A DNA stretch of 64,000 nucleotides, taken from contig OY970303.1 of the NCBI GenBank assembly GCA_963716255.1, positions 544,001-608,000 of the forward strand. The letters are read 5' to 3'. Shown one piece after another: positions 1-64,000 of this stretch. Under the pieces are notes generated by a model. That model had not been told where the DNA came from, did not search any database, and saw only the letters and a program-made list of their open reading frames with translations. Origin of the DNA: an uncultured Gemmatimonadales bacterium. GTDB taxonomy: Bacteria; Gemmatimonadota; Gemmatimonadetes; Longimicrobiales; Longimicrobiaceae. A program made the position numbers and the translations under genes. Position 1 is the first letter of the stretch, and every line of letters starts with the position of its first letter.

Positions 1-1043
1 ACGCCGCCGGGCGAGGTGGACTGGCGCCCCTGCTGCGCGTAGCCGTTGGGGCGGATGTAGAGCGAGCAGCGCGTGCCGGCCACCTGAGGCTGGCTGCGGA
101 AGCTCACCACGCTGATGGCTCCGGGCCCCTGTTCCCACTCGTCGTCCGGGGTCATGGCCTGCACCCACTTGCGCAGCTGCATCTGTGCCTGCGGCCGCTC
201 GCCCATCGTCATCTTCAGCAGGTCGAACATCTGCCGCGGGGGGTCGGGGACGCCGGCCACCAGCACGTCCAGCTTCATCTCGATCCCCTTCTCCGTGTCG
301 CGCAGCCCCAGGATGACCGAACCCTCAGGGAGGACGAAGCGCCCGCCCAGGACCACCCCGGCCGAGGCCAGGAGAGCGGGGAGCTGCGCGCCCACCCCCA
401 GGCGGTGCATCAGCGGCTCCAGGTCCAGGAGCCGGAGGTCGCCCCGGTGGAAGAAGTAGAGGCGCTGCGCCCCCTTCTGCCGCCCGCAGGCGATGGAGGT
501 GAAGATGGGGACGAGCCCGGGGAGGCACTGCACGGCCACGCGGGCCACGTGCTGCAGGTTGGGCGGGAGGCCGTCCACGTCGCCGGGGCGGAGCTCGTAG
601 TAGACCTTCGACTCCTGTACCCCCGCGGGGTCGACGCCCAGGCCGAACCAGGCCCCGAAGCGGGCGCCGCCGTGCAGCGCGGCGCCGCGGAAGTGCTCGC
701 TCCGCTCGTCGAACCAGCGCAGCGCCGCCGAGCCGAAGTTGCCGGAGACCACCCGGCGCATCTCGCGGCCGGCCTCCTGCTGCCGGGCGTGGGCGCCGGC
801 CCCGGGGCCCAGCGGCTCGATGTCGAGCCGCAGGGCGTCGGATGCGACCTCCGAGAAGGAGTGCTCGATCGGCGTATAGCCGGGCGTCAGCTCATTCTGG
901 CCGTAGCGCGGGTCCCCCACCGGGAGGTCGAGGCTGCGGTCCAGGAGCCCGCCGATGATCTCGCCCGGGTCCGGCGTCCCCAGCCGGCGCGAGGCGATCT
1001 GGAGGCGGCGCCGGGCCACCTCCGCGGCTCTTTGATTGGACAT
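1..1043 (-). CDS. Hypothetical protein with aromatic prenyltransferase (ABBA/DMATS-like) motifs; 3' end runs off the window
   Basis: Not in the ORF track because it has no stop in the window. Hand translation from ATG 1043 (MSNQRAAEVARRRLQ...) is open to base 1, with GGAGG upstream. Motifs LTPGYTPIEHSFS, ESKVYYE and CSLYIRP. Confidence 0.6.
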   Translation of the reverse strand, partial: MSNQRAAEVARRRLQIASRRLGTPDPGEIIGGLLDRSLDLPVGDPRYGQNELTPGYTPIEHSFSEVASDALRLDIEPLGPGAGAHARQQEAGREMRRVVSGNFGSAALRWFDERSEHFRGAALHGGARFGAWFGLGVDPAGVQESKVYYELRPGDVDGLPPNLQHVARVAVQCLPGLVPIFTSIACGRQKGAQRLYFFHRGDLRLLDLEPLMHRLGVGAQLPALLASAGVVLGGRFVLPEGSVILGLRDTEKGIEMKLDVLVAGVPDPPRQMFDLLKMTMGERPQAQMQLRKWVQAMTPDDEWEQGPGAISVVSFRSQPQVAGTRCSLYIRPNGYAQQGRQSTSPGG

Positions 1044-1062
1044 GGTTCAGATCCTCCCCGGC

Positions 1063-2688
1063 TCAGGAGAGCTGCGGGACGGCCGGGAGGCCGCCCAGCC
1101 CGGCCTGCTCCAGCGCGCCGCGCACGATCGCCGCCCGCGAGCCGTCGCCGTTGCCGTTCATCGGCGCGAACGCCGGGATGCTGGGCTGCGACTTGATGTC
1201 GACCGGGTCGGTGTACTTCTCCAGGCTCGCGTCCGGCGTGCCGGTAACCGCCAGCCAGCGCTCCACGTTGGCCACCAGGAAGGGGTCGGTGAAGTCGATG
1301 GCGTTGACCGCCGAGTTCCCGGCCAGCTGCGGCGCGCGGTCGGCCAGCCAGCGCATGATGGCGAAGCCGGTCTGCGCCATAGTGCGGTAGCGCACGGTGT
1401 TGATCGAGCCGCCCAGGTACATCGACGAGAGGCGGTCGACGAGCTGCAGGTAGTCGCGGACGCCGTATGCCGAGAGGACTTCGGACTGCTGCAGCATGTC
1501 GAGCACCTGCTGCACCAGCGCCTGTGTCTCCACCGCGGCGAAGTGCGCCACCCCGTAGCCGTGCAGCGACAGGTTGACGGCCAGGTCGCGTCCCGACTTC
1601 AGCGCCTGCTCGAAGGAGGTGCCGCGCGGCATCTGGCTGTTCTGCTCGCGCGACAGCACGCTGACGATGGAGCAGAAGCGCAGCCACAGGTCGCTGAACT
1701 CGCGGTTCAGCACCACCCCGCCCGCCGGCCCCTGGGCCAGCCCCAGGGCGCGGCCGTAGACGCCGCGGCGCTCCACCTCGGTGTAGCGGTTGGGGGCCTC
1801 GCGGATCCAGTTGTAGACCTTGTCGCCGGCCGGCCCGCGCGAGAGCGGGATCATCCCGATGGAGAAGTGCTCGGCGACCTTCTCGGCCACGGCGAAGAGC
1901 TTCATCTCCTCCAGCATCGCCGTGCGGTAGAGCCCCGCCACCGCCAGCACGTTGTCAGCGATGATGTCGACCGCCGTCCCCGCGTCCAGGTCGATGTCGC
2001 GGATGTCGATGTCCGACGCCGTCCCGTCCACGCGGCTGCTGAGCGCCTGCGTGAGCGCGGTGACGATCAGCCGGCGGATCTGCGGGTGGTCGGCCGGGAC
2101 GCGGTCGTCGATCATCCGCCCGGTTACCTCGGCCAGGAGGCGCGTGTGCAGCGTGGTCTCGAAGGCGGCGCCGTCGTCGGCGCGGCTGCTCCCCTCCTCC
2201 AAGAGGACGCGGAAGACCTCCCTGAAGAGCTCCTTGCTGGAGTTGTAGCGCTTGACGGCGTCGGTCACCGCCTCCACGAAGCGCTCGACGATCAGGATCT
2301 TCTCACCGTCCTGCTCGAAGGCGATGTCGTTGGGCCCGGCGGCCCCGGTGGCCAGGCGGCCGAGCGACGCGTCGGTGAAGTTGCGCGACAGGAGGATCCC
2401 GAAGATCGACGAGAAGAGGATCTTCTCCTCCTGCAGCAGCGCCTCGAGGATCTTGGGATCGGCCTTGGGGATCTTCCCGAAGCCGCCGGGGAAGTTCTCG
2501 GCCGAGGTGGTGGTGCTCCCGTCCGGGTCGAACGAGAAGTTCGAGCGGAGGAGGTGGCGGACTGCGAGGTACAGGCGCTTCCGCTGGCGGTTGCGCTCCA
2601 GGCGCCGCGTGGTCTCCGCGGGGGACTCGGCGGGGGTGGGGCGCTCGAAGAGGTCGGGGTAGTACTCTTTGCAGTTCGGGGCGACCAT
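1063..2688 (-). CDS. Conserved hypothetical protein, 541 aa, apparently mostly helical
   Basis: Long ORF with GC-rich third positions, GGAG upstream, inside the operon; no recognisable catalytic motif. Confidence 0.85.
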   Translation of the reverse strand: MVAPNCKEYYPDLFERPTPAESPAETTRRLERNRQRKRLYLAVRHLLRSNFSFDPDGSTTTSAENFPGGFGKIPKADPKILEALLQEEKILFSSIFGILLSRNFTDASLGRLATGAAGPNDIAFEQDGEKILIVERFVEAVTDAVKRYNSSKELFREVFRVLLEEGSSRADDGAAFETTLHTRLLAEVTGRMIDDRVPADHPQIRRLIVTALTQALSSRVDGTASDIDIRDIDLDAGTAVDIIADNVLAVAGLYRTAMLEEMKLFAVAEKVAEHFSIGMIPLSRGPAGDKVYNWIREAPNRYTEVERRGVYGRALGLAQGPAGGVVLNREFSDLWLRFCSIVSVLSREQNSQMPRGTSFEQALKSGRDLAVNLSLHGYGVAHFAAVETQALVQQVLDMLQQSEVLSAYGVRDYLQLVDRLSSMYLGGSINTVRYRTMAQTGFAIMRWLADRAPQLAGNSAVNAIDFTDPFLVANVERWLAVTGTPDASLEKYTDPVDIKSQPSIPAFAPMNGNGDGSRAAIVRGALEQAGLGGLPAVPQLS

Positions 2689-2764
2689 GGCGGGTCATCT
2701 CCAGTCCGAAGTGATGGGGTCGTTGCGGCCGTGAATTGCTACTGTCCCGGGGAACGGCTTCGGG

Positions 2765-4237
2765 CTACGGCGATCTCGCCACCTCGAGCGTCTCCCGCAC
2801 CGGCTCGGCCCATCCGGGCGGCTCCTCGAGCTCCTCGCTCGCGAGCTCCCGCTCCAGGGCCCTCAGCGCAGCCGTGGCATCCAGGATCCCTGCGCCGCAG
2901 CCGGCCGTGTCCGCGCCCCGTGGGAAGGGGCGCGCCGTGCGCTTCAGAAGGTCGCGGACCCCCTCGCCGTCGATCGGCCGGCTGTAGCGCGCCGACCTGG
3001 CCACCAGGAGGGCGGCGATGCCGGCCGCGAACGGCGCGGCGAAGGAGGTGCCGGTGTTGAACTGGTATCCGCCCACCGCGGTCGACGGGATGCTCTCGCC
3101 GGGGGCGCAGAGGTCTACGTGGTCGCCGCGGGTGGTGAACGAGGCGGGCGTCTCGTCGGCCCCCACGGCGCCCACGGCGATCACGCCGTCCAGGCATGCC
3201 GGGTAGTAGCGGGCGCCGGTGCCGCTGTTGCCCGAGGCGGCGACGAGCACGCACCCGTGCCGGCGGGCGTAGTCGACCACCTCCTTGTGGGGGCGCGGGT
3301 CCTTTTCGCGCAGCGCGCTCTCGGGCGTGCCGAAGGAGAGGTTGAGCACCTTGGCCCCCAGGTCCACCGCGGTCTTCACCGCCAGATCGATGTCGATCAG
3401 GCTTCCCAGCGCCGTCGCGTCGCGGCGCCCCACCATCCGGGCCCCGGCCAGGGCGCGGCAGGCCATCACCCGCAGGTCTCCGCCGCACCCCTTCGGGAGC
3501 TTCTTCCCCCGCGCCGCGATGATCCCGGCGCAGGCGGTGCCGTGGCCCACGATGTCGTCGGGGACGCGGTCGGGGCGGGAATGGTCGCCCACCAGGCGCA
3601 TGGAGCGCGGCACCTGTTCGCCCGGGAGGTCCACCGTGTCGAAGCCGGGGCGGAGCGCGCCCTCCAGGTCGGGGTGGTGCAGGTCGATCCCGCTGTCCAC
3701 GATGGCCAGGATCAGCGCGCTGTCGCCCGGCTCCATCGCCAGCGCCTCGGCGGCGTGGATCATCCGGTGCCCGTACCAGGGGTCCTCCGGCCGCGCCCGC
3801 CTGGCGCCCTGCGCCCCGAACGGCGTCACCGAGAGGTAGACGGGGCTCACCGACTGGATGGTGGCGAGCGAGCCCACCTCCTCGATCAACGACACCAGGT
3901 CCGCGTCGGGGTCCACGTCGATGCGGAAGGTGCGCGAGAGGCCGGTCTCCTCTTCCAGGTCGCTCCAGCGGTCCTTCCGCTCGCCGGGCGAGCCGATGCG
4001 GTTCGCGGGCGAGAAGGTGCGGACGACGCGGAGCGCGGGGGAAAAGCGCTTGACCGCGCGGTCGACCTGGCCGCCGTCGAAAGAGAGCGGCGCCACGGCG
4101 AGGCCCGACGCCACGTCGGCGCGGTGGGGCACCCGGTCGGGCGCTTCGCCGGAGGCGACGCGGATCACCAGGCGGCCGCGGAGCGCGAGCCGGGTGCGCT
4201 CGGGCTCCCAGGGGCGGTCCGGCGCGGATTCAGTCAT
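2765..4237 (-). CDS. S8 (subtilisin-family) serine peptidase with N-terminal pro-region, no signal peptide
   Basis: Triad motifs AIVDSG, GHGTACAGIIAA and GTSFAAP; oxyanion motif AASGNSG. Confidence 0.95.
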   Translation of the reverse strand: MTESAPDRPWEPERTRLALRGRLVIRVASGEAPDRVPHRADVASGLAVAPLSFDGGQVDRAVKRFSPALRVVRTFSPANRIGSPGERKDRWSDLEEETGLSRTFRIDVDPDADLVSLIEEVGSLATIQSVSPVYLSVTPFGAQGARRARPEDPWYGHRMIHAAEALAMEPGDSALILAIVDSGIDLHHPDLEGALRPGFDTVDLPGEQVPRSMRLVGDHSRPDRVPDDIVGHGTACAGIIAARGKKLPKGCGGDLRVMACRALAGARMVGRRDATALGSLIDIDLAVKTAVDLGAKVLNLSFGTPESALREKDPRPHKEVVDYARRHGCVLVAASGNSGTGARYYPACLDGVIAVGAVGADETPASFTTRGDHVDLCAPGESIPSTAVGGYQFNTGTSFAAPFAAGIAALLVARSARYSRPIDGEGVRDLLKRTARPFPRGADTAGCGAGILDATAALRALERELASEELEEPPGWAEPVRETLEVARSP

Positions 4238-5102
4238 GGTCGGCTCCGTTCCCCGTGGGCGCCGCCAGCGGCACCGCCACCAGCTCCGTCGCCATCCGCG
4301 GGTCCCCCGCCTCGCGGACGGCCCGGCCCGGATCGCGGAGCTCCGCGGGGGCCACCAGGTCGGCGGGGAGGTCGTAGAAGCCCATCGCCCGCGTCCCGCC
4401 CACGCTCACCTCCACCTGCCCCTCGCGGTGGTGCGACATCGGGCGGACCAGGAGGGAGTTGGAAGTTGCCTCCAGCACCTCCACCGGCTCGCCGGAAAGG
4501 AGGACCTGGGGGATGCCTTCGGACGAGAGGTTGGCGCCGCGGACGCGCAGAAGGCTCCGCCCGCCGCGCCTGACCACCTCGGTGCTGCTGACCGCCGGCC
4601 GCGAGGCCTGCTGGAGGGCGGCCTGCAGGCGGAGCATCGGGATCCCGGCGTAGGTCTCCACCGAGCGCGGGTCGGTCTCCTGCGAAAGGCGCTTGAGCTG
4701 TCCCACGGTGCGCACGCCGATCATCTCCAGCCGCCTCCGGTCCTGGTCGCTGAAGGCATCCTCGCCGGGGAGGTCCTGCAGCCCGCGCGGGTCCTCGTCC
4801 ATCCCCACCGAGAAGGTGTTCTCCTCCACCATCTCCCTGGTAATGGTGGTGAAGTTCAGGTGCACGGTGCTGGCGCCGTCCTCGTTGGGCCCGGCGTGGC
4901 GCACCAGCACGCGCCCCGTGGGGTCCGACTCCCAGAAGACGCGCAGATCGATGCTGAGGTCCTTGATGGCGAAGGTCAGCGGCCTCCCGGTGCGCGCCTT
5001 GAGCGCCAGGCCGTCCTGTGCGCGGTCGAGCTGCGCCGAGAGCGCCTGCACGAACTCCTCTACCGGGAACGCCCGACCCTGGCGCTGCGCCTGTCCGTTC
5101 AC
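4230..5102 (-). CDS. Hypothetical protein: Trypco2-like N-terminal domain, possible IPT/TIG-like C-terminal domain
   Basis: FPVEEFVQALSAQLDRAQ...LTFAIKDLSIDLRVF helix-then-strand pattern; LRVRGANL...VLLSGEPVEVLE; overlaps both neighbours. Confidence 0.6.
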   Translation of the reverse strand: MNGQAQRQGRAFPVEEFVQALSAQLDRAQDGLALKARTGRPLTFAIKDLSIDLRVFWESDPTGRVLVRHAGPNEDGASTVHLNFTTITREMVEENTFSVGMDEDPRGLQDLPGEDAFSDQDRRRLEMIGVRTVGQLKRLSQETDPRSVETYAGIPMLRLQAALQQASRPAVSSTEVVRRGGRSLLRVRGANLSSEGIPQVLLSGEPVEVLEATSNSLLVRPMSHHREGQVEVSVGGTRAMGFYDLPADLVAPAELRDPGRAVREAGDPRMATELVAVPLAAPTGNGADHD

Positions 5103-5332
5103 GATCCCTCCTCGGCCAGGCGCATGCGGAGGCGCCCGTGCGGAAGGCCGAAGCCGGTGGCCAGCATCCCGCGCGGAAGCGACATCTCCACCTCGCCGGC
5201 GCGAACGATGCGTGCCTCGATCGGGAGGTCGAGGGTGACCTCGGCGACGGAGAGGCCGAGCCCCGGCGCCTCGGGGGGAGCCACCGCGAAGGCGTCGGCC
5301 AGCTGGTCGATGAGCTGCTCGATGCGCGTCAT
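5099..5332 (-). CDS. Small hypothetical protein, 77 aa (MTRIEQLIDQLADAF...)
   Basis: True start is the ATG at 5332 inside track ORF 5099..6994; ATGA and GTGA overlaps with the flanking genes. Confidence 0.8.
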   Translation of the reverse strand: MTRIEQLIDQLADAFAVAPPEAPGLGLSVAEVTLDLPIEARIVRAGEVEMSLPRGMLATGFGLPHGRLRMRLAEEGS

Positions 5333-6462
5333 GACGGGCCTCCGGCCGGGGCCGGCGCGATCGCCGGCTTCTGCTCGGCGGGCTGCTCGGCGCCAGGACG
5401 CAGGCGGGAGTGGCGGTTGATCAGCTCGATGGCCTGCGAGTCGGCGAAGCGCTCCAGGTTGAAGGTCTCGCTCCGGAAGCGGATGGCGACCTCGCCGACG
5501 AGGTTCGCCTTGATTGCGACGTCGGCCTGTGCGTTGACGCTCACGGTGGAGACCTTGGTGGAAACCCCGCCGCTGGAGCCCGTGTCGCGGCTGGCGATCC
5601 CGCTCTGCACCGCGGCGGCGTTGTCGGTCAGGTCCACCTTCACCGCCTCGCGGGCGGTGGCGTGGAACTGCAGCCGGGCCTTGATCTGTCCGTCCTGGAT
5701 GACGATGCGGTTGACCCCCAGGAGCACCATGGTCGCCAGCGTCTGCATCCGCTCTTCGGCCATCCCCATCCGCCCGGCCTCGAGCAGCGCCCCCTCCGCC
5801 AGCTCCTCCGTCAGCTCCTGGCCGGCAAGCTTGTACTGCTCCAGCCACGCGGGCGAATCGGCGTCGTCCTTCCTGCGGGGCTTGAGCTTCGGCGAGCCGG
5901 TCGAGCCGGCGCTCGGGACGACGACGACCAGGTCCTGCGGATGGCGCTCGGCCAGGGCGAAGCGCACCTGGTTGGGCGAGACGTTTTCGCGTGCGAACTG
6001 GTCGACGGTCTGCGCGATGCTGGCCACCAGCTTGGCGTACTCGCGGATCTGCTGCGCCGTGGCGTCGACGATGGCCTGGAAGGTCCCGTTGATCAGCTCG
6101 GCGACGAACGACGGGAAGTCGACCGCCTCGAGCGCGGCGCGCGCCCGCTGGCCGATCACCTCGGTGCCGGCCGGCTTGGCGGCGGTCGCGCCCGGCGGCG
6201 GCTGCACTGGCTGCGGCTGCTGCTGCGAGGGAGGAAAGCCGGCACCGCCCTGCATCCGCTGCAGGTCGGCCGGGGTCTCGAACGCGACGGCGTACGGGTC
6301 GTACGCCGCGGCGGACGCGACCGCGGGCGGCGAGAGGGCGCCCTCGATGCGGCGGAGGTCGTCCTCCAGCGCCTGACGCTCGGCGTACGACAGGTTCTCG
6401 TAGCCGGACAACTGGCGGATGCTGCGCGTAGCCGCGAGGGCCGCGGCGGCCGGGTTGCTCAT
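5329..6462 (-). CDS. Conserved hypothetical protein, 377 aa
   Basis: Coupled ORF; core AVDFPSFVAELINGTFQAIVDA followed by a beta-rich C-terminus. Confidence 0.85.
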   Translation of the reverse strand: MSNPAAAALAATRSIRQLSGYENLSYAERQALEDDLRRIEGALSPPAVASAAAYDPYAVAFETPADLQRMQGGAGFPPSQQQPQPVQPPPGATAAKPAGTEVIGQRARAALEAVDFPSFVAELINGTFQAIVDATAQQIREYAKLVASIAQTVDQFARENVSPNQVRFALAERHPQDLVVVVPSAGSTGSPKLKPRRKDDADSPAWLEQYKLAGQELTEELAEGALLEAGRMGMAEERMQTLATMVLLGVNRIVIQDGQIKARLQFHATAREAVKVDLTDNAAAVQSGIASRDTGSSGGVSTKVSTVSVNAQADVAIKANLVGEVAIRFRSETFNLERFADSQAIELINRHSRLRPGAEQPAEQKPAIAPAPAGGPS

Positions 6463-6465
6463 CGC

Positions 6466-8505
6466 CTAGCCCAGCACGTAGGTCGTGGCGTCGTCGAAGT
6501 CTGTCCGGTTGCTGTGCAGTGCCGCCAGCCGGCCCGCGAAGCGCGACCCCCGCGCCTCGTCCACCAGCCGCTGCAGCAGCTGGTCGCGGCCGGGGACAGC
6601 CACCGGCGACCGCGAGCCGATGGCCCGCAGCGCGCCGACAAGCGCGGCGTGGGTGCGCGGGCCCCAGCGGCCGTCGGCTCCCAGGTAAGGGGCCTGGCTC
6701 TGCTGGAACGAGCGGATGTCGGCGTGGCCCAGCGCGGCGAGCGCGGCGCGTCGGTCCTCCTCGGTGCGGACGGGCCCGCAGGCGCGCATCACCCAGCTCA
6801 CCCCGCCGCCGCTCCCCATGTGGATGCAGCGATCCCACAGCATCGCCAGCGAGCGCGCGTTGTCGAAGCCCAACCAGAGGGCCACGCGGAGGTTGGGGTC
6901 CACGTAGTCGGTGACCGCCACCTCGTTCTGCGCGAAAGTCGCGTGCGGCACCTGGCCTGCGGCGCGGAAGCGATCCATCCACTCGCGGTCCCACAGCGGC
7001 TTCCCGCCGACGGGCGCCACGCGCGCCTCGGGGTCTTCCGCGGTGGTGACGTGAAGCAGCTCCTGCGCGTGCGGGCCGAAGAGGCGGTCGAACCGGTGCT
7101 CGGGCGCGAGCGCAGCGCCCAGTGACTGCTCACGGCGCTGGATGGCCTGGAGGACGCGGCCGAGCGCCCCGCTGCGCTGCGTGAACTGGATGAAGCCCCA
7201 GGAAAGGCCGATGTGGTACTTGTGGTAGGCCGGATGCCGGGGGTCGTTGTACTCGTTGTCGGGGTTCACCGCGGAGTAGCCGCCGTGCCCGCTCTCCGCC
7301 ACCGCGATCACGCGGAGGATGCGCACCTTCTCGGGAATGTCGAGTGCGACGACCGCCAGCGCCTGCGCGGCGCGGCCCACCGGGAGCGGGTCCTCCTCCG
7401 GCTCCTCCTCGCTGTAACCCGGGTCGCGCCCACCCAGCGCCTCGGCTTCCGCGGGCGCGCCGGGATACGCCCCGGCTTCCGCCGGCGCGTCGGCCACCTC
7501 CACGCCGCCGCCGTCCGACACCCTGTCGACGGGACCGTAGCCGCCGCCGTACGCGAGCTCTTCGCCGGGGCCGGTGTCGAGCGGCGGCTCCAGGTCGATC
7601 TCGCCGACCGCGCCGTAGAGCGAGGCGGCGTCCTCGTATCCGCCGTAGGCGCCCTCGCCCTCGTCCTCGTCGCCGTCGTCCGCATCGTCGTGGACGGAGC
7701 CGTAGCCGTCACCCACCCACTCCGGCGATTCGCCCGTGCCGTCGCCGTACTCGCCGAAGTCGGGAGCGGAGGCCGAGGCCTCCGAGTAGCTGCCGGCCCC
7801 CGACGAGTCGTAGGCGTTCGGGTCGCCGTTCTCGTATCCCATCCCTCCGGCGGGGGCGTAGTCGTCCTCCGCGTCGCGGCAGTCGGCGCCCAGCTCGTGG
7901 GCGTGGTCGCCAAGCCCCGCCTGCGCGGCCACTGGGTCGCCCCCTTCGTCCTGCCACAGCTCCTTCGGGTACCCGTCGTCGTACTCGCCGCTCTGCGGGG
8001 CGCTTGCCGCGCGGGAGGCGGCCAGCGCCTCGTCGCCGCCCCAGGTGAGCGAGCCGGCGCTCGCGGCGCCGTAGCTGTCGGGAGTCGAGGCGAGCCCGCC
8101 CAGGCGCGAGCGGTCCAGCCCGCGCCCGCTGAAGTCGCTGGAGACGAGGATGCTGGGAGCACGGTCCAGCGTCTGGGGCGAGATGGTGAACTCGGGGGCA
8201 CCGCCGTACCGGCTCTCGTAGGTGGCGAGCGCGTAGTAGATGCGCGGCGCGCCCACGAAGCGGCGCAGCTGTTCGGGCGGTATGAACCAGGCGGTCTGGC
8301 CGTCCGGCGCACGCATCAGCCCGTTGGAGCGGCTGGAGTAGAAGTTTTTCGGCGAGCGGTAGCGCTGCCAATCGGTGTGGAAGAGGCGAGGGTCCGTGGC
8401 GCACGCCACCTCGAAGAAGCGCGTGGGCGGCACGTTGACCGCGAACGAGGCCACGGGAAAGCGGTCCGAGATCTCGGCGCGACAGGGGACGATCTGCGTT
8501 TCCAT
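6466..8505 (-). CDS. Multidomain protein: N-terminal globular domain, acidic Tyr/Gly-rich linker, C-terminal lysozyme-like and peptidoglycan-binding-like region
   Basis: IAVAESG...GLSWGFIQFTQRSGALG resembles muramidase-type domains; FQQSQ...LGADGRWGPRTHAAL resembles PG_binding_1. Confidence 0.7.
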   Translation of the reverse strand: METQIVPCRAEISDRFPVASFAVNVPPTRFFEVACATDPRLFHTDWQRYRSPKNFYSSRSNGLMRAPDGQTAWFIPPEQLRRFVGAPRIYYALATYESRYGGAPEFTISPQTLDRAPSILVSSDFSGRGLDRSRLGGLASTPDSYGAASAGSLTWGGDEALAASRAASAPQSGEYDDGYPKELWQDEGGDPVAAQAGLGDHAHELGADCRDAEDDYAPAGGMGYENGDPNAYDSSGAGSYSEASASAPDFGEYGDGTGESPEWVGDGYGSVHDDADDGDEDEGEGAYGGYEDAASLYGAVGEIDLEPPLDTGPGEELAYGGGYGPVDRVSDGGGVEVADAPAEAGAYPGAPAEAEALGGRDPGYSEEEPEEDPLPVGRAAQALAVVALDIPEKVRILRVIAVAESGHGGYSAVNPDNEYNDPRHPAYHKYHIGLSWGFIQFTQRSGALGRVLQAIQRREQSLGAALAPEHRFDRLFGPHAQELLHVTTAEDPEARVAPVGGKPLWDREWMDRFRAAGQVPHATFAQNEVAVTDYVDPNLRVALWLGFDNARSLAMLWDRCIHMGSGGGVSWVMRACGPVRTEEDRRAALAALGHADIRSFQQSQAPYLGADGRWGPRTHAALVGALRAIGSRSPVAVPGRDQLLQRLVDEARGSRFAGRLAALHSNRTDFDDATTYVLG

Positions 8506-8566
8506 GGGAGCGCCCTGGCGGTGGACGGGGGAGTCCGGGGAAAGGGGTCCAGCGCGCCACTCAAAG

Positions 8567-8581
8567 GCAGGCAGCGTACCA
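8567..8581 (-). promoter_or_regulatory. Sigma-54 -24/-12 promoter of the left operon
   Basis: Minus strand TGGTACG-CTGC-CTGC versus consensus TGGCACG-N4-TTGC; exact GG-N10-GC spacing; about 60 nt upstream of ATG 8505. Confidence 0.75.
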
Positions 8582-8640
8582 CGGGTGGAGAGCAGTGGGA
8601 ACGGCCTGTCGTTTCGCGAAAAATGGGCATGCTACTCAGG

Positions 8641-8669
8641 TGTAAAAGATTGCATTGCAGTTTGATACA
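8641..8669. promoter_or_regulatory. Candidate enhancer (bEBP-binding) palindrome
   Basis: TGTA-N6-TGCA-T-TGCA-N6-TACA imperfect dyad in an AT-rich patch 60-90 nt upstream of the -24 box. Confidence 0.55.
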
Positions 8670-8843
8670 AGTATCTGTGCGGAGCATGAAATCGGAAAAC
8701 TCGCACGGAGTGGAGTCCGGCTCCCGGGCAGCGTTCCGTGCACGGACGGGCAGGAGGATGCCCCTTTCGTCGTGGCCGATCGTGCAGCCGCTCCCACGGA
8801 AAGCGTCCCCTGGAGGGGGCCAGGGTGCGCGGGGCCCGGACCG

Positions 8844-8898
8844 GGAAAGAACGGAGCCGGCGGAGGAAGTTGCTTCCTCCGCCGGCTCCGTTCTTTCC
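8844..8898. terminator. 26-bp perfect hairpin downstream of the sigma-54 activator gene
   Basis: GGAAAGAACGGAGCCGGCGGAGGAAG-TTG-exact reverse complement; no clear U-tract. Confidence 0.55.
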
Positions 8899-8942
8899 GG
8901 CCTGGTCTGCGTCCCGCGCGGCCCGGCGCGTGGCTGGTGCGT

Positions 8943-9947
8943 TCACTCCCGCTGGAGCTTCTTGAAGATGGTGCGGACGTGGATGTTGAGGCGCTCGGCG
9001 GCGCGCGTGCGGTTTCCTTCCTCCGCGCGCAGCGCCGCGTCGATGATGGCGCGCTCGCAGTGCTCCACCGCCTCGGCCAGCGAGAGGCCGCTCTTGGCGA
9101 CCAGGTCCCACAGGTCGTCCGTCATCTCGCGCGACGCGGGCGCCGGCGCGGGACAGTCGTCCGTGGGGATGCCGAGGTCCTCCGCGTCGATCATCTCCTT
9201 CTCGGAGAGAAGCGCCGCCCGCTCTATGCAGTGCTTCAGTTCGCGCACGTTCCCCGGCCAGTCGTAGCGGTGCAGCGCCGCCAGCGCTCGCGGCGTGAAG
9301 CCGTGGCCGGGGCCCACCGTCTCATAGAGGAAGTGGCAGGCCAGCAGCTCGATGTCACCGCCGCGCAGGCGCAGGGGCGGGAGGGCGATGCGCATCACCT
9401 CCAAACGGTAGAGGAGGTCGGCCCGGAACTCGCCGCGCCGCACGCTCTCGGCGAGGTCGCGGTTGGATGCCGCGATCACCCACGTCCGGATCTGCTCCAC
9501 CCGGTCCGAGCCCACGCTGCGGAATTCGCCGCTCTCCAGGAAGCGTAGCAGGCTGGCCTGCACCTTCGGCGACAGCGAATCGACCTCGTCCAGGAACAGC
9601 GTCCCCCCGGAGGCCGTGCGCAGCAAGCCGTTGCGGGCGTCGCGCGCCCCGGTGAAAGCGCCGCGGGTGTGTCCGAACAGCTCGTCCTCGGCGAGCGTGT
9701 CTGGAAGCGCTCCGCAGTGCACCACCACGAACGGCACGTTCCCCGGCTGCCCGCGCAGGTGCAGGGCCTGGGCGATGATTTCCTTTCCCGTGCCGGTGGG
9801 GCCGGTGATCAGCGTGGTGCGGCGGACGCGCGCCACCGCGTCCAGGGATTTCACCACATCGCGGATCACCGGGGACTCCCCGACGAGGCCGAGTGGCCCG
9901 GTGCGGAGCACCCGCTGGGCGCGCACGCTTTCCATTGCGATGGTCAT
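8943..9947 (-). CDS. Sigma-54-dependent transcriptional activator (AAA+ plus Fis-type HTH) with no N-terminal sensor domain
   Basis: GPTGTGKE Walker A, GAFTGA, LFLDEV Walker B, WPGNVREL, GNRTRAAERLNI. Start ATG 9947 or 9935. Confidence 0.93.
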   Translation of the reverse strand: MTIAMESVRAQRVLRTGPLGLVGESPVIRDVVKSLDAVARVRRTTLITGPTGTGKEIIAQALHLRGQPGNVPFVVVHCGALPDTLAEDELFGHTRGAFTGARDARNGLLRTASGGTLFLDEVDSLSPKVQASLLRFLESGEFRSVGSDRVEQIRTWVIAASNRDLAESVRRGEFRADLLYRLEVMRIALPPLRLRGGDIELLACHFLYETVGPGHGFTPRALAALHRYDWPGNVRELKHCIERAALLSEKEMIDAEDLGIPTDDCPAPAPASREMTDDLWDLVAKSGLSLAEAVEHCERAIIDAALRAEEGNRTRAAERLNIHVRTIFKKLQRE

Positions 9948-10934
9948 TCGTCGCTGCGGATTCGGGTCTGGACAAGACCCCTGTCGGGGGGGATTCCGGG
10001 CGAGCCGCGGAGGGGCCGCGGCGCCGCCTACAGGAAAAACTGGGGCCAAACGGGCAGTACCGCCCGCCGGGGGTGAATGAGCCGCCACACCTCAAGGCCG
10101 CGTCTGGAGAAATCCGCTGCCGTCGCCTTTCCGTGCCCGGCGCCACTGTGCGTTCGGAGCGTGCCCGACAGGCCACGGGTGCACGAACCGCCATGCCGGG
10201 ACGGACATGTCCCCCCGCGGCGGCGTCCTGCCTTCGGGCGGTTGCGATCCACATCGCAGGGAGGCGGTGTCGGGGAAAGGCAGAGGACAGCTCCGAGTGT
10301 TGCATTGACATCGACGCTACAGATAGTGTCGCAAAGATATGGCCGTGCGCGATGCGTTTACGACTCGGGTGGAAGATCGTTGCGGGATGCGGTGTTGCTC
10401 GCCGGGTGACGCGGGGATGCGCTGGACCGACATGGCACCCGCGGGGAAAATCTTCTTCATCTCGCTGCTCTTCATGGCGCTGGTCCTGGGGCTTCCGTTG
10501 ATGATCGGCCGGCACATCACGCAGGGACACAGCTTCGGGCTAGTCAACGCTATCAGAGCGAAGGACCGTCAGGGCCGCCGGAACGGGTCGGCCGGCCTCC
10601 GGCCATGCACTCAAGCGTCGGCGGACGTGTGTTTACCACCGACGAATGAGGACCGGGCCGCTACGAGCGCTGAAGGAAGTGTCCGCGCTCACTTGGCTCG
10701 GGGTTCGTCATTGCGGAAGAGGCGCCTGCTGCAGCTGCAGCTGGAGTTGCTGAATTTCGGAGGTGAGGGTGTCGTACGTCGCTTGGTCCGCCGTCGACCC
10801 GCTCGTCTCCTCACCGATCTGGTCGTTGAGCGCGCGGATCTGCGATTGCAGATTATTGGCTTGGGCGTCAGCCTGGACCATCACATCGAATACGCTCGCC
10901 ACCTCACCCCGGAAATCGGCGCGAAGAAGAGCTA

Positions 10935-12127
10935 GTGGATCACCCCGGCTGAGGTGATGGGTATCGGGAGGAGAACTTCTCCCGAGCCTTGGCGGTTGTG
11001 AAACGCCACTGAATCGTGGCCTTGCTGCCGTTGCGGTCGCGGCACCAGACGGCGGTTTCACGCTGCACGACTTCCATGCTGGGCAGGCGCCGGTCCAAGC
11101 ATTGAGTGCCGAGCACGGAGAACTCCACCTCGGCCATGTTCAACCAGCTTGCATGCTTGGGCGTGTGGTGCAACTCCAGGCGCTTTGCGATCCGGCTTGC
11201 TTCCTCGGGCGCGAACGCCTGGTAGAGCGAGGCCGGCGTGTGCGTGTTCAGGTTGTCCAGCACCACGCGGACCTTCTCCGCCTCCGGAAAATGCACGTCC
11301 ACCAGATCCCGCATGCAGTGGGCGAAGTCGATCGCGGTGCGCCGCTGCGTGACCTTGACCTCTCGCCAGGCGGTGTCGGGGCTGAAGAAGAGGAAGAGGT
11401 TGCACGTGCCTTCGCGCCGGTACTCGTAGTCGAACCGCTCGGCCTGCCCCGGTCGCGCCGGCAGCGGCATGCGCACCTCGGACAGAAGTTGCAGAGGCAT
11501 CTCGTCAAAGGCCACACGCGGCCGCTTCGGGTCGTTCGGCTCTGCATACAGGTCGAGCACGTCCTCCATCCGCCAGACGAATTCGGCCGTGATCTCCGGG
11601 ATCAGCCACTGCTGGCGCTGCCACGGCTTCGTCTTGCTTTTTTGAGCGTGCGGCGCACCGTCTCATCCGAGATCGAGTCCACCGCCCCCAGTTCCACCAG
11701 CCGGTCCGCGAGCATCTGCATGCTCCAGCGGGCGCGCCCACCAGGCACGTCGCTGCAGGCCAGCGCCAGGAGCAGGGCCTCCGCTTTGCCTGTCAGCTTC
11801 GGCGGCATCGGCGGGCGGGGTTTCTCTGAGAGAGCCGCCTCCAGCCCTTCTTCCACGAAGCGCTTGCGGATGCGCTCCACCGTAGCGACCCCGACGCCCA
11901 CGCCCGCGACGATCTGCTCGTCCGTGGCACCCTCGTCGGAGCGCAGCACCACCAGAGCGCGTTTGATCCGCCGCGCGCTTGCCTTCCCCTTGCGCGTGAG
12001 CACAAGCAGATCGCTGCGCTCCTGCTCCGTCAGCTTCACCTTGTACCGCTTCGTCATCCTTCGGCTCCTGTACAACTGCGTACCCAAAGCCGAAGGATAC
12101 CCCATCAACTCACTCGTGGTGCCCCAC
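10935..12127 (-). mobile_element. IS630-family insertion sequence
   Basis: Imperfect terminal inverted repeats (GTGGATCACCCCGGCTGAGGTGATGGG / GTGGGGCACCACGAGTGAGTTGATGGG), TA duplicated in CTAG context, split transposase. Confidence 0.95.
10940..12057 (-). CDS. IS630 transposase: orfA (HTH, 12057..11602) and orfB (DDE) joined by a -1 frameshift
   Basis: AAAAAAG run at 11637-11643; -1 shift gives LKKSKTKPWQRQQWLIP...MEDVLDLY; FDE, LDNLNTH and SWLNMAEVEF motifs. Confidence 0.92.
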
Positions 12128-13254
12128 TAGCCCGCACAGGATGCCGACACCTGTCACGACGGCTTTTACGGTATCGGAGTACTGGTTGTCGTCGCTCAAC
12201 GCCATCCCGAGCGTCCCCATGCACGCAAGCGCAATTTTGTGATTCATCAGGTACGCGGCGACATCGTTGTTAAGCGTCGTCAGCTGGATCTCCAGATTCG
12301 AAGAGTCGCCGCGCAGCGATTCGATCCTCTGCTGATGGCCGGACAGGCTGGTAAAAGCTAGATCACGCTGCTGCTCGCGCAGGTGGATGTCGGACTGTAT
12401 TCCCACCCGCCTCGCGACTTCCGCCTGACGCGCGAGTTCTTCCGCAGCAGATGCCTGGAAGGATTCAGGTGAGGGTACCTTGGAGTCCGGCGCAGTGCAC
12501 CCACATAACGCAGAGAGAATGAGCAAGAGGCTGGTGATCTTCAGCATGTTGTATTCTCCTGAGCCTGTTAATAAAGACCGAAGTCGACCTTGATGAAAAA
12601 CATTGCGCGAAGTGAGTGCAGGATCAAGCAAACATCATTTCCTTTAGGTTTCCAAAAAGATCATTGGGATAATCTCCTGATCGGTTCCGCACCCACCCTT
12701 CCAAGAACGCCTGCTGTGGCCCCCGAGCGCCCAGCAGGCCTTTGTTCATTTACCCCAACCACCTTGCCAACCTGCTCGGTCTTGCGCGAGCACGCAGAAC
12801 GGATGTCGTCAAATTGTAGTATGTCCGTATGGGAGCACGTTCCAGGATAATGAACTTCCCCGGTTCGGTGGACACCGGGATAAGCCGCGTTCTTCTCGAA
12901 CTCGGCTGGGCCGTCTTGTTCGCCCAGCAGGTGGAGCAGACGGACGCTCTAGCCCGGCTCCTCGGGGAGGCACAGTACCAACGTCTTCTAGACCTGTACG
13001 ACCGGGAGAGCTCCCCCGCAGACACTGGTCTCCCCCAGGTTCATCCGTAAGCGGATACGGCCGGCTCCGCATTCACAGTGGCGCGGGTCATTGGCCCAGC
13101 ACGGTGAAATGGACAAAGGCGACACGTCGGACCCGGTCCGAGACAGATTTGAGGCTCCGCCTGGTGCGGATGCTCGAGGCAGAGGAAAAGGCTGGGCCCA
13201 TTCGACGCCTCTGGACGTGCGGCTGGGTCCGGTGGCCGCACCAGATGGGCCCCG

Positions 13255-13602
13255 CTAACCTTGCCGGCGCGTGGCGCCGCGCTCCAGGACGCTCAGAATC
13301 TCCTTCCGCACGCGATCACGCCGGCGGACGGGTATCCGCTGCAACAGTATTTCTAAAGCGTCTTCTTCAGTCAGCGAGGACGTGCCAGCTCGCCCCGGCG
13401 ACCGCCACACCCGGAGTTTCGTCAGGGTCCGGCGGTATGGCTGTCCACCCGCGAGCAGCTTGCTGAGACCGGTTGGACTCATCCCCACCGCACGGGCCAC
13501 GCTCCGCAGGCTTGACCGCTCCAGCGCAACATTCAATTCGGCACGGAGGCGGGCCAGCTCGGTACCGGCGTCCCCCGCTGGAACGATACCCCTTTGGGGC
13601 AT
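13255..13602 (-). CDS. XRE-like helix-turn-helix protein
   Basis: SLRSVARAVGMSPTGLSKLLAG HTH pattern; GAAGGA upstream of the ATG. Confidence 0.7.
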   Translation of the reverse strand: MPQRGIVPAGDAGTELARLRAELNVALERSSLRSVARAVGMSPTGLSKLLAGGQPYRRTLTKLRVWRSPGRAGTSSLTEEDALEILLQRIPVRRRDRVRKEILSVLERGATRRQG

Positions 13603-13699
13603 ACGGCCGTCCTTCCGGCGATAGGTGGACTCGGCTCCTCAACCGGCACCATATAGGTGCTGGTTGAGGAGCCGCAACGACGCGATTCGGCTTGGGCCG

Positions 13700-14128
13700 C
13701 GACGTCGCGCTCCCACCCGTGCCGCAGGTGGAGCGGGAAGGCGGGAGCTTTTCGAAACATCGGAGAAGAAAGCCCTGTCGCTGGTGACCCTACACCAGGA
13801 TTTCGCGCCTGGCGTCTACATGAGCCTGGGAGAAGGCGCACGGGCGCTCGGAGATTGGGACCAGGCGGAGTCGTACGCCGCCATGGCTCTGGAGGCAGCG
13901 AGGAAGCGGAAGCAACGGCTGGCAGAGCGAGATGCGGGATATCTGCTGGACGGGATCGCGGAGCGTGAACCAGCGCCTCGCGAGGAAGCGCCGCCGGACC
14001 CCGACCGGATCAGGCTGCTGACCCGCCGTTTTTTAGCCCGGCTCCGGAAATGGAAGGCTCCCGACCCGGGCAGGCCCGGGACGGACGCGTTGTCGAACCC
14101 CGAGGATTCTCCTAGAGCCGATCTTTAG
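13700..14128 (+). pseudogene. C-terminal remnant of a TPR-like helical protein
   Basis: MSLGEGARALGDWDQAESYAAMALEAAR is TPR-like; no credible start, 5' boundary approximate. Confidence 0.55.
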
Positions 14129-14373
14129 CCGCCCGACCCGGCCGTGTAAGTCCCGCGGAGTGCGGGCGCTTCCCCGGTCGTCGTCTCCGTCGAGGAGGAA
14201 ACGACCGTCGTCGTGTCGGTGTGGATCGAACCTCCCGCGCGTCCCCCGGACCCGGCGGTGTAAACGCCGCCATCGTATCGTGGTGCCGCCGGGGCGACAG
14301 GGCTCGCGGCGTCGCCGCAAGCCGTGAGACCCGCCAGAGCACATGCTACCAAGAGGGGGCGGAGCTTCTTCAT
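14125..14373 (-). CDS. Small lipoprotein/propeptide with duplicated YTAGSGG motif
   Basis: AAAGGA RBS, lipobox LTAC, GVYTAGSGG internally and GTYTAGSGG at the exact C-terminus. Confidence 0.8.
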   Translation of the reverse strand: MKKLRPLLVACALAGLTACGDAASPVAPAAPRYDGGVYTAGSGGRAGGSIHTDTTTVVSSSTETTTGEAPALRGTYTAGSGG

Positions 14374-14947
14374 GGTTGTGTCCTTTCACAGCTGAGGTGA
14401 GCCGGAATTGTCCGCGTGTTTACGTTAGTCGCACCGTACCCAATCCGCCACAGGGTGCAGCAGCGTAGCGACAGTCCCGCACCGGCGAGCCAATTCCAGG
14501 CGGAATCAACCAGACCGGCGATAAACCAGGAGCCGCCACGTGGGGTTGCTGCGTCTTTGGGGATCGGAATCGTACCATCCATGCAGCCGCTGGCAGCGGA
14601 GAGCGCTTTCGGCGTCATAATCTGACAGGCGTAAAGAACGTGGCGGTTCGCCGAGTCAACGACGGGTAGCGCAGGGGGCAGCAGCGGCTGGGCAAGACGG
14701 GAGCAGCATAGCTGCGGAAACCGCGGAATCGGGTTCTGCCAGGAGGCTCAGACGTAGCCGGGGGAGGGATTGGGGGAACGGCGGCGCTCCCGGCGGTTTG
14801 GGAGCGCTGCCATGGAGGCCGGGGAGCCGGCGCCGCAGGCGGGCGAGGGGCGGGGTGAAGGCTCCGTGCCCGGCACCGCCGGGAACGGTGCCTCTAAGCG
14901 GTTGGGAAAGTCGGCGCCGCAGGCGCGGACGCGGGCGGGGTGGGGAC

Positions 14948-15077
14948 CGCGTGAGGGATACGCGCCCGGCAGCGCCGATACCCGGCGGCGGTTTGCCGGG
15001 TATCGGCGGAGTTGGGCACAGTCGTTTCGTGCCCTACTCCGCGCGCAGCCCGCCCCCCCGCCAGGGGGGACACGCCC
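14948..15077 (+). repeat. Divergent copy of multi-hairpin element family A
   Basis: Keeps CGCGTGAGGGAT, loops GGCGGTTT and GTCGTTT, the GTT/TAC junction, AGCCCG and CACGCCC, with different stem sequences. Confidence 0.75.
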
Positions 15078-15284
15078 AAGCCTTTGTGGGAGTAGGTACC
15101 CGACGGAAACGAGCCCCGGCTGGATCAGAATCGCCGGGGCTCGCCTGTTGTAGCTGATGCTACGGAATCCGTGTGAAATGAACGGACAGAAGAGTTCCGC
15201 GGAAGGAGCGCTTGGTCGATTGGCGCTCACGATGAGACTCCTTACCTGCCATCGGTGATGCACACGGCGTCCCGCGGCGCACTG

Positions 15285-16508
15285 TCAGGGGCGGGCCGGC
15301 TCCCGCCGCAGCGCGTACCGGCGCACCTGCTCCACGTCCATTTCGTCGCGGCCGACTCCCACTAGGGCGTCCGCACCGATGTCGAGCACCTCCAGGCCCG
15401 CCGGTGTCCTCACCGAGGCGATTGCGCGTCCGTCCGGGGCCAGCACGAGCCACTCTTGAGACTTCCCAGGCGCTTCCGAAGCCGTCCGGCGGACCCAGAG
15501 GAACCCGCCGCGGTCGAGCAGAAGCTGCGCATAGGGAGCCATCGACGCGGGAAACGGGAGCTTGTCCAGCCGCTTGCGCTCCGCGTCCGCCTGTTCGGGC
15601 GCGAGGCCGCGCAGCTGCTCCTGGTGGTGCGCGTCCCGGTCGGCAGAGGTCACCCGGGCGACGGGCCGCCGCTCACGCACCTGCATGACACGCTTTCCGG
15701 CCGGCGTGAGCGCCACGATCTCGCTCTGGTCGCCGGTTGCCAGGTACAGGCGCTCACCTCCAAGCGCAACACGCAGCCTGCGGCCGTAGGGGAGCGTACG
15801 CACGTTGAAGCCGGAGCTCGACACCAGCACGTGCTTCTCGTCGCCCGGATAGACGCCCAGCGTATCGGACAGGCGCCCGTCGGCGGCGTAGCGGAGGAGC
15901 GGCACGGTGTCGCGCCTGGTCCCAGTGCCGCCCGTGAGGAGGCCCGCCATGTCCATTCCTGGCCCCAGCACGAAAGAGCCATCCGCGAACAGTCCCCACA
16001 TTGGGTGGAAGGAGCCGGAAGGCGCCGGCTGCGGCGCGACGACGCGACCCAGCACCCCGTTCCGGGAAAACACCGAAAGCCGGCTGGCGCGAAAGTCCCA
16101 CACGGCCAGTGAGTCTCCCGCCTGGCGCCACACCGCCCCGATCTGGCGGAACTCGCCAGGCCCGTCTCCCTCGCGCCCGACCCGGGCCATGCTGTCGCCG
16201 GAGGCGGCGAAGAGACGGATCGCGTTATTCCCGGCGTCCGCCACGGCAATGGAGCCGTCGTCGAGAAGGGCGGCTCCCACGACATCGGCGAACTGCACGC
16301 CCTCTTCCTCGGAGCCGCCTCCGATCACCAGTGTCGGCGTCCCGCTCACCGTCCACACGGGAAGGTCCTCACCGGTCGGATGCTCCACCATGCGAATCCC
16401 GGCGCTGTCCGCGACGGCGGCAGCGCCAGCTCCGCTGCCCGACTCCGAGCAGGCGGCGAGTGCGAGGAGCATCACAACGATGGAGTGCAGGAAAATGCGC
16501 GGGCTCAT
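15285..16508 (-). CDS. Six-bladed beta-propeller/NHL-like lipoprotein
   Basis: Lipobox LAAC; IAVADAGNNAIRLF and VGREGDGPGEFRQI blade motifs; ATGA overlap with the upstream gene. Confidence 0.85.
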   Translation of the reverse strand: MSPRIFLHSIVVMLLALAACSESGSGAGAAAVADSAGIRMVEHPTGEDLPVWTVSGTPTLVIGGGSEEEGVQFADVVGAALLDDGSIAVADAGNNAIRLFAASGDSMARVGREGDGPGEFRQIGAVWRQAGDSLAVWDFRASRLSVFSRNGVLGRVVAPQPAPSGSFHPMWGLFADGSFVLGPGMDMAGLLTGGTGTRRDTVPLLRYAADGRLSDTLGVYPGDEKHVLVSSSGFNVRTLPYGRRLRVALGGERLYLATGDQSEIVALTPAGKRVMQVRERRPVARVTSADRDAHHQEQLRGLAPEQADAERKRLDKLPFPASMAPYAQLLLDRGGFLWVRRTASEAPGKSQEWLVLAPDGRAIASVRTPAGLEVLDIGADALVGVGRDEMDVEQVRRYALRREPARP

Positions 16509-17491
16509 GGGCTGGACGAGGGGGTGCGGCGTGGTGGGGCGAGACCGGCCACAGCGGTGGCGATCTGGCGGAAGTCCTCTCCCGCGGCGAGCCGCTCGCG
16601 CCAGGGGAGTCCTATGCGGTCGAAGAGAAGACCGAGCGCCGCTCCGGTCCCGTACACCCTTACGCGGATGTGCCAGGTCTCGCCGGTCGCAAAGGCGCCG
16701 AGCCGGACTGGCTCGCGAAGCGCGTCTGCCACGGCTCGGGCCGCATCCGCGGCAGGCTGGCCCCGGGCCAGCAGGGACGCCTGAAGACCCACGATTTGGG
16801 CGCTCCCTTCGATGCGCTCCAGACGATCCTCGTACCGGCGCAACGTTGCAGGAACGAGAGAGTCCCGGGCAGCGCGCATCCCCAGGTACTCGCGCAGAGC
16901 CGGGACGACGTCGCCCTGCTCGCCATACAGCGCGTCCGCAAGCCGGGCCCGCTCGGCGTCGGCCATGGCATGGACACGGTCGCGCGTGTCCGCGCCGAGC
17001 GAGTCGTCCACCTGCAGAACGTGAGGGTCGGTGAAGTCGGTCTCTTGATAGCCGTGGAAACCCTCGTGGAAGAGGAAATCCAGATTCGTCTCCAGGCTCC
17101 CACGTACCGAGATGGCCACGGCGGAGGTCCCCGCGACTGGAAAGCGAAGGTCGAAGAACCCCTGGCTCGCGCCAAGCCCCGGGAGCGCGCCCGGGGCGAC
17201 CCACGCGTCCCAGCACCCGAGCCCGGGGGCGCAGACCCGCTGGGCGGCGAAGGGGGGCCCGGGGTCGCGCGGAGCATGAAGCACGATGGCGAGCCCGGGC
17301 TCGACGACGAGGAAAGCGCGCGGGTCGCTCCAGTATCCTGGCCATACCGGATCGAGGCGGCTCGCCGCCGAGCGAACGGCTGCATACGTCTGGCTCACCT
17401 CGGCCGGTACGGAAACCGTGTCGCGCGCCGCGGCGTGCGCGGGAGCCGGCTGGAGGAGGACCGCCACCACGGCCAGCGCCCACGTCGTCAA
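16505..17491 (-). CDS. Secreted HEXXH metallopeptidase-like protein
   Basis: TTG start overlapping the upstream stop; signal peptide ending AHA; FHEGFHGYQ and downstream IEGSAQ. Confidence 0.75.
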   Translation of the reverse strand: MTTWALAVVAVLLQPAPAHAAARDTVSVPAEVSQTYAAVRSAASRLDPVWPGYWSDPRAFLVVEPGLAIVLHAPRDPGPPFAAQRVCAPGLGCWDAWVAPGALPGLGASQGFFDLRFPVAGTSAVAISVRGSLETNLDFLFHEGFHGYQETDFTDPHVLQVDDSLGADTRDRVHAMADAERARLADALYGEQGDVVPALREYLGMRAARDSLVPATLRRYEDRLERIEGSAQIVGLQASLLARGQPAADAARAVADALREPVRLGAFATGETWHIRVRVYGTGAALGLLFDRIGLPWRERLAAGEDFRQIATAVAGLAPPRRTPSSSP

Positions 17492-18012
17492 TCGGTCCTC
17501 ACGGCGTCGAGAGCGATCCCGGCGGCCGACAGTCCGGCGCCGGCGGCAAAGATCCGACACGATGAGCTGGCGACGACCACAGCTGGGACGGTGCTCACCC
17601 GCAGCTGTTTCAGCACGTCCGGCGGGAGCGCGGCGACATCGGCCGCCCCGCCAGCCCGCGCGGCGTCCGCGGCCGGAAGGCCGTCGAGGTGGACCTTGAC
17701 GAAAGCCACGTGGTTCCCGTTTGCCCGGGCAACGTCTTCCCACCGGGGGCGCAGCTTCTCGCAGAAGGGGCAGGTACGGGTCGAGAGGAAGAAGGCGACG
17801 GGGCGTCCGGCCGCGCAGTAGTCGCGCAGCTGGGCGACGCCGGAAGCGGACTGCACGGGAACCGCCGGTAGGTCCAGCCCCTGCACGAACGCGCGCGTGG
17901 TCCCCCGGAGTTCCACCCGCAGTCGTGCGGACTCGCGCTTGGCAAGGAGCAGGTTGGCGCTGAGCACCAGCACTAGGACAGCCGTGAGCGCGGGGAGAAT
18001 TCGAGACCGCAT
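17488..18012 (-). CDS. Membrane-anchored thioredoxin-fold protein (TlpA/ResA-like)
   Basis: N-terminal hydrophobic helix, TCPFCE motif, cis-Pro-like STVPAVVV. Confidence 0.8.
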   Translation of the reverse strand: MRSRILPALTAVLVLVLSANLLLAKRESARLRVELRGTTRAFVQGLDLPAVPVQSASGVAQLRDYCAAGRPVAFFLSTRTCPFCEKLRPRWEDVARANGNHVAFVKVHLDGLPAADAARAGGAADVAALPPDVLKQLRVSTVPAVVVASSSCRIFAAGAGLSAAGIALDAVRTD

Positions 18013-18074
18013 GAGAATCGTCGGAGTGGGAAGCATCGGCGGTCCCGGGCGAGCCGGGAGCCGCCGTCCGAATG

Positions 18075-18293
18075 TCACTGCGACGTGACGCACTCGAGGG
18101 TGCAGTTGCGGCACTCGCATTCGAGCAGCTCACCATTCTTGACGCAGCTGCAGAAGTCGCAATTGGGTACAACCTTGCACCCCTCCCCAGGATCGGAGGC
18201 GAGACTCACGGACGGGAATGCCATCGACCCGAGCGCTGCCAGTGCAACGAGGGCGTAGGCGAGTACTTGCGCCCGGATACGGATTCGGGGCAT
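18075..18293 (-). CDS. Secreted Cys-rich peptide 1 (72 aa; 8 Cys in the predicted mature part)
   Basis: AAAGGAGG RBS; signal peptide ending PSVSLA; mature SDPGEGCKVVPNCDFCSCVKNGELLECECRNCTLECVTSQ. Confidence 0.85.
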   Translation of the reverse strand: MPRIRIRAQVLAYALVALAALGSMAFPSVSLASDPGEGCKVVPNCDFCSCVKNGELLECECRNCTLECVTSQ

Positions 18294-18452
18294 GCGGCCT
18301 CCTTTGTAGGGGTAAACTTCGCCAGAGAGTGCGTTGCCGAAAACCATCGGTCGATTCGGGCGTCGGACCGTTTAGCGGAACGAAGCGTGCGATCTGATGC
18401 GCCGGCTGTGCGACAAGAGCAGGGAATATCGTCCGATCACTCGCTGAGATGC

Positions 18453-18659
18453 CTACTCAACGGTGACGGTGCACCCGGTGATCGTACAATCGGAGCACTC
18501 GGCTTGCCCGGTGCTCATGTTCACCTTGCACGTCTTACAATCTATCTTGCAGCCCGATTCATCGGTGGCCAGGGCGACGCTCGGAACGACCAGCGTGCCG
18601 AGGCCGCAGAGGACGGCTACAGTGAGCAAGAGGGTACCGGCGCGGTCCTTCAGTGACAT
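18453..18659 (-). CDS. Secreted Cys-rich peptide 2 (68 aa; 6 Cys in the predicted mature part)
   Basis: AGGAGG RBS; signal peptide ending PSVALA; mature TDESGCKIDCKTCKVNMSTGQAECSDCTITGCTVTVE. Confidence 0.85.
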   Translation of the reverse strand: MSLKDRAGTLLLTVAVLCGLGTLVVPSVALATDESGCKIDCKTCKVNMSTGQAECSDCTITGCTVTVE

Positions 18660-19024
18660 AGCGTCCTCCTAGAGAACTGGGTGGAGCGTGCGGTCGGGAC
18701 TCATCCGCTGAAACGGGCAACCCCACGTTAACTTGCAGGAAAAAGTTGTACAAGGAAAAAATCTTCTTCTCGTCTCGCCCTGATAAGCTCTATATCTGCG
18801 CCGATCGATAACCACCACGGGAACGCAACACGGGCGTAAACGGTTCTCTGATCGGCCTCCCACTGGAGAAAGAGCATGTGGCGCTGGTGAGGACACTTAG
18901 AACGGGGGAGCCCCCGACCGGGTAAGACCCGCCGGGCCTCGGGTTTCGTCGAGTGCATACTGCCGAGTGAAAGTGGAGCCACCGCAATTCTACTCGCGAG
19001 TCCGTTCTATCGAGCGGCCCTGTA

Positions 19025-19414
19025 TCAACCCTTTAAACGCCTGCATTGCACGCGCCGGAAGTTGCCTGTGGGGTGACGCGAGCCACTGCGCCAGTTCCCG
19101 GACCTGGTCCGGTGCCAGGCGGGTAACGGCCCGCTGCAACTCGACGGTGAGTTGCCGGTGCGGGGCTCCCCGCGCGACTGGTGGCGGTCGATCTCCAGTT
19201 TCTCGCGCACGGACGCGTGCGCCACGAGGTTGTCGCGGAGTTCGGCGTAGTCGCGCCCGGTCCCAATCCTGTCGGGGAGGTTGCAGAGCAGGATCCCGTG
19301 CTCCTCCTCCAGCACCGCCCGCTCCCGCGTGATGTACCCCACGTGCCGGGCCGACGCGCCGACGGTCCCCGCCCGGAAGCGGATGAATGTCCCACCCCGC
19401 GCCGCGGCGCTCAC
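19025..19414 (-). pseudogene. Truncated relaxase (N-terminal fragment)
   Basis: GTGA-coupled to mobC; ARHVGYITR resembles the catalytic-Tyr motif I; plausible sequence ends near 19155 with no HUH motif. Confidence 0.65.
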
Positions 19415-19803
19415 CTCAGCCGCTCACGGATCAGGTCCACCGTCTCCTCCACCGCCCGCGCCGCCTCCTGCAGCTCGGCGTCGGTGGGCGGGAGCGCCGA
19501 GCCACCCACGTCGGCGGAGTTCTCCCGGTGGGCGAGCTGATTGAGGTTCACCCCCACCTTGCGGAGCTGGAACATCAAACCTTCCAGCACCTCTACCTCC
19601 ACGGGGGAGGCGCGGTGCGGAATGCGCTCCGCAGCCCCTTCAGCGGCCCCCAGCTCAGCGAGGAAGCGGGTGTATGGCCTCCCGGCCCTCCGGGCGTTCT
19701 CGATGATTCTGGACGCCTCATCGTCGGTCGCGCGGACGAAGAACGGGACGGGATACCGCCCGGCCAACCGCCGCCCCTTCCGCTTCTCCAGTTCGTCGGA
19801 CAT
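19411..19803 (-). CDS. mobC: Relaxosome accessory protein MobC
   Basis: RHH-like N-terminus (FFVRATDDEASRI), LRKVGVNLNQLAH signature, GGAGG RBS. Confidence 0.85.
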   Translation of the reverse strand: MSDELEKRKGRRLAGRYPVPFFVRATDDEASRIIENARRAGRPYTRFLAELGAAEGAAERIPHRASPVEVEVLEGLMFQLRKVGVNLNQLAHRENSADVGGSALPPTDAELQEAARAVEETVDLIRERLR

Positions 19804-19893
19804 ACGCACCTCCGCGTGTCTGGGTCGGGGTGGTTCCCCTTGAGCGCGCAGCGCGAATGGGGCAGGACGGGCCGCCGCGAAGCGGCAGGACCG

Positions 19894-19922
19894 GCATCGT
19901 GCTAGCACGATGCGTATCCTGC
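19894..19922 (+). promoter_or_regulatory. Origin of transfer (MOBP-type nic site)
   Basis: Perfect 20-bp palindrome GCATCGTGCTAGCACGATGC followed by G-TATCCTG^C, matching the RP4-type nick consensus; lies upstream of mobC. Confidence 0.8.
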
Positions 19923-20213
19923 ACTCACGCCGCCCCATCCCAGATACCTCCGGAGCGCCTGGTGCGTTGTATCCCCGTCCGGACGCCAGACCGCTCCCGT
20001 CGACACGACGGGACGGCATCGCGCGGCCTCCCCCGCAGCGGCAGCTTCGCCGCGACGCTACCCGGGACCCACTCCCCTCAGCAGCGCAGCCCTGGAGGCC
20101 TGACGCGCCAGAGAGCATGCGCCAGCCCGTCGTATAACACATTCCTGAATCGCGAGGTACTACCGGGTAGACCCATGCAGGACGTGGTCGCGGGAACAAC
20201 TCGGGAGGCACCG

Positions 20214-20684
20214 ATGACCGCATACGAGCGACTGCTGCGCTTCGTGGAGGATGCGCCGCGGGGAACCCTGGTGCCGGTGGAAGAGCTTCGCGCCATCCTG
20301 GCCGACGGACAGGTTGGCGCCGCTGAGGCCAAAGGAGTGCGCGACCTAACTGCTGCGGAAGCCGCGGACTGGCTGCACCGGCACCTGGGCGGAAGAAAGC
20401 GCACGCCCGCCGCAGTTCGGAAGATGATGCGGACGGGACTGCGAGGTGTGGTGCTTCAGTCCTTTTCGTTCGGGCGAGAGCGCCGCACGACGGAGCAGGA
20501 TCTGGAACGCTTCCTCGGGGAGGTCCGGGGCAGGTGTCGCTCGGTCACGGGGTCTCCTCTGCCGCCCCGCGAGACTTCCGGAGCGCTCCCGCCTAAGCGA
20601 GACGTGGATCCCGCAGACGAAATCGCCGCAGCCAAAGCAAGCTTCGGGATCTTCCGGCCTGAGCAACGGGCCGCGGGTGCGTGA
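20214..20684 (+). CDS. Excisionase-like winged-HTH protein
   Basis: DLTAAEAADWL...TPAAVRKMMRTG...RRTTEQDLERFL; GGAGG RBS; convergent on the integrase. Confidence 0.65.
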   Translation: MTAYERLLRFVEDAPRGTLVPVEELRAILADGQVGAAEAKGVRDLTAAEAADWLHRHLGGRKRTPAAVRKMMRTGLRGVVLQSFSFGRERRTTEQDLERFLGEVRGRCRSVTGSPLPPRETSGALPPKRDVDPADEIAAAKASFGIFRPEQRAAGA

Positions 20685-20715
20685 CACATCGGTCACACAC
20701 CCGCGCTCTCCCTCC

Positions 20716-22314
20716 CTACGCTGCCTGATCTGTCCTCGCCCCCTGTGGCTGCCCGGCTGCTCCCTCCGCGCGGCGGAAGCGGGCGAACCGGCGCGTCCCA
20801 TCCTTCCACACCGCCCCGCTCTCCACCAGCCTGTCCCGGCAGTAGTAGAAGGTCCCGGCAGGCAGGCCGGACGCGTGCTCCCACTCCTTCGCCGTGAGGC
20901 CACGCGGAGGGAGAAGAGCGAGGACAGCTTTCAGCTTCGGCGTCAGTTCCCAGGGTGACCTGCGCTCCGGGTCCGCGCCGAGACGATGGGCGTACTGAGC
21001 GGCCCATTCGCTCCACCGAAATTCCAGGTGGGACCGCGACGCGCGCAGGCGCGTGTGCCTGAAGTACCGCCGGTCGATCATCTCCAGGGAGCCGTGCCCC
21101 ATCTCCGCCTGGAGCTTCATGGGCGTCATGGCCTGGCCGTGCTCGTCCAGCGTGTACGTCCGGTGCGTGCAGTACGTCACCCGGAAGCGGCGGGTGCGAA
21201 CTGAGCCCTCCACGAACCCACAGAAGCCGGCGATCCGGTCCAGGGACTTGCGCCAGTCACCGAGCGGGACCGTACCGTCGCTCCCTTCGGCGGGGAAGAG
21301 GAGCGGCCCGCGGGGGGCGTTGGGGCCGGCCAGGTACTCCGCCAGGATCTCGGCCAGTTGAGGGTGCAGGGGGATGACACGCTCCCGGTAGTCCGTCTTC
21401 AGCCGGTTCTGGTTGTCCTCCGCCCGTACGGTGGGATTCGTCCGGACGACGACCGCACCCCGCGGAAACTCGGGATCGCCAGGCAACCGCACGTCGGACA
21501 CACGCACGCCGGCCCTCTCCGACTCGATCACGCCGGTCAGCAGGTAGAACCCGAGCAGAGGATAAAGGGGGAGCCCAGGCCGGTCAGGCGGATACAGGAC
21601 CCGCGCGCCCTCCAGGAGCAGCGCCGCCTCCCCCACCTCCAGGTGCTCCGTGGGACTCGGGTCGACGGAGGGGAGATCCGTGCGCTCGGTCACCCAGTTC
21701 CGGTCGATCCGGCCCTCCGCGACCGCGGCTTGAAGCAGTTCCCCGAGCGTGTCCAGGTACCGCCGCTGCGTGGTGCAGGAGAGCTTGCCCCGCCGGCCGC
21801 CCGCGCGGTTTCCCTGACACTCGGGCGGCCGGGTGCGGAGTTCCTCCATGTAAGCGCGGATCTCCGCGGGCCCAAGCTCCGTCAGCCGCTCGCGTCCTCG
21901 CTGGGCGAAGAACCGCGCCGCGTGCACCAGCCGCTGCTCCTGGACCCTCAACCAGCCGCGGGTAACCTTCTTTCGACCGTGGCGGTTCTCCTTTTCAGCG
22001 AGATACCAGCCGGCGAAGGTCGCGATGCGGTCCAGCGGGTCCTCAGCCTCCAGTCGGGGCGCGATCCCGTCCGGGTGCGTCTTTCGCAGTTCGCGCATCT
22101 CCGCGAGCCGCTGCCCGTACAGGATCGCCGCCGTGACGGCGTCGGCCGTCGCGTACCTCTCACCCGGGGCGACCAGCGCCTCCTGCCTGCCGCCCCAAAG
22201 GTTCCACTCCCGCGCGTCGATATAGGCGCGCCCGCGCTTCCAGTAGAGCCGCGCGTGCGGCTCCTGCCCTGCGCCTGTCGCTTGTGCCGCTTCGCGGCCG
22301 ACGGACTTGCGCAT
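20716..22314 (-). CDS. Tyrosine recombinase/integrase
   Basis: Core-binding-like region (LSCTTQRRYLDTL), RLKT, RVIPLHPQL, RRFRVTY, MGHGS, RRY; next to the tRNA 3' end. Confidence 0.85.
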   Translation of the reverse strand: MRKSVGREAAQATGAGQEPHARLYWKRGRAYIDAREWNLWGGRQEALVAPGERYATADAVTAAILYGQRLAEMRELRKTHPDGIAPRLEAEDPLDRIATFAGWYLAEKENRHGRKKVTRGWLRVQEQRLVHAARFFAQRGRERLTELGPAEIRAYMEELRTRPPECQGNRAGGRRGKLSCTTQRRYLDTLGELLQAAVAEGRIDRNWVTERTDLPSVDPSPTEHLEVGEAALLLEGARVLYPPDRPGLPLYPLLGFYLLTGVIESERAGVRVSDVRLPGDPEFPRGAVVVRTNPTVRAEDNQNRLKTDYRERVIPLHPQLAEILAEYLAGPNAPRGPLLFPAEGSDGTVPLGDWRKSLDRIAGFCGFVEGSVRTRRFRVTYCTHRTYTLDEHGQAMTPMKLQAEMGHGSLEMIDRRYFRHTRLRASRSHLEFRWSEWAAQYAHRLGADPERRSPWELTPKLKAVLALLPPRGLTAKEWEHASGLPAGTFYYCRDRLVESGAVWKDGTRRFARFRRAEGAAGQPQGARTDQAA

Positions 22315-22500
22315 ACCTCGCTCCTAGCCCGGGCCAGGTTGAGCAATCGCGGCGAACCCCTCTCCGGAGAGGGATTACCACGTGAACGCGAGGTGCGTTG
22401 TATCCTGTGTTACCGGAGCTTGTTACCCGCAGCCCGATTCGAGCTACAAAACAAACGCCCGCAGGTGGCTAAACAGCCATCCTACGGGCGTTTGGGGACA

Positions 22501-22575
22501 TGCTCCCGGCAGGACTCGAACCTGCGACCTTTGGTTTAGGAAACCACTGCTCTATCCTGGCTGAGCTACGAGGGC
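22501..22575 (-). tRNA. tRNA-Arg(CCT), CCA not encoded
   Basis: GCCCTCG TA GCTC..GAGC A GTGGT TT CCT AA ACCAA AGGTC GCAGG TTCGAGT CCTGC CGGGAGC A cloverleaf. Confidence 0.95.
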
Positions 22576-22664
22576 GCACCACACGGGACCAGGCCCCGCG
22601 AAGGCCGGAAATTTAGCTGTTTCCCGCCGGAGGGTCAATCGCCGCTCCGTCCGGTGCGCGGGGC

Positions 22665-24131
22665 TCACGAGGCCCCGCGGCGCCCCTGCGCGTAACCCAG
22701 CGCGAAGCCGGTGACCAGCAGCTCCAGTGGGTCCGTCCCCGCCCCGCCCGCCAGCACCTCACCCGGCTGCTCGCGCAGCCTGCGCGCGATCCCCTCCAGC
22801 CGCTCCGCCACTTCCGCCAGCGCGTCCGCCGTGCCCCCACCGAGCGCCGCCTCCCCGGCATCCCCCGCGAAGGGAGCGGCCTCCCCGGCAAAGGCCGACT
22901 CTCCGTACGCCGCGTCGAAGCCGCTCAGCGCCTCAGCCTCGGACTCCGCGTAGTCGGACGCGTACCCGGACCCGGCGGCGTAGTCCGCGTCGCCCGCGGG
23001 CGCGTAGAGCGCCTCCTCCGCGGCAGTGTTCTCCTCGGATGCGAAGTACTCCTCCATGGAGGAGGCGGGCTCCTCGGCGTCCGCCGCCATCTCCGATGCG
23101 CTCTCCTCCGCGTCCGCCGCCATCTCCTCCACCGCGGGCTCCAGCAACCAGGCCTCCGCCCCGGAGTCCTCCACCTCGCCGGCCGCGGGGGCCGATTCCC
23201 ACGGGCTCGCGGCCGCCTCGGGCGCCGCTTCCGCCTCGGAAACGTGCACGGGCGCGCCGGAGTCCCAGGGCGTGGGCTCCTCCGCGGCTGCGGGGAACGC
23301 GTCCGCCGCGTCCAGCGGCTCCACCGCGTCGGAGGCGTTCGGCGGCGCCTCCCCCTCGCTCGCCTCCGGCTCGGCGGCGAGCGACAAGGGCGCGTCCGCA
23401 CCGAACGCGGGAGGCTCGTGGGCCACCGCGTCGGAGGGCGCCGCCTCGTACGCCTGTGCGTCGAAGGGCGTGGCCTCGGGGGCGGGAGTCTCCAGGGGCG
23501 CGGCGTCGAACGACTCCACGTCGAACGAGTACGCCTCGCTCGCGGACGGCTCCGCCGCGGGCGCGTCCACCTCCACCTCCTCGCCGCCCCACGTCATCCA
23601 CGCCGGCTCCGCCGCCTCGGCCGGTTCCTGGAAGGCCGGTTCCTGGAAGGCCGGTTCCTGGAAGGCCGGCTCCTGGAGCGCCGGATCCTGGAGCGTGGGC
23701 TCCGCGTGCATCGCCGGCGCGGCGGTCAGCCAGGGCAGGTCCTCCGCGTCGTCCTCCGACGCGGGCGCACCGGCGAGGGGAGTGTCCGCTTCCACCGGCG
23801 CCTCCCAGGGCATCCACGCCTCGTCCTGCGCCCCGGTCGCCGCGGGGGTGAACGGGGCCGTCTCCTCCTCCACCGCCGACGGCGGCTCGGGGGCACGGGC
23901 ATACTCGTCCACCACGCTCCCGGCCTCCTCCGCAAAGGGAGCGGCCGGAGCGGGAGGAGCCACCGGTGCGGGCGCCGGCTGGGCGGCGCCGGGGCGCGCG
24001 AAGGGAGCGAACGGCGGCAGCGGCGCCCCGGCAGCCGGGGCCGCGTCCGGCGAGCCCGAGGGACGCGACAGGGCGGGAGCGAACGGCGGGAGCGGCCTGC
24101 GGTCCGCGGGATCTCCGGGGTGTGCGCTCAT
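22665..24131 (-). CDS. Acidic Pro/Ala/Glu-rich, probably disordered protein with a helical C-terminus
   Basis: Long ORF with biased composition, tandem QEPAF repeats, C-terminal DALAEVAERLEGIARRLR...DPLELLVTGFALGY. Confidence 0.8.
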   Translation of the reverse strand: MSAHPGDPADRRPLPPFAPALSRPSGSPDAAPAAGAPLPPFAPFARPGAAQPAPAPVAPPAPAAPFAEEAGSVVDEYARAPEPPSAVEEETAPFTPAATGAQDEAWMPWEAPVEADTPLAGAPASEDDAEDLPWLTAAPAMHAEPTLQDPALQEPAFQEPAFQEPAFQEPAEAAEPAWMTWGGEEVEVDAPAAEPSASEAYSFDVESFDAAPLETPAPEATPFDAQAYEAAPSDAVAHEPPAFGADAPLSLAAEPEASEGEAPPNASDAVEPLDAADAFPAAAEEPTPWDSGAPVHVSEAEAAPEAAASPWESAPAAGEVEDSGAEAWLLEPAVEEMAADAEESASEMAADAEEPASSMEEYFASEENTAAEEALYAPAGDADYAAGSGYASDYAESEAEALSGFDAAYGESAFAGEAAPFAGDAGEAALGGGTADALAEVAERLEGIARRLREQPGEVLAGGAGTDPLELLVTGFALGYAQGRRGAS

Positions 24132-24327
24132 CGGGAGTGCCGGGAGGAGAGTGGACGAAGAGATGCGAAGGGAGCCGCGCGGGGCGGCGCCGGGAAGACG
24201 CGCGCGTGGGCGGACGGCGCGCCGGCCGGGAGGCGGGCGCACGGGGTCCGCGGGTGCTCGGTTCCGGGTGTGAGGCGCAAGCTACCGCGGCGCGGGGGGC
24301 GCTGTCAACGAATTTGGCGCGGGCGGC

Positions 24328-24996
24328 TCAGCCGCCGCGACCCGGCTCCGCGCGCTCGGCCCAGCCGAAGCGGCCCAGGAGCGGCACGAAAGTGACGTCC
24401 AGCACCTCCTCCATGGTCACCCCCTCCGGGGCGTTCCGCACCATCACCAGGCGCTGCGTGTCGCGCGCGCCCACCGGCACCAGCATCCGCCCGCCGGGGG
24501 CCAGCTGCTCCACCAGCGGCGCCGGGACCTCGGGGCTCCCGGCCGCCACCAGGATGGCGTCGTAGGGTGCGTAGCGGCTCCAGCCGATGGTCCCGTCCCC
24601 CACCAGCAGCGCCACGTTGGAGACGCGCAGCCGGTCCAGCACGTCGCGCGCCCGCATCGAGAGCTCGCGGATGCGCTCCACCGAGTGCACACGGTCCACC
24701 AGCGAGGCCAGCACCGCCGTCTGGTGCCCCGACCCCGTCCCGATCTCCAGCACCCGGTCGGTGGACTGCAGCTGCAGCGCCTGCATGTAATACGCCTGGA
24801 GCGAGGGCTGCGACGCCGTCTGCCCGAAGCCGATGGGCACCGGGGCGTCCTCGTAGGCGCGGCCCCACACCGCCTCCGGCAGGAACTCGTGGCGCGGGAC
24901 GCGCTCGAAGGCGCGCAGCACCTCCAGGTCGCGGATGCCGCGCTCCTGCATGCGGCCCACCAGCGCGCGGCGCTGCGCCAGGAAGCGGTCGCTCAC
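24328..24996 (-). CDS. pcm: Protein-L-isoaspartate O-methyltransferase
   Basis: VPRHEF, GQTASQP, VLEIGTGSG, FVPLLG; GTGA-coupled to surE. Confidence 0.95.
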   Translation of the reverse strand: MSDRFLAQRRALVGRMQERGIRDLEVLRAFERVPRHEFLPEAVWGRAYEDAPVPIGFGQTASQPSLQAYYMQALQLQSTDRVLEIGTGSGHQTAVLASLVDRVHSVERIRELSMRARDVLDRLRVSNVALLVGDGTIGWSRYAPYDAILVAAGSPEVPAPLVEQLAPGGRMLVPVGARDTQRLVMVRNAPEGVTMEEVLDVTFVPLLGRFGWAERAEPGRGG

Positions 24997-25739
24997 AGCG
25001 ACAGCCCCCACCCCGCCACGTCGGCGAGGAGCGCGTGGTTGGTGAGGTCCAGGTGCAGCGGCGTCACCGACACGTAGCCCGCCTTCACCGCGTGGAAGTC
25101 GGTCCCCTCCGGCGCGTCCCACTCCGCCCCGCCGCCGCCGATCCAGAAGTACTCGCGCCCCATCGGGTCCTTGCCGCGGAAGATGGAGTCGTTGTACACG
25201 CGGCGCGCCAGGCGCGTCACCTGCACGCCCCTGACCTCCGCCGGGTCGATGCCCGGGAGGTTGACGTTGAGCAGCGTCTCCGGGGGAAAGCCGCCGCGCA
25301 GCAATTGCGGCAGCAGCCGTTCCAGCAGCGGCCCGAAGGCGCCGATGGCCTCCGGGTCGCGCCCCACGTACGACACCGCCACCGAGGGGATCCCCAGGAT
25401 GGTGGCCTCCATCGCCCCCGCCACGGTCCCCGAGTAGAGCACGTCCTCGCCCATGTTGGGCCCGTGGTTCACCCCCGAGAGCACGCAGTCCGGGCGGCCC
25501 TCCAGGAGGGCGCCCATCGCCAGGGCCACGCAGTCCGTGGGAGTGCCGTCCACGTGGTGCACACCCTCGCGCACGCGGCGGGCGCGGAGCGGGTGGTGCA
25601 TGGTGAGCGAGTGGCTGGTGGCGCTCTGCTCGCGGTCGGGCGCGACGATCTCCACGGTGCCCAGGGTCTTCGCGGCCGTGGCCAGGACGTCCAGCCCAAG
25701 GGCCAGGTAGCCGTCGTCGTTTGTGCAGAGGATCAGCAT
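24993..25739 (-). CDS. surE: 5'/3'-nucleotidase SurE
   Basis: ILCTNDDG, GTPTDCV, SGVNHGPN, YSGTVAGA. Confidence 0.97.
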   Translation of the reverse strand: MLILCTNDDGYLALGLDVLATAAKTLGTVEIVAPDREQSATSHSLTMHHPLRARRVREGVHHVDGTPTDCVALAMGALLEGRPDCVLSGVNHGPNMGEDVLYSGTVAGAMEATILGIPSVAVSYVGRDPEAIGAFGPLLERLLPQLLRGGFPPETLLNVNLPGIDPAEVRGVQVTRLARRVYNDSIFRGKDPMGREYFWIGGGGAEWDAPEGTDFHAVKAGYVSVTPLHLDLTNHALLADVAGWGLSL

Positions 25740-25783
25740 CTGGTCGCTCGAATTGTGTCGGGACGGCAACGACTCTGAACGAC

Positions 25784-25922
25784 GGGTTCGGGCGTGCCCC
25801 CGGCTGCGCCGGGGTCGGGCTTCGGCTCCGTAGGCGAGCAAACAACGCTCGCCAACGGAGTCGAGCCCCCGCGGAAACTGCCCCGCGGGGTCTCGCCCCT
25901 CCGGGCCGAAATCCCTCACGCG
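25784..25922 (-). repeat. Multi-hairpin element family A, copy 1
   Basis: Shared scaffold GCGTGAGGGATTTCGGCC...GCCGAAGCCCGACCCC...CACGCCC, read on the minus strand. Confidence 0.95.
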
Positions 25923-25945
25923 GGCATTGCGCTGGCGTCCGCTGG

Positions 25946-25992
25946 GGCCCCCTCCCCCCGGCCCCCTCCCCCGCAAGCGGGAGAGGGGGAGA
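25946..25992 (+). repeat. Palindromic CCCCCTCCCCCGCAAGCGGGAGAGGGGGAG repeat (family C); also ~28350-28392 (reverse), ~53660-53689, ~62099-62149
   Basis: Four related copies, each next to a family A copy. Confidence 0.85.
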
Positions 25993-26209
25993 ACGACACG
26001 GCTGTTGCCGTTGCGATCTGCGCCGGGAGGTCGGGGGAGGGTCCGCAGGCGGCGCGTTTGTTCGAAGCCAGCGTGATCCTGCCCTCGCGCGGAGGGTGGG
26101 CGAGTGCTCTCGAGAGTCCCTTCGGGTGTCGCACCGCCGGAGGAGCCTTCCCCGGCCGACCCCATACCCGGAACCCGCCGGAGCGAGCCGTCGCACTCCC
26201 GCACTGCCG

Positions 26210-26554
26210 TCAGAGCAGCTCCAGGATCTCCTCGAGCTCCGCGCGCAGCGAGCGCACGAACGACTCCTCCAGGGCGCGGCGCGAGCGGTCGGCCATGTCG
26301 CCGGAGGCGCGCAGCTCCTCGATCCTGCGGCGCGCGCCGTCTATGGTGAAGCCTTCGTCGTGCACCAGGCGGCGGATGAGCGCGATCAGCTCCAGGTCGC
26401 GGGCGCGGTAGACGCGGTTGCCCTGCCGGTTCTTGGCGGGGGCGAACGCGTCGAACTGCGTCTCCCAGTAGCGCAGCACGTGCGCCTTCAGCCCCAGCAG
26501 CTCGCACACCTCGCCGATGGAGTAGAACTCCCGCTGCGGCGCGCCGCGCTTCAC
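26210..26554 (-). CDS. MerR-family transcriptional regulator
   Basis: YSIGEVCELLGLKAHVLRYWETQF...GNRVY. Confidence 0.93.
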   Translation of the reverse strand: MKRGAPQREFYSIGEVCELLGLKAHVLRYWETQFDAFAPAKNRQGNRVYRARDLELIALIRRLVHDEGFTIDGARRRIEELRASGDMADRSRRALEESFVRSLRAELEEILELL

Positions 26555-27561
26555 CCCCAGTGCTCCGCCTTGGGCTCGCGCAGCATCAGGCGCTCCACCG
26601 CGGCTCGCGGGGGAAGCTCCTCGAAGAGCACCGCGTGCACCGCGTGCACGATGGGCATCTCGATGCCGCGGCGCAGCGCCAGGTCGTGCGCCGACTTGGC
26701 CGTGCGCACCCCCTCCGCCACCTGCGTCATCCCGCCCAGGATGTCCCCCAGGCCGCGCCCCGCCCCCAGCTCAAGCCCCACCGAGCGGTTGCGGGACAGG
26801 GCGCCGGTGCAGGTGAGGATCAGGTCGCCCATCCCGGCCAGCCCGGCGAAGGTCAGCGGGTTCGCGCCCAGGTCCACCCCCAGCCGGGTGATCTCCGCCA
26901 GACCGCGGGTGATGAGCGCCGCCCGGGTGTTGTTGCCGAAGCCCAGCCCCTCCACCACCCCCGCCGCGATGGCGATCACGTTCTTGAGCGCCCCGCCCAG
27001 CTCCACCCCCGCCACGTCGCTGCTGGTGTAGACGCGGAAGTACTCCGTCTGGAAGAGCTCCTGCGCGCGCTCCGCCGCGCGCGCCGAGCGCGACGCGATG
27101 GTCACCGCCGTGGGCTGCCCCAGCCCCACCTCCAGCGCGAAGCTGGGCCCGGACAGGTAGGTGGCGCCGAGCGCCGCCTCGCGCGGCAGCACGTCCTCCA
27201 GCACCCCGTCCATGGTCTCCAGGGTGTCGGTCTCGATCCCCTTGGAAGCGCTCACCACCAGCGCGTCGGGGCGCATGGAGCGCGCGGCCAGCGACATCAC
27301 CGGCCGCACCACGTGCGACGGCGACACCGAGACCACGACCTCCGCCCCCTCCACCGCCTCCGCCATGTCCGCGGTGGCCCGCAGCCGCGGGTCCAGCTCC
27401 ACCTCGGCGAGGTAGCGCGGGTTGCGGTGCTCCCGCTCGATGCCCTCGGCCACGTCCGCCTCGTGCGACCACAGGGTCACCGGGACGCCCTTGCGGGCCA
27501 GCAGGTTGGCGAGCGCCGTCCCCCAGCTCCCCGCCCCGACGACCGCGACGCGCGCGCTCAC
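26551..27561 (-). CDS. gpsA: NAD(P)H-dependent glycerol-3-phosphate dehydrogenase
   Basis: GAGSWGTALA, SKGIE, SGPSFA, GGALKNVIAIA, GDLILTC. Confidence 0.97.
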   Translation of the reverse strand: MSARVAVVGAGSWGTALANLLARKGVPVTLWSHEADVAEGIEREHRNPRYLAEVELDPRLRATADMAEAVEGAEVVVSVSPSHVVRPVMSLAARSMRPDALVVSASKGIETDTLETMDGVLEDVLPREAALGATYLSGPSFALEVGLGQPTAVTIASRSARAAERAQELFQTEYFRVYTSSDVAGVELGGALKNVIAIAAGVVEGLGFGNNTRAALITRGLAEITRLGVDLGANPLTFAGLAGMGDLILTCTGALSRNRSVGLELGAGRGLGDILGGMTQVAEGVRTAKSAHDLALRRGIEMPIVHAVHAVLFEELPPRAAVERLMLREPKAEHWG

Positions 27562-28223
27562 CGCACGTCCTCCGCCTCGGCGGCCACGGCCGCGCCCGCG
27601 ACGACCGCCTCGCCGGGGTGCGCCTCCACCGCCTTCTTGCCGAAGCGGTGCTCCTCGCCGCGCAGGATGCGCCCCACGTTGGCGCGGTGCGAGAACACCA
27701 CGAACGCGGCGATCGCCCCGCCCAGCGCCCGCACCTCCCACCGGTCCGACGTGAGCCAGAGGAGGGGAAGCATGGTGAGCGCCGCCAGGATGGAGGCCAG
27801 CGACACCATGCGGCCGAGCCGCAGCGTCGCCAGCCACACCAGGAACGCGCCCCCCACCGCCGCCGGCGCCAGCGCCAGGAACACCCCGGCCCCGGTCGCC
27901 ACGCCCTTGCCGCCCCGGAAGCGCATGTACAGCGAGAACACGTGCCCCACGATGGCCGCCGCCCCGTACGCCAGCGCCCACCGCCAGTCCGGCGAGCTGT
28001 CCCACAGCGGAAAGTACCACGCGGGAACGAACCCCTTGAGCACGTCGAAAAGCATCACCGGCGCCGCCACCTTGGCCCCCAGCACGCGAAAGGTGTTGGT
28101 GGCCCCCAGGTTGCCGCTCCCGTGCTCCCGCAGGTCGATGCCGCGCACCAGCCGCCCCGCGACGTAGCTCGCGGGAACGGAGCCCAGCAGGTAGCCGGCG
28201 ACGACCAGAAGCCAGGGATTCAC
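27558..28223 (-). CDS. plsY: Glycerol-3-phosphate acyltransferase PlsY
   Basis: YLLGSVP, GSGNLGATN, FRGGKGVAT, HRANV. Confidence 0.97.
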   Translation of the reverse strand: MNPWLLVVAGYLLGSVPASYVAGRLVRGIDLREHGSGNLGATNTFRVLGAKVAAPVMLFDVLKGFVPAWYFPLWDSSPDWRWALAYGAAAIVGHVFSLYMRFRGGKGVATGAGVFLALAPAAVGGAFLVWLATLRLGRMVSLASILAALTMLPLLWLTSDRWEVRALGGAIAAFVVFSHRANVGRILRGEEHRFGKKAVEAHPGEAVVAGAAVAAEAEDVR

Positions 28224-28225
28224 GG

Positions 28226-28293
28226 CAGGGAACAGGGAACAGGGTTCATCGGTTCACGCGTAGCGTGAAGCGTCACAGGGAACAGCCTGCAAC
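28226..28293 (+). repeat. GGGAACA-heptamer element (family D) with TTCACGC-GTA-GCGTGAA hairpin; second copy 34812-34885, partial copy 56815-56852
   Basis: Near-identical ~65-nt copies seen directly. Confidence 0.9.
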
Positions 28294-28401
28294 GGCCCCT
28301 ACCCGGCCGCTTGAAGCCCGCGGCCGGACTTCCGCGCCGTCGTGCAGTGCTCCCCCTCTCCCGCTTGCGGGGGAGGGGGCCGGGGGAAGGGGGCCTGCCG
28401 T

Positions 28402-28535
28402 CGCGTGAGGGATTTCGGCCCGAAGGGGCGAGACCCGGCGGCTGTTTGCCGGGGCTCGACTCCGTTGCAAACGGTAGTATCGTTTGCTACGGAGCCGAAG
28501 CCCGACCCCGGCGCAGCCGGGGGCACGCCCGAACC
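28402..28535 (+). repeat. Family A copy 2
   Basis: Same scaffold; stem GCAAACG/CGTTTGC. Confidence 0.95.
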
Positions 28536-28580
28536 GGCTGTCAAAAGTCGTTGCCGTTCCGCACGCCGCGCGCCCCAAGC

Positions 28581-29906
28581 TCAATCCTCCTCGCCGCGCC
28601 GCCGGAGCGTGATGCGCAGCGGGACCCCAGAGAACCCCCACGCCGCCCGGAACCCGTTCATCAGGTAGCGCTGGTAGCTCTCGGCCACACCCTCGGGCGT
28701 GTTGCAGAACAGCACGAAGTTGGGGGGCCGGGTCGCCACCTGCGTGGCGTACAGGAACTTGATGGGGTGCCCGTGATGCGCCGGCGGACGGGCGCGCGCC
28801 ACCAGCTCGCGCAGCACCTCGTTGACCTCGTGCGTGGCGATGCGGCGGTTGCGCTGCTCTTCCACCTCCAGGACCATGGGGAGCACGCGCTGCACCCGCT
28901 GCCCGGTGAGCGTGCTGGTGAACACGATGGGCACCCACTGGAGGAAGGGCGCGCGGTTCCGCACCTCCTTCTCGAAGTGGGGCGCCGTCATGGTCTCCTT
29001 TTCCACCAGGTCCCACTTGTTGGCCACGATGATCAGCCCGCAGCCGGCCTCCCACGCCTTCTCGGCGATCTTGAGGTCCTGCACGGCGATCCCCTCGGTG
29101 GCGTCGATCAGCAGCAGGCACACGTCGGCGCGCTCGATCGCCCGCTCCGTGCGGATGGTGCTGTAGAACTCCACCCCGTCGTCGATGCGCGACTGCCGCC
29201 GCAGCCCGGCGGTGTCCACGAACACCAGCGTCTGCCCGTGGAACTGCATGGGCGTGTCGATGGCGTCGCGGGTGGTCCCCGCCACGTCGGACACCACCAG
29301 CCGCTCCTCGCCCAGCAGGCGGTTGACGAAGCTGGACTTGCCCACGTTGGGCTTGCCGATCACGGCCACGCGCAGGACGTCCTCCTCGTCGCCTTCGCCG
29401 GCGTCGGGGAGGAGCGCGACCACGGCGTCCAGGATGTCGCCGCTCCCCTTGCCGCTCAGGCTGCTCACGGGGAGCGGCTCGCCCAGCCCCACGTCCCAGA
29501 ACTCGTGGTGCGCGAGCGCGTTTGGGGCGCCCAGGTTGTCCACCTTGTTGACCACCAGCAGGGCGGGGCGCTGGGTGCGGCGCAGGTACTCGGCGACCTC
29601 GTAGTCCAGCGGGTGGGGGCCGGCCTTGCCGTCCACCAGCTGCACCACCACGTTGGCCTCGTCGATGGCGGTGAGCACCTGCTCGCGGATGAGCCGGTCC
29701 ATGGGCTCGTCCGAGTTCTCCACCATCCCGCCCGTGTCCACCAGGTAGAACTGGCGGCCGTTCCACTCGGTGCGCGCGAAGTTGCGGTCGCGCGTCACGC
29801 CGGGAAAGTCCTCGACGATGGCGATGCGCTGCCCGAGGATGCGGTTGAAGAAGGTGGACTTGCCGACGTTGGGCCGGCCGACGACGGCGACTACGGGGAG
29901 CTTCAA
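28581..29906 (-). CDS. der: Ribosome biogenesis GTPase Der (EngA)
   Basis: Two G domains (GRPNVGKST, GKPNVGKSS), DTGG and DTAG, KH-like C-terminus. Confidence 0.98.
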   Translation of the reverse strand: MKLPVVAVVGRPNVGKSTFFNRILGQRIAIVEDFPGVTRDRNFARTEWNGRQFYLVDTGGMVENSDEPMDRLIREQVLTAIDEANVVVQLVDGKAGPHPLDYEVAEYLRRTQRPALLVVNKVDNLGAPNALAHHEFWDVGLGEPLPVSSLSGKGSGDILDAVVALLPDAGEGDEEDVLRVAVIGKPNVGKSSFVNRLLGEERLVVSDVAGTTRDAIDTPMQFHGQTLVFVDTAGLRRQSRIDDGVEFYSTIRTERAIERADVCLLLIDATEGIAVQDLKIAEKAWEAGCGLIIVANKWDLVEKETMTAPHFEKEVRNRAPFLQWVPIVFTSTLTGQRVQRVLPMVLEVEEQRNRRIATHEVNEVLRELVARARPPAHHGHPIKFLYATQVATRPPNFVLFCNTPEGVAESYQRYLMNGFRAAWGFSGVPLRITLRRRGEED

Positions 29907-30006
29907 GGACGGTTCGGGGTCGGGAGGAACGGGACCTCGCGCCGGAACCCCCGGACGCGCGGGCGAATATGGCCGCGCGCCCGGACGGCGTCAACCGCGC
30001 CGGGGC

Positions 30007-30606
30007 TCAGGCCAGCGGGGCGCCGCACGACGCGCACGTCTCGGCGCCGGGCTCGTACGCTTCGCCGCAGGACGGGCAGGCGAACACCACCTCGCCCTCG
30101 GTGTCCATGTGGCCGCGGATGGTGTCCAGCGCGGCGCCGTACTCCCACACCGGCACCATCACCCGGACGATGCTCAGCTCGCCCAGGTCCACGGGGTAGA
30201 TGTGGTCCTTCTGCGAGAAGATCTGCGAGTCGATCCCCTCGGCCCGCAGGTTCTCCTGCACCAGCTGCGCTTCGATCTCGCCGTGCGTGCTGTACACCTG
30301 CGCCCACCCCTGGATCATGCGCACGCCGCGGTGCTCCTCGCACAGGAAGGCGTCGCCGCCGCCGGAGCTGCACCGGTCGCACAGGGCGCGCCCGCAGATC
30401 ACGCAGCGCCCCCTGGCCTCGCGGTCGGGGTGGGTCTCGCACGCGGCCTCCACGCGCAGGGTGCCGCACGCGGGGCAGGCGTCGGCGCCCTCGTACTCGG
30501 TCTCGCAGCGGGCGCAGCGGAAGCCTTCGCCGGGAGCCTCGGGGCTCTCGCCGGCGACGGGAAGGATCTGGGTACGGTCGTCGGCCGGGGTCGGGATCTC
30601 GGGCAT
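30007..30606 (-). CDS. Zinc-finger/B-box plus DUF2007-like protein
   Basis: Several CxxC pairs, CETHPDREA...CVICGRALCDRC, EAQLVQENLRAEGI. Confidence 0.75.
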   Translation of the reverse strand: MPEIPTPADDRTQILPVAGESPEAPGEGFRCARCETEYEGADACPACGTLRVEAACETHPDREARGRCVICGRALCDRCSSGGGDAFLCEEHRGVRMIQGWAQVYSTHGEIEAQLVQENLRAEGIDSQIFSQKDHIYPVDLGELSIVRVMVPVWEYGAALDTIRGHMDTEGEVVFACPSCGEAYEPGAETCASCGAPLA

Positions 30607-30748
30607 GAGGTGTCTGTCTCGGGTTCGCGTCGGTGCCATCGCGCGGCGTTTTCGCAAGAAGCGTGCGCCCCTCCGCACGCGAAAACGGGAGGCGGCCCTC
30701 GCGAGCCGCCCCCCGTGACCCTCCGACATCGACGTAACACCGACACCT

Positions 30749-30882
30749 GCGTGAGGGATTTCGGCCCGAAGGGGCGAGACCCGGCGGCAGTTTGCCGGGG
30801 CTCGACTCCGTTACGCACGGTTGTTTCGTGCGTTACGGAGCCGAAGCCCGACCCCCGCGCCAGCGGGGGTCACGTCCAGACC
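30749..30882 (+). repeat. Family A copy 3
   Basis: Same scaffold; stem ACGCACG/CGTGCGT. Confidence 0.95.
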
Positions 30883-30887
30883 TGCTC

Positions 30888-32114
30888 TTAACGGAAGGTG
30901 TAGCTGAAGCTGGTGACCGTCTGCCCGGCCGGGAGCGGCACCTGGAAGCTGGCGCTCTGCCCCTTGGCCGGCGCCGCGACCGTGGTGCTCTGCGTCCCCG
31001 CCTGCCCGGCGGGACCGTAGAAGGTGAAGGTGAGCGTCACCTGCGTCCCGGCGTTGGCCTTGTTGCCGATCACCTTGCCGGTGAGCATGGGCTGGCCGCC
31101 GTCGGGGGTCTCGAAGCGGATCTCGTCCACGTGCACCGGCAGCGCCTCGACGTCTTCCAGCACCTTGAGGGCCTGGTTCTGCAGGGCGCGCTGGCCGGCG
31201 GTGTTCTGCCCGGAAGCCTCGGCCTGCCCCTTGTAGGAGTTGAAGAGGATGATGCGCGCGTTCTCGTTGAGCGGGTCGATCTGCACCACCCGCTGCGCGA
31301 TCGGCGTCAGGTCCGCCCAGCGCTCCTGCTTGTACAGGGCCAGCGCGTAGTTGTACCAGGCGTCGCGGTTGTTCTGGTCGATCGTGGTCAGCTGGCGGAA
31401 GACCTCGATGGCGGGCCCGTACTGCTCGGCCTGGAACTGCCGCGCGCCCACGCTCAGCAGCCCGGCGAGCGAGTTCTGGCGGGTCTCGGCGCGCGACGTC
31501 ATCTCGGCGGAGGAGGTGTCCGCGGCCATCCGGTCGAGCACGGTGAGGGCCTCGCGGTACGCGGCCGTGGCCTGGGTCAGGTCGCCGCGCTGCGAGTACA
31601 CCACGCCCAGGTTGTAGTAGGCGTCCGGCCGCCCGCCATAGATGGAGTTGGCGCGCTGCCAGCTCGCCATGGCGGTGGCGGTGTCGTTCTGCGTGTACGC
31701 GTCGAGGCCGGCCTGGAAGGCGGTGGCCCAGCCGCGCTCGCGCTCGGGGGCGATCTCGGCCTCGAAGGCGGGGCAGAGCTCCACCGCGCGGTCCCAGGCG
31801 CGGTCGGCCTCCTCGAAGTTGCCGGCGGCGATGGCCGCCTGGCCCAGGAGGAACTGGTTCTGCGGGTTCCCCGGCTCGGCCGTGGCCGCCGCCTGCGCCC
31901 CGGTGAGCGCCTCCGCGGAGCGGCCCAGCAGCAGCGCGCGCTGGGCGACGACCGCCCCGGCACTCGCCGTCGTCGGCACGCCCGCGGCGCAGCTCACGGT
32001 GGGGAACGCGCCGGTGCCCGCGGTGGCGCCGCCCGCACCCGTTCCGGCCGCCGCGCAGGCACCCGCCACGGCGGACGCGCCCACGGCCAGGAACAGTCCA
32101 CGATGGAATCTCAT
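30888..32114 (-). CDS. TPR-repeat lipoprotein
   Basis: Lipobox AGAC; AYYNLGVVY and AWYNYALAL TPR motifs. Confidence 0.88.
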   Translation of the reverse strand: MRFHRGLFLAVGASAVAGACAAAGTGAGGATAGTGAFPTVSCAAGVPTTASAGAVVAQRALLLGRSAEALTGAQAAATAEPGNPQNQFLLGQAAIAAGNFEEADRAWDRAVELCPAFEAEIAPERERGWATAFQAGLDAYTQNDTATAMASWQRANSIYGGRPDAYYNLGVVYSQRGDLTQATAAYREALTVLDRMAADTSSAEMTSRAETRQNSLAGLLSVGARQFQAEQYGPAIEVFRQLTTIDQNNRDAWYNYALALYKQERWADLTPIAQRVVQIDPLNENARIILFNSYKGQAEASGQNTAGQRALQNQALKVLEDVEALPVHVDEIRFETPDGGQPMLTGKVIGNKANAGTQVTLTFTFYGPAGQAGTQSTTVAAPAKGQSASFQVPLPAGQTVTSFSYTFR

Positions 32115-32179
32115 CTCATCCCTCCGGTGATGGTGGCCGGCCTCCAGCGGGCCGGGGTTTCTCCGAGCTTTCGGACGGG

Positions 32180-33352
32180 TCAGTGCTCCGACGCCACGCC
32201 CTCGGACAGCATTGCCCGGAAGGCGGCGAGCGGCGTCATGCCGAGCCGGCCGGCGGCCCGGACCACGTCCTCGAACTCAGGCTTGGCGCGCTCCCCGCCG
32301 CCGGGGAGGGAGGAGCGCTTGACGCGGACCGGCTGGCCGCGCCACTCGACGGTCTCTTCTCGCCGGGCGAGCGCTTCCCGCCGCACGGGCCAGAAGCGGA
32401 CGCCGATGGACGAGCCGCCGTGGAACAGGGCCCCCTGCACCGCCGCCAGCGCGGAGGGCGGCACGAGCGCTTCCACGCGCAGCCCGGGGCGCCCCTTCTT
32501 CATCAGGACGGGGACGGCGGTGCAGTCCAGCGCGCCGGCGGCGAGCACCGCCTCCAGCAGCGGCGGCACGTACTCGGGGGACAGGTCGTCCACGTCGCAC
32601 TGCACCACCAGGACCTCCTCGTCATCCCGCCGGGCGTCGGCGCGGATGGCGACCAGGCGCAGGCAGTTGGGGCGGTCCTGCGGGTCCCGCGTCCCCGCGC
32701 CGAAGCCGGTGGCCTCGGCGACGAAGGTGGTGGGCGGGGCGGCCCCGGCGGTGAACGCCTGGAGCAGCGCGGCGCCGGTGGGGGTGGTGCACTCGCCCTC
32801 GAACTCGGGGTCCCGCACGGGGATCCCGGTGAGCAGCTTGAGCACCGCGGGCGGGGGCACGGGGAAGTTGCCGTGCGCCATCTCCGCCCACCCCCGCCCC
32901 AGCGCCACGGGGCGGGTGTAGAACTCGGTGAACCCCAGCTCGGCCGCCCCGGCCACGGACGCCAGCACGTCGATGATGGCGTCCAGCGCCCCCACCTCGT
33001 GGAAGTGCACGCGCTCGCGCGTGGTGCCGTGCACCTCCGCCTCGGCCTCGGCAAGAAGCGTGAACGCATGGATCGCGCGCTCCCGGACCTCCGCCGGCGC
33101 CTCCGTCCCCTCGATGATGCGCACCACGTGCGAGAGGTGGCGGTGGGCGTGCTCGTGCGGCAGCTCCAGGACCAGGCGCTGGCAGGCGATGCCCTTGCGC
33201 ATCACCCGCTCGGCGTCCACGCGCACCTCGGCCAGCTTCAGCCCGCGCACGAAGTCCCGGAGCCACTCCAGCGGGAGCCCCAGGTCCAGCAGGGCGGCGA
33301 TGGTCATGTCGCCGCTGATCCCGGCGAAGGGATCGAAGATCAGACCGCGCAA
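32180..33352 (-). CDS. larC: Nickel pincer cofactor biosynthesis protein LarC
   Basis: GISGDM, HEHAHRH, VHFHEVGALDAIID, TTPTGAAL, MKKGRPG, KPEFED. Confidence 0.93.
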   Translation of the reverse strand: MRGLIFDPFAGISGDMTIAALLDLGLPLEWLRDFVRGLKLAEVRVDAERVMRKGIACQRLVLELPHEHAHRHLSHVVRIIEGTEAPAEVRERAIHAFTLLAEAEAEVHGTTRERVHFHEVGALDAIIDVLASVAGAAELGFTEFYTRPVALGRGWAEMAHGNFPVPPPAVLKLLTGIPVRDPEFEGECTTPTGAALLQAFTAGAAPPTTFVAEATGFGAGTRDPQDRPNCLRLVAIRADARRDDEEVLVVQCDVDDLSPEYVPPLLEAVLAAGALDCTAVPVLMKKGRPGLRVEALVPPSALAAVQGALFHGGSSIGVRFWPVRREALARREETVEWRGQPVRVKRSSLPGGGERAKPEFEDVVRAAGRLGMTPLAAFRAMLSEGVASEH

Positions 33353-33411
33353 TTCAGCCTCTGGGGTAAACGGACGGCCGCAAGATAGGCCGCGCCTGGG
33401 GAATCGTCAAA

Positions 33412-34809
33412 CTACGCCCCTTCCCCGCCGATCTCCGGGAGCGCCGCCAGCACCCGCGCGCGCCCCTGCACCATCGCCACCCCCGGCAGGTCGGGCCCGT
33501 GCTCCTCGCCGGTGAGCGCCAGCCGCACGGGGAGGAAGAGCGCCCGCCCCTTCGCCCCCGCGTCCCTTCCCCCCTCGGCGATGGCGCCCTTGACGGCGGC
33601 CTCGTCCCACTCCGGCAGCGCGGCGAGCCGCGACCGCACGGCGGCGAGGACCCGCCGCGCCTCGCCGTCCGCCAGCACGCGCTCCCGGGCCTCGCGGGCC
33701 CCGAGAGTGTCCGGCCCGAAGAAGTGCTCCAGCTGCCCGCCCGCGTCGGCGAGCACGGAGATGCGCTCGCGCAGCGCCGCCGCGACCGCGGGCATTTCCT
33801 CCTCCGCGACGGGGAAGCGCTCCCGGTCCACGAACGGCGCGAGCGCGCGGGCCAGCTCGCCGGCGGGCATCTCCTGCACGTAGCGGGAGGAGAGCCAGCG
33901 CAGCTTGTCGCGGTCGAACACGGCGTCGCTCGCCCCCACGCGGTCCAGCTCCACCTCGGCGGCCAGCCGCTCGCGCGACAGCTTCTCCTCGCCGGAGGGG
34001 GAGGACCAGGAGAGCAGCGACAGGTAGTTGAAGAGCGCCTCGGGGAGGTAGCCCTGCCGCCGGTGCTCGGCGACGGAGGTGGCGCCGTGCCGCTTGGACA
34101 GCTTCTGCCGGTCGGGCCCCAGGATCAGCGGGATGTGCGCGAACACGGGGAGCGCCTGCCCGATCGCGTGGTAGACCAGGACCTGCTTGGGCGTGTTGTT
34201 GAGGTGGTCCACGCCGCGGACGACGTGGGTGATGCGCATCTCCGCGTCGTCGACGGCCGCGGCGAAGTTGTACGTGGGCAGGCCGTCCGAGCGCAGGAGC
34301 ACGAAGTCCTCGATGTCGCTCACCGGGAAGCTCACCGTGCCGCGGATCACGTCGTCGACGACGACCTCTCCCCCGTCGGGAACCCGGAACCGCAGCGCGG
34401 CTCCCGGCGGGACGATATCCGGCGCGTCCCGGTCTGCGCAGTCGCAGCGTCGGCGGCCCTGCGCGGTCTCGTCCTGCCCGGTGGGAGGGCAGGTGCACCA
34501 GTACGCGTGGCCACCCTGGAGCAGCCGCCGCGCGTGGTCCCGGTAGAGGGGCGAGCGCTCGCTCTGCCGGTAGGGCGCGTGGGGCCCGCCCGTGTCCGGC
34601 CCCTCGTCCCAGTCCAGCCCCAGCCAGCGCAGGTCGTCCAGCAGCGCCGCTTCGGCGCCGGCGACGTTGCGCTCGCGGTCGGTGTCCTCGATGCGCAGCA
34701 CGAAGCTGCCGCCGTGGTGGCGCGCCAGCAGCCAGTTGAGGATGGCCGTGCGCGCCCCGCCGACGTGGAGGCTGCCGGTAGGGCTGGGGGCGAAGCGGGT
34801 GCGGAACAT
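33412..34809 (-). CDS. gltX: Glutamate--tRNA ligase
   Basis: RFAPSPTG, HVGG, KLSKR, anticodon-binding C-terminus. Confidence 0.95.
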   Translation of the reverse strand: MFRTRFAPSPTGSLHVGGARTAILNWLLARHHGGSFVLRIEDTDRERNVAGAEAALLDDLRWLGLDWDEGPDTGGPHAPYRQSERSPLYRDHARRLLQGGHAYWCTCPPTGQDETAQGRRRCDCADRDAPDIVPPGAALRFRVPDGGEVVVDDVIRGTVSFPVSDIEDFVLLRSDGLPTYNFAAAVDDAEMRITHVVRGVDHLNNTPKQVLVYHAIGQALPVFAHIPLILGPDRQKLSKRHGATSVAEHRRQGYLPEALFNYLSLLSWSSPSGEEKLSRERLAAEVELDRVGASDAVFDRDKLRWLSSRYVQEMPAGELARALAPFVDRERFPVAEEEMPAVAAALRERISVLADAGGQLEHFFGPDTLGAREARERVLADGEARRVLAAVRSRLAALPEWDEAAVKGAIAEGGRDAGAKGRALFLPVRLALTGEEHGPDLPGVAMVQGRARVLAALPEIGGEGA

Positions 34810-34901
34810 CTAGGGAACAGGGTACAGGGTACAGGGTTCATCGGTTCACGCGTAGCGTGAAGCGTCACAGGGAACAGCCTGCAACTGCATGGCAGTGACC
34901 C

Positions 34902-36482
34902 TCAGTGCCGGAATAGGCGGCGCCCCGTGAACACCATCGCGATGCCGTGCTCGTTCGCGGCGGCGACCACCTCCTCGTCGCGCACGGAGCCGCCGGGCTG
35001 GATCACGGCGCGGATCCCCGCCTCGGCCGCGGCGTCCACGCCGTCGCGGAAGGGGAAGAAGGCGTCCGAGGCGAGGGCGGCGCCCGCGAGGTCGAAGCCG
35101 TTGTCGCGCGCCTTGAGCACGGCGATGCGCGACGAGTCGACGCGGCTCATCTGCCCGGCGCCGATCCCCAGCGCCATGCCGCCGCGCGCCAGGAGGATGG
35201 CGTTGGACTTGACGGCGGCCACGGCGCGCCAGGCGAAGCGCAGGTCGGCCCACTCCTCGTCCGTGGGCGCGCGGTCGCCGGCGACGCGCCAGCCGTCCTC
35301 GTCGAAGTGCGTGGACAGGCGGTCCTGCGCCACGAAGCCGCCGCGCACGCGCTTGAAGTCCCACCCCTCGTCGAGCTCCCCGCCGGCGGGGAGCACGATG
35401 AGGCGCAGGTTCTTTTTCTCGCGCAGCAGGTCCAGCGCGCGCGGGGCGAAGCCGGGCGCCACGACCGCCTCCACGAAGTTGGGGCGCATCAGCACCGCCG
35501 CCTCCTCCGACACCTCCGTGCTGAAGGCGATCACCGAGCCGAAGGCGCTGGTGGGGTCGGTGGAGAGCGCCTTCCGGTACGCCTCCGGAGCGTCCGCACC
35601 CACCGCGATCCCGCACGGCGTGTCGTGCTTGATGACCGCGCAGGCGGCGAGGTCGTCGCCGCTCCACGGGGCGACGGCGAGCACCGCGGCGTCCACGTCC
35701 ACCAGGTTGTTGAAGGACAGCTCCTTGCCGTGCAGCTGCCGCATGGCCGGGAGCCCGCCCGACACGCCAGCCTCCGCGTAGAAGGCGGCGCGCTGGTCCG
35801 GGTTCTCGCCGTAACGGAGGTCCTGCACCCGGGTGAGCGACAGCGACAGGCGCGGCGGGAAGCCGTCCGTGCCCGCGTCCGCCCCGGCGGCCTCCGCCGG
35901 GTGGAGCTGCCGCCGGAGGTATCCGGCGATGGCGGCGTCGTACGACGAGGTGTGGGCGTACACCTTGGCGGCCAGCTCGCGGCGCAGCGGCAGCGTGTCC
36001 GCGGGTCCGGCATCCAGCGCGCCCAGGACGCGCCCGTAGTCGGCCGTGTCCACCACCACCCACACGCTCTCGTGGTTCTTGGCCGCGGAGCGAAGCATGG
36101 ACGGCCCGCCGATGTCGATGTTCTCGATGGCCTCGTCCACGCCCACGCCCGGCTTCGCGACGGTCTCGCGGAAGGGGTACAGGTTCACCGCCACCAGGTC
36201 GATGGGCGCGTAGCCCCGTGCCGCCATCTCCTCCAGGTCGGTGGCGTGACCGCGGCGCGCCAGCAGCCCGGCGTGCACCGCCGGGTGGAGCGTCTTCACG
36301 CGGCCGTCCATCATCTCCGGGTGGCCGGTCACCTCGGCGACCTCCACCACCTCCAGCCCCGCCTCGCGCAGCGCGCTGGCCGTGCCGCCGGTGGAGAGCA
36401 GCGTCCACCCGCGCCCGGCGAGCGCGCGGGCGAAGGGGACGAGGCCGGACTTGTCGGACACGCTGAGCAGGGCTCTGGGCAT
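34902..36482 (-). CDS. purH: Bifunctional AICAR transformylase/IMP cyclohydrolase
   Basis: ALLSVSDK, GRVKTLHP, LRYGENP, SDAFFPF. Confidence 0.98.
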   Translation of the reverse strand: MPRALLSVSDKSGLVPFARALAGRGWTLLSTGGTASALREAGLEVVEVAEVTGHPEMMDGRVKTLHPAVHAGLLARRGHATDLEEMAARGYAPIDLVAVNLYPFRETVAKPGVGVDEAIENIDIGGPSMLRSAAKNHESVWVVVDTADYGRVLGALDAGPADTLPLRRELAAKVYAHTSSYDAAIAGYLRRQLHPAEAAGADAGTDGFPPRLSLSLTRVQDLRYGENPDQRAAFYAEAGVSGGLPAMRQLHGKELSFNNLVDVDAAVLAVAPWSGDDLAACAVIKHDTPCGIAVGADAPEAYRKALSTDPTSAFGSVIAFSTEVSEEAAVLMRPNFVEAVVAPGFAPRALDLLREKKNLRLIVLPAGGELDEGWDFKRVRGGFVAQDRLSTHFDEDGWRVAGDRAPTDEEWADLRFAWRAVAAVKSNAILLARGGMALGIGAGQMSRVDSSRIAVLKARDNGFDLAGAALASDAFFPFRDGVDAAAEAGIRAVIQPGGSVRDEEVVAAANEHGIAMVFTGRRLFRH

Positions 36483-36551
36483 TCGCTTGACCTGTCGGAG
36501 AACGCCCTCGCGGGCGACGTGGTTTCCAGCGGCGGCGGGACCGGGCGGCGC

Positions 36552-37247
36552 TCAGCCGTCCCGCGTCCCCCCGAAGACGGCGATCCCCCGGACGGACTCT
36601 TCGGCGGGCGCCGCGCGGGGCGCCAGGTCGAAGGCCACGGGGTCGGCCAGCGGCTGCACGTGCGGTGCTCCGCCGCGGGCGAGCCCTTCCACCACCAGGG
36701 GGAGGAGCCGGTGCTCCACCGCGAGCACGCGGGCGGCGAGCGCCCCGGGGGTATCGCCGGGGAGCACGGGCACCGGCCACTGCGCGATGATGGCGCCGGA
36801 GTCGTACTCCTCGCCCACGTGGTGCACCGTGGCGCCGGTGACGCGCGCGCCGGACTCGATCACGGCGCGGTGCACCCGCATCCCGTACATCCCCGCCCCG
36901 CCGAACGCGGGGAGCAGCGCCGGGTGGATGTTGACCATCCGCCCCCGGAAGCGCTCCACCACCGCCGCCGGCACGAGCTGGAGGAACCCGGCCAGCACCA
37001 CCAGCTCCACCCGGTGACGGTCCAGCTCCGCGAGCAGCGCTTCCGTGTACCCCTCGGCCCCCATCTCCCGGACCGCGAGCACGGCGACCGGGACCCCCGC
37101 GCGCTCCGCCCGCTCCAGCGCGCCGATGCCGGCGCGGCTCCCCACCACCAGCTCCACGCGCGCGACGGACGGCCCCCCGACGTTGAAGCGGTCGAGGAGC
37201 GATTGCAGGTTGGTCCCGCCGCCCGAGGCGAGGACCGCGACGCGCAT
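36552..37247 (-). CDS. purN: Phosphoribosylglycinamide formyltransferase
   Basis: VLASGGGTNLQ, NIHPALLPAFGG, GATVH, DSGAII. Confidence 0.97.
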   Translation of the reverse strand: MRVAVLASGGGTNLQSLLDRFNVGGPSVARVELVVGSRAGIGALERAERAGVPVAVLAVREMGAEGYTEALLAELDRHRVELVVLAGFLQLVPAAVVERFRGRMVNIHPALLPAFGGAGMYGMRVHRAVIESGARVTGATVHHVGEEYDSGAIIAQWPVPVLPGDTPGALAARVLAVEHRLLPLVVEGLARGGAPHVQPLADPVAFDLAPRAAPAEESVRGIAVFGGTRDG

Positions 37248-37348
37248 GGGATCCGGCAGCGGCGTTCTCCGGCTGGGGTCGAGGCGGCGGAAGATAGACC
37301 GCGCTCCCCGAGGCGTCAACCGAGCGGACGGCCGCGCAGGAAAGCGAA

Positions 37349-37524
37349 GCCGCCGCCCGGACGATCCGGACGGCGGCTGGAACCCGCATGAGGGATTTCG
37401 GCCCGAAGTGGCGAGACCCGGCGGGGCTGTTTCCGCCGGGGCTCGACTCCGTTACGCAGCGTTGTTTGCTGCGTTACGGAGCCGAAGCCCGACCCCGGCG
37501 CCAGCCGGGGGCACGCCCGCACCC
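37349..37524 (+). repeat. Family A copy 4 with 5' extension
   Basis: Scaffold plus GCCGCCCGGACGATCCGGACGGC extension shared with copy 5. Confidence 0.95.
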
Positions 37525-37543
37525 GGCAGTTCAACGTTTGAGG

Positions 37544-38353
37544 TCAGAAGATCCCGCCGGTGGGCGAGCAGGTGCAGGAGACTCCCGGCGGGCAGTAGCA
37601 CTCGGGCGCGCTCACACGGACGACGGCCGTACCCTTGAGGGACCCGCCGCTGAGGGTGGCGGTGATGGTCGCCTGGCCCACCGCGTCGACCGAAGGCCCG
37701 GCCTGGACGCCGGCGGCGTACGCGGTTGCGTTGTAGATGGTCGCCACGGCGGTGTTGCTGCTGGTCCAGGTCAGGCTGCGGCTGGTGATCCTGTTGCCGG
37801 CGGCGTCGTAGATCATCCCGGCGAGCTGCCTCGTGGCGCCGATCTGCAGGTCGAAGGTGGAGGGGGTGATCTCCACGCGGGCGGGATCGCCCGGCACGAC
37901 GGTGAAGTAGTAGGTGTTGGTGATCGACGCGTAGCTCACCGTCAGGGCCGTCGTCCCCGCGAGCCCGAAGCGGAGCGTCTGCGCCGGGCCCACCTGGTTC
38001 GGGTACACGATGGCCGCGATCGTGGGATCGGCCACCGACCAGGTGACGCCCCCGGACGGATAGACCCGGCAGTTGTTGGCGCCGTACACCTTGATCGTCA
38101 GCTGGACGGTCGCGCCGCTCCTGAGGGGGTTCGTGGTCCCGCCCGAGTCCAGCTCGAACCGCGTAGCCGTGCAGGGCTGGGTCTGGAAGATGGGCCCGAT
38201 GGGCTCCTTCTCGTAGTCGAAGGCCGCGCGCTCCGAAGCGGCGGTGCGCTCCACGCCGGCGGGCCCGGCGGCGTCCCCGCAGGCCGCCGCGAGGGCGACC
38301 GCGAGGGGCGCCAGGAACAGGCGCAGTGTGGCGAATCGGTCGAAGAGGGACAT
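37544..38353 (-). CDS. Lipoprotein with two Ig-like (Big_2) domains and a Cys-rich tail
   Basis: Lipobox AAAC; VTWSVADPTIA and LTWTSSNTAVATI; C-terminal CYCPPGVSCTC. Confidence 0.85.
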   Translation of the reverse strand: MSLFDRFATLRLFLAPLAVALAAACGDAAGPAGVERTAASERAAFDYEKEPIGPIFQTQPCTATRFELDSGGTTNPLRSGATVQLTIKVYGANNCRVYPSGGVTWSVADPTIAAIVYPNQVGPAQTLRFGLAGTTALTVSYASITNTYYFTVVPGDPARVEITPSTFDLQIGATRQLAGMIYDAAGNRITSRSLTWTSSNTAVATIYNATAYAAGVQAGPSVDAVGQATITATLSGGSLKGTAVVRVSAPECYCPPGVSCTCSPTGGIF

Positions 38354-38512
38354 GGACTTCTCCTGCGATGGGGTGATGCGAGGGATGCGCCGCACCCGCT
38401 GCGACGCGATTCCAAGCTCTCCCTATCCGCCTGCCGCGACAATCACTTGCGGGCGAGCCGACGGGTTCCGGGGGCGAAACGCACGTTTCCCAGGGCGGAC
38501 GAAAAAGAGGCA

Positions 38513-38686
38513 GCCGCCGCCCGGACGATCCGGACGGCAGCTGGGACCCGCGTGAGGGATTTCGGCCCGAAGGGGCGAGACCCCGCGGGCAGTTTCGCGG
38601 GGGCTCGACTCCGTTGCAGACGGTCGTTTCGTCTGCTACGGAGCCGAAGCCCGACCCCGGCGCCAGCCGGGGGCACGCCCGAACCC
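38513..38686 (+). repeat. Family A copy 5 with 5' extension
   Basis: Stem GCAGACG/CGTCTGC; same extension as copy 4. Confidence 0.95.
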
Positions 38687-38716
38687 GCCCTTCCAAGCAG
38701 TTCCGCCGTAAAGAAC

Positions 38717-39379
38717 TCAGCCGAACGAGCTGCCCCCGTAGTGCGGCACCAGGAACGGGTTCGCCACCCGCTCGAACCCCACGGTGGTCTCCGGCCCGTG
38801 CCCGGAGTACAGCGCCGTCTCGTCGGGAAGCGTCAACACCTGTTCGCGGATGGACTTCATCAGCGTCTGGAAGTCGCCGCCGGGCAGGTCCGTGCGCCCG
38901 ATGGAGCCGCGGAACACCACGTCGCCCACCAGCGCGTACCCCTCGCCCACCAGCGTGACGTGCCCCGGCGCGTGCCCCGGCGTGTAGCGCACCTGCAGCT
39001 CGCACTCGCCGAAGCGCACCGGCTCCCCCGGCTCCAGGTAGCCGTCCGCGGGGGGCGGGGTCTCGGCGTACACCCCGAACATCTGCGCCTGCTGCGGCGC
39101 CGCGGCGTACATGGGCTCGGCGTCGCGGTGCAGGAGCACCGGCGCCGACGTCTCCCGCTTAGCGCGCGCGACGCCCTCCACGTGGTCCAGGTGCGTGTGC
39201 GTCAGCACGATCAGCTCGATCTGCATCTCCTGCCGCCTGGCCTCCGCCAGCGCGTCGGGGGTGGCGGCCCCGGGGTCCACCAGGATCGCCCTGCCCGTGC
39301 GCGTGCAGCTCACCAGGAACACGTTCTGGGCGAAGGGCCCGCCCGTGAAGCTGCGGACGGTGGCCTCGCCGCGGCCCAT
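38717..39379 (-). CDS. MBL-fold metallo-hydrolase (glyoxalase II-like)
   Basis: THTHLDHV, TPGHAPG, GRTDLPGG, GHGPETT. Confidence 0.93.
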   Translation of the reverse strand: MGRGEATVRSFTGGPFAQNVFLVSCTRTGRAILVDPGAATPDALAEARRQEMQIELIVLTHTHLDHVEGVARAKRETSAPVLLHRDAEPMYAAAPQQAQMFGVYAETPPPADGYLEPGEPVRFGECELQVRYTPGHAPGHVTLVGEGYALVGDVVFRGSIGRTDLPGGDFQTLMKSIREQVLTLPDETALYSGHGPETTVGFERVANPFLVPHYGGSSFG

Positions 39380-39380
39380 C

Positions 39381-39830
39381 TCAGCCACGGAGTGCCTCCA
39401 GCACCTCGTCCGCGCCGTGCGCACCCGGCGCCGCGTACACGATGCGCCCGTGCGTGTCGACCAGGAAGGTGGCGCGCGCGATCCCGCCGTTCTCCTTGAG
39501 CGTCCCGTACGCCCGGGCGATCTCCCGGTCCGCGTCCAGGATCAGCGGAAAGTCCAGGTCGTACTTGTCGCGGAAGCGCCGGTGGCTGACCATGCTCCCG
39601 TCGTTGACGCCGAAGCGCGCCACCCCCGCCGCCGCGTACTGCGCGCCCTCGTCGCGCGCCGTGCACATCTGCTTGGTGCAGCCGGGCGTGTCGTCCTTCG
39701 GGTAGAACATCAGCAGCACCGACTGCTTCCCCCGGAAGTCGTGGAGGGAGACGGTGCCGCCGTCGGTGGTCTGCGCGGTGAAGTTGGGCGCGTCCGAGCC
39801 CGCGTTCAGAAGGGTGTCCGTGGCCGACAT
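39381..39830 (-). CDS. bcp: Peroxiredoxin, BCP family
   Basis: FYPKDDTPGCTKQMC and IARATFLVD. Confidence 0.9.
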   Translation of the reverse strand: MSATDTLLNAGSDAPNFTAQTTDGGTVSLHDFRGKQSVLLMFYPKDDTPGCTKQMCTARDEGAQYAAAGVARFGVNDGSMVSHRRFRDKYDLDFPLILDADREIARAYGTLKENGGIARATFLVDTHGRIVYAAPGAHGADEVLEALRG

Positions 39831-40032
39831 GTGCTCGCTCCGATCGGGGTGGTTTCGTGAGTCGGTCCCGCCTGGAACTATGGCGGCAGGGCCGGGGGAT
39901 GGCAACCGACCGGCGGCGGTCCGCGCGCGCGGTCGCGCATGGTTCGCCGCTTGCGTGGTCGTGGCCCCGGACCCTGCGGCCAGACGGCCCCCCGCGGCAC
40001 GCACCCGGACGGAAGAGGCGCACTCCAGCCCC

Positions 40033-40773
40033 ATGCGCGACCAACGCGGACCCGTCACCGGCGAGTGGAGCGACCTCGCCTTCCTCAACTTCCGTGTCCA
40101 CCCGGACCTCCTCGCCCCCCACCTTCCCGCCGGCACCGAGCCGGACCGGTGGCGGGGCGAGTGCTGGCTGAGCGTCGTCGGCCTGCACGTGCGCGACCTC
40201 CGCATCGGTGGCGCCCCCGCACCGCTGCACCGCGACTTCGCCCAGGTCAACCTCCGGCTGTGCGTGCGCCGGACCGTCCGCGCCCGCGGAGGCACCCAGG
40301 TGCGCCGGGGCGCCGTCCTGATGCGCGAGTTCGTCCCCCGCCCCGCGCTGGCCGCCGCGCCCGGGCTGGCGCGCGAGGAGCCGCTGCAGCCCGCCGTCCT
40401 GCGGCGCCGCACCCTCCCCGACGCGCAGGCCGACGCCGGCGCGGTCGCCGAGTACGTGTGGGACGAGCTGATCCGCGGCGGCCGGCTGTTCGCCGAGGCC
40501 AGGGGGCCGGCCGAGCCGCTGCGGCCGGGCTCCTTCGAGGAGTGGATCGCCGAGCGCTGCTGGGGCTATTCGGGGCGCAGGGGCGGGCCGGCCGCCGAGT
40601 ACCGCCTGGAGCACCCGCGCTGGACCGTGAGGGCGGCCGCCCGCGCGCAGCTCTCCGGCAACCTGGCCGCCACCTTCGGCGAGGAGTTCGCCGACGTGCT
40701 GCACGGCGAGCCCGTGTCCGCGTTCCTGGCGAGCGGGTCCAGGGTGGTCGTGCATGCGCCGTCGCTGTTCTGA
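40033..40773 (+). CDS. DUF2071/YqjF-family protein
   Basis: WSDLAFLNF...LLAPHLPAG, FAQVNLRL, WIAERCWGY, YRLEHPRW. Confidence 0.8.
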   Translation: MRDQRGPVTGEWSDLAFLNFRVHPDLLAPHLPAGTEPDRWRGECWLSVVGLHVRDLRIGGAPAPLHRDFAQVNLRLCVRRTVRARGGTQVRRGAVLMREFVPRPALAAAPGLAREEPLQPAVLRRRTLPDAQADAGAVAEYVWDELIRGGRLFAEARGPAEPLRPGSFEEWIAERCWGYSGRRGGPAAEYRLEHPRWTVRAAARAQLSGNLAATFGEEFADVLHGEPVSAFLASGSRVVVHAPSLF

Positions 40774-40813
40774 ACGGCTTGTGACGGACGGATGGACGGA
40801 CGGATGGACGGCA

Positions 40814-40950
40814 GGGTTCGGGCGTGCCCCCGGCTGGCGCCGGGGTCGGGCTTCGGCTCCGTAGGGCTGCAAACGACGCAGCCCAACGGAGTCGAGCCCC
40901 GACGATACTGCTGTCGGGTCTCGCCCCTTCGGGCCGAAATCCCTCACGCG
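40814..40950 (-). repeat. Family A copy 6, preceded by a short GACG/GATG tandem tract (40783-40813)
   Basis: Stem GGGCTGC/GCAGCCC. Confidence 0.95.
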
Positions 40951-41155
40951 GGGCTCGCGCTGGCGTCCGCGGGGACCCCCACCCGGCTCGCTTTAGGCTC
41001 GCCACCCTCCCCCTTCATGCGGTTCACGCGAAGCGTGAAGCGCCATTCTGAGCGCGCACGCGATACCTGCCGCATCCCCGGAACAGGCCGGAAAACAGCA
41101 GGGGCGGCCCCCGTCGCCGGAAGCCGCCCCCTTCTCCTCTGATCCAGCATCGCCT

Positions 41156-41410
41156 TCAGTCGTCCCACTCCGAGGTATCCGAAGCCTCCGCGGCATCGTC
41201 TCGGGCCGAGCCTTCGGCGGCGTGCGGCCGGGCGATCTCCTCGCGCGTCCGCTGCGTCTGCGTGAGGAGCCGGCGCGCGCGGGTCATCAGCGCCTCCACC
41301 TCGCGCTGCGTCTCCTGCATCTGCTCGAACGCCGCCTGCCGGTGCTGCACCGCGCGGCGCAGCTCCGCCTCCAGGGTGCTCCACTCGTCCTGCTGAAAGG
41401 GCTCGCTCAT
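41156..41410 (-). CDS. Small coiled-coil hypothetical protein
   Basis: MSEPFQQDEWSTLEAELRRAV...; GGAG upstream; hairpin at 41100-41130 downstream. Confidence 0.65.
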   Translation of the reverse strand: MSEPFQQDEWSTLEAELRRAVQHRQAAFEQMQETQREVEALMTRARRLLTQTQRTREEIARPHAAEGSARDDAAEASDTSEWDD

Positions 41411-41507
41411 GCGCTCGCTCCAGGCTCGTACCACGCTGCGGGAATGCGACTTGCGTTTCCGGGCGCCCCCAAGCCCGGCAGACGACACGGTGACAAGGAG
41501 GCCGTTC

Positions 41508-41822
41508 ATGGACCGCAGCGACGACGTCCGCAGCACCGAGGACACCACCGCCAACCGCGAACACGCGCACAACGCGGAGGAGAACCGCGACGCCCTGGCC
41601 GCGCAGGCCGAGCGCACCCGCGCCACCACGCCCGCGGCAGCCCACACCCCCGTCGGCGCGGCGGGCGCAGCCGGGGGCGGCACCGCGATGGACAACACCG
41701 AGGCCGTGCGCGCGGCCGCCGAGAACCGCGACGCCCTCGCCGAGGAGAACCGGCGCGTCGCCGCCACCACCCCCGACGACGTGCCCATGACCGGGCCCGA
41801 CACCCGGCGGGAGGACCGGTGA
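41508..41822 (+). CDS. Small hydrophilic protein with an internal duplication
   Basis: AAGGAGG RBS; ENRDALA...ATTP occurs twice. Confidence 0.75.
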   Translation: MDRSDDVRSTEDTTANREHAHNAEENRDALAAQAERTRATTPAAAHTPVGAAGAAGGGTAMDNTEAVRAAAENRDALAEENRRVAATTPDDVPMTGPDTRREDR

Positions 41823-41859
41823 GCCGCGGCGGCTAGCGCCGCCGCGAGGGGGGAGCGGG

Positions 41860-43554
41860 TCAGCGCCCGGCGGCGACCCGCTCCCCCGTTTCCATCGCGG
41901 CCAGCTCCGGGTCCGACTGCGGCAGGCTCAGCAGGAAGCAGCTTCCCTCCCCCGGCGCCGAGGACACCGTCAGCGATCCTCCCAGGAGCTCCGCCAGGCG
42001 CCGCGAGATCGGCAGCCCCAGCCCCGTCCCCTGCGTGCTGTGGGGCTGCTCCAGCTGCACGAACTCGTCGAAGATCTTTTCCTGGTCCTCCGCGGCGATC
42101 CCCTCCCCCTGGTCCACCACCTCCACCACCAGCCCCCCGTCCTCGCGCCGCGCCGAGATCACCCGCACCGGCTTGCCGCCGCCGAACTTGATGGCGTTGG
42201 AAAGCAGGTTGAGGAGGATCTGGCGAACCCGCCGCGCGTCCGAGACGATGGTGAACGGATCGCTCCGCCTCTCCAGCGCCAGCGGCACCCCGTGCTGCTC
42301 CGCGAAGGGGGCCACCGTCACGAACAGGTCCTGGATCAGCTCCGGGAAGCCCACCGACTCCAGCTGGAGCTCCATCTTGCCCGCCTCGATCTTGGACAGG
42401 TCCAGGATGTCGTTGACCAGCTCCAGCAGGTGGTTGGCCGCCTTGTGCGTCCGCTCGATGCTGTTGACCTGCGGGTCGTTGAGCGGGCCGTAGATGCGGT
42501 CCAGGAGGAGCGAGCTGTAGCCCAGGATGGCGTTGATGGGGGTGCGCAGCTCGTGGCTCATGTTGGCGTAGAAGCGGCTCCGCGCCCCCATGGCCCGCTC
42601 CAGCTCGATCGTGCGGCGGTTCAGCTCCTCGTTGAGCACCCGAAGCTCCTCCATGGTGTTCGCCAGCGACACCGCCTGCGCCCGCACCGCCTCCTCCGCC
42701 TGCCGCCGCTCCGAGATGTCGCGCAGGATCAGCGTGTACACCCGCTCGTTTCGCTGCACCAGCGACGACAGCGAGAACTCCGCCGGGAAGCGCTCCCCGT
42801 CGCCGCGCACCCCCACCGCCTCGCGCACCGACGACTCGCTGGCGCGTCCGGCCACGGCCGCCCCGTTGCCGCGTCCGCGGGGGGGCTTGCCCGGGCTCAG
42901 GTCCAGCGCCGGGTGGAAGAAGCGGTCGATCGCCGTCCCCACCGCTTCCGCCATGCTGCAGCGGAAGACCCGCTCCGCCGCCGCGTTGAAGAGCGTGATC
43001 CGCCGGTCCCCGCCGAAGGTGACGATCGCCTCCAGCGCCGAGTCCACGATGTCCGCGTAGCGCGCCTCCGACTCCAGGAGCTGCGCGCGGTGCAGCAGCT
43101 CCGTCTCGCGCCGCTCGCCCTCGCGCAGCATGTCGTCCTGCTGGCGGAGCTGCACCGTCTTCAGGTACAGCTCCACGAAAACCGCCACCTTGGAGCGGAG
43201 GATCGCCGGGTTGAAGGGCTTGAACATGTAGTCCACCGCCCCCGCCGAGTACCCCTCGAAGACGTACTCCTCCTCCTTGCTGATGGCCGTCAGGAAGATG
43301 ATGGGCGTGGCGCGCGAGCGCTCGCGGGACTTGATCAGCTGGGCCGTCTCGAAGCCGTTCATCCCCGGCATCTGCACGTCCAGGAGGATCACCGCGAAGT
43401 CGTGCAGGAGCACCTGCCGCAGCGCCTCCTGCCCCGAGGTGGCGCGGACCAGCTCGTGCCCCAGCGGCTGGAGGATCGCCTCCAGCGCCACCAGGTTCTC
43501 CATGCGGTCGTCCACCATCAGGATCATGGCGCCGGACTGCGGGGTGTCGGCCAT
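41860..43554 (-). CDS. Hybrid sensor histidine kinase (REC-PAS-HisKA-HATPase)
   Basis: [47 protein letters not shown]. Confidence 0.95.
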   Translation of the reverse strand: MADTPQSGAMILMVDDRMENLVALEAILQPLGHELVRATSGQEALRQVLLHDFAVILLDVQMPGMNGFETAQLIKSRERSRATPIIFLTAISKEEEYVFEGYSAGAVDYMFKPFNPAILRSKVAVFVELYLKTVQLRQQDDMLREGERRETELLHRAQLLESEARYADIVDSALEAIVTFGGDRRITLFNAAAERVFRCSMAEAVGTAIDRFFHPALDLSPGKPPRGRGNGAAVAGRASESSVREAVGVRGDGERFPAEFSLSSLVQRNERVYTLILRDISERRQAEEAVRAQAVSLANTMEELRVLNEELNRRTIELERAMGARSRFYANMSHELRTPINAILGYSSLLLDRIYGPLNDPQVNSIERTHKAANHLLELVNDILDLSKIEAGKMELQLESVGFPELIQDLFVTVAPFAEQHGVPLALERRSDPFTIVSDARRVRQILLNLLSNAIKFGGGKPVRVISARREDGGLVVEVVDQGEGIAAEDQEKIFDEFVQLEQPHSTQGTGLGLPISRRLAELLGGSLTVSSAPGEGSCFLLSLPQSDPELAAMETGERVAAGR

Positions 43555-44138
43555 CAGCGCTTCTCCCCCGGGCGTGCCGGGGACGATTGCAGGGTGAGGA
43601 GGCGCGCCGCGATCCCCTCCAGCGTCAGCACCTCCGCCTCGGGGACCGCGCGCAGCGCCGCGGCGGGCATCACCTTCACCTCCGCGGTGGCCGGGTCCTG
43701 GACCAGCGCCGTCCCGCCGCGGTCCACGATCCGGCGCAGGCCGCGGGCCCCGTCGTGGTTGGCGCCGGTGAGCACCACGCCCACCGCGCGGGCGCCGTAG
43801 GCGTCTGCGGCGCTCTCGAAAGCCACGTCGATGGACGGGCGGCTGTACATCTCGGGCGCGTCGGTGGAAAGGGAGAAGTACCCCGGCTCCAGCAGCGTGT
43901 GGTAGTCCGGGGGGGCCAGGTACACGTTGCCCGGCTCGGCCGACGCCTTGTCCGTCACCTCCTGGATCGCCAGCGGCGTGCAGTCCTGCAGCACCTCGCA
44001 GAGCGCGTCCGAGTCCTTGCTGCGGTGCTGCACCACCACGACGGCCATGCGGAAGTCGCCCGGGAGCCCGCCCAGCAGCGTGCACACCGCGTCCAGCCCC
44101 CCCGCGGAAACCCCCACCATCACGATCTCGCGCGCCAC
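43554..44138 (-). CDS. cheB: Stand-alone CheB-type methylesterase domain
   Basis: GVSAGG, VVQH, RPSIDV, LTGANHDG. Confidence 0.9.
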   Translation of the reverse strand: MAREIVMVGVSAGGLDAVCTLLGGLPGDFRMAVVVVQHRSKDSDALCEVLQDCTPLAIQEVTDKASAEPGNVYLAPPDYHTLLEPGYFSLSTDAPEMYSRPSIDVAFESAADAYGARAVGVVLTGANHDGARGLRRIVDRGGTALVQDPATAEVKVMPAAALRAVPEAEVLTLEGIAARLLTLQSSPARPGEKR

Positions 44139-44998
44139 TAGACCACCTTCCGGTAGATCTTTTCGCGCTGGTTGATCGCCTCGTAGCACTCCTCGTACTT
44201 GGAGAACTTGAGCGATTCCTTGCTCCCCAGCGCCAGGATCCCGTAGGTGGGCAGGCTCTCGTAGAACAGCTCGTGCACCCGGTTCTGCAGCGACCGGTCG
44301 AAGTAGATCATCACGTTCCGGCAGAGGATCACGTTGAACTCGCTGAACGAGCGGTCCGTCACCAGGTTGTGCTGCGCGAACACCACGTTCTCCCGCAGAG
44401 CCGGCGAGAACAGCGCCCCGCCGTACGCCGCGGTGTAGTACTCCGAGAAGGAGCGCATGCCGCCCGCCCGCAGGTAGTTCTGCGTGTACTCCTGCATCTT
44501 TTCCAGCGGGAAGATCCCCGCCCGCGCCTCCGCCAGCACCACCTCGTTGATGTCCGTGGCGTACACCCGGGACCGCTCCAGCAGCCCCTCCTCCTTGAGG
44601 AGGATCGCCATGGAGTACACCTCCTCCCCCGTCGAGCACCCGGCGTGCCACACCCGGATGAAGGGGTAGGTGCGCAGCAGCGGCACCACCTCCGCGCGGA
44701 ACGCCCGGTAGAAGTTGGGGTCGCGGAACATGGACGTGACGTTGACCGAAAGGTCCAGGAGCATCCGCTCCATCGCGCTCCGGTCGTGCAGCACCCGCTC
44801 CTGCAGGCCGCTCACCGTGCCGAGCCCCTCCGCCCGGATCCGCTTCCACAGCCGCCGCCGCAGCGAGGCGTAGGCGTACGAGCGGAAGTCGAAGCCGTAG
44901 TGGCGGAAGATCCCCTCCAGCAGGATCTCGACCTCCACCCGCTCCAGCTCCGGAGAATAGCTTTCCGGGGCCGTGGGCAGCCCCCCCGCGGCGTTCAT
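44138..44998 (-). CDS. cheR: CheR-type methyltransferase
   Basis: VNVTSMFRDP, WHAGCSTGEEVYS, YATDIN, ILCRNVMIYF. Confidence 0.95.
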   Translation of the reverse strand: MNAAGGLPTAPESYSPELERVEVEILLEGIFRHYGFDFRSYAYASLRRRLWKRIRAEGLGTVSGLQERVLHDRSAMERMLLDLSVNVTSMFRDPNFYRAFRAEVVPLLRTYPFIRVWHAGCSTGEEVYSMAILLKEEGLLERSRVYATDINEVVLAEARAGIFPLEKMQEYTQNYLRAGGMRSFSEYYTAAYGGALFSPALRENVVFAQHNLVTDRSFSEFNVILCRNVMIYFDRSLQNRVHELFYESLPTYGILALGSKESLKFSKYEECYEAINQREKIYRKVV

Positions 44999-45005
44999 GC
45001 GCCGG

Positions 45006-52379
<7,374 letters not shown>

Positions 52380-52917
52380 GATGGACCTCGCTTCTTGCAG
52401 TTGTTGGTACGGGAGGCAGGGCACTTCGCGCCGGGCGGGGCGACGGAATCCGTCGCCGTGTCCGGCGGAGCTCGTTCTGCTTCACCACGGGGTGCAGGCT
52501 GCTACAATCTACGCGGCAGCGCCGGAAACGGACAGGGAGGGGGGCGCCGGCCGGGCGCGGCACGGATCCGCTTGCAGCGCAACGACCTGGCCCGGCCCCG
52601 AGGCGGGCCCGTCCCGCCTCCGGCCGGTGGAGCGGAGGCCCGGTTCCCGTCGACCATGGCCGCGAGGACGAGCACCGGGGCCGGCAGCCGGTTCGACGGA
52701 GCAAGTGGGGCGCGGCCTCCGCGGCGCGCATGTCCCACTCCCGGTCCGGCTGCACGCACGCGGCCGGCGAAGCCCGCGTTCAAATCCACACACGACAACG
52801 AGTTGAGCAGCCGTGGGCGGCGTCGCTCCAGGTGGCGTGGCGGCTGCGTGCATGGGCTCGCGCCGGGCGGACCGACGCCCGGAACCGACGAAACGAACCG
52901 ATGCTCCGCAGGAGGAC

Positions 52918-53490
52918 ATGATGAATACAAGAAAACCGATGCTCCGTACGCTGGCCTATCCCCCGCTGCTCACCCGCGCGCGCCGGGCGCTGGCCGCCCT
53001 GGTGATCGGCGCGCTGATCGCCCTGGCCGCCGGGTGCGACGCCGGGATCCCCGCCGCCCCCGCGGGGGCGCTCCGCGACCAGGCGGCCCGTCCCGCCGCT
53101 CCCAGCGAGACCGACGTGCAGGAGGCCGCGCTCCGCTTCCTGATCGCCAACCACGGGGTGGAGGGGATGGACGCGTACTGCGTGTCTACCGGGTGGCCGG
53201 AGGCAAACGACGATCCGGGCGCCGCGCTGCAGGACCGCTTCGCCGGGAGCCAGCCGCCGGTGGTCCCCTACTCGGCGTGCACCATCTCCGTTTCGGGAGA
53301 CACCTACGACGCCACCGGCGGCCCCGCGCAATGGTTCTCGCTTGGACCCGCCACCTTCCGCGGCCGCCGGGCGGAGCTGGACGCCAACTGGCACCTCAAT
53401 GGCCGGCTCGCGGAGTTCTACCATTGCACGCTGCGGCTGGCGGGGGACAACTGGCGGGTGGCCGGGTGCACGCTGGTGGCGGCGGCCTGA
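52918..53490 (+). CDS. Hypothetical lipoprotein
   Basis: AGGAGG RBS, lipobox LAAGC. Confidence 0.75.
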   Translation: MMNTRKPMLRTLAYPPLLTRARRALAALVIGALIALAAGCDAGIPAAPAGALRDQAARPAAPSETDVQEAALRFLIANHGVEGMDAYCVSTGWPEANDDPGAALQDRFAGSQPPVVPYSACTISVSGDTYDATGGPAQWFSLGPATFRGRRAELDANWHLNGRLAEFYHCTLRLAGDNWRVAGCTLVAAA

Positions 53491-53510
53491 ACGAAACGGG
53501 ATGAAGGGCG

Positions 53511-53650
53511 GGGTTCGGGCGTGCCCCCGGCTGGCGCCGGGGTCGGGCTTCGGCTCCGTAACGCACGAAACAACCGTGCGTAACGGAGTCGAGCCCCGGC
53601 GGAAACAGCCCCGCCGGGTCTCGCCCCTTCGGGCCGTAATCCCTCACGCG
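53511..53650 (-). repeat. Family A copy 7
   Basis: Same scaffold. Confidence 0.95.
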
Positions 53651-53896
53651 ACGGCAGGACCCCTCCCCCGCAAGCGGGAGAGGGGGAGAACTGCGGGCGG
53701 CAGGAAGGTCGCAGGGAGGGTGCGGGGGTGGTCGGAGGAAAGAGTTGGGGGTGTGGCAGGGTGGAGTGGAATTAACTCTTTCCGGAGAGCAGCCCCGCAC
53801 CCGACCCCACGCGCAGAACCCGATCACCCCTCTCCCGGAACCGGGAGCGGATGGCTGGTACGCCCACCGCCGATTCCGGGACCGCCGTACGAAGCA

Positions 53897-53933
53897 AAGA
53901 GGCCGCGGGGAGCGATGCTCTCCGCGGCCTCTT
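53897..53933 (-). terminator. Probable intrinsic terminator after nadA
   Basis: AAGAGGCCGCGGGGAGC-GAT-GCTCTCCGCGGCCTCTT hairpin. Confidence 0.6.
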
Positions 53934-53958
53934 CCGTCGCGCTCGTCCGCTCCGCCGG

Positions 53959-55035
53959 CTATGCGCAGCCGCAGCCGCCGGGACGAAGGCTTTCCTCCTC
54001 CAGCGCCGCCTCCTCCGCCGTGGGAGCGCGCCAGCCGCCGGACAGGTCCAGCATACGGGTCAGCGAGGCCTCGGCGCGGCTGCGGACGTCCTCGTCCAGC
54101 ACCACCTCGTGCGCCATGTGGTCCAGCGACCAGGCGAGCTTTGCGAGGGTGTTCATCTTCATGTTGCCGCAGATGGCCGCGCCGGAGAGCGGCACCAGCG
54201 TCTTTTCCGGGAAGCGCTGCTTGAGCCGGTCGATGAGCCCGCGCTCCGTGCCGATGATCAGCTCGTCGTGCTGCTCGGCGATGTCCACCATCTTCGAGGT
54301 GGAGGTGACGAAGTCCGCCTGCGCCAGCAGGTCGGCGCGGGCCTCGGGGTGGATCACCACCAGCGCCCGCGGGTGCTTCGCCTTCGCAGCGGCGAGCTCG
54401 TCCATCACCAGGTCGTCGTGCACGTAGCAGTAGCCGTCCCACGCGACGATGGAGCCGGGCTCCGGCTCGCCGGTCTCCTGCCCCGCCACCACGTACGGCC
54501 GCCCGGACTTTTCCGCGGCGTAGCGGGCCAGGTTTCGGTCCGGCACGAACAGGATGGTGCGGTCGCGGGGGAGGGAGTCCACCACCTGCACCGCGTTGGC
54601 CGAGGTGCAGCAGATGTCCGACTCCGCCTTGACCTCGGCGGTGGAATTGACGTACGCCACGGTCGCCGCGCCCGGGTAGCGCGCCTTGAGGCGGCGCAGC
54701 GAGTCGCCGGTGACGAAGTCGGCCATGGGGCACCCGGCGCGCAGGTCGGGCATCAGCACCGTCTTGGTCGGCGACAGGATCTTCGCCGTCTCCGCCATGA
54801 AGTGAACGCCGCAGAAGACGATCACGTCCGCGTCCGTCCTGGCGGCCTCCTGCGACAGCCCCAGCGAGTCGCCCAGGTAGTCACTGACCTCCTGGATCTC
54901 CACCCGCTGGTAGTTGTGCCCCAGGATCACCGCGTTCAGCTCCTCCTTGCGGGCCACGATGCGGTCGCGCAGCTCCTCGCGCGACAGGCGGGCGTAGTCC
55001 AGCGGGGTCCGGAGCACCTGGGAGACCTGGATCAA
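53959..55035 (-). CDS. nadA: Quinolinate synthase
   Basis: GHNYQ, GDSL, FCGVHFMAETAKIL, AGCPMA, YVNSTA, CYVH, CGNMK. Confidence 0.97.
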   Translation of the reverse strand: MIQVSQVLRTPLDYARLSREELRDRIVARKEELNAVILGHNYQRVEIQEVSDYLGDSLGLSQEAARTDADVIVFCGVHFMAETAKILSPTKTVLMPDLRAGCPMADFVTGDSLRRLKARYPGAATVAYVNSTAEVKAESDICCTSANAVQVVDSLPRDRTILFVPDRNLARYAAEKSGRPYVVAGQETGEPEPGSIVAWDGYCYVHDDLVMDELAAAKAKHPRALVVIHPEARADLLAQADFVTSTSKMVDIAEQHDELIIGTERGLIDRLKQRFPEKTLVPLSGAAICGNMKMNTLAKLAWSLDHMAHEVVLDEDVRSRAEASLTRMLDLSGGWRAPTAEEAALEEESLRPGGCGCA

Positions 55036-55209
55036 TGCTCACCTCGTCGTCGGGGGAAGCGGACGCGCGCGGCGCCCTTCCGGAAAGCCCGTGAATATAA
55101 CGATTTTGTCGCGTTCCGGCAAACTTCCGGCACCTGCGCCGCACGCCGTAAAGCAAAGGGCCCGCGGGACTTGCCCGCGGACCCGATCGCCGTCCACTCG
55201 TCCGCCGTG

Positions 55210-55611
55210 CTACCAGCGCCGCACTTCCAGGGTGGCCCGGTACGTTTCCGGCGGCGACCCCCCCACGCGCGGATGGGGATCCAGCTCCCTGAGCACCACG
55301 CGGTACCCCTCGTAGGTGCCGGATTCCTTGCTGGGGGTGGTGCGCAGCGTCAGCTCCGCGGGCTCGCGCCCCGCCTGTGCCAGGCGGAGCACCACCACTC
55401 CCTCGCCGGCCCACGCGCACTGGGCGCCGGTGGGGCAGCGCGAGTCGTCGGACACCTCCAGGAAGCGGACGGTGAGCATCCCCTCGTCCACCTCCACCTG
55501 CTCGCCCTCGCGCACGCCGAACGCGCGGTCCAGCGTGGCGGTGCCCGGCTCGGTCGCCAGGGCGCACGCCGCGGTGAGGGCCGCGCACAGCAACGACATC
55601 GTTCTCTTCAT
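55210..55611 (-). CDS. Hypothetical lipoprotein
   Basis: Lipobox TAAC; DSRCPTGAQCAWAG motif; AGGAGAGG RBS. Confidence 0.8.
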   Translation of the reverse strand: MKRTMSLLCAALTAACALATEPGTATLDRAFGVREGEQVEVDEGMLTVRFLEVSDDSRCPTGAQCAWAGEGVVVLRLAQAGREPAELTLRTTPSKESGTYEGYRVVLRELDPHPRVGGSPPETYRATLEVRRW

Positions 55612-55750
55612 GAGTCCTCTCCTGTCCCCGGCCCGCGGCGCCGGGCCCGCCCCCGTGGCGGGCCCGGCGCCGTGGACGTCCGGTACGGAACAGGGGCCCC
55701 GGGAGTTTCCCGGGGCCCCTGTGCGTGGGACGAGCGGCCCTTCGGATGCG

Positions 55751-56131
55751 TCACACCGTGAAGGAGCTGCCGCAGCCGCACCCGCCGGAGGCGTTGGGGT
55801 TGTTGAAGGTGAACCCGGAGCCCTGGAAGGTGGAAACGTAGTCGATCTCGGTGCCGGCCAGGTACTGCATGCTGAAGGGGTCGACGAAGAGCCGCAGCCC
55901 CGCGACGTCCAGCACCATGTCGTCCTCGGCGGGCTCGTCCTCGATGTTGAGCCCGTACTGGAAGCCCGAGCAGCCGCCCGGGAGCACGCCCACGCGGAGC
56001 CCGGCCTGCCCGGAGGCGCCCTGCTCCTCCATGTATCTGCGCACCTCGGAGGCCGCGACGGCGGTCACGGCGATGGGGGACGCCGCGGTCGCGGTATCGT
56101 TGCCGGTAGCCGTAGTGTTGTCAGTCTGCAT
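55751..56131 (-). CDS. A-type Fe-S carrier (IscA/ErpA/HesB family)
   Basis: GGCSGFQY and NPNASGGCGCGSSF. Confidence 0.95.
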   Translation of the reverse strand: MQTDNTTATGNDTATAASPIAVTAVAASEVRRYMEEQGASGQAGLRVGVLPGGCSGFQYGLNIEDEPAEDDMVLDVAGLRLFVDPFSMQYLAGTEIDYVSTFQGSGFTFNNPNASGGCGCGSSFTV

Positions 56132-56261
56132 GGGACCCTCTACGGTGAAAAGTTCGGATCCGGGGCCACGCCCCGCAACCGCTTGTGTTTCCGCACGTTC
56201 CGGGCCCACCGGCCGAGGGGAACGGTTCAGGGGTGAAATATACGCGGCGCGGCCCGGCGGG

Positions 56262-56810
56262 TCAATTCGCGCGGGTGGCGGCGAGCACCCGCTCCACGGC
56301 CTCGGCGAGGCCCTGGACCACGGGGACGCCGTCCGGTGCGTGCTCCGCCTCGCCGTGCTCCGCGCCCGCGCGCACCAGGATCCCCCGCCCGCCCAGCCGC
56401 TCCGCGGGCGCGACGTCGCGCAGCCGGTCGCCCACGTACCACGAGCGCGCCAGGTCCAGCCCGTGCTCCTCCGCCGCGCGCACGAAGAGCTCCACCCCCG
56501 GCTTGCGGCAGCCGCACGCCGGCACGGCGTCCGGCGCGTGCGGGCAGTGGTAGACGGCGTCCACCCGCGCGCCCCCGGCGCCGAGCAGCGCTTCCACGCG
56601 CGCCTGCACCGCGCGGAAGTCGCCCTCGCCGAAGTACCCCCGCCCGATCCCCGACTGGTTGGTGACCACGACCACCGGGATCCCCGCGGCGTTCAGCCGC
56701 GCGATCGCCGCGGCCGCGCCGGGGAGCAGCCGCACGCCATCGGGGTCGGCGAGGTAGTGCGCGTCGTGGATGATGGTCCCGTCGCGGTCGAGGAAGACGG
56801 CGGGGGTCAA
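56262..56810 (-). CDS. gmhB: HAD-IIIA phosphatase (heptose 1,7-bisphosphate phosphatase-like)
   Basis: FLDRDGTI, VTNQSGIGRG, CPH..CGCRKP, VGDRLRD. Confidence 0.88.
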   Translation of the reverse strand: MTPAVFLDRDGTIIHDAHYLADPDGVRLLPGAAAAIARLNAAGIPVVVVTNQSGIGRGYFGEGDFRAVQARVEALLGAGGARVDAVYHCPHAPDAVPACGCRKPGVELFVRAAEEHGLDLARSWYVGDRLRDVAPAERLGGRGILVRAGAEHGEAEHAPDGVPVVQGLAEAVERVLAATRAN

Positions 56811-56904
56811 AAGAAGGGAACGGGGAACAGGGAACAGGGAACGGCCTGCAACAGCCGGACGAAGCGGCTCGGAGCCCGCCGCCGCGTGCCTTTCGCGGTA
56901 CCCA

Positions 56905-57052
56905 TAAAAATCTGTTCGGAGGGAGACAGCCGGGCTGTTTCGGCTGGCTCACTCCGGCGCAGGGAGACAGGCCGGCTGTTTGGCCTGGCTCCCGGAGCCC
57001 GCGCAGGAGACGGACGGCTGTATCGTCCGGCTCCGGAGCGGCCCGCCAAACC
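56905..57052 (+). repeat. Triple-hairpin element family B, copy 1
   Basis: Three GAGAC-stem-loop-stem-GGCTC modules (loops GGCTGTTT, GGCTGTTT, GCTGTAT) ending CGGAGCGGCCCGCCAAACC. Confidence 0.9.
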
Positions 57053-57057
57053 AGACG

Positions 57058-57846
57058 TCAACCCGCGGTGATGTTGAACCCGGCGTCCACGTACATGACC
57101 TCCCCGGTGATGCCGGTGGAAAGGTCGGAGGCGAGGAAGAGCGCCGTGTTGCCCACCTCGTCCACCTCGATGGCGCGCTTCATGGGCGCCCGCTCGGCGG
57201 TGATCTTGAGCAGGTCGCGGAAGTGCGCCACCCCGCGCGCCGCCAGCGTGTTCACGGCCCCGGCGGAGACCGCGTTGATGCGGATTCCCTTCGCGCCCAG
57301 GTCCACGGCCAGGTAGCGCACGCTGGCTTCCAGCGAGGCCTTTGCGACGCCCATGACGTTGTAGCCGGGGACCGCCTTCTCGGAGCCGTAGTAGGTCATG
57401 GTGACCACGCTGCCGCCGGCCTCCATCAGGGGCTCGGCGGCGCGCACCATCCCCACCAGCGAGTACGCGCTGATGTCGTGCGCGGTGAGGAAATCCTCGC
57501 GCCGGGTCTGGATGAACGGGTTCGCCATGGCGTCCTTGGGCGCGAAGGCGACGGAGTGGAGGAGAAAGTCCAGCCGCCCCCACTTCTCGCGCAGCTCGGC
57601 GAAGAGCCGGTCGATCTGCGCGTCGTCGCGGACGTCCAGGTCGTAGAGCGGGACGTCGCCCAGCGGCGAGACGGTCTTTGCGCACCGGTCGCGCATGGTC
57701 TCGCCCTGGTACGTGAACGCCAGCTCCATCCCCGCGCCGTGCAGCGCCCTGGCGCACGCCCAGGCGATGGAGTTCTGGTTGGCGACGCCGACGATGAGTC
57801 CGCGTTTGCCGGCGAGAAGGCCGGAGATTGCGCTGGCTTCGGACAT
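57058..57846 (-). CDS. fabI: Enoyl-ACP reductase
   Basis: GVANQNSIAW, HSVAFAP, YNVMGVAKASLE. Confidence 0.97.
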   Translation of the reverse strand: MSEASAISGLLAGKRGLIVGVANQNSIAWACARALHGAGMELAFTYQGETMRDRCAKTVSPLGDVPLYDLDVRDDAQIDRLFAELREKWGRLDFLLHSVAFAPKDAMANPFIQTRREDFLTAHDISAYSLVGMVRAAEPLMEAGGSVVTMTYYGSEKAVPGYNVMGVAKASLEASVRYLAVDLGAKGIRINAVSAGAVNTLAARGVAHFRDLLKITAERAPMKRAIEVDEVGNTALFLASDLSTGITGEVMYVDAGFNITAG

Positions 57847-57903
57847 GGGCTCTTTACGTTCGAGGTCGAGGTTCGCGAAGTCGTCCCGGCCGGTTCACGC
57901 CGC

Positions 57904-59055
57904 TCAGGGGCGCCGGCCCGCGGTGGAGTCGGCGGGCGCGGCGGGGCGCGCGGGCGCCGGGGCGGCGGCCGGGGTCTTCCCCCGCGCCTCGCCCCCGCCC
58001 ACCAGCCCCGCCAGGTTGCGCACGCCGGTGACCCGCACCGTGTACTCGGTGCCGGGCGGCACGGGCCGCGCCAGCCGCACGCGAATGGTCTGCGACGGGA
58101 GCCGCTCCTGCGGCGCGGCCGGGGCCGCGGGCGCGGCGGCGCTGTCGGAGGGCGCGGGCTGGCCGCCCACGGGCGGGCCGCCGCCCTCGCCGCCGGCGCC
58201 CAGCTCCACGGCGACCGCCTGGATGGGGGTGCTGTCGGCCAGCACGACGCGCACCTGGGTGGGCGCGAACGCCTGCAGCGGGTCCAGGTAGTCGTCGAAC
58301 TTGACCTCGATCCAGGCGCTGTCGGCGGGCTGGACGGAGGCGGCGCGCGGCGCGGTGCTGTCCGGCTCCAGCACGCGGAGCCGCACCGTGGGGGAGGCGC
58401 CCGCGGCGACCGTCGCGCCCGCGGTGTCGCGCGGCTCGTAGTCCTGGAGTTCGCGGTCGGCGTTCTGGTCGCGGAAGGCGCGCACCCGGTACCGCCCGGC
58501 GGGGATCTGCGAAAAGGTGAAGGCGCCGGCGGAGTCGGTCTGCACCGAGTACACCAGCGAGTCGGGGGCCAGCGCCGCTTCCACGCGCGTGCCCACCTCC
58601 GGGCGGCCGGTGGTGCGGGCGGTCACCGTGCCGGAGAGCCGCGTGTCGGGGATCTCGGGCCCGGTGGAGAACACCAGCCGCACCGGCTCGGTGCGCCGGT
58701 TGTTGAACAGGTCCTGGACGCCGGGGGCGACCGTCACCTGGTAGATGCGCCCGGCCTCCCATCCGCGCCGCAGCGACACGCGGATCTCGTCGCCCCGGTG
58801 GTCCACTTCGGCGGCGCTGGTGCGCGGCGACACGCTCACGGCGTCGCGGACGCTCTGCTCGGACAGGCGCTCGTCGAACAGCAGGACGACGGGGTCGCTG
58901 AACGCCCCGCCGCGCCGCAGGGTGTCCGGGCGGGTGGCGAGGAGCTGCGGCGCCTGCCTGTCCTCGGGCCCGCCCGGAGGCGGCTCGATGTGCGCGCAGG
59001 CGGCCAGCGGCAGGAGCAGGAGCGCGGCGCGGGCGGCGCGGAGGCTCAGACCCAC
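57904..59055 (-). CDS. Ig-like (Big_5) domain lipoprotein
   Basis: LAACAHIEPPPGGPED, FDERL, VFSTG, FRDQNAD; GTG start overlaps the valS end. Confidence 0.85.
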   Translation of the reverse strand: MGLSLRAARAALLLLPLAACAHIEPPPGGPEDRQAPQLLATRPDTLRRGGAFSDPVVLLFDERLSEQSVRDAVSVSPRTSAAEVDHRGDEIRVSLRRGWEAGRIYQVTVAPGVQDLFNNRRTEPVRLVFSTGPEIPDTRLSGTVTARTTGRPEVGTRVEAALAPDSLVYSVQTDSAGAFTFSQIPAGRYRVRAFRDQNADRELQDYEPRDTAGATVAAGASPTVRLRVLEPDSTAPRAASVQPADSAWIEVKFDDYLDPLQAFAPTQVRVVLADSTPIQAVAVELGAGGEGGGPPVGGQPAPSDSAAAPAAPAAPQERLPSQTIRVRLARPVPPGTEYTVRVTGVRNLAGLVGGGEARGKTPAAAPAPARPAAPADSTAGRRP

Positions 59056-61775
59056 GCGGCGCCCTCCAGCCCGGCGAGCTTGTCCGCCAGCTTGCCGCGC
59101 TGCTCGGTGTACCCGGCCAGCTTCTCGCGCTCCTTGTCCACCACGGCGGCGGGGGCGCGCGCCACGAAGCTCTCGTTGGACAGCTTCTTCCCGGTGCCGG
59201 CGATCAGCCCGTCCAGGCGCTGCACCTCGTCGCGCAGGCGGGTGCGCTCGCGGTCCACGTCGATGGCGCCGGAGAGCGGGACGAAGATCTCGGCGCTGGA
59301 GCGGAGCACGGCGGTCGCGCCCACGCCCTCGCCCGCCCCCTCGAAGCCCAGGTCCTCCATGCGGCACAGGTCGCGCAGGGCGCGCACGCTCGCCTCCAGG
59401 TCGGCGCGCAGCTCGGGCGGGGCGCCCGCCACGCGCAGCGGCACCCGGTTCCCCGGCGGCACGCCGTACTCCGCGCGGATGTTGCGCACCGCCACGATCA
59501 CCGCCTGCAGTTCGGCGAAGCGCGCCTCCACGCCGGCGTCCTCCCACGCGGGGACGCGCTCGGGCCAGCGCGCCGTCATCAGCGACCCGGGGTCGCCGGG
59601 GGCCCGCGGCAGGCGCTGCCACACCGTCTCGGTGATGAAGGGCATGGTGGGGTGCAGAAGGCGCATGGCGCCGTCCAGCACGGCGGCCAGCGTGGCGCGC
59701 GCGGCGTCGCGGCTGGCCTCGCCCATCTCGCCGCGCAGGCGGGGCTTCACCAGCTCCAGGTACCAGTCGGCCAGCTCGCCGCGGAAGAACTCGTAGGCGC
59801 GCAGCACCGCCTCGTTGAGCCGGAACTTCTCCATCGCCTGGGTGGTCTCGTCCGCGGCGCGCGACAGCCGCGACAGGATCCAGCGGTCGGGGAGCTCCAG
59901 CGCGCCGGCCACGGCGTCCAGCGGCACCCGCTCGGCGTCGCCCAGCGTCATCAGCGCGAAGCGGCCGGCGTTCCAAAGCTTGTTGGCGAAGTTGCGCCCC
60001 GGGCCGAACGCCTCCTCCAGGTCCTCGTAGTTGAGCCCCTGGTCGGTGCCGGCGGCGCCCCCGGTGAGCACGGTGTAGCGCAGCGCGTCGGCGCCGAAGC
60101 GGTCCACCACCTCCAGCGGGTCGATGCCGTTGCCCAGCGACTTGGACATCTTGCGCCCCATGTGGTCGCGCACGATGCCGGTGAGGTACACGTCGCGGAA
60201 GGGCACGTCGCCCATGAACTCAAGCCCCGCCATGATCATCCGCGAGATCCAGAAGAACAGGATGTCGTGCCCGGAGACCAGGGTGTCGTTGGGGTAGAAC
60301 TTGCGCAGGTGCGGCGTGTCGTCCGGCCACCCCAGCGTGGAAAAGGGCCACAGCCACGACGAGAACCAGGTGTCCAGCACGTCGGGGTCCTGCTCGGGCG
60401 ACGCGGCGCCGCACCGGGGGCACCCGGTGGGGTCCTCGCGCGAAACGATGGTCTCACCGCACCCCTCGGCGCGGCAGTACCACACCGGGATGCGGTGTCC
60501 CCACCAGAGCTGCCGCGAGATGCACCAGTCGCGGATGTTCTCCAGCCAGTGCTCGTAGATCCTGGTGAAGCGCTCCGGCGTGAACCTCACCCGACCGTCG
60601 CGCGACGCGGCCAGCGCCGGCTCGGCGAGCGGCTTCATCTTCACGAACCACTGCTCGGAAAGGCGCGGCTCCACCACCGTGTCGCATCGGTAGCAGTGCG
60701 GCACGGCGTGGGTGTGCGCCTCCACCTTGTCCAGCAGCCCCAGCGCCTCGAAAGCCTGCACCACGGCGCCGCGCGCCTCGGTGCGGTCCATCCCGCGGAA
60801 CGCCTCGGGGGCGTTGTCGTTGACCACCGCCCCGGGCGTGAACACGTCGATGGCGGGAATGCCGTTCCGCTGCGCCATCTCGAAGTCGTTGGGGTCGTGC
60901 GCGGGGGTGATCTTCACCGCGCCGCTCCCGAACTCCGGGTCCACGAAGTCGTCCGCCACGATGGGGATGGTGCGCCCGGTGAGCGGCAGCTCCACCAGGA
61001 GCCCGTGCAGCCCGGCGTAGCGCTCGTCTCCCGGGTGCACCGCCACGGCGGTGTCGCCCAGCATGGTCTCCGGACGGGTGGTGGCCACCACCAGGTAGGG
61101 GCGCCCGTCGGGGAGCCGCGGGAGCCCCGGTGCGTCGGCGCCGGCGGCGAGCGGGTAGCGCAGGTGGTACAGCTTCCCCTGCGTCTCCTCGGGCTCGGCC
61201 TCCTCGTCGGACAGGGCGGTGAGGCAGCGGGGGCACCAGTTGATGATGCGGTTGCCGCGGTACACCAGCCCCTTGTCGTACAGCCGCACGAACACCTCGC
61301 GCACCGCGCGCGAAAGCCCGTCGTCCAGGGTGAAGCGGGTGCGCTCCCAGTCGCACGAGCAGCCCATGGCGCGGAGCTGGTCGATGATGGTGCCCTCCGT
61401 CTTCCCCACGAAGTCCCACACGCGCCCCACGAACGCCTCGCGCCCCAGGTCCTGGCGGGTCTTCCCCTCCCCGGCGAGGACGCGCTCCACCACGTTCTGC
61501 GTGGCGATGCCGGCGTGGTCGGTCCCCGGCTGCCAGAGCGTGGCGCGCCCCTGCATCCGCCGCCAGCGGACGAGCATGTCCTGCACGGAGTTGTTCAGCC
61601 CGTGCCCCATGTGCAGGGGGGCGGTGACGTTGGGCGGGGGGATGACGATGGTGTACGGCTCCGCCTCCGACTCCGGGTCGGCGCGGAAGAGGCCCTGCTC
61701 CTCCCACCAGCGGTAGAGGGGCGCCTCGTTGTCCTGCGGCGAGTACTGAGGGGCAAGCGGCTCGGACTCGGACAT
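59046..61775 (-). CDS. valS: Valine--tRNA ligase
   Basis: PPPNVT..LHMGH, DWCISRQLWWGH, KMSKS, C-terminal coiled coil. Confidence 0.98.
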   Translation of the reverse strand: MSESEPLAPQYSPQDNEAPLYRWWEEQGLFRADPESEAEPYTIVIPPPNVTAPLHMGHGLNNSVQDMLVRWRRMQGRATLWQPGTDHAGIATQNVVERVLAGEGKTRQDLGREAFVGRVWDFVGKTEGTIIDQLRAMGCSCDWERTRFTLDDGLSRAVREVFVRLYDKGLVYRGNRIINWCPRCLTALSDEEAEPEETQGKLYHLRYPLAAGADAPGLPRLPDGRPYLVVATTRPETMLGDTAVAVHPGDERYAGLHGLLVELPLTGRTIPIVADDFVDPEFGSGAVKITPAHDPNDFEMAQRNGIPAIDVFTPGAVVNDNAPEAFRGMDRTEARGAVVQAFEALGLLDKVEAHTHAVPHCYRCDTVVEPRLSEQWFVKMKPLAEPALAASRDGRVRFTPERFTRIYEHWLENIRDWCISRQLWWGHRIPVWYCRAEGCGETIVSREDPTGCPRCGAASPEQDPDVLDTWFSSWLWPFSTLGWPDDTPHLRKFYPNDTLVSGHDILFFWISRMIMAGLEFMGDVPFRDVYLTGIVRDHMGRKMSKSLGNGIDPLEVVDRFGADALRYTVLTGGAAGTDQGLNYEDLEEAFGPGRNFANKLWNAGRFALMTLGDAERVPLDAVAGALELPDRWILSRLSRAADETTQAMEKFRLNEAVLRAYEFFRGELADWYLELVKPRLRGEMGEASRDAARATLAAVLDGAMRLLHPTMPFITETVWQRLPRAPGDPGSLMTARWPERVPAWEDAGVEARFAELQAVIVAVRNIRAEYGVPPGNRVPLRVAGAPPELRADLEASVRALRDLCRMEDLGFEGAGEGVGATAVLRSSAEIFVPLSGAIDVDRERTRLRDEVQRLDGLIAGTGKKLSNESFVARAPAAVVDKEREKLAGYTEQRGKLADKLAGLEGAAWV

Positions 61776-61936
61776 CTGGACCGGCTCCTGTCTATGCGAA
61801 CGGGGCCGTGGGGCCCCGCGTCTCTGACTGGCAAATCTGGCTGTGCTTCCCAATCCGAAAGCTACGGAGGGGGGGAAGGGCGGTCAAGCGAAGACGTGGC
61901 GGCTCGCGGAGGATTGCGGCGAAAAGCGTTACGAGC

Positions 61937-62070
61937 GGGTCCGGGCGTGCCCCCGCTGGCGCGGGGTCGGGCTTCGGCTCCGTAGAGCAGCAGACTACGC
62001 TGCTCAACGGAGTCGAGCCCCGCGAAACTGCCCGCGGGTCTCGCCCCTTCGGGCCGAAATCCCTCACGCG
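61937..62070 (-). repeat. Family A copy 8
   Basis: Stem GAGCAGC/GCTGCTC. Confidence 0.95.
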
Positions 62071-62253
62071 GCTCTCGCGCTGGCGTCCGCGAGTGCGGGC
62101 CCCCTCACCCCCCGGCCCCCTCTCCCCCGCAAGCGGGGAAAGGGGGAGCACTGCACGGGGTCGTCCGGCCCTGCGCCTGGACTCGGCGGAGCGCGGTGGG
62201 TCGGCGGGCCGGTCGCAGAGGGCCGAATCCGCCCGGCTTGCACGGGATCCAGC

Positions 62254-62661
62254 TCACAGGCTGAGCTGTTCCGGCTCCCGTCCCGGCCCGTCGCCGGCAC
62301 CCGGCTCGTCCGGGAGCTGGCCGCGCAGCCAGCGCTCCATCGCCGCGAGCACGTGCCGCGTCTCCTCGTCGGTGAGCGCGCGCCCCTTCGGGATGCCGTG
62401 CCACTTCCGGAGGCAGCCGCGGCAGCAGGTGCCGGTGGCGTGCTGCGCCACGAACGCCGGGTGACTGCGCATGGGCGTCTGCCTGCCGTCGTTGGCCGGC
62501 TCCGCGACGGCCAGCCGCGCGGCGACGAACCCCGCCGCGTGTTCCATCACCGCGGCGACGCCGCGCCCACGCAGGTAAGCCAGCTCCGGCCCGCGCAGCC
62601 GGAACCGCCGCCGGAAGTCGGACCTGGAGAGTGCGGCGAAGAGATCGTCGAGGTCGCGCAT
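62254..62661 (-). CDS. DUF4186-family protein
   Basis: SDFRRRFRL, NDGRQTPMRSHPAFVAQHATGTCCRGCLRKWHGI. Confidence 0.9.
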   Translation of the reverse strand: MRDLDDLFAALSRSDFRRRFRLRGPELAYLRGRGVAAVMEHAAGFVAARLAVAEPANDGRQTPMRSHPAFVAQHATGTCCRGCLRKWHGIPKGRALTDEETRHVLAAMERWLRGQLPDEPGAGDGPGREPEQLSL

Positions 62662-62714
62662 GGAAGCCGAGGCGCTGAGCCGTTGTCGTTGCAGTTGCAG
62701 TTCCCCACAGTTCC

Positions 62715-62863
62715 CAAAATCCGTACGGGGGGAGACTCGCCGGCTGTTTGGCGAGGCTCCCCCCGTGCGCAGGGAGACCCGGAGGCAGTTTTCCGGGGCT
62801 CCCGGAGCCCGCGCAGGAAACAGGCCGGAAGTTTGGCCTGGTTCCGGAGCGGCCCGCCAAACC
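62715..62863 (+). repeat. Triple-hairpin element family B, copy 2
   Basis: Same layout as 56905-57052; each of the three stems differs from its positional counterpart. Confidence 0.9.
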
Positions 62864-62884
62864 CGACGAAGCGGCAAGAACCGT

Positions 62885-63967
62885 CTACTCGCCCCCCGGA
62901 TACGAGCGCAGCGTCGGCGCAGCGGGATCCTCCGGGAACCCCTTGGCCAGCGCCCGCCGGAACGCCGCCACCACCTCCGGATCGAACTGCGACCCCGAGC
63001 ACCGCTCGATCTCCGCGAGCGCCACGTCCGGCGAACGTCCCGCACGGTACGGCCGCGACGAGACGATGGCGTCGAAAGTGTCCACCACGGCGATGATCCG
63101 TCCCTGGAGCGAGATCTCCTCGCCGCGCAGCCCGGCCGGGTACCCCGTGCCGTCCCAGCGCTCCTGGTGGTGCAGGACCGCCGGGAGCGCCGGCTGGAGG
63201 AACGCGCTCCGCGACATGATGGCCGCCCCGATCTCGGGGTGCCGCTTCATCACCTCGTACTCGTCGTCGGTGAGGCGCGCGGGCTTGCGCAGGATGTCGT
63301 CCGGCACCGCGATCTTGCCGATGTCGTGCAGCAGCGCCCCCACCCAAAGGTGCCGCAGCTCTTCCCCGGCGATCCCCATCTCGCGCCCGGTGGCGACGGC
63401 GCGCCGTGCCACCCGCCCCACGTGGTTGCCGGTGTAGTCGTCGCGCGCCTCCACGGCGTTTGCGAGCGAGAGGAGCGCGTCCACGAACAGGTCCTCCAGC
63501 TCGCGCGCCTGCTCGGCGACCCGGTCCTCCAGGTGCTGCTGGTAGAAGCGGTTCTCCCGCACCAGCGCGCGGTGCCGCAGCGCCCGCTCCACGGCGAGCG
63601 TCACCTCCTCCAGGTTGAAGGGCTTGAGGAGGTAGTCGTCGGCCTGGAGCCGCAGGGCGTGGATGGCGTTCTCCATGCTCCCGGCGCCGGTGAGGAGGAT
63701 GAAGGCCACCGTGTCGTCGCGCGCCTTGCAGCGCTGCAGCAGCTCCAGCCCGCCGATGCCGGGCATCTGCAGGTCGGAAAGGATCAGGTCGGCGCCCTCG
63801 GCGGCGAACACCGCTTCGGCCTCTTCGCCGCTGGTGGCCTCCCGCAGGTCGTACCCCGCCGCGAGGACGCGCAGCAGGACCCGGCGGATCGCCGGGTCGT
63901 CGTCCACCACCAAGACGCGCGGCGGCGTCCCGCTCCCGGTCGCCGGCGGAAAGGCGGCAGCCCTCAC
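62885..63967 (-). CDS. Response regulator with HD-GYP phosphodiesterase domain
   Basis: VLVVDDD, SDLQMP, LLHDIGKI, HHQERWDGTGYP. Confidence 0.95.
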   Translation of the reverse strand: MRAAAFPPATGSGTPPRVLVVDDDPAIRRVLLRVLAAGYDLREATSGEEAEAVFAAEGADLILSDLQMPGIGGLELLQRCKARDDTVAFILLTGAGSMENAIHALRLQADDYLLKPFNLEEVTLAVERALRHRALVRENRFYQQHLEDRVAEQARELEDLFVDALLSLANAVEARDDYTGNHVGRVARRAVATGREMGIAGEELRHLWVGALLHDIGKIAVPDDILRKPARLTDDEYEVMKRHPEIGAAIMSRSAFLQPALPAVLHHQERWDGTGYPAGLRGEEISLQGRIIAVVDTFDAIVSSRPYRAGRSPDVALAEIERCSGSQFDPEVVAAFRRALAKGFPEDPAAPTLRSYPGGE

Positions 63968-64000
63968 CGCTGCGCCCCGGCCTGCGCCGCGCCGGGCTCC

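Follow-up and report, generated by a model that had tools for sequence, protein, structure and literature searches.

An operon of 14 genes and 21.7 kb was found to encode five members of a hairpin-bearing protein family (F, first met as a 377-aa protein), two of a second family (H, first met as a 541-aa protein), two Pepco/Trypco2-like proteins, a subtilase, a DMATS-like prenyltransferase and two modular wall-hydrolase proteins. Its products may form a protease-matured, mixed-subunit beta-barrel pore that is released with wall hydrolases against other bacteria, akin to complement plus lysozyme; this is our preferred explanation, held tentatively as plausible but somewhat short of probable, and we infer the assembly, pore formation, target and export of such a particle. 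An earlier note had taken the genes for one machine, for example a conflict system, which is supported here, but neither the hairpin family with its five paralogues nor the 1310-aa multi-hydrolase g14 was noticed there because these lie outside the window (the whole stretch of DNA analysed, 64,000 nucleotides), and it is they that move the reading to a pore-plus-wall-hydrolase conflict system.

Operon structure and expression control

The seven co-directional genes described earlier lie on the minus strand. The unit that they form is real, yet it is only half of the operon: as had been suspected, the operon continues past base 1, where g07 (<1-1043) is interrupted, and the contig beyond that point adds seven more genes (genome 530774-543921). 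The features are listed below, with positions in the window unless contig C1 of the genome (G000) is given.

8943-9947, minus strand: sigma-54 activator (bEBP); PF00158 E 4e-57, HTH_8; AAA+ and Fis-HTH only
8567-8581, minus strand: sigma-54 (-24/-12) promoter-like site; GG-N10-GC match
6466-8505, minus strand: g01, 679 aa, GH46/lysozyme-like and PG-binding-like by profile matches
5329-6462, minus strand: g02, F paralogue 1, 377 aa, short hairpin without Trp
5099-5332, minus strand: g03, 77 aa, helix plus beta-hairpin, weakly Trypco2-like (PF19631 E 0.083, below cut-off)
4230-5102, minus strand: g04, 290 aa, Trypco2/Pepco-like N-terminal domain, helical middle, IPT/TIG domain
2765-4237, minus strand: g05, 490 aa, S8 subtilase with N-terminal extension (PF00082 E 4e-38)
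1063-2688, minus strand: g06, H paralogue 1, 541 aa, mostly helical (AF2 pLDDT 88.7)
1-1043 in the window, whole gene G000:C1:543958-545043, minus strand: g07, 361 aa, DMATS/ABBA-like prenyltransferase
G000:C1 542548-543921, outside the window, minus strand: g08, F paralogue 2, 457 aa, longest hairpin
G000:C1 541372-542544, outside the window, minus strand: g09, F paralogue 3, 390 aa, tip Trp299
G000:C1 540263-541375, outside the window, minus strand: g10, F paralogue 4, 370 aa, tip Trp303
G000:C1 539346-540266, outside the window, minus strand: g11, H paralogue 2, 306 aa
G000:C1 537931-539346, outside the window, minus strand: g12, F paralogue 5, 471 aa, tip Trp308
G000:C1 534699-537815, outside the window, minus strand: g13, 1038 aa, no family
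G000:C1 530774-534706, outside the window, minus strand: g14, 1310-aa multi-enzyme protein

The four tight junctions noted earlier were recovered as a 3-nt gap followed by overlaps of 4, 4 and 8 nt, the two other in-window junctions having gaps of 76 and 19 nt; the ATG of g03 is at 5332. The proposed sigma-54 promoter was borne out in part. Its GG-N10-GC site is present, but within the window alone it does not rise above chance (30 two-mismatch matches across the window against 61 expected). The site at 8567-8581 is nevertheless a credible sigma-54-type promoter-like element since it recurs ahead of the first gene elsewhere, lying at 38-106 nt in seven of nine other loci and scoring at least 6 in five of the nine, against 0.45% of random 150-nt genome windows. 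The Walker A, GAFTGA and Walker B motifs of the neighbouring activator are intact, as had been stated; it carries no N-terminal regulatory domain, the AAA domain beginning at about residue 20, and an activator of this kind also adjoins the operon in L004, L016, L020, L039, L082, L084, L092, L104 and L109. A crude scan of the operon proteins agreed that obvious signal peptides are absent (no 19-residue segment above 1.72 Kyte-Doolittle, no Tat-like start).

Conservation and distribution

A gene-neighbourhood search showed an order kept across phyla, in line with the view that the set is one machine. The arrangement F-Pepco-like-Pepco-like-S8-H-prenyltransferase-F..-H-F was retained in Myxococcota genomes, a Burkholderia plasmid and metagenome contigs, and the idea that homologues are merely scattered without synteny therefore failed; a one-F form is carried by a cyanobacterial plasmid. 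Among 88 loci, in a table that merged neighbouring F genes and was thus used for order and presence only, g04 was directly followed by S8 28 times, S8 by H 36 times, H by the prenyltransferase 39 times and the prenyltransferase by F 59 times. Five F genes were matched in each of G000, G201, G202, G203 and G204, and g13 occurred in 6 of 22 metagenome loci of at least 10 kb. The F family counts 1981 representatives at 50% clustering and H has 263 homologues, while the operon itself is spread patchily (0/8 congeners, 2/201 genomes of the phylum). With regard to a phage origin, no F relative was found among 38 candidate stretches in viral contigs.

The earlier note could name no function for the 377-aa and 541-aa proteins and recognised no system in the combination; in the searches made, these matched no family, fold or described system. 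A search of the openly accessible literature returned no system matching F, H or the combination, and with PADLOC 2.0 only subtilase models matched g05, the other 13 operon proteins giving no match. The labels given to the remaining genes held as weak-to-moderate family matches: Trp_DMAT in 11 of 36 g07 homologues, Trypco2 (weakly) in 12 of the 22 members of the g04 family, and GH46 in 9 and PG_binding_1 in 5 of the 15 members of the g01 family, the last bearing out the peptidoglycan-binding pattern seen in g01. The result is a 22-kb machine, shared by genomes of Gemmatimonadota-like bacteria and Myxococcota and by plasmids of Burkholderia and cyanobacteria, with no description found in those searches.

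The F and H families

The F proteins have an N-terminal helical domain with a linker behind it, and the paralogues carry polar hairpins of 77-125 residues. Their clades follow operon position (16, 19, 28 and 18 rows; SH-aLRT 96-100). Of 91 mid-length hairpins, 90 have a Trp or Phe no more than six residues from the midpoint (shuffled mean 39, maximum 56 in 500 shuffles), and 92 of 96 Trp residues lie at this tip; the long class showed no enrichment (10/29 against 10.3 expected). Mid-class hairpins are 18% hydrophobic and 26% charged, best-face hydropathy is 0.15/0.26 in the 92-103 class and -1.2/-1.4 in the long class, and alternation is moderate in the short and 85-91 classes and weak or absent in the others, so that the hydropathy case for a membrane-spanning barrel is a weak one.

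Beta-pore toxins and the complement membrane attack complex use long Ser/Thr/Gly-rich hairpins with aromatic tips and paralogues in fixed roles, and are associated with protease activation and lysozyme synergy. The operon shares with them the long Ser/Thr/Gly-rich, aromatic-tipped hairpins and several paralogues in fixed roles, and its proposed protease activation and joint action with wall hydrolases would be further parallels, but it differs in its co-encoded hydrolase cargo and, by the crude scan, in having no signal peptides. No MACPF/CDC, aerolysin or leukocidin match was present among the listed Pfam or PDB sequence matches of the F profile, nor was a protective antigen sequence or fold match found; the F377 model behind the fold comparison is poor (pLDDT 48, built from five sequences, hairpin not resolved), and its search, with no pore-forming-toxin match and a best Z of 4.8, does not establish a new fold. 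Among the matches listed in Pfam, NCBIfam, PHROGs, PADLOC and PDB sequences none was meaningful for F.

The nearest named family by ESM features was DUF2589 (PF11655; 0.76), which appears uncharacterised. Both share a helix, an insert, a strand, a long polar hairpin with a Gly-Trp-Gly tip and a return strand, and both occur in tandem copies, whereas F has an extra N-terminal helical domain. Comparison by hhalign was weak (probability 10%, E 0.003, with only four sequences on the DUF2589 side); the PF11655 model found nothing in five F-carrying genomes at E<=10 and was not among the best 25 of 28 families listed for 109 F members.

Polar hairpins are equally compatible with a pore and with a soluble tube, and F might instead form a non-toxic tube, fibre, coat or envelope channel, with hydrolases remodelling the cell's own wall for room or export. 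The fixed paralogue order and the IPT/TIG and PG-binding domains suit such an assembly, and wall hydrolases commonly accompany envelope machines; aromatic tips that point to membrane contact, a cargo more varied than a tailoring enzyme needs, and the absence of the operon from most relatives searched make it unlikely.

For H, no meaningful match was obtained in Pfam, NCBIfam, PHROGs, PADLOC or PDB sequences, and nothing was found in the ESM atlas. The model of the 541-aa protein gave no Foldseek match at E<=0.001 in PDB or BFVD (best VIA Z 5.7), which does not imply fold newness. No matching solved fold was thus found for either core family.

Pepco-like proteins and the subtilase

Against a Trypco2 cut-off of 24.2 bits, g04 (14.2) and g03 (13.6) both fell short; one g04 homologue, in G379, passed with 30.7 bits, and TIG was matched in 10 of the 22 family members. 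A profile match of 96.7% between g04 and Trypco2 was discarded: the three Trypco2 rows included a g04 homologue, which makes the match circular. The position of g03 is conserved across loci, and g04 overlaps the S8 gene, placing a protease beside it. The triad motifs of g05 are intact, as claimed earlier, and the enzyme stands alone, with no sensor domain found in Pfam, NCBIfam and PADLOC scans. Pepco/Trypco modules (10.1101/2025.11.14.688446; also named in PMC7159879) likewise have a domain made of a helix and a beta-hairpin next to a protease. The former report describes Pepco (Trypco1/2) as a homo-oligomer of about 117 aa per subunit that is activated by a sensor-fused trypsin or caspase, forms 9-10-mer beta-barrels and kills its host; this proteolytic barrel activation may serve by analogy as a model here. 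In contrast to those modules, the present domain is fused to TIG, the S8 protease is stand-alone and sensorless, and eleven further genes are present. The notion that F is an enlarged Pepco was rejected, there being no profile similarity or detectable homology between F and the Pepco-like domain.

A small-small-hydrophobic motif lies ahead of 29 of 49 cargo domain starts (14 shuffled) and inside 8 of 49 such domains (9 shuffled), counts that include related, non-independent sequences for a motif picked after the sequences had been seen; it was absent ahead of Amidase_3 (0/5), VanY (0/2) and OmpA (0/2). This motif is likely the subtilase cut site, judging from its placement.

Predicted wall-hydrolase cargo

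The g01 protein comprises an unnamed N-terminal domain (~180 aa), an acidic, Tyr-rich linker (26% D/E), a GH46/lysozyme-like domain and a PG-binding-like repeat; its profile matches chitosanase structures (E 4e-5), and several homologues have another residue, or none, in place of the putative GH46 glutamate. The g14 protein carries C70 (Pfam E 2.5e-28), an alpha/beta-hydrolase-like region (by motif reading), VanY (6.4e-9), phage-tail lysozyme (3.4e-13) and DUF2272 (5.8e-19), with catalytic motifs present. Across operon-linked loci the cargo slot is fixed and its content varied (Amidase_2, Amidase_3, VanY, C92, DUF2272, lysozyme, GH46).

Since C70, DUF2272 and amidase domains occur among the secreted effectors described in PMC10318531, and VipB and sheath genes lie elsewhere in G000, the operon could instead supply the payload of a type VI or extracellular contractile injection system whose own genes are located at another site. 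This is very unlikely: G094 (100% complete, 20 contigs) carries the minimal operon but lacks both VipB and sheath, the search for VipB found none in three of five carriers tested, and the operon gave no sheath, tube, spike, baseplate, VgrG or PAAR match in Pfam, NCBIfam or PHROGs.

The main rival is self-lysis, in which the barrel would enter the membrane of its producer from the cytoplasmic side and give the hydrolases access to that cell's wall, a programmed death of the holin-endolysin kind serving phage defence or development. The hydrolases lack export signals in the crude scan, no immunity gene was seen, and Pepco-protease pairs are described, in 10.1101/2025.11.14.688446, as suicide modules of anti-phage defence. 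Yet the conserved core has no sensor or NTPase gene, a dedicated sigma-54 activator would control the operon, PADLOC gave only generic subtilase matches, and the loci exchange hydrolases of many different wall-cutting chemistries where one conserved endolysin would suffice; we give self-lysis a real but minor chance. The sequence data hold no observation that directly discriminates outward from self-directed action.

The prenyltransferase

With g07, TIGR03429 was matched at E 0.008 and 15.4 bits (cut-off 163.85), and the best profile score was 20.1 bits (cut-off 25). Conserved residues were E60 (33/36), R72 (29/36), K146 (27/36), Y148 (26/36), R194 (29/36), R325 (33/36) and Y329 (33/36); only the E60-R72 stretch was aligned to a DMATS structure (E 0.086), the other residues being assigned by spacing. 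The Glu and the Arg/Lys/Tyr pattern resemble, at similar spacing, those of the DMATS/ABBA indole prenyltransferases (TleC, MpnD; PDB 6ZRX) as described in PMC4786772, but g07 scores below family cut-offs; no small-molecule pathway lies nearby, and a protein is the likely substrate. In the minimal loci L093, L104 and L105 the F tips lack Trp, and the search for g07 found none in L093, G094 and G327. A link between prenyltransferase and tip Trp stays speculative because those minimal loci seem to belong to a single lineage, with L093 and L104 grouping together in the F tree, and because a Trp-tipped DUF2589 protein occurs in G297, a genome without g07.

An S8 protease with an ABBA-type prenyltransferase is also the cyanobactin pairing, and the two enzymes might release and prenylate peptides cut from large proteins. 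A PatA/PatG model did match (E 3e-26), far below its cut-off (TIGR03895, 92 against 421 bits), and the ABBA fold is described in PMC13290415. There is, however, no short precursor, heterocyclase or transporter, the only precursor-sized gene being the Trypco2-like g03; the core consists of large folded proteins, and the minimal form dispenses with the prenyltransferase. Such a pathway is hardly probable at all.

Proposed mechanism and implications

According to the preferred pore-plus-hydrolase explanation, the linked activator would switch on the sigma-54 promoter and all products would be made in the cytoplasm. The subtilase would mature the particle by cutting after the small-small-hydrophobic motifs in the hydrolase linkers and in the linker that follows the N-terminal helical domain of F. 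By analogy with Pepco and beta-pore toxins, g03, g04 and the F paralogues would oligomerise side by side, each F contributing one hairpin with a polar stem estimated at ~65-115 A and an aromatic tip. The H proteins, adjacent to F genes, could be chaperones or a collar, at a guess, and the prenyltransferase may, speculatively, lipidate tip tryptophans. The particle would leave by producer lysis, a route suggested because export signals are missing and the cargo is highly variable, and would then act like complement plus lysozyme. The analysis identified no export route, receptor or immunity gene for such a weapon. The fullest version, an ordered barrel of four or five paralogues with Pepco-like nucleation, DMATS-prenylated tip Trp and subtilase-armed hydrolase polyproteins, constituting a new interbacterial weapon with folds absent from the PDB, is distinctly unlikely as a whole.

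If a pore-plus-hydrolase particle is released, T6SS, tailocins and bacteriocins would be joined by a new class of weapon between bacteria, and this in soil groups with poorly known killing mechanisms. Three predictions follow: an ordered hetero-oligomer, subtilase cleavage at a defined motif, and protein tryptophan prenylation. The last, if true, would be a DMATS-type enzyme lipidating a folded protein, which is not among the three protein/peptide prenyltransferase groups in the accessible part of PMC13290415. The system could also offer a way into the study of DUF2589 and take Pepco biology past suicide defence, and its hydrolase cassettes are a source of lytic enzymes.

Residence on an integrated element was not established because no att-like direct repeat was found and the G+C of the operon matches that of the genome. 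The operon sits between two different, inverted tRNA-Arg(CCT) genes.

Extent and conservation of the operon

The earlier note's description was confirmed: there are seven co-directional genes, which lie on the minus strand, with four tight junctions, intact subtilase and sigma-54 activator motifs, and a site of sigma-54 type (8567-8581). Its expectation that the operon continues past base 1 of the window (G000:C1:544001-608000, in the source genome) was borne out as well. As seven more co-directional genes were found upstream, the operon was determined to span 21.7 kb (genome 530774-552505), with all 13 junctions within -8 to 115 nt.

Genes of the operon, in order (minus strand)
g01, 679 aa: wall-hydrolase-type protein
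F377: long-hairpin family (number, length in aa)
g03, 77 aa: Trypco2/Pepco-like
g04, 290 aa: Trypco2/Pepco-like
S8 (g05), 490 aa: subtilase
H541: second core family
g07, 361 aa: DMATS-like, prenyltransferase-like
F457: long-hairpin family
F390: long-hairpin family
F370: long-hairpin family
H306: second core family
F471: long-hairpin family
g13, 1038 aa
g14, 1310 aa: wall-hydrolase-type protein

The proposal that the set is one machine was supported by retention of this order in all four genome loci retrieved with H541, as far as contigs or flanks reach. The same order was seen on a plasmid of Burkholderia pyrrocinia, where a sigma-54 activator precedes the operon and the g01 position is taken by an amidase/C92/C70 protein. 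This plasmid copy (L092; 7667-8074 and 24056-28653) begins with a DUF3467 gene, and after it lie genes for an adenylate/guanylate cyclase and a patatin-like phospholipase. Among 88 loci examined, which were picked by F or H, include two near-duplicates and are in many cases cut short, 30 were of at least 10 kb; these carried H (30), S8 (27), g07 (26), g04 (26) and g03 (20), with the hydrolase domains C70 in 14 and GH46 in 13. A minimal form, S8-H-F-(g01N-like)-g03-g04 without g07, was found in a Tolypothrix plasmid (L093) and in L104 and L105. The sigma-54 site recurred in seven of nine other loci.

The F family numbered 1981 representatives, with a wide but patchy spread: 2 of 201 genomes were positive in the phylum of the source genome, none of eight congeners (61-96% complete, in a stricter first look), and 4 of 101 genomes in the phylum of genome G201, two of these being short fragments. 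Four plasmid records were positive, and none of the viral contigs searched. The nearest named homologues of F377 and H541 were from Longimicrobiaceae (72-80% identity), which makes a Gemmatimonadota host probable.

Relation to known systems and proposed mechanism

F, H and the gene combination were all absent from the family and profile libraries searched. The suggestion that the combination matches no recognised system also held, none being found in the literature, of which subscription journals or preprint supplements could contain one. The system resembles a Pepco/beta-pore module coupled to lysins, yet lies outside every known system tested. According to 10.1101/2025.11.14.688446, Pepco corresponds to Trypco1/2 and forms 9-10-mer beta-barrels that are toxic once protease-cleaved; Trypco is also named in PMC7159879, but with other architectures. 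In the operon, domains of this kind occur together with a subtilase, wall hydrolases and a larger family of helix-hairpin proteins. Our preferred reading, held tentatively and with slightly less than even confidence, is that the protease would mature a mixed beta-barrel and that this barrel, as a pore, would act together with released hydrolases on other bacteria.

Weak profile matches of g04 members were to Trypco2 (12 of 22) and TIG (10 of 22), and one g04 homologue (genome G379) scored above the Trypco2 cut-off. H541 and H306 share 29% identity over the C-terminal domain; the fold of H541, mostly helical, was predicted confidently (pLDDT 88.7), and a structure search with it gave no significant structural match. 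Trp_DMAT was matched by 11 of 36 g07 members (best E 4.7e-4). A DMATS structure was the top PDB match of one member (E 0.086), while the PDB search with a second member returned no DMATS structure. The conserved g07 residues E60, R72, K146/Y148, R194 and R325/Y329 appear, by our mapping, similar in kind and spacing to Glu106, Arg119, Lys187/Phe189, Arg248 and Arg378/Tyr382 of TleC, as given in PMC4786772; g07 may act in prenylation.

Anatomy and paralogue classes of the F family

Identity among the five F proteins is 25-47%. In the AF2 model (5 sequences, pLDDT 48) an N-terminal helical pair leads through a disordered linker to two long helices separated by a small insert, and then to two strands that bracket a segment which the model did not resolve. 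This segment is a variable hairpin of about 76-126 residues between anchors (parsing succeeded for 138 of 226 sequences, which gave these lengths). In the class of 85-103 residues, Trp or Phe lay at most 6 residues from the midpoint in 90 of 91 hairpins, against a mean of 39 and a maximum of 56 in 500 shuffles; of the 96 Trp, 92 fell in this tip region. An aromatic tip was present in 9 of 18 short hairpins (shuffled mean 3.3, max 8), and the long class showed no enrichment (10 of 29 against a shuffled mean of 10.3). Short hairpins and those of 85-91 residues have one moderately apolar face; in the 92-103 and long classes this apolarity is weak or absent. With about 30% Ser/Thr/Gly and 17-26% charged residues, the hairpins are polar, which would suit a non-toxic tube, an outcome that we consider improbable.

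The mixed barrel that we prefer would draw on several F subunits. In a quick tree without bootstrap (100 F rows; 25 loci and the operon's own five), F proteins grouped by operon position, into F377-like (16 rows, SH-aLRT 99), F457-like (19 rows, 96), F390/F370-like (28 rows, 99) and F471-like (18 rows, 100) clades; the 19 remaining rows belong partly to a third subtype and partly to loci of the minimal form. Because position-specific subunits persist across phyla, these sequences argue for assembly of the paralogues into an ordered, mixed oligomer.

The nearest named family to F was DUF2589 (ESM 0.76), four sequences of which share a similar plan, with weak statistics, and carry Gly-Trp-Gly tips in two of the four; the Pfam model, however, does not recognise F. 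In both genomes where DUF2589 genes were detected (L117 8357-11519; G292:C127:7872-8914), the locus has two copies; those of L117 flank a third ORF whose N-terminal helix is similar. Of 204 F linkers, 98 carry an Asp-Pro-aromatic motif, where 12 would be expected; many g07 homologues have it in their C-terminal tail too, and it is possibly a docking motif. Stand-alone short F fragments in two genomes of G201's phylum (L106 9753-10151; L107 9895-10227) consist of the first long helix only, with an Asp run at the end, and none of the other operon genes lay within about 10 kb.

Wall-hydrolase cargo and a predicted cleavage motif

The g14 protein contains C70, VanY, phage-tail lysozyme and DUF2272 domains, whose catalytic motifs are in place; DUF2272 is grouped with NlpC/P60-CHAP-like wall amidases in PMC10318531. 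The C-terminal profile of g01 matched chitosanase structures (E 4e-5), and its family matched GH46 (9 of 15 members) and PG_binding_1 (5 of 15), with a putative catalytic glutamate not retained in every homologue. The g01 linker (window 6466-8505, residues 190-375) is 26% Asp/Glu and less than 2% Lys/Arg, with 13 Tyr, and homologues have similar linkers. Long proteins sharing C70 (n = 71, of which 44 were domain-scanned, the tie to the operon being established only for operon-linked loci) contained shuffled amidase, M15, C92, CHAP, DUF2272, trypsin, OmpA and PG-binding domains.

A small-small-hydrophobic-small motif, defined after inspection, with an exact pattern that varied slightly between counts and related sequences that are not independent, preceded 11 of 19 internal C70 domains, as against a mean of 4.7 and a maximum of 11 in 1000 shuffles. 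It also preceded 29 of 49 other domain starts, hand-chosen from the cargo scan without C70 and most near-duplicate VanY rows (shuffled mean 14.1, max 25), as against 8 of 49 inside domains (shuffled mean 8.8). It was present in 168 of 204 F linkers (100 shuffles: mean 97, max 111) and directly ahead of the GH46 domain of g01. The motif agrees with subtilisin P2-P1 preferences, and S8 may cleave at these sites.

Self-lysis of the producer by these enzymes would be an alternative outcome, which we judge rather unlikely, as the cargo is varied and the operon is under predicted sigma-54 control and lacks a sensor; these features favour outward action, in which the barrel and hydrolases would be exported by lysis and directed at other bacteria.

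A shared, unnamed beta-rich domain follows C70 at cargo C-termini in L092, L018, L024, L042 and L085, in some preceded by a hydrophobic helix; it may represent an additional module for membrane activity or targeting.

Genomic surroundings

A contractile carrier for the barrel and its cargo is unlikely to be required, since one genome, G094, has neither VipB nor a sheath. The source genome holds a T6SS VipB gene (G000:C1:6326137) and phage-sheath-type genes (4850611-4852240), all far from the operon.

Window 10940-12108: transposase encoded by two ORFs (HTH_32 and DDE_3), presumably IS630-like, lying roughly 1 kb upstream of the activator
Window 18075-18347 (-): small Cys-rich ORF
Window 19025-22575: ORFs that we take to be MobC-like, relaxase-fragment-like and excisionase-like
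Window 20716-22314: 532-aa ORF, presumably integrase-like, adjoining the following tRNA
Window 22501-22575: tRNA-Arg(CCT)
Genome 530188-530263: second, different tRNA-Arg(CCT), inverted, just past g14
L001 626-922 (-): second small Cys-rich ORF, with a weak defensin-like match (E 0.004)
L001 1042-2103 (+): lower-G+C 353-aa ORF between tRNA and flanking genes

A search around the two tRNA-Arg(CCT) genes found no att repeat. The N-terminus of the 353-aa ORF is, we assume, DUF4062-like, and a PADLOC search with this ORF gave no match. At window 44138-52424, a 2472-aa ORF lies next to a second ORF that we take to be CheR-like, and the two are presumably an ordinary multi-HAMP sensor kinase module.
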